A stretch of 39,641 bases of DNA from Eubacteriales bacterium (GTDB lineage: Bacteria; Bacillota; Clostridia; Oscillospirales; CAG-272). Shown piece after piece: positions 1 to 39,641 of this stretch. The DNA is taken from contig JAZRDX010000180.1 of the NCBI GenBank assembly GCA_045660565.1, positions 1 through 39,641 of the forward strand, given 5' to 3'. Within the stretch, counting starts at the first letter, position 1. Each line of letters opens with the position of its first letter. The notes beneath the pieces are model-generated. The model was not told the origin of the DNA. It saw only the letters and a program-made list of their open reading frames with translations, and did no database searches. The translations under genes and the position numbers were made by a program.

Positions 1-798
1 AGGGAGCTTAGGCGGACACGTACAACCCTTCGCAAGAGCGGCGTATGTCTGCTTTACAATCCTATCCTCAAGAGAGTGGAAGGTTATTACGGAAAGCCTT
101 CCCTCGGGTTTTAAAAGCTCGGTGAGATTTCTGACAGTCGGTTCGATTATTTCAAGCTCACCGTTTACCTCTATCCTTACTGCCTGAAAGGTTCTTTTTG
201 CGGGATGTCCGCCGTCCTTTGATGCCGCGGGACCTATGGCTTTTTTAACTATTTCCGCAAGCTCACCGGTTGTTGATATAGGCGTTTTTTCTCTTGCATT
301 TATAATATATGAAACTATTTTCGGAGCAAAGCGCTCTTCTCCGTAGTCTCTCAGTATCTTTATAAGAGCTTCTCTTGAATAACCGTTTATAACGTCAAAT
401 GCGCTTTTTGTGTCGTTTTGGTTCATTCTCATATCAAGCGGAGCATCTTTTATGTAAGAAAAGCCGCGTTCCGCGTTGTCAAGCTGATAGGAGGAAACTC
501 CGAGGTCGATAATGGCGCCGTCAAGCTTTATACCGTCAAGAACCTCTCTTATTTCAGCGAAATTTCGGTTTATAAAGGTTATTTTATCTGCAAAAGGCGC
601 AAGACGCTTTTTAGCAGCCTCTATCGCTTCGGGATCTCTGTCAAAGCAGAAGAGTCTGCCGCTGTCCGATAGCCTTGAAGCTATCTCGTAGCTGTGTCCG
701 CCGCCACCCGTGGTGCAGTCGGCGTAAAAACCGTCGGGTTTTATATTAAGGCCGTCAACGGCTTCCTTAAGCATTACCGGTATATGGGAAAATTCCAT
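1..798 (-). CDS. rsmH: 16S rRNA m4C1402 methyltransferase RsmH (MraW), 3' end runs off the window
   Basis: Not in the ORF track. Manual translation from the ATG at 798 gives MEFSHIPVMLKEAV..DCTTGGGGHS..FDRD..DLGVSSYQLD..RGFSY..PLDMRM..HPAKRTFQAVRIEVN..ITFHSLEDRIVK, all RsmH motifs; the frame is open to position 1. Confidence 0.95.
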   Translation of the reverse strand, partial: MEFSHIPVMLKEAVDGLNIKPDGFYADCTTGGGGHSYEIASRLSDSGRLFCFDRDPEAIEAAKKRLAPFADKITFINRNFAEIREVLDGIKLDGAIIDLGVSSYQLDNAERGFSYIKDAPLDMRMNQNDTKSAFDVINGYSREALIKILRDYGEERFAPKIVSYIINAREKTPISTTGELAEIVKKAIGPAASKDGGHPAKRTFQAVRIEVNGELEIIEPTVRNLTELLKPEGRLSVITFHSLEDRIVKQTYAALAKGCTCPPKLP

Positions 799-926
799 AT
801 TTTTTGTCCTTTCGAGTGGGAAAATAATTGTTTTAAAATTTAGCCTTGATAGGTGTTTGTGAAAACTGTATTGTTGGATTTGTGTGAATGATAGCAATAA
901 AAGTCTCTTGTTTGATTGTTAATGGT

Positions 927-1403
927 TTAAAATGACTTTTTGTCTTCAAAAGCCTTTTTGACACATTCCGGAACGTAGCTGGTTATATCCTCTCCGGAAA
1001 GAAATTTTTCCTTAACAAAGCTTGAGCTTAAATGCTCGATTTCCTTTGACGCGATAAGAAGAAGAGTTTCGGCACCGGGGTAAATCTGCTTATTTACCTT
1101 GTCTATCATTGCTTCATATTCAAAATCGGTAGCGTTACGAACACCCTTGACTATTACGTCAATTCCGTTTTCTTCAACGTATTTGGCAACGTAGCCTTCG
1201 CTGAAGTCAACGGTAACGTTCTTTAAATCCTTTACCGCCTCGGTGAGAAGCTGTACACGGGTGTTTAAATCAAAATAATATTTTTTCTCGGAATTTATGA
1301 ATATACCAACTGTAACACTGTCAAAAAGAGCCGCGGCTCGCGTTATAATATCAAGATGGCCGTTGGTAACCGGATCAAAGCTTCCGCATATAAGTGCCTT
1401 CAT
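927..1403 (-). CDS. coaD: Pantetheine-phosphate adenylyltransferase
   Basis: GSFDPVTNGHLDII (HxGH), KGVRNATDFEYE, HLSSSFVKE. Start at 1403 chosen for the AAAGGA RBS; the track starts at 1412. Confidence 0.95.
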   Translation of the reverse strand: MKALICGSFDPVTNGHLDIITRAAALFDSVTVGIFINSEKKYYFDLNTRVQLLTEAVKDLKNVTVDFSEGYVAKYVEENGIDVIVKGVRNATDFEYEAMIDKVNKQIYPGAETLLLIASKEIEHLSSSFVKEKFLSGEDITSYVPECVKKAFEDKKSF

Positions 1404-1485
1404 TCTTCTCATCCTTTCGGTATAACGATTTAGGTGGGTGTTTCGGTTTTTCGTTTTGAGTTTTTTGTTTCGGGTTTTTGCGGTG

Positions 1486-2037
1486 TTAATTTAAGGTCTT
1501 TTCGTAAACGGTTATATAGGTTCTTCCGTATTTACTGTGCTTTCTTATTGTTAAACCGTTAAATTCGTACGGCGTTTCCTCGTCGCTTTCTGTAATAACC
1601 ACGGCGGCATCGGAAAGAATACCGGCTCGCAGCACACGCTCTATCGCGTCGGCGGTAAGCTTTGCGGCATAAGGTGCGTCGCAGAATACAAGGTCAAACT
1701 TTTCTCCGTTTTTAAGCTGCGTTATTGCCGATTTGTAATCGCTTACAATTACACGTGTGTCCGCGAAAAGCTTTGTTTTTATAGCGTTTTTTCTTATTAT
1801 CTCCGCGGCTTCCTTAGAGGAGTCTACCAAAACGGCGCTTTTTGCGCCTCGGCTTAAAGCTTCAAGAGCCATCTGACCGCTACCCGAAAAGAGGTCAAGA
1901 ACCCGTCTGCCCTCAATTTCGAACTGTATGGTGCTGAAAATAGCTTCCTTTACCTTTTCCGCGGTCGGTCTTGTGGAAAGTCCTTCGAGTGTATCAAGAC
2001 GCACACCGCGAGCCTTTCCGGTTATAATTCTCATCAT
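1486..2037 (-). CDS. rsmD: 16S rRNA m2G966 methyltransferase RsmD
   Basis: MRIITGKARG..TRPT..KEAIF..LDLFSGSGQMALEALSRGA, DAPY motif; the usual rsmD-coaD pair. Confidence 0.95.
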   Translation of the reverse strand: MMRIITGKARGVRLDTLEGLSTRPTAEKVKEAIFSTIQFEIEGRRVLDLFSGSGQMALEALSRGAKSAVLVDSSKEAAEIIRKNAIKTKLFADTRVIVSDYKSAITQLKNGEKFDLVFCDAPYAAKLTADAIERVLRAGILSDAAVVITESDEETPYEFNGLTIRKHSKYGRTYITVYEKTLN

Positions 2038-2153
2038 TGTTTAAATTTCCTTTGGTGAAATATTGTTTGTGTTTATTTTGCAATAGAAAATAATTGTGCT
2101 TTTTGCTATTTAAAGTTAATGGGTGGTTTGCGGTTGCTCAATAACATAGCAAG

Positions 2154-3989
2154 TTATTTTTGCTCACTGTCCGGTGAAAAATATTTTATAATAGAGAGTG
2201 CGTTTGTCTCGGTTATACCTTTAACCGTCATAAGCTCGTCCTTTTCGGCTCCCTTTATTGCGGAGAGCGTTTTAAAATGAGCCATAAGAGCCTTTGCCTT
2301 TGTGGGACCTATGCCCTCTATCTCGGTGAGAGAGGATTTTTTAAGAGTTTTACGTTTAGCTCCCATCATTCTTCCGACGGTGTATCTGTGAACCTCTTCC
2401 TGAAGCTTATATATAAATATGAAAACTTCCTGCTCTCTGGCTATGCTGATTTCAGAAACATCGTCGGTTAAAGCTCTTGTTTTGTGAAACTCGTCCTTTA
2501 CCATTCCGAAAACGGGAATGGTGATATTTTCTTCCTGAAACAGTTTTTTTACCGTGGAAACGTGTCCCTTTCCGCCGTCAAGCAGAATAAGATCGGGGTA
2601 TTTGTCCTCGGGATGATTAAGTCGGCGTTTTATTGCCTCGCGCATAGCGGAGTAGTCGTCCTGCCCGTCCGTTAAGCCGATTTTAAAGGTTCTGTACGCG
2701 CTTTTGTTAAGTCTCCCGTTTTCGGAGGAGATTTTTCCCGCCGTAATATTGTCCGAGCCGATATTGGAAATATCATAGGCTTCTATAAGCTCGGGCACAA
2801 CCTCAAGTGAAAGAAGCTCCGCAAGACGAATCGCGACCTTGTCGTGTTTTTCCGCGGACTGAACGAACCGCTTTGCCGCCTCCGCCGCGTTTTCCTTAAC
2901 CATAAGGCAGAGCTTTTTAAGGTCTCCCTTTTCGGGACAGCGTACCTTTACCTTGGTTTTACACTCGCTTTCAAGGTATTCGGTAAAGTCCTCGAGATTT
3001 TCCTCGGAGGGGGTGTAGTCAAGCAGTATTTCCCGGGGAATAAACTCCCTTTTGTTGTAAAAATCACATAGAAACGCTATTATATCTCCGTCCTCGGCAA
3101 GCTGCTCGGAGGGGAAAACGGTGTTTTCCGTGTCGGTGATGCTTCCGTCTCTTATAAAAAATACCGAAACCGATGTGGAAAGGTCGTCTCTGTAAATAGC
3201 GATAACGTCCTTTTCATCTCCGGGAAAGGTAACCGCCTTTTGCTTTTGACGGCAGGCTTCAAGCGTCTGTATTCTGTCTCTGTATTTTGCCGCGGCTTCG
3301 AAATTAAGCTCCTCGGCAGCTTTTAACATTTTTTCTTCAAGGTCATTTTTGACGTCGGAATACGAGCCTCTTAAAAATGCCGCCGCCTTTTTGCACCGCT
3401 CTGTGTACTGCTCGGCGCTTATGCTTCTGTCGCAGGGCGCGGAACAATGTCCTATATGCTTATAGATGCAGGGGCGTTCTTTACCTATATCCTCGGGAAA
3501 GCGTCTGTTACACGACGCAAGCCCGAACGCTTTTTCCGCTGTTTTTAAAAGCGAGACGGCAACCGAGGCACCGCTGTACGGCCCGAAATATTTTGCGCCG
3601 TCGTCCATTCTTTTTCTTGTAAAGGTCAGACGCGGATAAGGCTTATTCAAGGTCAGCTTTAAATAAGGATAGGACTTTCCGTCCTTAAGCTTTATATTGA
3701 ATTTCGGCTTATGAAGCTTTATAAGTCGGTTTTCAAGAGCCAGCGCCTCTATATTCGTATCCGTAAGAATATAATCAAAGTCGTGTACAAGGCTTACCAT
3801 TTTCGCGGTTTTTACGCTGTGGCTTTTAAGGTCGGTAAAATACGAGGAAACCCTGTTTTTCATAGCCTTTGACTTTCCTACGTATATTATTTTTCCGCTC
3901 TTGTCCTTCATTAAATAAACACCGGGAGTAAGCGGCAGAGTGTTTGCCTTTTGTCTTAAATCGTGAATAAGTTTTTCGTTAAATTCCAT
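2154..3989 (-). CDS. uvrC: Excinuclease ABC subunit C
   Basis: GIY-YIG domain (PGVY..IIYVGKSK), Cys cluster, FEAAAKYRD UVR domain, YDISN and LLDGGKGH RNase H-like domain, C-terminal HhH (GIGP). Confidence 0.97.
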   Translation of the reverse strand: MEFNEKLIHDLRQKANTLPLTPGVYLMKDKSGKIIYVGKSKAMKNRVSSYFTDLKSHSVKTAKMVSLVHDFDYILTDTNIEALALENRLIKLHKPKFNIKLKDGKSYPYLKLTLNKPYPRLTFTRKRMDDGAKYFGPYSGASVAVSLLKTAEKAFGLASCNRRFPEDIGKERPCIYKHIGHCSAPCDRSISAEQYTERCKKAAAFLRGSYSDVKNDLEEKMLKAAEELNFEAAAKYRDRIQTLEACRQKQKAVTFPGDEKDVIAIYRDDLSTSVSVFFIRDGSITDTENTVFPSEQLAEDGDIIAFLCDFYNKREFIPREILLDYTPSEENLEDFTEYLESECKTKVKVRCPEKGDLKKLCLMVKENAAEAAKRFVQSAEKHDKVAIRLAELLSLEVVPELIEAYDISNIGSDNITAGKISSENGRLNKSAYRTFKIGLTDGQDDYSAMREAIKRRLNHPEDKYPDLILLDGGKGHVSTVKKLFQEENITIPVFGMVKDEFHKTRALTDDVSEISIAREQEVFIFIYKLQEEVHRYTVGRMMGAKRKTLKKSSLTEIEGIGPTKAKALMAHFKTLSAIKGAEKDELMTVKGITETNALSIIKYFSPDSEQK

Positions 3990-4006
3990 AGTGTGTTTAA
4001 ATAAAT

Positions 4007-4043
4007 GGAAAAAGCAGACTAAGACGTTGTCTAAGCCTGCTTG
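4007..4043 (-). terminator. Probable intrinsic terminator after the HPr-family gene
   Basis: Minus strand AAGCAGGCTTAGAC-AAC-GTCTTAGTCTGCTT followed by a T run. Confidence 0.55.
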
Positions 4044-4075
4044 ATGTTTTCATTATAGTATAAAAATTTGGAGGC

Positions 4076-4336
4076 TTAGTTTGCGAAGCCGTTCTGAATC
4101 ATATCAACAATGCCTTCGATAGCGTCTTTTTCGTCGCTGCCTTCGGCTCTGAGGACTATTTTCATATCCTTTTTAACTCCGAGAGAAATAACTCCAAGAA
4201 GACTTTTGGCGTTTACCTTGCGTCCTTCAGTTTCGATCCAGATAGAGCTTTTATACATATTTGCTTTCTGTACGAGATGGGGAGCGTTGCTCGCGTTAAG
4301 TCCGTAAACGTTTGTGATTGTAAGTTCGCATACCAT
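4076..4336 (-). CDS. HPr-family protein lacking His15 (Crh-like), 86 aa
   Basis: ATG 4336 with GGAGGT RBS. VNAKSLLGVISLG (Ser46 motif) and AEGSDE are intact, but GLHARP is replaced by GLNASN. Confidence 0.88.
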   Translation of the reverse strand: MVCELTITNVYGLNASNAPHLVQKANMYKSSIWIETEGRKVNAKSLLGVISLGVKKDMKIVLRAEGSDEKDAIEGIVDMIQNGFAN

Positions 4337-4414
4337 AGGGATACCTCCGCGCGTTACCTTGCGCATTTTTTCTTTTTCGTTTTTGTATTTAAAGGGGTAC
4401 AAGTGTATATAACA

Positions 4415-4443
4415 ATTATATCAAATCGGAAATGAAAAATCAA
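4415..4443 (-). promoter_or_regulatory. Sigma-A promoter for the HPr-family gene
   Basis: Minus strand TTGATT-17 nt-TATAAT. Confidence 0.65.
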
Positions 4444-4628
4444 GTCATTTGCCGAAAAAATAAAATAATTGTTGCTTTTGTATAAAGATTTCGGTTTTAT
4501 TGCTGTTGAATATATGAATAGTATGGTAAAAACGGTTACTGTTTAAAAGTTTGCCGAAAACAGGTTGTTGACGCAAAAAAACACTGTAAAGCATATTAAA
4601 AAAATATAAAAAATATGCACGTACTTAC

Positions 4629-4657
4629 TTGACAAAACGGTATGCTTATGTTATAAT
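4629..4657 (+). promoter_or_regulatory. Consensus sigma-A promoter of the T-box/paaK operon
   Basis: TTGACA (4629-4634), 17 nt, TATAAT (4652-4657), with an extended -10 TG. Confidence 0.88.
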
Positions 4658-4663
4658 AAAATA

Positions 4664-4959
4664 AATGCGTGAGAGCAAAGCGAGTAGCGTTATGTACTTA
4701 ACACAGAGAGCCGCCGTAAGGTGAAAGGGCGGAATAAGGAAAAACGTGAAGTTCTCTTTGCGAGCAGAGGCTTGGAAGCTTAGGTAAGTGTGTAAGAGCC
4801 TTCGGGAACTCCCGTTACAGAGAAACGGTATTTATTGTACCGATAAGGGCGTTTTCGTGAGAAAGCGCTAAACTGAGGTGGTACCACGGGGTATTTTTGT
4901 ATTTCGTCCTCTGTATCAAACGGCATAAGTGCCGACGGATTACAGAGGCTTTTCTTTTT
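4664..4959 (+). ncRNA. T-box riboswitch leader (transcriptional attenuator)
   Basis: Stem I with AGTA (4683), AGAGAG, GGTGAAA and GAA-GTTC specifier loop; CCGTTA/AACGG pseudoknot; T-box AACTGAGGTGGTACCACG (4871-4888); terminator CCTCTGTATC..GATTACAGAGG plus U tract. Confidence 0.93.
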
Positions 4960-5031
4960 CCGTTACGCACGTCTGCTGTAATCATATTAACGGATAAGAT
5001 TTTATCCTAGTACTGAAAGGATGCGCGAGAA

Positions 5032-6375
5032 ATGCGCAAATGGACTGCTGAAATGAAAGCACCGAAAACACACAACATTCTGTCGCCCGAATACGAATGT
5101 ATGTCGAGAGAGGCTCTGCGTGAGCTTCAGGGCAAGAGACTTCGCGAGGTGGTTAAGAGAGAGTACGACAACGTTCCTCTTTACCGTCAGCGTATGGATG
5201 AAAAGGGCATTAAGCCAGAGGATATAAAGAGCGTTGATGACCTCCGCTATCTGCCTTTTACAAATAAAACCGATCTTCGAGACGAATTTCCCTTTGGACT
5301 TCTTGCCGCTCCGAAAAGCGAGATAGTTAGAATCCAGGGCTCGTCGGGTACTACGGGAAAGCCTATCGTTTCCGGTTATACTCAGAACGACGTTGACGTA
5401 TGGACTGAAATGGTAGCCAGAGCTCTTACCGCCGCGGGCGGAACCAAAGAGGATATTATTCAGGTTTGCTACGGCTACGGACTGTTCACAGGCGGTCTTG
5501 GCGTACATCAGGGCGCAGGTAGGCTCGGAATGATGACTATACCTATGTCGAGCGGAAACACGGCGCGTCAGATAATGATGATGCGCGAGCTTGGCGCTAC
5601 CATGCTTTGCTGTACACCCTCTTACGCTACATATCTCGGTGAAACCATAAGAGAAATGGGACTTGATCCGAAAAAGGATTTAAAGCTTAAATCCGGATGC
5701 TTCGGTGCCGAGCCTTGGTCGGAGGAAATGCGCGCGAAGATAGAAGAGCTTCTTGAGATTGATGCCTGCGACATTTACGGTCTTACCGAAATAGCAGGTC
5801 CCGGCGTTGCGTTTGAGTGTCTTGAAAAGAACGGAATGCACGTAAACGAGGACCACGTAATTCCCGAAATTATCGATCCCGTTACAGAAGAGCCGCTTCC
5901 GTACGGAACGACCGGAGAGCTTGTATTTACCACGATAACCAAACAGGGTATGCCGATGCTCCGTTACCGTACGCACGACCTCTGCGTTCTTGACGCTACA
6001 CCCTGCGCGTGCGGAAGAACGACGGTAAGAATGGGAAGAATTACCGGAAGAACCGACGATATGATGGTTATTCGCGGCGTAAACGTTTTCCCGAGCCAGA
6101 TTGAATCTGTTATCGTTTCGGTTAAGGGCGTCGCTCCGTTCTATATGCTTATAGTTGACAGAGTAAACTCCACCGATACGCTTGAAATCCAGGTAGAGCT
6201 TGACGGTGAAAGCTTCACCGATACCGTTTCCGACCTTGAAAAAATCCGCAACGAGATAAGCGAAAAGATTAAGTCGGTTGTCGGTATTTCGGCAAAAATC
6301 ACTCTTGTTAACGCAAAATCCCTTCCTCGCTCCGAGGGAAAGGCAAAGCGCGTAATAGATAACCGCAAAATATAA
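5032..6375 (+). CDS. paaK: Phenylacetate--CoA ligase family protein
   Basis: SSGTTGKP P-loop, YGYGLFTGGLG, FGAEPWSEEMR, IYGLTE, RYRTHD, GRTDDMMVIRGVNVFPSQIE, GKAKRVID. Confidence 0.9.
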   Translation: MRKWTAEMKAPKTHNILSPEYECMSREALRELQGKRLREVVKREYDNVPLYRQRMDEKGIKPEDIKSVDDLRYLPFTNKTDLRDEFPFGLLAAPKSEIVRIQGSSGTTGKPIVSGYTQNDVDVWTEMVARALTAAGGTKEDIIQVCYGYGLFTGGLGVHQGAGRLGMMTIPMSSGNTARQIMMMRELGATMLCCTPSYATYLGETIREMGLDPKKDLKLKSGCFGAEPWSEEMRAKIEELLEIDACDIYGLTEIAGPGVAFECLEKNGMHVNEDHVIPEIIDPVTEEPLPYGTTGELVFTTITKQGMPMLRYRTHDLCVLDATPCACGRTTVRMGRITGRTDDMMVIRGVNVFPSQIESVIVSVKGVAPFYMLIVDRVNSTDTLEIQVELDGESFTDTVSDLEKIRNEISEKIKSVVGISAKITLVNAKSLPRSEGKAKRVIDNRKI

Positions 6376-6477
6376 GACGTCGGAAGGGTTGGCTGAAAAA
6401 AACGGTCAACGGAACGGCGGATATATTCAAAAGTGTTAATTTAATTTATTTTTCCACAGTCAGAAAGGAATATAAAA

Positions 6478-8208
6478 ATGAAAAAACTCCTTATAGGAAA
6501 CGAGGCGGTTGCCAGAGGTCTTTACGAGGGTGGAATAAACGTTGTTTCCAGCTACCCCGGAACACCTTCAACCGAAATCACGGAATTTTTATCAAAGTAT
6601 AACGACATTCATTCGGAATGGGCGCCCAACGAAAAGGTTGCTATGGAGGTCGCGTTCGGCGCGTCTCTCGCAGGTGCGCGTTCCGCGTGCGCTATGAAGC
6701 ACGTAGGTCTTAACGTGGCGGCGGACCCGCTGTTTACGCTTTCTTATACCGGTGTTACCGGAGGACTTGTAATCTGCGTCGCGGACGATCCCGCTATGCA
6801 TTCGTCTCAGAACGAGCAGGATTCCCGTCATTACGCCATTGCGGCTAAGATACCGATGCTTGAGCCTGCCGACTCTGAGGAAAGCTACCGCTTCGCAAAG
6901 GAAGCGTTCGCTCTTTCCGAGAAATTCGATACCCCGGTTCTTCTCCGTATGTGTACAAGAGTTGCTCACTCACAGAGTATAGTAGACATAGGCGAGCGCG
7001 AGGAGACACCGATAAAGGAATACGTTAAAAACGGAGCAAAGTACATAATGATGCCCGGTAACGCAAAGCTCCGCCACCCCATAGTTGAAAAGCGTACCGA
7101 GGATATTGCCCTTTATTCGGAGGATTGTCCTTTTAACAAGGTTGAAATGGGCGGAACGGATATAGGTATTATTACCTCGGGTAGCTGCTACCAGTACGTA
7201 AAGGAAGCTCTCGGAGATACGGTAAGCGTTCTTAAGCTCGGTATCGTTAATCCGCTTCCGAAAAAGCTTATTACTGACTTTGCCGCTAAGGTAAAGAGAC
7301 TCATCGTTATCGAGGAGCTTGACGGAATTATCGAAACTCACTGTAAGAATCTCGGACTTACCGTTGAGGGTAAGAGCCTTTTCTCACCGATCGGCGAGTA
7401 CAATCAGGCAACCGTTTCCGAGGTTATTCTCGGAAAAAAGAACGAGACTGTAAAGGTTTCCTCGGACATTCCGGTACGTCCTCCCATGATGTGCGCAGGC
7501 TGCCCTCACAGAGGTCTTTACTATGCGCTCGTTAAGAATAAGGTAACCGTTCTCGGAGACATCGGCTGCTATACGCTCGGCGCTGTTGCGCCCCTTGCCG
7601 CGCTTGACTCAACCCTCTGCATGGGTGCGTCTGTTTCCGGACTTCACGGCTTTAACATAGCCGACGGCGGAAAGCACAAGACAGCTTGTGTTATAGGCGA
7701 CTCCACCTTTATGCATTCGGGTGTTACAGGTCTTATCAACATAGCGTATAACGCAACAAACTCCACCGTAATCATACTTGATAACTCTATAACGGGTATG
7801 ACCGGACATCAGCAGAACCCCACTACGGGATATAACATCAAGGGCGAGCCCGCCGCTAAGGTAAATCTTGAGGACCTCTGCCGTTCGATAGGTATAAGAC
7901 GCGTAAGAGTAGTCGATCCCTACAATATTGCCGAATGCGACAAGGCGATAAAGGAGGAGACCGCGGTAGAGGAGCCTTCCGTTATCATTTCGAGACGCCC
8001 CTGCGTTCTTCTTAAGAGCGTAAAGGCAAAATCTCCCGTAACGGTTAATCCCGATAAGTGTAAGAGCTGCCGCAAGTGCATGACGCTCGGCTGTCCCGCA
8101 ATTTCGTTTAAGAACGGTAAGGCTGTAATCGACCACGTTCTCTGCGTTGGCTGCGACGTATGTAAGCAGCTTTGCGCCTTCGGAGCAATAGAAAGCGAGG
8201 AAAGATAA
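6478..8208 (+). CDS. iorA: Indolepyruvate (aryl-pyruvate):ferredoxin oxidoreductase alpha subunit
   Basis: YPGTPSTE, NEKVA, SSQNEQD, CAGCPHR, GDIGC, TPP motif GDSTFMHSG..DN, C-terminal 2x[4Fe-4S] Cys motifs. Confidence 0.93.
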   Translation: MKKLLIGNEAVARGLYEGGINVVSSYPGTPSTEITEFLSKYNDIHSEWAPNEKVAMEVAFGASLAGARSACAMKHVGLNVAADPLFTLSYTGVTGGLVICVADDPAMHSSQNEQDSRHYAIAAKIPMLEPADSEESYRFAKEAFALSEKFDTPVLLRMCTRVAHSQSIVDIGEREETPIKEYVKNGAKYIMMPGNAKLRHPIVEKRTEDIALYSEDCPFNKVEMGGTDIGIITSGSCYQYVKEALGDTVSVLKLGIVNPLPKKLITDFAAKVKRLIVIEELDGIIETHCKNLGLTVEGKSLFSPIGEYNQATVSEVILGKKNETVKVSSDIPVRPPMMCAGCPHRGLYYALVKNKVTVLGDIGCYTLGAVAPLAALDSTLCMGASVSGLHGFNIADGGKHKTACVIGDSTFMHSGVTGLINIAYNATNSTVIILDNSITGMTGHQQNPTTGYNIKGEPAAKVNLEDLCRSIGIRRVRVVDPYNIAECDKAIKEETAVEEPSVIISRRPCVLLKSVKAKSPVTVNPDKCKSCRKCMTLGCPAISFKNGKAVIDHVLCVGCDVCKQLCAFGAIESEER

Positions 8209-8783
8209 TGATGAAAACCACGAGTATAATGATAGTGGGAGTAGGCGGACAGGGAACCCTGCTCGCAAGTAAGCTCCTTGGAAAGCTCCTTCTCGGCGAA
8301 GGATATGACGTAAAGGTTTCCGAGGTACACGGAATGAGCCAGAGAGGCGGCTCCGTTGTAACCTACGTAAGATACGGAGATAAGGTTTATTCTCCCGTTA
8401 TAACCGACGGCGAGGCTGACTTTATCATTTCCTTTGAAAAGCTTGAGGCGGCGCGTTACATCTCCTGTCTTAAAAAGGACGGAAAGGTAATTGCCAACAA
8501 TCAGCAGACCGATCCCATGCCGGTAATTATAGGAAAGGCGGAGTATCCTACGGGAGTTCTTGATGAGATCAAAGCGCTCGGAGTATACGTTGACGAGCTT
8601 GACGCTCTTTCTCTTGCCGAAAAGGCGGGAAGCGCTAAGGCGGTTAACATCGTGCTTATGGGCAGACTTGCAAAGTATCTCGATATAGAAAAGGAAAAGT
8701 GGCTTAAGGCTATTGAGGTATCGGTTCCCGAAAAGTTTAAGGAGCTTAACTTAAAGGCGTTTGAGCTTGGCTACAATTTTTAA
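8208..8783 (+). CDS. iorB: Indolepyruvate:ferredoxin oxidoreductase beta subunit
   Basis: GVGGQG, SEVHGMSQRGGSV, NLKAFELG; the start overlaps the iorA stop (TAATG). Confidence 0.93.
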   Translation: MMKTTSIMIVGVGGQGTLLASKLLGKLLLGEGYDVKVSEVHGMSQRGGSVVTYVRYGDKVYSPVITDGEADFIISFEKLEAARYISCLKKDGKVIANNQQTDPMPVIIGKAEYPTGVLDEIKALGVYVDELDALSLAEKAGSAKAVNIVLMGRLAKYLDIEKEKWLKAIEVSVPEKFKELNLKAFELGYNF

Positions 8784-8866
8784 CAGATGTTAAAACGCGC
8801 CGTACGGGTGCGGATTAAAACATATATCTTTACTTTGAAAACGCTTTGAAAGAGAGGTAAAAAACA

Positions 8867-9292
8867 ATGACAGTACGTCAGATTTCTGTATTTATAGAAA
8901 ATAAGCCGGGTATGATGGTTAAAATAACCGACGCTCTCGGAAATGCGGGAGTAGATATAAGAGCTTTGTCTCTTGCAGATACTCAGGATTTCGGAATACT
9001 CCGTCTTATTGTAAACGATACTGACAAAGCGAGAGAGGCACTCAAGGAGGTAGGCTGTATAACCTCGGTTACCGACGTTATAGTAGCGGAGCTTCCCGAC
9101 GTTCCCGGAGCTATGACCAACACGGTAAGAATTCTTGCCGACCACGGAATAAACATCGAATACATTTATGCCTTTGTTTCACCGGAAAAAAATAAAAAAG
9201 CGTATATTGTTTTCAGAATCAAGGATACGGAAAAGGCGTCCGAGGTTCTTATCGGAGAGGGAATCATACTTGCCGGAGAGGGCGTAATTTAA
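8867..9292 (+). CDS. Tandem ACT-domain protein (Bt0572-like, amino acid binding)
   Basis: QISVFIENKPG, IRALSLADTQDFGILRLIV, PDVPG, INIEYIYAF; this family usually accompanies paaK/iorAB. Confidence 0.88.
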   Translation: MTVRQISVFIENKPGMMVKITDALGNAGVDIRALSLADTQDFGILRLIVNDTDKAREALKEVGCITSVTDVIVAELPDVPGAMTNTVRILADHGINIEYIYAFVSPEKNKKAYIVFRIKDTEKASEVLIGEGIILAGEGVI

Positions 9293-9322
9293 TTACCGTA
9301 CGCAGTTAGATATTCATATAAT

Positions 9323-9368
9323 AAAAGAGAGAACCTATCGGTTTAAAGCCGAAAGGTTCCCTCTTTTT
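9323..9368. terminator. Bidirectional intrinsic terminator between convergent genes
   Basis: AAAAGAGAGAACCTATCGG..CCGAAAGGTTCCCTCTTTTT inverted repeat with A and T tails. Confidence 0.8.
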
Positions 9369-9385
9369 GTTTTGCCGATTGCTTT

Positions 9386-9643
9386 TTACAGCAGCTCCGC
9401 GATAAAATCACGTATGTCATTTTCGCTTGGCGAGCGTTTTATTACTTCGGACAGTATTTTCTCACCGACAGATTTAATTCTCGTAACGTCGTATACAAGC
9501 GTGGTTTTCGCCGCATCGCCTTCTGTTTTTACGGAGAGTATGGAATATACCGTGTTAAATACCGCGTTTTCGTTTTTGAAAACAGCGGGTGAGGCAATCA
9601 GCTGATACACCGCGACATCGGTCCCAATACATGTTTTACCCAT
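9386..9643 (-). CDS. Small hypothetical protein (85 aa), DUF6514-like
   Basis: ATG 9643 lies downstream of a good promoter and the gene ends at the terminator. The pattern YSI..YDVT..EKIL..SP..IRDFIAELL resembles DUF6514 (from recall, not searched). Confidence 0.6.
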   Translation of the reverse strand: MGKTCIGTDVAVYQLIASPAVFKNENAVFNTVYSILSVKTEGDAAKTTLVYDVTRIKSVGEKILSEVIKRSPSENDIRDFIAELL

Positions 9644-9708
9644 TTTAAATTTCCGTTCTGCCTTTCTTTTATGTTTCTTGCCCGTGGCAGCAAGTGTAGA
9701 GTGTGTCA

Positions 9709-9737
9709 ATTATATACCTTTGTACCCGTTTTTTCAA
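9709..9737 (-). promoter_or_regulatory. Sigma-A promoter for the small ORF
   Basis: Minus strand TTGAAA-17 nt-TATAAT. Confidence 0.65.
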
Positions 9738-10057
9738 GACGCAATAAAATTTATTTTTCAGATGTGAAAGCTAATACTGAATAGATTTGTGTATAAATAT
9801 TCCTTAAATGTTAATAATTGTTTGATAAATGAAAAATGAACAGTGAAAAATAGCATTAAAAGCTCGGGAAAAAGTGAATTTTTACGAATGTTGATTTTAT
9901 AAATATGCAAAATCAGAGGATTTATGATATTATATTCTTTTTTGCGGCGAAAAGGCGTATATTGCAGTAGCGCTAAACAAAAAAACGGGGAAAATTTTTC
10001 CCATTTTCTTTTACCGCTTCGGTTTCTAAAAAAATCCTTGCACTTTTAAAATTATAA

Positions 10058-10086
10058 TTGACAAAATATAAATTATACTGTATAAT
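10058..10086 (+). promoter_or_regulatory. Consensus sigma-A promoter of the aldose epimerase cluster
   Basis: TTGACA (10058-10063), 17 nt, TATAAT (10081-10086); RBS AAAGGAG downstream. Confidence 0.85.
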
Positions 10087-10124
10087 AAAATTACAATAAA
10101 ATAAACATTTAAAGGAGACGAAAA

Positions 10125-11000
10125 ATGATTTATACCATAGAAAACGATATTTTAAAGGTAGACGTGTCCGATATGGGCGCGGAGCTTCAGAGCATTGTGC
10201 TTAAAGCTGATAAAACAGAGTACCTCTGGCAGGGAAATCCCGAATTCTGGGCGGGCAGAGCATCAAACCTTTTCCCGATCTGCGGACGCCTTACCGACGG
10301 TAAATATACATACAAGGGTAAAACCTACGAAATGAATCTCCACGGATTCGCAAGACACAGCGTTTTTGCCGCGGAGAAGCTTTCGGATACAGAGCTTAAG
10401 TTTACTCTTACGTCGAGCGAAGAGCTTAAGGCACAGTACCCCTTTGATTTTATTTTCTCGGTAACGTATACGCTTGACGGCAACGGAATTAATTGCCGCT
10501 ACGACGTTAAAAACACCGGTGCAGACGTTATGTATTTCGGTCTCGGAGGACACCCGGGATATAACGTTCCGCTTACCGAGGGCGAAAAATTCGAGGACTA
10601 CTATCTTGAATTTGACTGCGTAAAGCCTATGAAGCTTGTATGCATGTCTCCGCTGTTCTATCTCGGAAAGACCGAGCCCTATCCGCTTAAGGACGGAAAA
10701 ATTATCGACCTTGACCACGGTCTTTTCTCCGAGGACGCGCGTTTCTTTACCGATATGTGCGGCTACGTAACGCTTAAGAGCAGAAAGAGCGAAAAGTTTG
10801 TACGTATGGAATACCCGAATATGAAATTCCTCGGCATCTGGCATAAGCCGCAGACAACCGCGCCGTATATCTGCATTGAGCCGTGGACGTCTCTTCCGTC
10901 TTATGACGGAAAGGTTGACGACCTTGAAACCAAGAACGAAATGACCGTTCTCGGCGCAGGCGAAAGCTACAATAACTGGTTTAAAGTAATTATAGGCTGA
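10125..11000 (+). CDS. Aldose 1-epimerase family protein (LacX-like)
   Basis: GAELQSI, EYLWQG..FW..LFPICGRL, HGFAR, YPFDF, GGHPGYN, YICIEPW. Confidence 0.9.
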   Translation: MIYTIENDILKVDVSDMGAELQSIVLKADKTEYLWQGNPEFWAGRASNLFPICGRLTDGKYTYKGKTYEMNLHGFARHSVFAAEKLSDTELKFTLTSSEELKAQYPFDFIFSVTYTLDGNGINCRYDVKNTGADVMYFGLGGHPGYNVPLTEGEKFEDYYLEFDCVKPMKLVCMSPLFYLGKTEPYPLKDGKIIDLDHGLFSEDARFFTDMCGYVTLKSRKSEKFVRMEYPNMKFLGIWHKPQTTAPYICIEPWTSLPSYDGKVDDLETKNEMTVLGAGESYNNWFKVIIG

Positions 11001-11041
11001 CGGGCGACGTATATCGCGTTAAAAGAAAGGATATTAAACCA

Positions 11042-11566
11042 ATGGGACTGTTTGTACCCGATTTTTACTACGACACAATATATGACGTAACTCCTGAGCT
11101 TCTTTTAAAAAGAGGAGTTAAGGGTATAATTCTCGATATAGACAATACGCTCGTTCCGTACGAGATACCTGAACCGACCGAGGAGGTTCGCGGTTGGCTT
11201 ACGCTTATGACGGATAACGGAATGAAGATTGCGTTTGTCTCCAATAATCATGCGCCGCGTGTTGAGCTTTTCAATAAAACGTTGTCCTTCCCCGCGTTTC
11301 CCGACAGCGGAAAGCCTCTGAAAAAAAGCTGCCTTAAAGCGCTTGCCGCTATGGAATGTAAGCCGGAGGAGGTAGCCCTTATCGGAGATCAGGTTTTCAC
11401 CGACGTGCTGGCGGGAAAAATAGCGAAAATGAATACCACGGTGCTTGTAAAACCGATAAAGGATAAGAAAAATCTCTTTTTCCGCTTTAAAAGACTTCTT
11501 GAAAAGCCGGTTATCCGTACATATAATCGCAGAGAGAAGAAAAGACGGGAAGGCGGTAACGGATAA
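11042..11566 (+). CDS. yqeG: YqeG-family HAD IIIA phosphatase
   Basis: LDIDNTLV, VSNN, KP, IGDQVFTDVLAG. Confidence 0.88.
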   Translation: MGLFVPDFYYDTIYDVTPELLLKRGVKGIILDIDNTLVPYEIPEPTEEVRGWLTLMTDNGMKIAFVSNNHAPRVELFNKTLSFPAFPDSGKPLKKSCLKALAAMECKPEEVALIGDQVFTDVLAGKIAKMNTTVLVKPIKDKKNLFFRFKRLLEKPVIRTYNRREKKRREGGNG

Positions 11567-12414
11567 TGGCGGCAACGTTTGGCCCCGCGGGCAACAGCGT
11601 AAGCTTTTACGAGGCAGGAAACAAAAGTACCCTGCAGGCCCCGAAATGGATAAAGGAGTTCGGTCTTGACGCATATGAATATCAGTGCGGTCAGGGTGTA
11701 AGAGGCAGCGACGAGAGCTTTATTAAGCTCGGAGACGAAGCGAAGAAATACGGTATAGAGCTTTCGCTCCACGCCCCGTACTTTATCTCACTTTCGGGAA
11801 TCGAAGAAGAAAAGCGACTGAAAAGTCTTGACTATATCAAGCAGTCGGTTCACGCGGCAGAGCTTATGGGTGCGACGAAAATAGTAATTCATACCGGCTC
11901 GGCTGCCAAGATCTCAAGAGAAGAAGCCGTGCGTCTTGCAAAGGATACTATGTACAGAACGCTTGAGGCTATTCCCGACACACCGGTTAAGCTCGGTCTT
12001 GAAACTATGGGAAAGATAAATCAGCTCGGCACACTTGACGAGGTTATTGATATTTGCGGTATTGACAAAAGACTGTACCCTGTGGTCGACTTCGGTCATC
12101 TTAACGCAAGAGAGTGCGGAGGGGTGTTTCTTACCTCAGACGACTACAAAAGAGTGTTTGATAAAATAACCGAGGGCCTGGGAGCCGAATACGCAGATAC
12201 GCTTCACTGTCATTTTTCGAAGATTGAGTACACGGGTGCGGGTGAAAAGAAGCACCTTACGTTTGCCGATACCGTTTACGGGCCGGAGTTTGAGCCCCTT
12301 GCGGAGGTTCTGGCAAAGGAAGGATATTCTCCGAGAATAATCTGTGAGTCGGACGGAACTATGGCGGAGGACGCACTTGCTATGAAGAAAATGTACGGCG
12401 CGGCGCTCGGATAA
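11566..12414 (+). CDS. Endonuclease IV-like TIM-barrel protein (AP endonuclease 2 family)
   Basis: FGPAG, HAPYFI, IHTG, LETMGK, DFGH, HCHFS, KKH, ICES metal ligands; translationally coupled to yqeG (TAATG). Confidence 0.8.
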   Translation: MAATFGPAGNSVSFYEAGNKSTLQAPKWIKEFGLDAYEYQCGQGVRGSDESFIKLGDEAKKYGIELSLHAPYFISLSGIEEEKRLKSLDYIKQSVHAAELMGATKIVIHTGSAAKISREEAVRLAKDTMYRTLEAIPDTPVKLGLETMGKINQLGTLDEVIDICGIDKRLYPVVDFGHLNARECGGVFLTSDDYKRVFDKITEGLGAEYADTLHCHFSKIEYTGAGEKKHLTFADTVYGPEFEPLAEVLAKEGYSPRIICESDGTMAEDALAMKKMYGAALG

Positions 12415-12430
12415 AGGGTGTCAAAAAATG

Positions 12431-12605
12431 CGGACCGTTCTGGATAACGAACTGAAGTTCGTGCGGTCCCTACAAATTTCGTAGGGGAGTGCCTTGGTGC
12501 TCCCGAACGTAAAGCACCGTTAAATCGGTAGGGGAGCGCCCTGATTCTTACGTTCACACCCATGTAGCAGTATGCTTTCTTTCGTAGGGTGAGGGTAACC
12601 CTCAC
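12431..12605. repeat. Cluster of GTAG-type REP-like palindromes
   Basis: Reverse GTAGGGACCG..CGGTCCG (12431-12473); GTAGGGGAG..CTCCC (12481-12504); partial copy at 12528; GTAGG-GTGAGGG-TAA-CCCTCAC (12584-12605). Confidence 0.75.
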
Positions 12606-12664
12606 GAATCTGGGTTTTAAAAATAATTAATCGGCGAGAGCCGTAAAATCAAAAGGAGAAAGTT

Positions 12665-14050
12665 ATGATAGCAGCAATAGTAATCGCAGCAGTAGCACTT
12701 ATCGCGCTTCTCGTTCTCGGATATATGAAGGCGCCGCCGGATACGGCATACATCATTTCGGGACTCGGAAAGCGCCGTACGCTTATAGGTAAAGCGGGCT
12801 GGAGAATACCCTTCCTTACACGTATAGATAAGCTTTCACTTCGCGTAATGCAGGTTGACGTTAAGACGTCCGAAGCGGTTCCGACCAGCGAGTTTATCAA
12901 CGTAACCGTCGATGGCGTTGCGAACATAAAGATTTCATCCGATCCCGTTCTTCTTGAAAGAGCGGCAGAGACACTTCTCGGAATGAGACGCGAGGAGATG
13001 ATATTCCTTGTAACTCAGGTTCTTGAGGGTAACATGAGAGAAATTGTCGGTTCCGTAGGACTTAAAGAGATGGTTCAGGACAGACAGGGTGTTGCAAAAA
13101 AGATTACCGAGAACGTTCTTCCCGATATGGAAAAGCTCGGTATTGAGGTTGTAAACTTCAATATTCAGAACTTTAAGGACGGTGCGGGAACCATTGAAAA
13201 CATGGGTATCGACAACGTTGAGCAGATCCGTAAGACCGCGCAGATAGCAAAGGCGAACGCGCAGAGAGATATTGCGATAGCTACCGCAAAGGCGCAGGAG
13301 GAGTCCAACGCCGTAAGAGTTCAGTCCGAAAAGCTTATTGCCGAGCAGGATGCCGACCTTGAGGTCCAGAAGGCTGAAATGAAGGTAAGAGCCGATACAA
13401 AGAGAGCGGAGGCTGACGCCGCGTACAGTATTCAGCAGGAAAGCCAGCGCAGAACCATTGAGATAACCAAGGCAGACGCTGATATAGCAAGAAGAGAAAA
13501 GGAAACCGAGCTTGCCGAGAAGGAAATAGCTATTCAGGAAAGAAAGCTTGACGCGGAGGTCAGAAAGCAGGCTGACGCTATGAAGTATAAGACCGAAAAG
13601 GAAGCGGAGGCACTCCTTATCAAGAGACAGAGAGAGGCTGAGGCAAATACCTTCGAGGCAATAAAGGAAGCAGAGGCTAAAAAGGCGGAAGCGGAAGCGC
13701 TCAGATACGCTATGGAGCAGGAGGCTGAGGGTATCCGCGCCAAGGGACTTGCCGAGGCTGAGGCTATCGAGAAGAAGGCGGAGGCTCAGAGAAAGATGGG
13801 CGAAGCGTCCGTTATTGAAATGTACCTTAACGCGCTCCCCGAGGTTGTACGTAATGCCGCGACACCGCTTGCACAGACCGATAAGATAGTAATGTACGGC
13901 GACGGTAACTCCACAAAGCTTGTTAAGGACGTAATGAACAGCGCAGGACAGATTATGGAAGGAATGAAGGAGTCTACCGGAATAGACCTTCAGGAAATGC
14001 TTTCGGGAATATTAAAGAGGAAGGACGCGGCTCCCGAAAACAAGGAATAA
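12665..14050 (+). CDS. Flotillin/SPFH domain membrane protein
   Basis: N-terminal TM helix, SPFH core (VLEGNMREIVG..DMEKLGIEVVNFNIQ), Ala/Glu-rich coiled coil with AEAE repeats, PLAQTDKIVM. Confidence 0.92.
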   Translation: MIAAIVIAAVALIALLVLGYMKAPPDTAYIISGLGKRRTLIGKAGWRIPFLTRIDKLSLRVMQVDVKTSEAVPTSEFINVTVDGVANIKISSDPVLLERAAETLLGMRREEMIFLVTQVLEGNMREIVGSVGLKEMVQDRQGVAKKITENVLPDMEKLGIEVVNFNIQNFKDGAGTIENMGIDNVEQIRKTAQIAKANAQRDIAIATAKAQEESNAVRVQSEKLIAEQDADLEVQKAEMKVRADTKRAEADAAYSIQQESQRRTIEITKADADIARREKETELAEKEIAIQERKLDAEVRKQADAMKYKTEKEAEALLIKRQREAEANTFEAIKEAEAKKAEAEALRYAMEQEAEGIRAKGLAEAEAIEKKAEAQRKMGEASVIEMYLNALPEVVRNAATPLAQTDKIVMYGDGNSTKLVKDVMNSAGQIMEGMKESTGIDLQEMLSGILKRKDAAPENKE

Positions 14051-14095
14051 TCGGACACACGGCTAAAACCGAAAAATTTTAATAAAACAGTCGGC

Positions 14096-14129
14096 TTGCC
14101 GCGACGGATAAGTGGCGGCAAACTTTTTT
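14096..14129 (+). terminator. Probable terminator after flotillin
   Basis: TTGCCGC..GCGGCAA stem followed by ACTTTTTT. Confidence 0.55.
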
Positions 14130-14218
14130 CGGTGAGACCTTTCGGACGTATCAAAGCCGAAAAAGCGGTTCGGAACCGAATTTTATTCTGTAAAAAAATT
14201 TTAAAAGGGTAATGCATT

Positions 14219-15274
14219 ATGACAAGACTTGATGCCTTCAGGGCGAAAATGCCAAATGATATTGACGTAGCTCTTATTACCGACGAGCTTAATAACAGAT
14301 ACTTAAGCGGAGTTGATTACACGGACGGATTTCTGCTTATAACACGCGAAAGCGCATACCTCTTTGCCGACAGCAGATATATCGAGGTAGCTAAAAATAC
14401 CGCCGGAGAGGGCTTTGAGGTAATGCTTCTTTCGGGTAAAAAAAGCTCGCTTATAAAGCCGCTTATCGAAAAGGGGGCGGCTATCGGATACGAAAACTTC
14501 AGTATGACCGTTTCAACGCTGGAGAGTTATAAAACCGCTATGCGCGGATATCGTTTTAAGCCGCTCGGAAGAATAACCGAGGAGCTTCGTAATTTTAAGG
14601 ACGAGGAAGAGAAGAATTTTGTAATCAAGGCACAGCGTATAGCGGAAAAGGCGCTTAGCGAGGTTCTCGGAATGATTTCAACCGATATGCTCGAAGCCGA
14701 CCTTGCGCTTGAACTGGAATACCGTATGCGCAAAAACGGCGCTGACGGTATAGCGTTTGACACGATTGCGGTGTCGGGCGCCCATTCGTCAATGCCACAC
14801 GGAGTTCCGGAAAGAAGAAAGATACAAAAGGGATTTCTTACGATGGATTTCGGAGCAAAATTTAACGGCTACTGCTCGGATATGACGAGAACCGTTTGCG
14901 TAGGCACACCTACCGACGAAATGAAACATATATACGAGACCGTTTTAAAGGCACAGAAAGAGGCTATCGAGTTTATTGCTGCGGGAAAAAAATGCGCCGA
15001 TGCGGATAAGGTAGCGAGAGATATTATAAATAACGCCGGATATAAGGGCTGCTTTTCACATAGCCTCGGACACGGGGTGGGACTTTATATTCACGAGCCT
15101 ATCTCACTTTCTCCGTTTTCGGAGGGAGTGCTTCAAAAGGGAAATATAGTTACTGTGGAGCCGGGAATTTATATCGAGGGCGAGTGCGGTGTCAGAATAG
15201 AGGATATGGTGTACGTTACCGAAAACGGTAATGAAAACCTGACGCGCTTTAACAAAGAGCTTATTATTATTTAA
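14219..15274 (+). CDS. Xaa-Pro aminopeptidase (M24B)
   Basis: Creatinase-type N domain (DSRY), PHG, MDFGA..YCSDMTRT, HSLGHGVGLYIHE, TVEPGIY, GVRIED. Confidence 0.93.
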   Translation: MTRLDAFRAKMPNDIDVALITDELNNRYLSGVDYTDGFLLITRESAYLFADSRYIEVAKNTAGEGFEVMLLSGKKSSLIKPLIEKGAAIGYENFSMTVSTLESYKTAMRGYRFKPLGRITEELRNFKDEEEKNFVIKAQRIAEKALSEVLGMISTDMLEADLALELEYRMRKNGADGIAFDTIAVSGAHSSMPHGVPERRKIQKGFLTMDFGAKFNGYCSDMTRTVCVGTPTDEMKHIYETVLKAQKEAIEFIAAGKKCADADKVARDIINNAGYKGCFSHSLGHGVGLYIHEPISLSPFSEGVLQKGNIVTVEPGIYIEGECGVRIEDMVYVTENGNENLTRFNKELIII

Positions 15275-15291
15275 AAAGTGAGGGCGAAATA

Positions 15292-17160
15292 ATGAAATTT
15301 AAAACAGCGGAAATAGGTCAGCTTATAACCCTTTCGGGAAGCTTTTCTCTGCCTACGGGTGCGCCCGAAATGCTTGACGGAGGAAGCTTTACCTATAAAA
15401 ACGACGTTATTGCCGTTACGTCGGAGCAGAAAAAACACGCCTCGGGTGTTACGGTAAGACGGGATACGTTAAAAAACGTTTCGGATAACCCTATTAGCTT
15501 AAGAGCCGCGCTTTCAAAATTTACATTCAGCGGCGGCGAGTACGACGTCTATACCCAGTACAGCCAGTGGTGCTCGGAAAGTAACGGTAGGTGGCAGGAG
15601 CTTAATACCGAGATCGCGGTAGGAAACGCCGATATGCGCGGTAACGCCGGCTCTGCTCCGTTTGTCGCGGTTTTCAATAAACAGAACGGCAGAGGCGTAG
15701 CCTTTCATATACTTGCGGATTCAACGTTTGAAATAAGAGTAAGACGCGAGTTCCGTCAGTGTAGGGGGTGGATAAAAAACGTAACGGTCGAGCTTGGAAC
15801 ACGCGAAAGAGGACTTGACTGTACCGTAGCTTCCGGCGAGACGTTTACCTTGCCCGAAATACTTTTCTACGAATTTGAGAATAAAACAGATATGGCGGCA
15901 TATAAGCTTCACCGCTACTTTAACGACGTTTATCCCGCCCGCTCTCTTCCCATTGTATATAATACGTGGCTCAGCAGACTTGACAATATAAGCTACGAAC
16001 TTCTTTCCGAGCAGCTTGAAAAGGCAAAATATATCGAAGCTGAGTATTTCGTTATTGATGCGGGCTGGTTCGGTGAGCCGGGAAAGTGGTACGATTCCGT
16101 AGGAGATTGGTCGGAGTGTACCACCGCTTCGATGAAGGGAAGAATGAAGGAGTTTGCCGACAAGGTAAGAGAAAACGGACTTAAGTTCGGGCTTTGGTTT
16201 GAAATTGAGCGTGCCTCCCTTCAGTCAAAGGCTTATAAAACACACGCCGAGCACTATCTTGCGGAGGGCGGTAATGCCTACGTTAATTTTGCAAGTGAGG
16301 ATACCTGTAACTACATATTTAACATAATTTCCGAGCAGATAAGAAAATACGGTATAGAGTACATTAAATTCGACTATAACGGAGAGCTTACCTACGATCC
16401 GGAAAACCTTTCATTTATTAAATTTTTTAACGGCTATAACGGCTTCATTAAGCGTCTGCGCGCTTCCTTTCCGTCTCTCTACCTTGAAAACTGCGCAAGC
16501 GGAGGCCTCAGAATGGCTCTGCCCGTACTCAAAAACGGTTTTGATTCGGTATGGATAAGCGATAACCACAGCCTTTACGAGCAGCTCCGTATTTATAAGG
16601 ACACGGTACGCAGAATGCCGTCTCGCGCGATTGAACGCTGGATAACGGTGGCAAGTACCGAAATATCTACCGGAAAATATGACGGAAGCGGAAAATCGGA
16701 GAAGATTCTTGTCAGCGGAGACGGTGCGTGGGGACACGTTGAAGCGGTAAACGAAACGTATTTTAAGTCCTGCACGGTAGGCGGTCCTATCGGTGTTACC
16801 TGCGATCTTACCGAGTGCTCGGACAGTCTTATCGAGCTGCTTAAAAAACATATTGAAAATTATAAATCCGAAAGAGATTTCTGGAAGGCAAGCGAATGCC
16901 ATATCCTTTGCGATACAGAGACTATGCTCGCCCTTCAGTTCTGCGATAAAAATACCGACGTAGTTAAAATTTTTACGTATGCGGCTAAACCTATGCAGAC
17001 GGAAATAACGGTATATCCGTACGTTCAGGCAGGTAAGGTTTATAACAATGGCGGTTGCGAAATAACTGCCGAGGAGCTCTCCGAAAACGGAGTTACACTT
17101 TCTGTCGGAGATCGCTACTGTGCAAATGCTGTTGAATTTAAAAGTGTAAATAAAATGTAA
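15292..17160 (+). CDS. Glycoside hydrolase family 36 (alpha-galactosidase-like)
   Basis: YNTW, VIDAGWF, KFGLWFEIE, YIKFDYN (nucleophile), ENCASGGLR, WISD (acid/base). Confidence 0.85.
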   Translation: MKFKTAEIGQLITLSGSFSLPTGAPEMLDGGSFTYKNDVIAVTSEQKKHASGVTVRRDTLKNVSDNPISLRAALSKFTFSGGEYDVYTQYSQWCSESNGRWQELNTEIAVGNADMRGNAGSAPFVAVFNKQNGRGVAFHILADSTFEIRVRREFRQCRGWIKNVTVELGTRERGLDCTVASGETFTLPEILFYEFENKTDMAAYKLHRYFNDVYPARSLPIVYNTWLSRLDNISYELLSEQLEKAKYIEAEYFVIDAGWFGEPGKWYDSVGDWSECTTASMKGRMKEFADKVRENGLKFGLWFEIERASLQSKAYKTHAEHYLAEGGNAYVNFASEDTCNYIFNIISEQIRKYGIEYIKFDYNGELTYDPENLSFIKFFNGYNGFIKRLRASFPSLYLENCASGGLRMALPVLKNGFDSVWISDNHSLYEQLRIYKDTVRRMPSRAIERWITVASTEISTGKYDGSGKSEKILVSGDGAWGHVEAVNETYFKSCTVGGPIGVTCDLTECSDSLIELLKKHIENYKSERDFWKASECHILCDTETMLALQFCDKNTDVVKIFTYAAKPMQTEITVYPYVQAGKVYNNGGCEITAEELSENGVTLSVGDRYCANAVEFKSVNKM

Positions 17161-17176
17161 ACATTTCGCCTTGCTA

Positions 17177-17205
17177 TTGAAATTTCATTTTGAATATGGT
17201 ATTAT
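17177..17205 (+). promoter_or_regulatory. rpsB promoter
   Basis: TTGAAA-17 nt-TATTAT with a TG extension. Confidence 0.7.
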
Positions 17206-17219
17206 TAACAAGTATAAAA

Positions 17220-17280
17220 TCCACACATCTTGCGGCTTTTGGTGTAGCGAAAAGCTATGGAATATACGTGAGATGGCGGA
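17220..17280 (+). promoter_or_regulatory. rpsB (S2) autoregulatory leader RNA
   Basis: CCACAC start, CATCTTGCG/CGTGAGATG stem, internal GGTG and TAGC-GAAA-GCTA hairpin directly before the rpsB RBS. Confidence 0.7.
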
Positions 17281-17304
17281 AAAAACCAAAGGAGGACATG
17301 AAAA

Positions 17305-18024
17305 ATGTCAGTAATTTCTATTAAACAGCTGCTTGAAGCAGGCGTCCATTTCGGACATCACACCAGAAGATGGAACCCCAAAATGAAGGAGTACATCTTC
17401 ACCGAGCGTAACGGTATCTACATCATAGACCTTCAGAAAACCGTTAAGAAGTTTGAAGAAGCCTATATGTTCATGCGCGACGTATCCATCGAAAAAGGCA
17501 CAGCTCTCTTTGTAGGAACCAAGAAGCAGGCTGCCGATGCAATCAAGGAAGAGGCACAGCGCTGCGGAATGTACTACGTTAACAGCCGTTGGCCCGGCGG
17601 TATGCTCACCAACTTCAAGACCATAAAGAAGAGCATTGCTCGTCTCCACCAGATCGAGAAGATGGAAGAGGACGGAATTTTCGACGCTCTCACCAAGAAG
17701 GAAGTCTCCAAGCTCCTTAAGGAGAAGGCAGACCTTGAGAGAGACTACGGCGGAATCAAGGCTATGGAAACCCTTCCCTCCGTATTATTCATCGTTGACC
17801 CCCGCAAGGAAAAGCTCGCGGTTGCAGAGGCTAAGAGCCTTGGTATTCCGGTTGTTGCTATCGTTGACACCAACTGTGATCCCGACGACGCTGACTACGT
17901 AATTCCCGGTAATGACGACGCTATCAGAGCTATTAAGCTCATCGCTTCCATACTCGCTGATGCTATCATCGAGGGAAGACAGGGCGAGCAGACCGAGGAC
18001 GTAGCTGAAGAGACCGAGGAATAA
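17305..18024 (+). CDS. rpsB: 30S ribosomal protein S2
   Basis: [42 protein letters not shown]. Confidence 0.99.
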
Positions 18025-18079
18025 TTTTAAGCTTTCTTGCTAAAACGTTAATAAAACCAACAGATTGGAGAAAATAAAA

Positions 18080-19003
18080 ATGGCAGTTATAACAGCAAAA
18101 ATGGTTGCCGAGCTCAGAGCTATGACCGGCTGCGGCATAATGGATTGTAAAAAGGCTCTCGTAGAAACCGACGGTAACTACGAAGAGGCAGTAAAGGTTC
18201 TCCGTGAGAAGGGACTTGCAAAGGCAGACGCAAAGCAGTCCAGAATCGCTTCCGAGGGACTTGTTGACATCATGCTTTCCGACGATAAGAGCACGGCGGT
18301 TATGATGGAAGTTAACACCGAGACAGACTTCGTTGCGAAGAACGAAAAGTTCCAGAGCTACGTAAAGGGACTTCTCCGCACCGTTCTCGCTTGCAAGCCC
18401 GCTGACGTTGAGGCTCTTAAGGCATGCAAGTACGACGGCACCGAGGATACCGTTGAGGTAACTCTTAAGGAGCAGACCTTCATTATAGGTGAGAAGCTCA
18501 GCATCCGCCGCTTCATCATCAAAGAGGGAATTATGTCCACCTATATCCACGGTAAGGGAAGCATGGGTGTTATCATAAACTTCGACACCGACGTAGCAGA
18601 CAAGGAAGGCTTTGCGGAGTACGCAAAGAACATCGCTCTCCAGCTCGCAGCTAACCCCTGTGAGTACGTTGATCGCGACGCAGTTCCGCAGTCCGCTATC
18701 GATGCTGAGCTTGAGATCATCATGGCTCAGATAAAGAACGATCCTAAGAACGCTTCTAAGCCCGAGCAGATTATCCAGAAGATGGCTATGGGTAAGATGG
18801 GCAAGTACTACGAGGAGCACTGCCTCGTTGTCCAGGGCTACGTTAAGGACGACGCCATGACCGTTGCTAAGTACACCGAGGCAACCGCAAAAGAGCTTGG
18901 CGGCTCCATCAAGATAGTAGGCTTTGCTTGCTTCACTAAGGGCGAAGGTCTTGAAAAGAGAGAGGAAAACTTCGGCGACGAAATAGCAAAAATGCTTAAA
19001 TAA
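18080..19003 (+). CDS. tsf: Elongation factor Ts
   Basis: VAELRAMTG..MDCKKAL, EVNTETDFVAKN, IGEKLSIRRF, YIH; ATG 18080 with GGAG RBS. Confidence 0.98.
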   Translation: MAVITAKMVAELRAMTGCGIMDCKKALVETDGNYEEAVKVLREKGLAKADAKQSRIASEGLVDIMLSDDKSTAVMMEVNTETDFVAKNEKFQSYVKGLLRTVLACKPADVEALKACKYDGTEDTVEVTLKEQTFIIGEKLSIRRFIIKEGIMSTYIHGKGSMGVIINFDTDVADKEGFAEYAKNIALQLAANPCEYVDRDAVPQSAIDAELEIIMAQIKNDPKNASKPEQIIQKMAMGKMGKYYEEHCLVVQGYVKDDAMTVAKYTEATAKELGGSIKIVGFACFTKGEGLEKREENFGDEIAKMLK

Positions 19004-19045
19004 TCGCTTTCGGGGTTAAATCCAAACGCTGATTTTTAATAACGC

Positions 19046-19078
19046 AACAGGCTTCTGCAAGCGCGGAAGCCTGTTTTT
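19046..19078 (+). terminator. Intrinsic terminator after tsf
   Basis: AACAGGCTTCTGC-AAGC-GCGGAAGCCTGTT followed by TTT. Confidence 0.85.
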
Positions 19079-19275
19079 GTGTTGTTAAAATATGTGTGGA
19101 GCATAATTTGTTACGGGATGATATCAATGTGAAAAAAGAGATATTTCCCCGGCTTTAACACTCTTGTGCGTCATCGCTTTTATCGCGATTTTTCACGTGT
19201 GTAAGGGTGGTTTTGTAAAGATGCGAAGAGATAGTTAATATTAACAATTTTTTCAAATATAAATCGGTAAAACCC

Positions 19276-19304
19276 TTGCATTTTCGCGTGTTATATATTA
19301 TAAT
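19276..19304 (+). promoter_or_regulatory. Sigma-A promoter of the sugar epimerase gene
   Basis: TTGCAT-17 nt-TATAAT; RBS AAAGGAG downstream. Confidence 0.7.
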
Positions 19305-19357
19305 ATATATAATGGGTTAATTATATATTTTTATAACTTAAAAAGGAGCGCGCGAAA

Positions 19358-20212
19358 ATGGAAATTTCAACTCAGACAAGTCCCTTTGATCTGTACGGTG
19401 ATAACAAGGCTATTGTAAAGCTTTTGAAGGATAGCGGCTTTACCGCATACGATATGAGTATGTACAGCCACGAGAAAAACGAGCACGCGATGATTGATTT
19501 TGACGACTATAAAGAAAGAGCCGCCGAACTGAGAAAATACGCGGATAGCATCGGTATAAAATGTAATCAGTCCCACGCCCCGTTCCCTTCGGCTAAAAAG
19601 GGAAACGAGGAGTACAATAAATACATTTTCCCATACCTCGTAAGAGCGATAGAGGTCAGCGGTATCCTCGGTGCAACCACCTGCGTTATTCACCCCTGCA
19701 ACGATTACACAGCGGAGGAGAATGCCGAGCTTTACGGTGCGCTTGAGGAATATGCGGAAAAGAGCGGAGTGAAGATCTGTACCGAAAATATGTTCAACTG
19801 GGACAGAGAGAATAACCGTCCGTGCTTCGCGGCATGCGCAACGGCGAAGGATTTCTGCGATCACCTCGCGCTGCTTGACGAAAAGAACTTCGGAGCATGT
19901 CTTGACCTCGGACACGGTGAGATAATGGGAGATATAGTGAGCACGGTCGAGCTTATACGAGCGCTTGGCGACAGACTTATCGCTCTTCATATCCATGATA
20001 ACGATAAGCGCTTCGATCTTCACAATCTTCCGTATACGGGCAAGGTCGATTACAAAGCGATCCTTGCGGCGCTTAAGGAAATCGGATACAAGGGCGATAT
20101 AACCTTTGAGTCGGGTTGCTCCATAAAACGCCTTCCGGTAGAGCTTTACCCGGCGGGCGCAAGATTTATGGCTGAAATGGGTAAATACTTTAAGAGCGTT
20201 TTGTCTGAATAA
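19358..20212 (+). CDS. Sugar phosphate isomerase/epimerase (xylose isomerase-like TIM barrel)
   Basis: QSHAPF, VIHP, TENM, CLDLGH, LHIHDND, DLHNLP, TFE metal-binding pattern. Confidence 0.85.
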   Translation: MEISTQTSPFDLYGDNKAIVKLLKDSGFTAYDMSMYSHEKNEHAMIDFDDYKERAAELRKYADSIGIKCNQSHAPFPSAKKGNEEYNKYIFPYLVRAIEVSGILGATTCVIHPCNDYTAEENAELYGALEEYAEKSGVKICTENMFNWDRENNRPCFAACATAKDFCDHLALLDEKNFGACLDLGHGEIMGDIVSTVELIRALGDRLIALHIHDNDKRFDLHNLPYTGKVDYKAILAALKEIGYKGDITFESGCSIKRLPVELYPAGARFMAEMGKYFKSVLSE

Positions 20213-20332
20213 GAACTGAAACGCCGATAAGCCGTAAATCCGGATTTAATGCCTTGATTTACGGTATCGGTATGTAAACTGCAATTAATAAAATTTAATA
20301 TATAATTGTTTTCGAAAGGACGGTAAGACACA

Positions 20333-21043
20333 GTGGAAAAGAACGCATACAAACGAGTCCTTCTTAAGCTCTCGGGAGAGGCTTTGGCAGACGGCTCAAA
20401 CGGACTTTACAATTATGAGTTCATTGATAAGGTAACGGCTGAAATCAAAAAGTGTACCGAGCTTGGAACCGAGGTCGCGATAGTAATTGGCGGCGGCAAC
20501 ATCTGGCGAGGCAGACAGGGCGGCGGAATGGACAGAGTTCGCGCCGACAAAATGGGAATGCTCGCGACGGTTATGAATTCGATAGCAGTTCAGGATTCCC
20601 TTATCGGACACGGAGTTGACGCAAGAATAATGACTCCTATCGTAATACAGGGAGTAACCGAGCAGTTCTCGAGAGACGAGGCTATTCGCTATCTTGAAAG
20701 CGGAAAGGTCGTTATATTCGGAGCGGGAACAGGAAGTCCGTTCTTCTCAACCGATACGGGAGCGCTTCTCCGCGCGGCTGAGATAAAGGCTGATGCGGCG
20801 CTGTTCGCAAAGAATATAGACGGTGTTTACACCGCGGACCCGAAAAAGGATCCGACCGCAACGAAGATAGATAACATTACATACGACGAAATTATCGAAA
20901 AGCGTCTCGGTGTTATAGATTTAACCGCGGCGGTATTCGGAATGGATAATAAAATGCAGGTCCTTCTTTTCGGACTTGCCTGCCCCGAGAACATAGTAAA
21001 AGCGGTAAAGGGCGAAAAGATAGGAACGCTCCTTACTCCGTAA
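20333..21043 (+). CDS. pyrH: UMP kinase
   Basis: YKRVLLKLSGEAL, GGGNIWRG, MGMLATVMN, GTGSPFFSTD, DGVYTADP; GTG start. Confidence 0.97.
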   Translation: MEKNAYKRVLLKLSGEALADGSNGLYNYEFIDKVTAEIKKCTELGTEVAIVIGGGNIWRGRQGGGMDRVRADKMGMLATVMNSIAVQDSLIGHGVDARIMTPIVIQGVTEQFSRDEAIRYLESGKVVIFGAGTGSPFFSTDTGALLRAAEIKADAALFAKNIDGVYTADPKKDPTATKIDNITYDEIIEKRLGVIDLTAAVFGMDNKMQVLLFGLACPENIVKAVKGEKIGTLLTP

Positions 21044-21204
21044 AATTACGGTAAGTAATAAAAAGCGAGCTCTTTTATACCGTGAATCGGTACCGAAGCA
21101 GTTTTGGTTAAAATAATGAGCTTGTAAAAAAATATTGCTTAAGAAAAGCAACGTTTGGTTTAAAATTAAAAATTAAAATATATAATTTCGAAAGGAAAAA
21201 TACC

Positions 21205-21759
21205 ATGAAACTTAACACTAAGGAATTTGAAGAAAAAATGCAGAAATCCGTTGCAGGCTTTGAAAAGGAGCTTACAACAATCAGAGCGGGAAGAGCTAAC
21301 CCCGCCGTTCTTGACAAAATAACCGTTGATTACTACGGAAGCCCCACGCAGATAAGCGGAGTTGCATCCGTATCTCTCCCCGATGCAAGAACCATAATGA
21401 TCGCTCCCTGGGATATGTCCCTTTTAAAGCAGATCGAGAAGGCTATACTTGCGTCAGACCTTGGAATAATTCCTCAGAACGACGGTAAGGCTCTCCGTCT
21501 TGCATTCCCGCCGCTTACCGAGGACAGAAGAAAGGATATTGCAAAGCAGATCCAGAAAATGACCGAGGACGCAAAGGTATCCATCAGAAATATCCGCAGA
21601 GACGCTAACGATAAGTGCAAGGATATGAAGAAGAAGAGCGAGATGACCGAGGACGAGCAGAAGGCGTCCGAAAAGCAGATCCAGGACCTTACGGATAAGT
21701 ACACTAAGAACCTTGAGAAGATCTGCGCAGACAAGGAAAAAGAAATAATGTCTATCTAA
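21205..21759 (+). CDS. frr: Ribosome recycling factor
   Basis: IRAGRANP, DYYG, PQNDG, PPLTEDRRK, IRNIRRD. Confidence 0.98.
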   Translation: MKLNTKEFEEKMQKSVAGFEKELTTIRAGRANPAVLDKITVDYYGSPTQISGVASVSLPDARTIMIAPWDMSLLKQIEKAILASDLGIIPQNDGKALRLAFPPLTEDRRKDIAKQIQKMTEDAKVSIRNIRRDANDKCKDMKKKSEMTEDEQKASEKQIQDLTDKYTKNLEKICADKEKEIMSI

Positions 21760-21782
21760 ACCCCGAAAAGGATTTTGGTTTT

Positions 21783-22520
21783 ATGAACGAAGGTATCGAT
21801 TATCCGGTATACGACGAAAGCGGACGGCTTTTACGCGTAAGCTCAGATCTCAGACACATCGCCTTTATCATGGACGGTAACGGCAGATGGGCTAAAGCGA
21901 GAGGGAAGCGCCGCGAGTTCGGTCATGCCGAAGGCGCAAAGGCGTTTGAACGCGTGGTTGAGTACTGCGACAAAGTAGGATTTCAAGCGGTAACCGTTTA
22001 CGCTTTTTCGACCGAGAACTGGAAAAGACCGAAGGAAGAGGTCGCAAAAATAATGTCGCTGCTTGAAAAATATCTCGACAGACTTTTAGCAAAGGTGTCG
22101 GAATATAACGTAAGGGTAAAATTCATAGGCGACAGGGAGCCTCTTTCCGAAAAGCTTAAGATTAAAATGCAGAGAGCGGAAAAAAGCACCGAAGGAAAAA
22201 GAATGCTGCTTAATATAGCGCTTAACTATGGAAGCCGCGCGGAAATAACCGCGGCGGTAAATAAGCTTATAGACAGCGGTGCGGAAAGGGTAACCGAGGA
22301 AGACATTTCCGGAGCTCTTTATACCGCAGAAGCTCCCGATCCCGACCTTATTGTAAGAACGGCGGGAGAGGAGCGTCTTTCAAACTTTCTTATGTGGCAG
22401 GCGGCGTACTCGGAGCTTTATTTTACCGACGTGCTGTGGCCGGACATAACCGATGCCGACGTTGAAAAGGCAATAAATAATTACTATAAACGTACCAGAA
22501 GGTACGGAGGACTTGTATAG
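21783..22520 (+). CDS. uppS: Undecaprenyl diphosphate synthase
   Basis: HIAFIMDGNGRWA, YAFSTENWKRP, LNYGSR, RTAGEERLSNF. Confidence 0.97.
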   Translation: MNEGIDYPVYDESGRLLRVSSDLRHIAFIMDGNGRWAKARGKRREFGHAEGAKAFERVVEYCDKVGFQAVTVYAFSTENWKRPKEEVAKIMSLLEKYLDRLLAKVSEYNVRVKFIGDREPLSEKLKIKMQRAEKSTEGKRMLLNIALNYGSRAEITAAVNKLIDSGAERVTEEDISGALYTAEAPDPDLIVRTAGEERLSNFLMWQAAYSELYFTDVLWPDITDADVEKAINNYYKRTRRYGGLV

Positions 22521-22543
22521 TCCGGGAGAAAGGAAGTAATATT

Positions 22544-23380
22544 ATGGCGAGGCGAATAATAACGGCGCTTGTGGGAATAGCGGTGCTTATCCCGTTTATA
22601 ATTTTTTCAAAGACGTGGCCTATTCTGGTATTTACAACTTTGCTTTCCACGATAGCGGTATGGGAGATAATTTCCTGCGTAGGACATAATAAAAAATGGC
22701 ACGTTCTGGTACCGTCATTTGCGGTAAACATCGCGGTTCAGGTTTTAACGAGAATATTAAGCGATGACGCATACCTTACGGCAGCGCTGCTTATCTATCT
22801 CGGATTTTCGGTACTGATAATGACCGAGGCTGTGTTCTCTAAGGGAAGCTTTAAGCTTTCCGAGGCGACACAGATAGGAATGATGGTTATATACCAGAGT
22901 TTCGGATTTGCCGCTCTCGTTCTGCTTCGCGATTTTGATCCGAATAACGGACTGTACCTCTTCCTTCTCGCGTTCCTTATTCCCTGGGTTTGCGATGCGG
23001 CGGCTTATTTCGTAGGCGTATTCTTCGGCAAACATAAGATGATACCCGACGTAAGCCCCAAAAAAACGGTAGAAGGAGCGATTGGCGGAATTGTAGGAGT
23101 AGTAATATCCGCGGTGATATTCGGTCTCATAATGCAGTTTGGCTTCGGAAAAACCACGAACTACTTCATGCTTGTTACCATATCTCTTGTCGGCGGCTTT
23201 GTCAGCCAGTGGGGAGACCTTATTGCTTCGCTTCTTAAGAGAGAATACTCCATTAAGGATTACGGAAAGATTTTCCCCGGACACGGCGGCATAATGGACA
23301 GATTTGATTCAATGATTGCCGTTTCCATATTCGTTTACATTGTTTGCCGCGCCTTTGCGGCTTATCCGCTCTTTTCCTGA
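22544..23380 (+). CDS. cdsA: Phosphatidate cytidylyltransferase
   Basis: Multi-TM protein; SPKKTVEG, GDLIASLLKR..IKDYG..PGHGGIMDRFDS. Confidence 0.97.
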   Translation: MARRIITALVGIAVLIPFIIFSKTWPILVFTTLLSTIAVWEIISCVGHNKKWHVLVPSFAVNIAVQVLTRILSDDAYLTAALLIYLGFSVLIMTEAVFSKGSFKLSEATQIGMMVIYQSFGFAALVLLRDFDPNNGLYLFLLAFLIPWVCDAAAYFVGVFFGKHKMIPDVSPKKTVEGAIGGIVGVVISAVIFGLIMQFGFGKTTNYFMLVTISLVGGFVSQWGDLIASLLKREYSIKDYGKIFPGHGGIMDRFDSMIAVSIFVYIVCRAFAAYPLFS

Positions 23381-23461
23381 CACTTAAGGAAATCAGCGTG
23401 AAGTCCATAGTGAAGGAAAGAGTATTTCGCGGTTGCCTAGCGAGACAGAATGAGGGTTATT

Positions 23462-24610
23462 ATGGAAAATAAAGTTATAGCTGTTCTCGGCGCGACAGGT
23501 TCTATCGGTACGCAGTCGCTTGACGTAGCCAGAAAAAACGGATATACGGTAGATGCGATAAGCTGCTGTCGCGACATAAAGAAAGCGGAAGAGATTATAA
23601 GAGAGTTTAAGGTTAAGCTTTGCGCAGTAGAGCATCCCGAGCTTGCGTGGAGCCTTAGACGTTCAATAAAAGATACAGACTGTAAGGTTATATCGGGCCT
23701 CGGCTCGGCGGGCGTTGTAGCCACCGAGACAAAGGCAGATACGGTGATAAACGCGGTTACCGGAATAGCGGGACTTATGCCGACGGTCAGAACGCTCGAG
23801 GCGGGCAAAGACCTCGCGCTCGCCAATAAAGAAAGCTTGGTTACTGCGGGTGCGTATGTAATGGCGCTTGCGGGAAAGAATAATAAAGAGATATTGCCGG
23901 TTGACAGTGAGCACTGTGCGGTATGGCAGTCTCTTAAGGCCGGAAAGCGCGATGAGGTCAAAAGAATAATACTTACAGCGTCGGGCGGTCCCTTTTTCTC
24001 TTTCAGTAAAGAAAAGCTCGCGTCGGTTACACCTGCCGAGGCTTTAAACCACCCAACGTGGAATATGGGTGCTAAGATAACTATCGACAGCGCAACCCTT
24101 ATGAATAAAGGCTTTGAGGTTATAGAGGCGGCATGGCTTTTCGGAGTACCCGCGGAAAAAATCGACGTTATTGTACACCGCGAAAGCATAATTCACTCAA
24201 TGGTGGAATATAACGATAATATGATAATAGCTCAGCTCGGCGCACCGGATATGCGCTCCTGCATACAGTACGCGCTGACCTATCCCGAAAGACGTGAGTC
24301 GGTAGCGCAGCAGCTTGATTTTGCGAAGCTTTCAAAGCTTACATTCTTTGAGCCTGATACCGAGACCTTCCCGCTTCTCGCGCTTGCGAAAAAGGTTCTT
24401 ACGCTTGGCGGAAGCTACGGCGCGGCGCTTAACGGCGCAAACGAGCAGGCAGTATCGCTGTTCCTTGACGGAAAAATTACCCTTCCGCGTCTTTTCGAGC
24501 TGGTTGAAAGCGCAACCCTTTCCGTAGGAAGCGGAAAAGAAATTTCGCTTGACGATGTTTTCGAAGCAGACAGAGCGGCGAGAGCATACGTAAGAGAGAA
24601 GGCGAAATGA
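23462..24610 (+). CDS. dxr: 1-deoxy-D-xylulose-5-phosphate reductoisomerase
   Basis: LGATGSIG, LANKESLV, PVDSEH, TASGGPF, HPTWNMGAKITIDSATLMNKG; alternative start at 23450. Confidence 0.97.
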   Translation: MENKVIAVLGATGSIGTQSLDVARKNGYTVDAISCCRDIKKAEEIIREFKVKLCAVEHPELAWSLRRSIKDTDCKVISGLGSAGVVATETKADTVINAVTGIAGLMPTVRTLEAGKDLALANKESLVTAGAYVMALAGKNNKEILPVDSEHCAVWQSLKAGKRDEVKRIILTASGGPFFSFSKEKLASVTPAEALNHPTWNMGAKITIDSATLMNKGFEVIEAAWLFGVPAEKIDVIVHRESIIHSMVEYNDNMIIAQLGAPDMRSCIQYALTYPERRESVAQQLDFAKLSKLTFFEPDTETFPLLALAKKVLTLGGSYGAALNGANEQAVSLFLDGKITLPRLFELVESATLSVGSGKEISLDDVFEADRAARAYVREKAK

Positions 24611-24638
24611 ATAACTTTCCCTATAAAAGGAGTACCTG

Positions 24639-25691
24639 ATGGAAACATTTAAGGTTTTTCTGATAACCGTGATAGTATTTGGCGTTCTTATATTTGTTCA
24701 CGAGCTTGGACATTTTATAGCCGCAAGAATATTCGGCGTCCGTGTAAACGAGTTCGCGATAGGTATGGGACCGAAGATTTTTTCACATAAAGGTAAAAAA
24801 AGCGGTACTCTTTATACCCTTCGTCTCCTACCGATAGGCGGTTATAACAGTATGGAGGGTGAGGACGGAGACGGTAGCGGCGCGGAGGATTCATTCTGCG
24901 CAAAGCCTGTCTGGCAGAGAATGATAATAATAGTGTCGGGAGCGCTTATGAATATACTCCTCGGCTTTATTATCATGTCTGTAATAGTTCTTACGACAAA
25001 AAATTACGCATCAAACGTTATAGACGTTTTCGTAAAGAGCGAGGGAATGACCGAATACCCGACGGAATACGGAGGGCTTAAATCGGGCGATAAAATAGTA
25101 AAAATCAACGGCGACAGAGTTCATATAGCCGACGAGGTTTCCTACGCGATTTTTAACGAGGGCGGAGAACCCGTGAAGGTTACCGTTATAAGAGACGGTA
25201 AAAAGCAAGTTATTGAGAACGTACAGTTTCCTACGGCAGAGAGCGGCGGCGTTGTTTACGGTGTACGTAATTTCTACTTTAAGGTAGAGCCAAAAAATCT
25301 CGGCAGTACGCTTAAGCATACCTTTTACGGAAGCATAAATTCTATGGTGCAGATATTCGATTCGCTTAAAGGAATCGTATCGGGAAAATACGGCTTTAAG
25401 GACGTTTCGGGTCCGATAGGTGTCGGAGAAGCAATAGGCGAGGCGGCGAAGATAGGACCTTCAACACTGCTTACGCTTACAGTCCTTCTCGCGATGAATC
25501 TCGGCATATTTAACCTGCTTCCCATTCCCGCGCTTGACGGAGGAAGACTTGTTTTCCTTATTATCGAAGCGATAAGAAGAAAGCCGCTCCCGAAGGACGT
25601 TGAGGCGACGGTTAACGGAGTCGGAATGCTTATTCTGCTCGGACTTGTTGTCGTAGTTGCGTTTAAAGACGTCTTTATGATCTTTAATTAA
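24639..25691 (+). CDS. rseP: Site-2 intramembrane metalloprotease RseP/RasP
   Basis: HELGH, FAIGMGP, PDZ-like region, NLLPIPALDGG. Confidence 0.93.
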   Translation: METFKVFLITVIVFGVLIFVHELGHFIAARIFGVRVNEFAIGMGPKIFSHKGKKSGTLYTLRLLPIGGYNSMEGEDGDGSGAEDSFCAKPVWQRMIIIVSGALMNILLGFIIMSVIVLTTKNYASNVIDVFVKSEGMTEYPTEYGGLKSGDKIVKINGDRVHIADEVSYAIFNEGGEPVKVTVIRDGKKQVIENVQFPTAESGGVVYGVRNFYFKVEPKNLGSTLKHTFYGSINSMVQIFDSLKGIVSGKYGFKDVSGPIGVGEAIGEAAKIGPSTLLTLTVLLAMNLGIFNLLPIPALDGGRLVFLIIEAIRRKPLPKDVEATVNGVGMLILLGLVVVVAFKDVFMIFN

Positions 25692-25709
25692 AACGGAGCA
25701 TACCGTCTT

Positions 25710-25860
25710 GTAGGGACCGGCGTCCCCGACGGTCCGAAAATGTAGGTACCGACATTCCCAACGGAAAAATGTAGGGACCGGCGTCCCCGACGGTCCGAAA
25801 ATGTAGGTACCGACATTCCCACAGAAAAAATGTAGGGACCGACGTCCCCGACGGTCCGAA
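25710..25860 (+). repeat. Tandem GTAG-REP array with a 61-bp period (A-B-A-B-A)
   Basis: GTAGGGACCGRCGTCCCCGACGGTCCGAAA at 25710, 25771 and 25832, alternating with GTAGGTACCGACATTCCCA at 25742 and 25803. Confidence 0.92.
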
Positions 25861-25895
25861 ACAAAAATCACAATACGTTTTTTATGGAAGATAAT

Positions 25896-26960
25896 ATGAT
25901 TATAAAAAGAAGACAAACCAAAACGGTAAAGGTTGGTTCACTGTTTATAGGAAGTGAAAGCCCGATAAGCGTTCAGTCTATGGCAAATACGTCGGCTTCC
26001 GACCTTGACGCCTGCGTAAAGCAAGCACTGATTATGCAGGAGGCGGGCTGTGATATATTCAGATTTGCCGTACCGGAAAAGGGCGCGGCAAAGGTCTTTG
26101 AGCTTTGCAAAAACGCGGGTGTAACCATGCCGCTTGTCGCGGATATACATTTCGACTACAAAATTGCTCTTGAATGTGCCGATGCGGGCGCGGATAAGAT
26201 TCGCATAAATCCCGGTAATATCGGTTCGGACGACAGAGTTAAAGAGGTAGTAAAGGCTTGCAGAAGAAACGGACTTCCGATAAGAATAGGGGTTAATTCC
26301 GGTTCTCTTGAAAAGGAGATACTTGAAAAATACGGCTCTCCTACACCGGAGGCACTTGCTGAAAGCGCGCTTTATCATGCCTCGCTTCTTGAAAGGTTCG
26401 ACTTCTATGATACCGTAATTTCAATAAAAGCGTCAAACCCCGTTGATATGATAGCGGCAAATAAGATTTTAGCCGATAAATGCGATTACCCGTTACATAT
26501 CGGAGTTACCGAGGCGGGCAGCGAAAAACAGGGAACACTGAAAAGTGCGATAGGTATAGGCGCGCTTCTTGCCGAGGGAATAGGAGACACGGTGAGAGTC
26601 TCGCTTACCGATAATCCCGTAAAGGAAATCGAAGCGGCAAGAAATATTTTAAAAGCGGTAGGGTACGGCAAAAACGGAATAAACCTCGTTTCCTGTCCCA
26701 CCTGCGGAAGAACCGCAATAGATCTCATCTCACTTGTTAAGGAGTTTGAGGAAAGAGAAAACGAAATAACTACAAAAACCGCGCTAAAGGTCGCGCTTAT
26801 GGGCTGTGTTGTAAACGGTCCGGGTGAGGCAAGAGAGGCGGATATAGGAATTGCCGGCGGTAAGGGCGAGGCACTTCTTATAAAAAAAGGTGAAATAATA
26901 AGAAAGATACCGGAAGAAAAGATAATAGATGAGCTTATAGCTGAAATAAACAGAATGTAA
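25896..26960 (+). CDS. ispG: HMBPP synthase IspG (GcpE)
   Basis: ISVQSM, LVADIHF, RINPGNIG, RIGVNSGSL, SCPTCGR, MGCVVNGPGEA; alternative start at 25884. Confidence 0.97.
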   Translation: MIIKRRQTKTVKVGSLFIGSESPISVQSMANTSASDLDACVKQALIMQEAGCDIFRFAVPEKGAAKVFELCKNAGVTMPLVADIHFDYKIALECADAGADKIRINPGNIGSDDRVKEVVKACRRNGLPIRIGVNSGSLEKEILEKYGSPTPEALAESALYHASLLERFDFYDTVISIKASNPVDMIAANKILADKCDYPLHIGVTEAGSEKQGTLKSAIGIGALLAEGIGDTVRVSLTDNPVKEIEAARNILKAVGYGKNGINLVSCPTCGRTAIDLISLVKEFEERENEITTKTALKVALMGCVVNGPGEAREADIGIAGGKGEALLIKKGEIIRKIPEEKIIDELIAEINRM

Positions 26961-27073
26961 GCAGAAAAATTCTATCGAAAATTTCAGGTGTCGGGATCAG
27001 ATGTTCCACGAACAAACGGAACGGTTGTGAAAAAAACAGATAAAAACGAAAACAAAGGAAAGGGGAAAAGGCA

Positions 27074-30000
27074 ATGGCGGAAAAAACACTTCGCGAGCTG
27101 CTGAAAAGATACGAGCCGTCCTCGCTTCAGGGCGAGATAATCGACTCGGCAGGGAAATATACCTGTAAAGTGGACAAGCAGCGTAAAATAATGATAATAA
27201 AAGCCGATTTCCCGAGAATATATAAAAAAGCGGATATAAGACGGCTTGAAAACGAGATAAGAGTAGCTTACGGACTTAACTTCGTTCACGTCATTACCCA
27301 CTACGGAAAAGAATTTTTCAGGGATAATTACATAGACGAGCTTATGCAGGAGCTTGAATTCAGAAGTGCTGTCGCAAAGGGCTTTTTCTACGATTACGAC
27401 TATACTGTCGATAATGCAAATAACCGCGTAGAAATCAGAATAGGGTTTTCAAACGGAAGCATAGGTATTATGTATGACGAAAGAACTCCGATTATCGCTT
27501 CTGAAATTTTAAAGGACGAGTTTGACCTCGATTACAAGTTCGATATAATAAGAGACAGCGGAAAAGCGGAGAAGCTTCAAAGCAGAATGAATGAAATCCG
27601 CCGTAACGCGGAAGCTTCGGAGATACACGTAACGGCTACCGTGCCCGAAAGCGCGTCGGTAATGAAAAGCTGTCTCGGAACGAGAATGATTGGCGAAAAT
27701 ACGGTAGACAGCGGTAAAATGCGCTTTGATATAGGCGAGCGCACACTTATTTTCGGAGACGAATGTGAAATAAACGGCTTTGACGATATAGATAAGTCGG
27801 GAGTGCTTGACAGAAAGATAAAAACGCTTATAGGAAAGCTTTTCCCTATGGAAAGCAAGGAGGTCGGCAGAGGAAAAAAGCTTATTCTTTCCTTTGGTAT
27901 AACCAATAACGAGGCGTCTCTCCCCTGTAAGCTTGTAATGGAGATAGGAGAGGGTAAAAAGCTTTTCGATACTATTTCCGGTTGCCCCTACGTCATTATG
28001 AGAGGACTTATGGTCGAGGACAAGTTTTCAGGCGGAAACGAATTCCAGCCGTACACTCTTTACGAGGTGAAATCGCTTCCGACAAGAAAGGATAACGCCG
28101 AAAAGAAAAGGGTAGAGCTTCATCTCCATACCCAGCTTTCGCAGATGGACGCGCTTTCCGAGCCAAAGGCGGTGCTTAAGCTTGCAAAAGCGTTCGGACA
28201 CCCCGCGGTGGCGATAACCGACCATTCAAACCTTCAGGCATTTCCCCCCGCTATGGAATCGCTTAAAAAAATAGGTGGCGGAATAAAGATTTTATACGGA
28301 GTTGAGGTATATCTCGTTCACGATACCGCAAAGGCGGTTTTCGGAGATAAGGAATGTTCGCTCAGCGACGAGTTCACAGTATTCGATATAGAAACGACCG
28401 GACTTTCCTCGGTTACCGATAAAATCATCGAGATAGGCGCGGTAAGATGTAAGGACGGAAAGATCATAGATAAATTCGACACCTTTGTCGATCCCGAAAT
28501 GCCGATTCCCGATGAGATAGTAAAGCTTACCTCTATTACCGATGAAATGGTAAGCGGTGCGCCGAAGATAAAGGAAGCGCTTACTAAATTCCTTGAGTTT
28601 TGCGGCGACACAATGCTCGTCGCGCATAACGCGTCATTTGATACCGGCTTTATTCGTACAGCGTGCAATAAGTGCGACCTTCCGTTTAAGGCTACCTACC
28701 TTGATACGCTTGCAATGTCGAGATTTGTCAACGACGATCTGAAAAAGCATAATCTTGACGCGTTAAAGGAATACTTTAAGCTTCCCGATTTCCACCATCA
28801 CAGAGCGTCGGACGACGCGGAGATAACGGCGGAAATATTCCACCGTATGGTACTAAAGCTTAAAGAGGACGGAATAACCGATATAGCGTCAATGTCAAGA
28901 ACCATGGCAGACCGCTCCGATCCTAAAAAAATAAAGAACACTTATCACTGCATACTGCTCGCCAAAACGCAGGCAGGACTTAAAAATCTGTATAAAATAG
29001 TTTCAAAGAGCTATCTTGATTATTATTACTATAACGCCCGTGTGCCGAAAACACTGCTTAACGAATACCGTGAGGGTATTATAGTCGGTTCGGCGTGCGA
29101 GGCTGGAGAGCTTTTTAAGGCGGTAGTTGAAAATAAGCCCGACGAGGAGCTTAAAAAGATAGCGGAGTATTACGATTATCTTGAAATACAGCCGCTTTGT
29201 AATAACGCGTTTATGGTAGCAAAGGCTGAGGACGGAAAATATCCGCCGCTCGGTGATTACAGTGCGGAGGGCTTTGAAACGCTCCGTAACTTCAACCGTA
29301 AGATAGTGGCGCTCGGAGAAGAGCTCGGAAAGCCGGTCTGCGCAACCTGCGACTCGCATTTCCTTAACCCCGAGGACGAGATATACCGTCAGATACTTAA
29401 CCACGGCAAATATGCCGACGCGGACAGAGATACCGGACTTTATTTCAGAACCACCGAGGAGATGTTAAAGGAATTTGACTATCTCGGAGAAGAAAAAGCA
29501 TACGAGGTCGTTGTTGAAAACACGAACCTTATCGCCGATATGATTGACGGTGATATTCTTCCGATCCCGAAAGGAAGCTATACCCCTAAGATAGAGGGAG
29601 CACCCGAGGAGCTTCAGGAGATATGCTGGAAGCGTGCGCACGAATGGTACGGAGACGTGCTTCCGAAGGTCGTTGAGGACAGGCTTAACAGAGAGCTTAC
29701 CCCGATTATAGATAACGGCTTTGCCGTTCTTTATATGATCGCCCAGAAGCTTATAGCAAACAGCGAAAGTAAGGGATACCTCGTCGGTTCAAGAGGCTCG
29801 GTCGGCTCGTCCTTCGTTGCGACTATGGCGGGTGTGTCTGAGGTTAACCCCCTGCCCCCCCATTATCGTTGCCCGAAATGCCGTAACAGCGAATTCTTTA
29901 TGCACGGCGAGGTAGGCTCCGGCTTTGACCTTCCCGATAAGGACTGTCCGATATGCGGAACGAGATATATCTGCGACGGACACGAGATACCGTTTGAAAC

Positions 30001-31453
30001 CTTCCTCGGCTTTAAGGGTGAAAAATCGCCCGATATTGACCTTAACTTTTCGGGAGACGTTCAGGCGGACGCACATAAATACTGCGAGGTTCTTTTCGGT
30101 GCGGAAAACGTTTTCCGAGCCGGAACGCTCGGCTCCCTTGCCGATAAGACTGCTTTCGGTTTTGTCAAAAAGTATATGGAGGAGACGGGTAAAAACCTCA
30201 ATAAAGCGGAGGCGCAGCGCCTCGCGAACGGTTGCGTAGGAGTAAAGCGAACAACGGGACAGCACCCCGGAGGAATAGTCGTTATTCCGCACGAATACGA
30301 GATATACGACTTCACCCCCGTCCAGCACCCTGCGGACGATCCCAACTCCAGCATTGTTACTACCCATTTCGACTTTAACCATCTGCACGATACCATACTT
30401 AAGCTTGACTGTCTCGGACACGATGTGCCGACCAAGTACGTCTACATGGAGCGCTTTTCCGGAGTGAAAATTGCGGATATACCCATGAACGACAGAAAGG
30501 TCTACGATTTACTTTTAACACCTGAACCGCTCGGAGTAACCCCCGAGGAGATAGATTCGGAAACGGGAACGTTCGGACTTCCCGAGCTCGGCACGTCATT
30601 CGTTCGTCAGATGCTTATTGACGCACAGCCTAAGACCTTTTCCGACCTGCTTCACATCTCGGGACTTTCTCACGGAACGGGAGTTTGGCTCGGTAACGCG
30701 AAGGATTTAATAGCAAACGGAACCTGTACCATTTCAGAATGTGTCGGAACGCGAGACTCTATAATGGTTTACCTTATCCATGCGGGGCTTCCGCCGGGAG
30801 ACGCGTTTAATATAATGGAGACGGTACGTAAAAAGAATAAATTCTTATCCCCTGAGCAGATCGCGATAATGCGTGAGCACAACGTCCCCGAATGGTACAT
30901 AGATTCCTGTAACAAGATAGAATACATGTTCCCGAAGGCGCACGCGGTCGCTTACGATATTTCCGCGATAAGACTCGGCTGGTATAAGGTTTACTATCCG
31001 GTAGCCTTCTATGCCGCGATGTTTACCGTCGCTCCGGGAGGCTTTGACGGAGAGATAGCCATTCGCGGAAAGGAATACGTTAGAAATCAGATAAAAGAGA
31101 TAAATGATAAGGGAAAAGAGGCTACGGCAGCGGAAAAGGATATGATTCCGATATGGCAGCTCGTAGTTGAATTTTACGCGAGAGGCTTCAGCTTCCTGCC
31201 CGTTGACCTTTATAAATCGAAAGCTAAGATTTTCCAGCCCGACGGAGACAGAATAAGAATACCGTTCTCGGTGCTTCCGGGACTCGGCGTCAAGGCGGCG
31301 GAAAGTATAGAAGCCGTTGCGGCTGAGGGAGAGATACTCTCAATAGAGGAGCTTGCGCAGAAGAGCAAGATTTCCAAAACTCATATTGAGATACTTAAGA
31401 GAAACCACGTCCTTGACGGTCTTAACGATACCAACCAGATGAGGTTTTTCTAA
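27074..31453 (+). CDS. polC: DNA polymerase III PolC
   Basis: PHP domain (ELHLHT, ITDH), embedded DEDDh exonuclease (FDIETTG, AHNASFD, HRASDDA), GSRGSVGSS, Zn finger, PDIDLNFS, YMFPKAHA. Confidence 0.98.
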   Translation: MAEKTLRELLKRYEPSSLQGEIIDSAGKYTCKVDKQRKIMIIKADFPRIYKKADIRRLENEIRVAYGLNFVHVITHYGKEFFRDNYIDELMQELEFRSAVAKGFFYDYDYTVDNANNRVEIRIGFSNGSIGIMYDERTPIIASEILKDEFDLDYKFDIIRDSGKAEKLQSRMNEIRRNAEASEIHVTATVPESASVMKSCLGTRMIGENTVDSGKMRFDIGERTLIFGDECEINGFDDIDKSGVLDRKIKTLIGKLFPMESKEVGRGKKLILSFGITNNEASLPCKLVMEIGEGKKLFDTISGCPYVIMRGLMVEDKFSGGNEFQPYTLYEVKSLPTRKDNAEKKRVELHLHTQLSQMDALSEPKAVLKLAKAFGHPAVAITDHSNLQAFPPAMESLKKIGGGIKILYGVEVYLVHDTAKAVFGDKECSLSDEFTVFDIETTGLSSVTDKIIEIGAVRCKDGKIIDKFDTFVDPEMPIPDEIVKLTSITDEMVSGAPKIKEALTKFLEFCGDTMLVAHNASFDTGFIRTACNKCDLPFKATYLDTLAMSRFVNDDLKKHNLDALKEYFKLPDFHHHRASDDAEITAEIFHRMVLKLKEDGITDIASMSRTMADRSDPKKIKNTYHCILLAKTQAGLKNLYKIVSKSYLDYYYYNARVPKTLLNEYREGIIVGSACEAGELFKAVVENKPDEELKKIAEYYDYLEIQPLCNNAFMVAKAEDGKYPPLGDYSAEGFETLRNFNRKIVALGEELGKPVCATCDSHFLNPEDEIYRQILNHGKYADADRDTGLYFRTTEEMLKEFDYLGEEKAYEVVVENTNLIADMIDGDILPIPKGSYTPKIEGAPEELQEICWKRAHEWYGDVLPKVVEDRLNRELTPIIDNGFAVLYMIAQKLIANSESKGYLVGSRGSVGSSFVATMAGVSEVNPLPPHYRCPKCRNSEFFMHGEVGSGFDLPDKDCPICGTRYICDGHEIPFETFLGFKGEKSPDIDLNFSGDVQADAHKYCEVLFGAENVFRAGTLGSLADKTAFGFVKKYMEETGKNLNKAEAQRLANGCVGVKRTTGQHPGGIVVIPHEYEIYDFTPVQHPADDPNSSIVTTHFDFNHLHDTILKLDCLGHDVPTKYVYMERFSGVKIADIPMNDRKVYDLLLTPEPLGVTPEEIDSETGTFGLPELGTSFVRQMLIDAQPKTFSDLLHISGLSHGTGVWLGNAKDLIANGTCTISECVGTRDSIMVYLIHAGLPPGDAFNIMETVRKKNKFLSPEQIAIMREHNVPEWYIDSCNKIEYMFPKAHAVAYDISAIRLGWYKVYYPVAFYAAMFTVAPGGFDGEIAIRGKEYVRNQIKEINDKGKEATAAEKDMIPIWQLVVEFYARGFSFLPVDLYKSKAKIFQPDGDRIRIPFSVLPGLGVKAAESIEAVAAEGEILSIEELAQKSKISKTHIEILKRNHVLDGLNDTNQMRFF

Positions 31454-31484
31454 GAATTAAAACATAGGATAAATCCAGAAAACA

Positions 31485-31590
31485 TCCTCTCCGTCAACCT
31501 TTGGTTGCCGCCCCCACGGTGGGAGACTTAGGCTCTCCGCATTGGGAGTAAGTCAGCTTCGCAGACTGCTCCGCGAAGCGGTGAGAGGGA
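31485..31590. repeat. Degenerate folded intergenic element with CCTCTC/GAGAGG ends
   Basis: Terminal inverted repeat TCCTCTC..GAGAGGGA enclosing CAACCTTTGGTTG, CCCAC-G-GTGGG and GCTTCGC..GCGAAGC hairpins. Confidence 0.55.
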
Positions 31591-31648
31591 ATTACTAAGG
31601 CGGATTTAAAGTAAGCCTTATAAAAATTTTAATATATGGGAGACAGAT

Positions 31649-32800
31649 ATGTCCGGAAATATAAGAAATATACCAAACGGAACAAGAGATATAATGTTCG
31701 AGGAAGCGGAGCTTTTCAGAAGCCTTGAGAGAAGACTTAGCGAGCTTTACGTTAAAAGAGGGTTTGCCGAGATAATGACACCAGCTATCGAATATTATGA
31801 CGTTTTTGAAACGGCAAGTACGATGTCGCAGGAGGAGATGTACAAGCTTACCTCTCCCGACGGACGTCTTTTAGTGCTTCGCGCGGATAACACCACACCG
31901 ATAGCGAGAGCGGCGGCGTCAAGACTTTCGGAGCATATTCCGACAAAGCTCTTTTATCACCAGAAGGTTTACAGACTCAGCTACGGAAATAAGGGAAGAA
32001 AGAGCGAGATAGCGCAGAGCGGAGTTGAAATACTCGGCTGCGGCGGACTTCAGAGCGACCTTGTCTGCCTTATTACCGCTATTGAAACTCTGTCAAAGGT
32101 AAGCGATGACTACAAGCTTGAGCTTGGACACGTAGGCTTTTATAACGCGCTTATCTCCGAATGCTCCCTTGAAGAGGGTGAGGCGGAAAAAATAAGACGT
32201 CTCGTAGAAGCAAAAGACGTAAATAAGATTTCCGGACTTGACGCAATAAAGAAGATCCCGTTCCTTTTTGGAGGCGAGGAGGTCTTTAAGGAGGCGGAAA
32301 AGCTCGCCAACGGTAACGAAAAGGCTATGGCGGCGCTTTCTTATCTTGAAAAGCTGTACGGAGCGCTCTGCACAGCAGGATATAAGGATAAAATTATGAT
32401 CGACCTCGGAATAGTTCATTCCCTTGACTACTACACGGGCTGCGTTTTCAGAGGATATATGGACGGAGCGGGCGAACCCGTTCTCGCGGGCGGAAGATAC
32501 GATACGCTTATCAGTAAGTTTGCAAGCGACATTCCCGCAACAGGCTTCGGTGTGAATATCAGCGAGATAGCCGAAACGCTTATCCGCAAATCTGCTCCCG
32601 AAAAGAAGAACATCGGAGAGCTCGTGGCTTTTGATGAAATCAGCTTCGGAGACGCGCTTGACTACGTAAATACCGTAAGCGGTGCCGTTCTGTCTCATAT
32701 AAGCGGAGAAAAGGAAAACCTTGAATACGCGGTGAAGAACGGAGCAGAGGCGCTTGTTGTTTTTGAAAACGGTGAAAAGAAAGTAATCGGACTGAAGTAA
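31649..32800 (+). CDS. hisZ: ATP phosphoribosyltransferase regulatory subunit
   Basis: PNGTRD, TPAIEYYDVF, LRADNTTPIAR, QSGVE, YYTG, GGRYD; precedes a short hisG. Confidence 0.95.
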   Translation: MSGNIRNIPNGTRDIMFEEAELFRSLERRLSELYVKRGFAEIMTPAIEYYDVFETASTMSQEEMYKLTSPDGRLLVLRADNTTPIARAAASRLSEHIPTKLFYHQKVYRLSYGNKGRKSEIAQSGVEILGCGGLQSDLVCLITAIETLSKVSDDYKLELGHVGFYNALISECSLEEGEAEKIRRLVEAKDVNKISGLDAIKKIPFLFGGEEVFKEAEKLANGNEKAMAALSYLEKLYGALCTAGYKDKIMIDLGIVHSLDYYTGCVFRGYMDGAGEPVLAGGRYDTLISKFASDIPATGFGVNISEIAETLIRKSAPEKKNIGELVAFDEISFGDALDYVNTVSGAVLSHISGEKENLEYAVKNGAEALVVFENGEKKVIGLK

Positions 32801-32835
32801 AATAAATCTAAATTCCGCAGAGAGGAAAAAGAAAA

Positions 32836-33483
32836 ATGTTAAGACTTGCTCTTACAAAAGGAAGAATTGAGAAAAAGGCTCTTGAATATCTCGCAAAAGC
32901 GGGATACGACGTATCGGAGCTTGACGAAGATAAAAAGGGAAGAAAGCTGCTTTTTAAAGTAGGCGATAATATCGAGGTGGTGCTTGCAAAGGCGGCGGAC
33001 GTTATAACCTACGTTGAACACGGAGTATGCGACGGCGGTATAGTCGGAGAAGATACCATAATGGAGGCTAAGGCTTCGATATACGAGCTCCTTGACCTTG
33101 AGTTTGGTAAATGCCGTTTCGCGCTTGCGGGAATAAAGGGAAAGAACTTTTATGACGGATACGGACATAAGATAATCGCATCGAAATATCCGAGCGTTAC
33201 AAAGGATTACTTTGACGGCAAGGGTGTTGACGTTGAGGTTGTTAAAATTGAGGGAAGCGTCGAGCTTGCCCCTATTCTTAAGCTTTCCGACGCGATAGTT
33301 GATATAGTTGAAACGGGTTCAACGCTTAAGGCTAACGGACTTGAGGTTTACGAGGACGTCGCACAGATTTCCGCAAGATTTATCGCAAATATTTCAAGTA
33401 TAAAGATGAAAAAAGCGGAATTTGATACGCTTATAGGCGCGCTCGGCGAGGTCGTTAAGTCGGAGAGAAAAGAAAACGCTTAA
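32836..33483 (+). CDS. hisG: ATP phosphoribosyltransferase (short form)
   Basis: ALTKGRI, DVITYVEHG, GSVELAP..DAIVDIVETGSTLKANGL. Confidence 0.97.
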   Translation: MLRLALTKGRIEKKALEYLAKAGYDVSELDEDKKGRKLLFKVGDNIEVVLAKAADVITYVEHGVCDGGIVGEDTIMEAKASIYELLDLEFGKCRFALAGIKGKNFYDGYGHKIIASKYPSVTKDYFDGKGVDVEVVKIEGSVELAPILKLSDAIVDIVETGSTLKANGLEVYEDVAQISARFIANISSIKMKKAEFDTLIGALGEVVKSERKENA

Positions 33484-33564
33484 GGCTTTAGCTTAGGCTT
33501 TGTTTAATAAAAAGGAACGTTTAAAATTTGTATGCTGCCATGTTGGCAGCAGATTGGAGAAAAA

Positions 33565-34836
33565 ATGTTTAAGGTTTATACAAAGGAAACCGTAGGCTCT
33601 CTTATTGAGCTTTTAAAGAAAAGAGCCGACAGCGATAACGCTGAGGTTGAAAAGATAGTTAAAGGTATTCTCGCCGAGGTTAAGCAAAACGGAGATAAGG
33701 CGCTTTTTGAATACAGCGAAAAGATAGATAAGGTAAAGCTTTCATCGCTTAGAATAAGTGATGAAGAAAAAGCGGAGGCGATAGCTAAGGTTCCCGCAGA
33801 GCTTAAAGAGGCAATGAAGCGCGCGGCTGATAACATCTTCGCTTTCCACGAAAAGCAGAAGACGCAGAGCTGGATCGATAACAGAGACGGAAAGATAATG
33901 GGACAGCGCGTCCTTCCGCTTAAAAGAGTTGGACTTTACGTTCCCGGCGGTACGGCGGCATACCCCTCGTCCGTTCTTATGAACGCAATACCGGCAAAGG
34001 TGGCGGGTGTTGAAAGCATCGTAATGGTAACACCCCCGAAGGCAGAGGGAATTAACCCAGCAGTTATATATGCGGCACAGCTCGCAGGTGTTGAGGATAT
34101 AGTAACGGTCGGAGGCGCGCAGGCGGTAGCGGCTCTTGCTTACGGAACGGAAAGCATACCGCAGGTTGACAAAATCGTTGGACCGGGTAATATATTCGTT
34201 GCCACGGCAAAGAGACTTGTAGCGGGCACCGTTGATATAGATATGTTTGCGGGACCGAGCGAGGTTCTGGTTATTGCCGATGAAAAGGCTAACCCCGCTT
34301 ACGTAGCGGCTGACTTTATGAGCCAGGCGGAGCACGATCCGATAGCGGCTTCAATACTTGTAACCACGTCCGAAAAGCTCGTTAATGACGTTCAGGCAGA
34401 GATAGAAAAACAGCTTACATACCTTTCGAGAGCGGAGATAATCAAAAAGTCTCTCGCGTCTTACGGCTCGGCGGTAATAATGGATAACCTTGACGAGGCG
34501 GCGGAAATTTCCGATAAGATAGCTCCCGAGCATCTTGAGCTTATGGTAGAAAATCCCTTCGAGCTTCTCGGAAAGGTGAGAAACGCAGGCTCTGTATTCC
34601 TCGGAGAAAACTCTCCCGAGCCGCTCGGAGACTACTACGCGGGACCTAACCACGTTCTGCCCACGAACGGAACGGCGAGATTTTCCTCGGCGCTTTCGGT
34701 TGATAGCTTCGTAAAGAAATCAAGCTATCTCTACTATTCGAAGGAAGCACTTGCAAAGGCGGCAGACGATATTATAAGATTTGCAAAGGCGGAGGGACTT
34801 ACCGCTCACGCAAATTCCATAGAGGTAAGAAAATGA
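33565..34836 (+). CDS. hisD: Histidinol dehydrogenase
   Basis: [48 protein letters not shown]; ATG 33565 after GGAG. Confidence 0.97.
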
Positions 34837-35891
34837 ATAAGCTGATACCCGAAAGAGTAGAACGTATGCAGGAATACATTCCCGATACGTCCTGCCCGAA
34901 AATAAAGCTTGACGCAAACGAGAGCCCGTATGAAACGCCCGAAAGCGTTATGAAAGCGATCGGCAAAGCGGTAAGCTTTGAGAATATAAACAGATACCCC
35001 GATCCCGATATGACCGAAATGCTTACCGCATACGGAAAATACGTCGGAGCGGAGAAGGAAAGACTTGTCGCGGGAGACGGCTCGGACGAGCTTATCGCGC
35101 TGATAATCAATACCTTTCTTGCCGATGGGGGTAAGATAGTTATATGCGAACCCGATTTTTCAATGTACCGCTTTTATTCCGAGTTTTCGGGACAAGAGAT
35201 AGTAAGCTACAAGAAAAAGGACGGAATGGATATAGATTTTACCGAGCTTACCGAGCTTTGCAAAAAGGAAAACGCGGGGCTTGTTATTATATCTAATCCG
35301 TGTAACCCGACGGGGGTTATGTACGACAGAAAAACGCTTCTTGACTTTACCGACAGCGTAGATGCGGTGGTGGTTATAGACGAGGCGTATATGGAGTTTT
35401 CCCGTAAGAACGAAAGCGTTATACCGGAAACCGCCGAAAAAAAGAATCTTATAGTCCTTAAAACGGTATCAAAAATAGGACTTGCGGGGCTTCGCTGCGG
35501 CTTTGCGGTATCGAACAGAGAGCTTATCTCGGCACTGAAAAAGACTAAAAGCCCGTACAATATGAACAGTATTACGCAGGCGGCGGTCGCGGCGGCGATG
35601 GGTGAGTTTTCGGCATTTCGGGAAAATATAGAAAAAATAAAGGACGGGGTAAGCTATCTTTACGGTGAGCTTAAGCCCCTTGAAGAAAAGCTCGGCTTTT
35701 CTCTCAGAGAAAGTAACGCAAACTTTGTTTTCTTACGCTTTGACAAAAAAGAGGACGGACTTAAGGTAGCGGAGCTTTTAAGAAAAAATGATATTTCGGT
35801 AAGGTTTACCGGCGGCGGTATGAGAATAACCGCGGGAAAACCCGAAGAGAACGAGGCTTTTGTAAAAGAATTTAAAAGCATTAGCTTATAA
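34833..35891 (+). CDS. hisC: Histidinol-phosphate aminotransferase
   Basis: LDANESP, NRYPD, GSDELI, NPCNPTG, DEAY, TVSK(PLP Lys)..GLAGLRCG. Confidence 0.93.
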   Translation: MNKLIPERVERMQEYIPDTSCPKIKLDANESPYETPESVMKAIGKAVSFENINRYPDPDMTEMLTAYGKYVGAEKERLVAGDGSDELIALIINTFLADGGKIVICEPDFSMYRFYSEFSGQEIVSYKKKDGMDIDFTELTELCKKENAGLVIISNPCNPTGVMYDRKTLLDFTDSVDAVVVIDEAYMEFSRKNESVIPETAEKKNLIVLKTVSKIGLAGLRCGFAVSNRELISALKKTKSPYNMNSITQAAVAAAMGEFSAFRENIEKIKDGVSYLYGELKPLEEKLGFSLRESNANFVFLRFDKKEDGLKVAELLRKNDISVRFTGGGMRITAGKPEENEAFVKEFKSISL

Positions 35892-35906
35892 TAAGGAGAA
35901 AATAAA

Positions 35907-36488
35907 ATGAGAACAGCGGAAAAGGTCAGAACCACAAAGGAAACGGATATAAAAATGTCGCTTACCCTTGACGCCGAAAAAGGTGGACTTAGCGGAAGCA
36001 GCGGCATCGGTTTTTTTGATCACATGTTAAATTCCTTCTGCGTACACGGCGGCTTTAACGTGAGTCTTGAAATGAAGGGAGACCTGCACGTTGACGGTCA
36101 TCACAGTGTAGAGGACGTCGGTATAGTTTTCGGCTCTCTTTTTGCCGAAGTGCTTAAGAATAAAGGCGGTATAAAACGCTTCGGTTTTTCCTATGTTCCT
36201 ATGGACGAGGCGCTCGCCTTTGCGGCTATCGACATAAGCGGCAGACCGTTCCTTGCTTATAACGTTCCGCTTACCGCGGCTACGGTAGGGGATTACGACG
36301 CCCAGCTTACTGAGGAATTTATGCGCGCGCTTGCGGTTAATATGGGTGCAACGCTCCACGTAAGACTTGAGTACGGTATTAACGAGCATCATATAACCGA
36401 AGCCGTTTATAAGGCTGTTGCGAGAGCGGTAAAGGAAGCGGTAGTACCGAACGGTGGCGGTGTTCTTTCGGCTAAGGGAGTGCTGTAA
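35907..36488 (+). CDS. hisB: Imidazoleglycerol-phosphate dehydratase
   Basis: RTTKETDI, GFFDHML, DGHHSVED, PMDE, NEHHITE. Confidence 0.97.
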   Translation: MRTAEKVRTTKETDIKMSLTLDAEKGGLSGSSGIGFFDHMLNSFCVHGGFNVSLEMKGDLHVDGHHSVEDVGIVFGSLFAEVLKNKGGIKRFGFSYVPMDEALAFAAIDISGRPFLAYNVPLTAATVGDYDAQLTEEFMRALAVNMGATLHVRLEYGINEHHITEAVYKAVARAVKEAVVPNGGGVLSAKGVL

Positions 36489-36495
36489 TTATATT

Positions 36496-36561
36496 AGTGA
36501 ATAATGAAAAATGAATAGTGAAGAATGAATAATTAATGTTGATTTTCGTAAAGCGAAAATC
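36496..36561 (+). repeat. Six tandem heptamers plus a hairpin
   Basis: AGTGAAT AATGAAA AATGAAT AGTGAAG AATGAAT AATTAAT (36496-36537), then GATTTTCG-TAAAG-CGAAAATC. Confidence 0.8.
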
Positions 36562-36643
36562 TTTGTTTGAAAGACTGCTGAGAGCATTCCGGCTTTCGGA
36601 CTTAAAACGAAATCACTTCACTAAAAAGCGGAGCAATTTTAAA

Positions 36644-37264
36644 ATGAAAAAAATAGGTATTATAGACTATGGAATGGGTAATCTCCATTCGGTAGAAAAC
36701 GCGCTTAAATATATAGGACTTTCGTCCTTCATTTCAAACGATAAAGCCGAGCTTTCACGCGCCGACGGACTTATACTGCCGGGCGTGGGTGCGTTTCCCG
36801 ACGCCATAGAGCTGCTAAGTAACCTTTCCTTTCCGCAGTTTATAAGAGAGGAAACGGCAAAAAAACCGCTTCTCGGCATCTGCCTCGGTATGCAGCTTCT
36901 TTTTGAAAAAAGCTACGAGTTTAAAGAGAGCGACGGGCTGGGGTACATAAAAGGAAGCGTAGTAAGACTTAAAGCGGGACAGACGGATAAAACCTACAAA
37001 ATTCCGCATATCGGATATAACGGGATAAAGAAGATCAACGGTTGCCCCCTGCTTGACGGTATCGACGACGGAACCTGCTTTTACTTCGTTCATTCGTATA
37101 TGGGCGAGTGCACTGACCGTGCGCAGCTTGTCGCAACCACGGAGTACGGAGAGGACGTAACGGCGATTGTAAGCAGCGGAAACGTTTACGGAACGCAGTT
37201 CCACCCCGAAAAAAGCGGAGAGGCGGGACTTACGCTTCTTAAAAACTTCGGGAAAATTCTTTAA
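36644..37264 (+). CDS. hisH: Imidazole glycerol phosphate synthase, glutaminase subunit
   Basis: IIDYGMGNL, LPGVGAF, GICLGMQ, YFVHSY, QFHPEKS; ATG 36644 after GGAG. Confidence 0.97.
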   Translation: MKKIGIIDYGMGNLHSVENALKYIGLSSFISNDKAELSRADGLILPGVGAFPDAIELLSNLSFPQFIREETAKKPLLGICLGMQLLFEKSYEFKESDGLGYIKGSVVRLKAGQTDKTYKIPHIGYNGIKKINGCPLLDGIDDGTCFYFVHSYMGECTDRAQLVATTEYGEDVTAIVSSGNVYGTQFHPEKSGEAGLTLLKNFGKIL

Positions 37265-37360
37265 GCGGTTTCCACTTTGAATTTGTGGTAACGGAAGTCG
37301 GATTAAAATAAATGAAAAAGCGCCGCAGGGAGATTTCACAGCGGCGGTACGGAGAGAAAA

Positions 37361-38074
37361 ATGATCATTTTACCTGCGATAGATATACTTGACGGAAAAG
37401 CGGTAAGGCTTTATCAGGGAGCCTACGAAACCGCTGAAAAGGTTGCCGAGGACCCGTTCCTTGCCGCCAAAAGATTTGAAGAGGCGGGAGCGGAGTACCT
37501 TCATCTCGTTGACCTTTCTGGCGCAAAGTCGGGAAGCACCGACGGTTGGGAGCTGATAACAGCCATTGCCCGCTCGGTTGGTATGAAAACCGAGGTCGGC
37601 GGCGGTATCCGTTCAATGGAGACAATAAAAAGCTACCTTGAAAACGGTGTTGACAGAGTTATACTCGGAACGGCGGCTATAAACAATAAAGCGCTTCTTT
37701 CAGAGGCAGTGTCAGCTTACGGAGACAGAATTATTGTCGGTATCGATGCAAGAAACGGTAAGGTAAGCGTTTCTGGCTGGACGAGCGATTCCGACATTGA
37801 TTACATTGACCTTGCCAAGGAATGCGAGAACATAGGGGTGAAAAACATTATTTTCACCGATATAAGCCGCGACGGCTCACTTAAAGGCCCTAACCTTGAT
37901 ATGCTTAAAAAGCTTTCGGAGAGTGTAAGCTGTGATATAACGGCGTCAGGCGGAATAAAGAGCATCGACGATATAATAGCGCTTCGTAAAATGAACCTCT
38001 ATGGCGCAATATGCGGAAAATCGCTGTACAGCGGTACGCTTAGCCTTGCCGAGGCTCTTGAAAAGGCAAGATAA
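37361..38074 (+). CDS. hisA: ProFAR isomerase
   Basis: ILPAIDI..AVRLYQG, LHLVDL, EVGGGIRS, TDISRDG, ASGGI. Confidence 0.97.
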   Translation: MIILPAIDILDGKAVRLYQGAYETAEKVAEDPFLAAKRFEEAGAEYLHLVDLSGAKSGSTDGWELITAIARSVGMKTEVGGGIRSMETIKSYLENGVDRVILGTAAINNKALLSEAVSAYGDRIIVGIDARNGKVSVSGWTSDSDIDYIDLAKECENIGVKNIIFTDISRDGSLKGPNLDMLKKLSESVSCDITASGGIKSIDDIIALRKMNLYGAICGKSLYSGTLSLAEALEKAR

Positions 38075-38149
38075 GCGATATGAGGTTTTCGGGAGTAACC
38101 GTAAATCTCTGAACTAAAGAATTTATTTCAAAAACTAAGGATTCAGAAA

Positions 38150-38905
38150 ATGATAACCAAAAGAATAATACCCTGCCTTGACGTAAAAAACGGCAGAGTT
38201 GTTAAAGGAACTAATTTCGTAAATCTGCGCGACGCGGGAGATCCCGTCGAAGCGGCGAGACTTTATAACGAGCAGGGCGCGGACGAGCTTGTTTTTCTTG
38301 ATATAACCGCCTCAAACGAGGAAAGAAAAACCATAGTAGACGTCGTTGAAAGAACGGCAAGAGAGGTGTTTATGCCCCTTACCGTCGGCGGCGGTATCAG
38401 AAGCGTTGAGGATTTCCGTACCATACTCCTTGCGGGGGCCGATAAGGTAGCGGTAAACTCTGCGGCGGTTAAGGATAAGTATCTTCTCTCACGCGCGGCG
38501 GATAAATTCGGTAATCAGTGCGTTGTAATTGCCATTGACGCAAAAAAGACGGACGAGGGCTTCCACGTATTTATAAACGGCGGAAGAATTGATACGGGAA
38601 TAGACGCTATCGAATGGGCGCGGGAAGCGGAAAAGCTCGGTGCGGGTGAGATACTGCTTACGAGTATGGACGCTGACGGAACCAAGGCGGGCTTTGATAT
38701 TGCTCTTACGAGAGCGGTAACAGACGCGGTAAATATACCGGTAATAGCATCGGGCGGCGGCGGCGCTTTACAGCACTTTAAGACGGTGTTTGACGAGGCG
38801 CACGCGGATGCGGCGCTTGCGGCATCTCTGTTCCATTATAAGGAGCTTACCGTTGGTCAGGTAAAGGATTATCTTGCAGAGTGTAATATACCGGTAAGAA
38901 GATAA
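38150..38905 (+). CDS. hisF: Imidazole glycerol phosphate synthase, cyclase subunit
   Basis: [49 protein letters not shown]. Confidence 0.98.
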
Positions 38906-38932
38906 ATAATATTTGAGATGTTATTTTATAAT

Positions 38933-38957
38933 GTAGGGACCGGCGTCTCGACGGTCT
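38933..38957 (+). repeat. Solo degenerate copy of the GTAG-REP
   Basis: GTAGGGACCGGCGTCTCGACGGTCT, nearly identical to unit A at 25710. Confidence 0.85.
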
Positions 38958-39023
38958 GTTTTAAAAAAGCGAGGATTTATTTTAAACGATAATAGCCATT
39001 TTTGTGGCGGAACGGAGTTAAAA

Positions 39024-39641
39024 ATGGAAGACTTAAAGGTATTTTTCAAAAAGGGAGAGCTTATTCCCGCTATTGTACAGGACTATAAAACCAAAGAGGT
39101 TTTGATGCTTGCGTATATGAACGAGGAGTCTCTCGGTAAAACCCTTGAAACGGGATACACCTGGTTTTACAGCAGAAGCAGGGGAGAGCTTTGGAATAAG
39201 GGCGCGACCTCAGGCAACACTCAGAGAGTTATAAAAATTGATTACGACTGCGATGAGGATACTCTGCTTGTACTTGTTGAACAGAACGGCGCGGCGTGTC
39301 ATACCGGTAACAGAAGCTGCTTTTACCGTACTTTAAAAGAAAACGAAGAGGTTCCGGACGTAAATCCGCTTGTATCTCTTGAAGCGGTTATTGACGACAG
39401 AAAGGTAAACCCCGAGGAAGGCTCGTATACCTGCTACCTTTTTGAAAAGGGAATTGATAAGGTTCTTAAGAAGGTAGGAGAGGAGTGCGCAGAGACAATA
39501 ATCGCGGCGAAGAACGGAGACCTTACCGAGCTTAACGGCGAGGTAAACGACCTCTTTTATCACGTTATGGTAATGATGAACATCTGCGGTCTTTCGCTCG
39601 ACGAGGTACAGAAGGAAATGGAAATCCGCGCCAAAAAGATC
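39024..39641 (+). CDS. hisIE: Bifunctional PR-AMP cyclohydrolase / PR-ATP pyrophosphohydrolase, cut by the window end
   Basis: Not in the ORF track. Manual translation [75 protein letters not shown]. Confidence 0.95.

Follow-up and report, generated by a model that had tools for sequence, protein, structure and literature searches.

The window, that is, the whole 39.6-kb stretch of DNA analysed (39,641 nt), carries on its forward strand a T-box leader followed, in this order, by paaK, iorA, iorB, a tandem-ACT gene and a strong terminator. Upstream of the leader lies a sigma-70-type promoter (4629..4657, + strand), with the −35 box TTGACA (4629-4634), a 17-nt spacer and an extended −10 element, TGnTATAAT, ending at 4657 (TATAAT at 4652-4657). 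In the promoter scan of the region, this site matched the consensus at 12 of 12 positions and had the TG upstream of TATAAT; only two 12/12 matches were present in the region. As a class, promoter-like sites were not enriched, nine being found against 9.7 expected from shuffles. The operon is closed by an intrinsic terminator (9323..9369, + strand), the hairpin of which folds at −23.3 kcal/mol (z −6.9) and was equalled in stability by 0 of 200 shuffles. This terminator was missed by a simple terminator scan and recovered by folding against shuffles. The neighbours of the operon are HPr and UvrC genes on one side and, on the other, a small ORF on the reverse strand and a gene for an aldose epimerase. 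A first-pass annotation, made from the sequence alone, had listed the promoter, the T-box, the four genes and the terminator, and each of them was found where it had been placed.

T-boxes turn genes on when the cognate tRNA is uncharged. The leader (4661..4959, + strand) has the anatomy of such a tRNA-sensing transcription attenuator, with a Stem I bearing the specifier loop, a Stem II/III region, the T-box sequence, an antiterminator and a terminator. A search with the Rfam T-box model, which the first-pass annotation had proposed as a check, returned a full-length match (RF00230, model positions 1-219, at 4661-4914) above the gathering score, with 103.3 bits versus 93 and E 6.5e-22. This was the sole Rfam match at gathering score across the window, and the same leader scored E 7.9e-24 in a whole-genome Rfam search. 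The conserved T-box sequence (4871..4889, + strand) includes the antiterminator bulge UGGU (4879-4882), complementary to the A73-C-C-A of uncharged tRNA-Phe. As a matter of fact, the tRNA-Phe(GAA) of the same genome (G000:C166:3254-3329) ends in ...GGCA-CCA, and its A73-CCA matches UGGU. The leader terminator (4908..4959, + strand) consists of a hairpin, CCUCUGUA...UACAGAGG (4908-4948), then CUUUUCUUUUU, with a U-run at 4949-4959; a 91-nt fold of this region gave −27.9 kcal/mol (z −2.8). When 4872-4916 was folded as the antiterminator, GAGG paired with CCUC, an arm that is common to the terminator. The 5′ arm of the terminator overlaps the 3′ arm of the antiterminator, so the two helices are mutually exclusive, and a U-run follows.

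Judged from its place in the loop, the specifier codon is the Phe codon UUC (4752..4754, + strand). Within the specifier loop (GAA-G-UUC-U) it occupies the 3′ side, and a single nucleotide separates it from the base helix that follows, formed by CUUUGC (4756-4761) and GCAAAG (4675-4680). The leader of pheST in the same genome shows UUC in the same loop format, GAA-U-UUC-G. We surveyed paaK leaders in Clostridia, as the first-pass annotation had suggested, in two non-overlapping sets of 80 and 29 paaK loci. A T-box was present at 17 loci of the first set and 4 of the second (absent at 63/80 and 25/29), and Phe T-box control of paaK recurred in several lineages. UUC was invariant in 22/22 leaders ahead of paaK homologues, that is, the window and these 21 others. 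It lay 1 nt from the helix in the leaders and 2 nt in L017. The base helix under the specifier co-varied, at least nine different sequences being found with complementarity kept. By the textbook rule, a purine stands directly 3′ of the specifier codon. In contrast, the base at 4755 is U and a pyrimidine occupies this position in 14 of the 22 leaders, which we take for a variant of the family that does not speak against a T-box.

This pyrimidine, together with the GUU that the specifier loop GAAGUUCU also contains and with an Rfam score just 10 bits over the gathering score, could be taken to mean that the T-box has decayed or is constitutive, or that it responds to another tRNA, for instance tRNA-Val via the overlapping GUU, and is uninformative on Phe. 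However, most homologous leaders read GAA-UUC directly, without GUU, and keep UUC. Moreover, the leader retains an intact terminator, antiterminator and UGGU, and the promoter is a perfect consensus. We give such a reading a very slim chance.

The first gene, paaK (5032..6375, + strand, 447 aa), encodes a PaaK-family AMP-forming aryl-acetate-CoA ligase. An alternative start at M8 is suggested by the fact that relatives align from residue 8-14. The protein has the PaaK-type architecture, AMP-binding (PF00501) plus AMP-binding_C_2 (PF14535), and aligned over its full length with solved PaaK structures (2y4o, E 9e-129; 2y27, E 9e-127; 4r1l, E 9e-121). With the equivalog model TIGR02155, it scored 554.2 bits against a cut-off of 646.3; we therefore file it as PaaK-family and infer its substrate, which could be another aryl- or alkyl-acetate. 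It is the single paaK copy in the genome. PaaK-family ligases, which belong to the ANL superfamily, form AMP and work toward the thioester.

The next two genes encode the subunits of an indolepyruvate (arylpyruvate):ferredoxin oxidoreductase, both exceeding their curated cut-offs. IorA, the alpha subunit (6478..8208, + strand, 576 aa; TIGR03336, 721.3 bits versus 650.9), carries TPP domains and a 4Fe-4S motif at its C-terminus. IorB, the beta subunit (8208..8783, + strand; NF005325, 282.4 bits versus 230), likely starts at an ATG at 8208 that overlaps the iorA stop (TAATG), the ORF being open from a TTG at 8172. Only one copy of iorAB is present in the genome.

The last gene (8867..9292, + strand) encodes a 141-aa tandem-ACT protein, assigned to ACT_8 (PF19571, 103.4 bits versus 23.5, E 1.2e-29), with two PF01842 stretches and the glycine loops ENKPG and PDVPGA. 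A structural relative is PDB 2f06 (E 1e-25), a structure whose function is unnamed. The tandem-ACT gene adjoins paaK in 56/80 and 29/29 loci of the two sets, and we propose that its product is an amino-acid-sensing regulatory partner. A predicted ACT-PaaK complex lent weak support, with a score of 0.33 against 0.00 for the best of three controls. Of 80 solved complexes, 58 reached that mark, as did 2 of 110 mismatched pairs; at scores of 0.60 or below, only 7 of those 80 reached it, along with both mismatches that passed. The prediction runs agreed on at least 93% of contacts, with a partner pLDDT of at least 84.

The same genome harbours parallel modules. A Val (GUA) T-box is followed, on one strand, by an HTH-cupin-MbcS-like ligase, a P-loop protein, VorB (535 bits versus 399), the beta and gamma subunits and IlvE (476 bits versus 307). 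An Ile (AUC) T-box precedes a ligase paralogous to the MbcS-like ligase of the Val string, and a Tyr (UAC) T-box precedes an AMP-binding ORF, a FadD-like ligase. In relatives, a T-box was found at 26 of 29 ligase loci, reading GUA in 17 and AUC in 9. Other T-boxes of the genome head pheST, valS, aspS-gatCAB, a leuA-like gene and a trpB-like gene. By analogy, the Val, Ile and Tyr T-box ligases support an anabolic reading of the Phe operon.

The nearest public records of the locus are gut and rumen metagenome bins. Among seven loci with the same gene order, one (L019) is without a T-box and has a plain promoter in its place. In five other genomes with a T-box-paaK-ACT arrangement, iorAB is located elsewhere, with no T-box within range of it. 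In L021, the Phe T-box and its paaK-iorAB-ACT genes are immediately preceded by a ligase under a Tyr T-box, and in many relatives two PaaK paralogues surround iorAB.

IOR enzymes take several arylpyruvates, and we considered whether the operon acts on broader or different substrates (4-hydroxyphenylacetate, indole-3-acetate, phenylpropionate-derived acids), in general aromatic amino acid salvage or for another Phe-linked need. The paired PaaK paralogues just mentioned, the score of PaaK under the equivalog cut-off and the single iorAB, when the Tyr T-box ligase would also need an oxidoreductase, all speak for it. Yet the 22 leaders found for the PaaK orthologue group all read UUC and never UGG or UAC, Tyr is served by its own T-box and its own ligase, and the nearest solved structures are phenylacetate-CoA ligases. 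We judge this possibility unlikely, though it deserves the most weight among the alternatives.

The first-pass annotation had suggested a check of the genome for missing aro/pheA genes. The chorismate route is encoded (DAHP synthase, AroB-like, AroA-like, AroC, CM-PDT), and since a de novo Phe route is present, salvage is not needed for prototrophy. The proposal that the operon bypasses chorismate therefore holds only in so far as the operon would run beside that pathway; it does not replace it.

Neither an aminotransferase nor a phenylacetate transporter is encoded within the operon. An aminotransferase acting in trans had been anticipated, and six aminotransferase-family (Aminotran_1_2) matches were found in the genome, among them HisC in the window (34833-35891; TIGR01141, 284.5 versus 276.55) and IlvE on contig C60. 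Ligase, IOR and aminotransferase are all encoded within one genome, as is PFOR, which would supply reduced ferredoxin. The lack of an aminotransferase in the operon is also the sole hint, and an indirect one, that phenylacetyl-CoA or phenylpyruvate might go into something else than protein Phe, for instance a signal or a secondary metabolite. The operon has no biosynthetic genes beside it, however, and T-box logic couples expression to tRNA-Phe charging. We hold this the least probable of the alternatives, and hardly credible.

A further possibility was that the operon is catabolic or fermentative, converting Phe-derived phenylpyruvate to phenylacetyl-CoA and phenylacetate, or starting phenylacetate degradation. 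As a rule, paaK and iorAB are annotated as degradative, and IOR was first described in peptide fermentation, according to the account in PMC5817080. In addition, most surveyed paaK/iorAB loci are without a T-box, which means that other family members may well be catabolic and that the anabolic inference is limited to the T-box-bearing subset. Within this subset, however, Phe breakdown during Phe starvation would be counter-productive, because the T-box is on when the tRNA is uncharged. The ligase is, moreover, AMP-forming, so that no energy would be conserved. In the genome, which is 91.6% complete, no ATP-grasp_5 match above cut-off pointed to an ADP-forming acyl-CoA synthetase, and the PaaA/PaaC ring-oxygenase families had no match. 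A catabolic role thus appears very unlikely for this operon.

Collectively, these data make it likely that a Phe-specific T-box attenuator gates a four-gene phenylacetate salvage operon. Its anabolic direction, from phenylacetate via phenylacetyl-CoA and phenylpyruvate to Phe, is the best explanation, which we infer from T-box logic and the AMP-forming ligase. Every part of the earlier interpretation that could be computed was upheld: the Rfam score, UUC in all 22 leaders, the A73-CCA complementarity to UGGU and the parallel modules. Under Phe starvation, the anticodon of uncharged tRNA-Phe(GAA) can pair with UUC, and its free A73-CCA with UGGU of the antiterminator bulge. This pairing would shift the balance from the terminator at 4908-4959 to the antiterminator, and RNA polymerase would read into paaK-iorA-iorB-ACT. 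PaaK would then use ATP, split to AMP and PPi, to convert phenylacetate of gut or rumen origin to phenylacetyl-CoA, and IorAB, working in the synthase direction, would combine phenylacetyl-CoA, CO2 and reduced ferredoxin into phenylpyruvate. An aminotransferase encoded elsewhere, HisC, IlvE or another of the six matches, would yield Phe. The tandem-ACT protein would most likely be a small-molecule (Phe) sensor acting on PaaK post-translationally. Since the chorismate route is kept, the operon would be a starvation-induced supplement, and one of several T-box-gated acid-salvage modules, with Val/Ile served via MbcS-like ligases and Tyr via a FadD-like ligase.

A broader hypothesis, for which we see about even chances, is that Clostridia of the gut and rumen possess a T-box family of 'reverse fermentation' modules, in which each uncharged tRNA turns on a ligase for the end-product that fermentation of its own amino acid yields. 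These acids would be phenylacetate in the case of Phe, isobutyrate in that of Val, 2-methylbutyrate in that of Ile and probably 4-hydroxyphenylacetate in that of Tyr. The thioesters would feed ferredoxin-dependent IOR/VOR enzymes acting as CO2-fixing synthases, and the ACT or HTH-cupin parts would be extra sensors. If true, this would supply the genes and the regulation so far missing for the classic reductive carboxylations of the rumen, and phenylacetate and branched-chain acids in the gut would have, in the bacteria concerned, a sink that is induced by starvation.

These considerations bear on gut and rumen metagenome models, in which paaK, iorAB and vorABC, annotated as genes of aromatic-acid or amino-acid degradation, stand on the catabolic side. 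A T-box for Phe, Tyr, Val or Ile ahead of such genes may serve as a sequence-level marker of the reverse direction in T-box-bearing organisms. Phenylacetate is a precursor of host phenylacetylglutamine, and the proposed direction would point to specific bacteria as phenylacetate consumers. Genes headed in this way are also testable candidates for the rumen conversions, of phenylacetate to Phe and of branched acids to amino acids, described some 60 years ago.

Canonical T-box regulons comprise aminoacyl-tRNA synthetase, amino-acid biosynthesis and transporter genes. The leader is of the same RNA family, with the same logic of specifier and UGGN and the same switch between terminator and antiterminator. 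In contrast, it controls an acyl-CoA ligase and a 2-oxoacid:ferredoxin oxidoreductase, normally annotated as degradative, and the post-codon base is often a pyrimidine in its family. If our reading holds, reductive-carboxylation salvage would join synthetases, de novo biosynthesis and transporters in the known T-box regulon. In the literature searched, we found no published link between a Phe T-box and paaK-iorAB salvage.

To our knowledge, T-box control is no part of the archaeal system of Methanococcus maripaludis. An IOR-dependent aryl-acid route to aromatic amino acids is reported for this organism (Porat et al., as described in PMC4162585), and, going by that description, an IorAB-type enzyme in the synthase direction converts exogenous aryl acids to arylpyruvates and amino acids beside the de novo pathway, as we propose here. 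The present system differs in being bacterial, from gut or rumen Clostridia, with ligase, IOR and ACT genes in one operon under a Phe T-box. Rumen anaerobes convert phenylacetate to Phe, and branched-chain acids to Leu, Val and Ile, by reductive carboxylation (Allison 1962, 1965, via PMC7356843). The chemistry, putative in our case, and the habitat are the same; those studies were physiological, whereas the locus gives candidate genes and regulatory logic. No gene or regulatory assignment for these rumen conversions was found in the literature searched. The fermentative IOR of the Thermococcales type belongs to the same oxidoreductase family and has as its partner an ADP-forming acyl-CoA synthetase (PMC5817080). 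As that article presents it, the enzyme runs in the opposite direction and the partner conserves energy as ATP, in contrast with the AMP-forming ligase and the proposed synthase direction here. In Geobacter, an iorAB-paaK operon appears under 'tryptophan' in a list of amino-acid biosynthesis operons that have conserved 5′ sequences (PMC2700814). There too, the gene trio is read as biosynthetic and has a conserved leader. In that listing, however, only leuA is called a T-box, Trp is assigned, the order is iorAB-paaK and the ACT gene goes unmentioned, whereas the operon described here has paaK first, an ACT gene and a Phe T-box.

The operon occupied 4629-9369 on the plus strand as one transcription unit with clear limits, and every element listed for it in the first-pass annotation (promoter, T-box, paaK, iorA, iorB, ACT gene and terminator) was recovered. 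At its head stood a sigma-70 promoter of perfect consensus (4629-4657; TTGACA, 17 nt, TATAAT, with a TG upstream), followed by the T-box leader at 4661-4914. This leader matched the Rfam model RF00230 over its full length, at 103.3 bits versus a gathering score of 93 (E 6.5e-22), and was the sole Rfam match at gathering score within the 39.6-kb window. Antiterminator and terminator were both recovered computationally as alternative folds, the terminator hairpin (4908-4948, then CUUUUCUUUUU) re-using the 3' arm of the antiterminator (CCUC...) as its own 5' arm. The first gene encoded a PaaK-family ligase (5032-6375), which scored 554 bits with TIGR02155, under the cut-off of 646, and whose nearest solved structures were phenylacetate-CoA ligases (E about 1e-128). 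It was followed by the two genes of an indolepyruvate:ferredoxin oxidoreductase (IOR), namely iorA (6478-8208; TIGR03336, 721 bits versus 651) and iorB, with a likely ATG at 8208 overlapping the iorA stop (NF005325, 282 bits versus 230). A gene for a 141-aa tandem-ACT protein (8867-9292; PF19571) came last, and a strong hairpin with a U-run closed the unit (9323-9369; -23.3 kcal/mol, z -6.9). The neighbors were unrelated: HPr and UvrC genes upstream on the other strand, and downstream a gene for aldose-1-epimerase, which has a separate 12/12 promoter.

On its 3' side, the specifier loop has the sequence GAA-G-UUC-U and leads into the base helix, formed by CUUUGC (4756-4761) with GCAAAG (4675-4680). 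Because this string holds both GUU and UUC, the choice of codon was settled by comparing leaders. In all 22 leaders, the window's included, UUC lay 1 nt before the base helix (2 nt in the homologous locus L017), its 5' context varied (GAA, GAA-G, CCA or CCU), as did the base after it (U, C, A or G), and the base helix itself took at least nine distinct sequences, all of which stayed complementary. Read by eye, the pheST leader of the same genome is GAA-U-UUC-G and its valS leader GAA-G-GUC-G. The 3' end of the genome's tRNA-Phe(GAA), A73-CCA, is complementary to the T-box UGGU at 4879-4882. Since UUC is invariant across leaders, the pheST leader reads UUC and the tRNA-Phe end fits UGGU, the specifier is, as judged from this comparison, a Phe codon. 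A Val specifier (GUU) was ruled out, as most homologous leaders read GAA-UUC without a G in between, and the triplet that never varies is UUC. As a rule, the specifier codon of T-boxes is followed by a purine on its 3' side; in 14 of the 22 leaders (position 4755 in the window; homologues L015-L165) this base was a pyrimidine. Incidentally, ARAGORN called an 88-nt "tRNA-Phe (aaa)" in the same genome (G000:C28:3322-3409), which looks like a false positive and is possibly part of another structured RNA.

T-boxes switch genes on when the cognate tRNA is uncharged. A Phe T-box would be self-defeating on genes that destroy Phe, whereas on genes that make Phe it follows normal logic, and this argues for an anabolic reading. 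AMP-forming ligases of the ANL superfamily, to which the operon ligase belongs, work towards the thioester. For fermentative use of IOR, an excerpt of PMC5817080 gives an ADP-forming synthetase as the partner, and no ATP-grasp_5 match above cut-off, as sought for such a synthetase, was found in the window's own genome (91.6% complete). The ring-oxygenase families PaaA and PaaC likewise had no match in this genome, so phenylacetyl-CoA would lack an obvious aerobic degradative fate. A PFOR was present as a source of reduced ferredoxin. As first noted from the window sequence, the operon holds no aminotransferase; candidates are encoded elsewhere in the genome, with six class I/II aminotransferase-family matches. 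One of them is HisC (window 34833-35891), from the histidine operon hisZ, G, D, C, B, H, A, F (31649-38905), with PolC at 27074-31453. HisC could act as an aromatic aminotransferase in this salvage.

The most telling point for the anabolic direction comes from other ligase genes of the same genome that stand behind T-boxes. Nine T-boxes were found in its 2 Mb, and three besides the Phe one head genes for AMP-forming ligases. The first, a Val (GUA) T-box with a 12/12 promoter at its head, opens a string of genes on the minus strand of one contig (G000:C60:5329-12373): T-box, HTH-cupin-ligase fusion, P-loop protein, VorB, beta and gamma subunits, and IlvE, all on one strand. The 762-aa fusion had MbcS, a branched short-chain acyl-CoA synthetase, as its best NCBIfam match (428 bits, under the cut-off of 850); VorB scored 535 bits versus 399 and IlvE 476 bits versus 307. 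This string covers every step from acid to CoA ester, 2-oxoacid and amino acid, including the aminotransferase that is absent from the Phe operon, and it would take isobutyrate all the way to valine under the control of tRNA-Val. The next gene after IlvE is leuA-like and has a Leu (CUC) T-box before it. On the same contig, an Ile (AUC) T-box (G000:C60:23720-26998) precedes a paralogous 754-aa HTH-cupin-ligase fusion and an isochorismatase-family gene; an acyl-CoA ligase that carries a fused XRE-type HTH and cupin is architecturally unusual. The third, a Tyr (UAC) T-box (G000:C42:1-875), precedes an AMP-binding, FadD-like acyl-CoA ligase ORF cut by the contig end. A Tyr T-box with a FadD-like ligase also lay immediately upstream of a Phe T-box with paaK-iorAB-ACT in one relative (L021:1552-3501) and upstream of paaK-ACT in another (L049:1827-3735). 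The ligase behind the Tyr T-box is a candidate 4-hydroxyphenylacetate ligase. Two further T-boxes, with specifiers read by eye, were a Trp (UGG) one before a 470-aa TrpB-like ORF (G000:C9:22452-22698) and an Asn (AAC) one before aspS and gatCAB-like genes (G000:C78:176-429).

The Val/Ile-type ligase was common in the window's order, with matches at E 1e-40 or better in 105 of 151 genomes, and a T-box preceded it in 26 of the 29 loci examined (GUA in 17, AUC in 9). A layout of Ile-ligase, Val T-box, Val-ligase, P-loop gene and vorA recurred in relatives. Rfam at gathering score returned only 5 T-boxes in 20 of these ligase loci, and an nhmmer profile built from 7 leaders gave 27 matches in the 26 of 29. 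The Val and Ile leaders of the window's genome themselves fell under the Rfam gathering score, at 80.9 and 86.3 bits. Taken together, T-box logic, the AMP-forming ligase, the lack of PaaA/PaaC matches and the parallel Val, Ile and Tyr modules support computationally the anabolic, CO2-fixing reading put forward in the first-pass annotation, and the Phe T-box operon most likely runs from phenylacetate to Phe.

That annotation had also described the operon as bypassing the chorismate route, which this genome retains. A missing chorismate pathway was ruled out, since CM-PDT, chorismate synthase and an AroB-like ORF were found on one contig of the genome (C126), while another (C60) carries DAHP synthase together with an AroA-like gene (262.6 bits, under the cut-off of 287). 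With the de novo route present, the operon would supplement it. Among five other genomes with a T-box before paaK, PDT was found in three and chorismate synthase in four; neither was found in G005, a genome whose completeness was not given.

Scanning a single genome from each species yielded 80 paaK loci, and a second sample of 150 genomes from the window's own order gave 29 more, with no locus common to both sets. A T-box stood immediately before paaK, or before a PaaI-like hotdog gene followed by paaK, in 17 of the 80 (11 of these leaders reached the Rfam gathering score, the others being found by nhmmer profile) and in 4 of the 29. T-box control is thus the minority state, 63 and 25 loci, respectively, having none. 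The window's gene order, paaK-iorA-iorB-ACT, occurred in only 7 of the 80 loci, 6 of them with a T-box; the seventh, L019, had instead a short leader behind a plain promoter. Within the window's order, iorA-iorB-paaK-ACT was the most frequent layout (18/29), and no T-box was detected at these 18 loci, although wherever the locus end truncated iorA the 5' end of the operon lay outside the DNA examined. In five genomes with T-box-paaK-ACT and a separate iorAB, no T-box was found before iorAB with a home-made nhmmer profile, which may miss weak leaders; in these genomes, gating appears to reach only the committed step, which consumes ATP. Two loci with T-box-less iorAB were L105 (G004:C7) and L107 (G001:C26). 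In one of these genomes, iorAB lies beside genes for a further PaaK paralogue, a further ACT protein and a 503-aa membrane protein that by eye resembles a symporter; in the other, a HisC-like aminotransferase gene lies two genes upstream of iorAB. Two tandem T-box leaders preceded paaK-ACT in a Syntrophomonas-labelled bin (L022:3558-3968). Upstream of paaK at L050, L053, L054 and L058, the Phe T-box leaders formed a second and divergent class. At three of these loci, a gene for a PaaI-like hotdog thioesterase lay between the leader and paaK-ACT, and this enzyme may release CoA from thioesters formed in error.

A homologue of the ACT protein adjoined paaK in 56 of the 80 and in all 29 loci. Both ACT repeats keep glycine-containing loops, and E11, N12 and G15 were invariant in 34 sequences; the sole solved relative, 2f06, bears no functional name. 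Structure prediction gave weak support for an ACT-PaaK complex, with a score of 0.33 against 0.00 for the best of 3 controls. Of 80 solved complexes, 58 reached the mark used, as did 2 of 110 mismatched pairs; at 0.60 or below, just 7 of the 80 reached it, along with both passing mismatches. The prediction runs agreed in at least 93% of contacts, with a partner pLDDT of at least 84. The ACT protein is interpreted here as a likely amino-acid sensor acting on the ligase.

A full-text literature search found no published link of a T-box to paaK, iorAB, phenylacetate or acyl-CoA ligase/2-oxoacid:ferredoxin oxidoreductase operons; the main T-box surveys, RegPrecise and supplements were outside its scope, and an earlier listing is possible. 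The conversions themselves are classic: rumen anaerobes turn phenylacetate into Phe and branched acids into branched amino acids (Allison 1962, 1965, as cited in an excerpt of PMC7356843), and the Phe operon offers candidate genes for this genetically unassigned pathway. The conserved Val, Ile and Tyr pattern adds interest beyond a single Phe operon. Two further papers bear on the enzymes: Methanococcus maripaludis is known to use IOR anabolically (PMC4162585), and a Geobacter iorAB-paaK cluster with a conserved 5' sequence is listed under tryptophan biosynthesis (PMC2700814). Compared with these systems, the arrangement described here is supported, at the level of sequence, as a joining of an RNA switch with enzyme families, each of them already known, in a way that would reverse the usual annotation of the genes.
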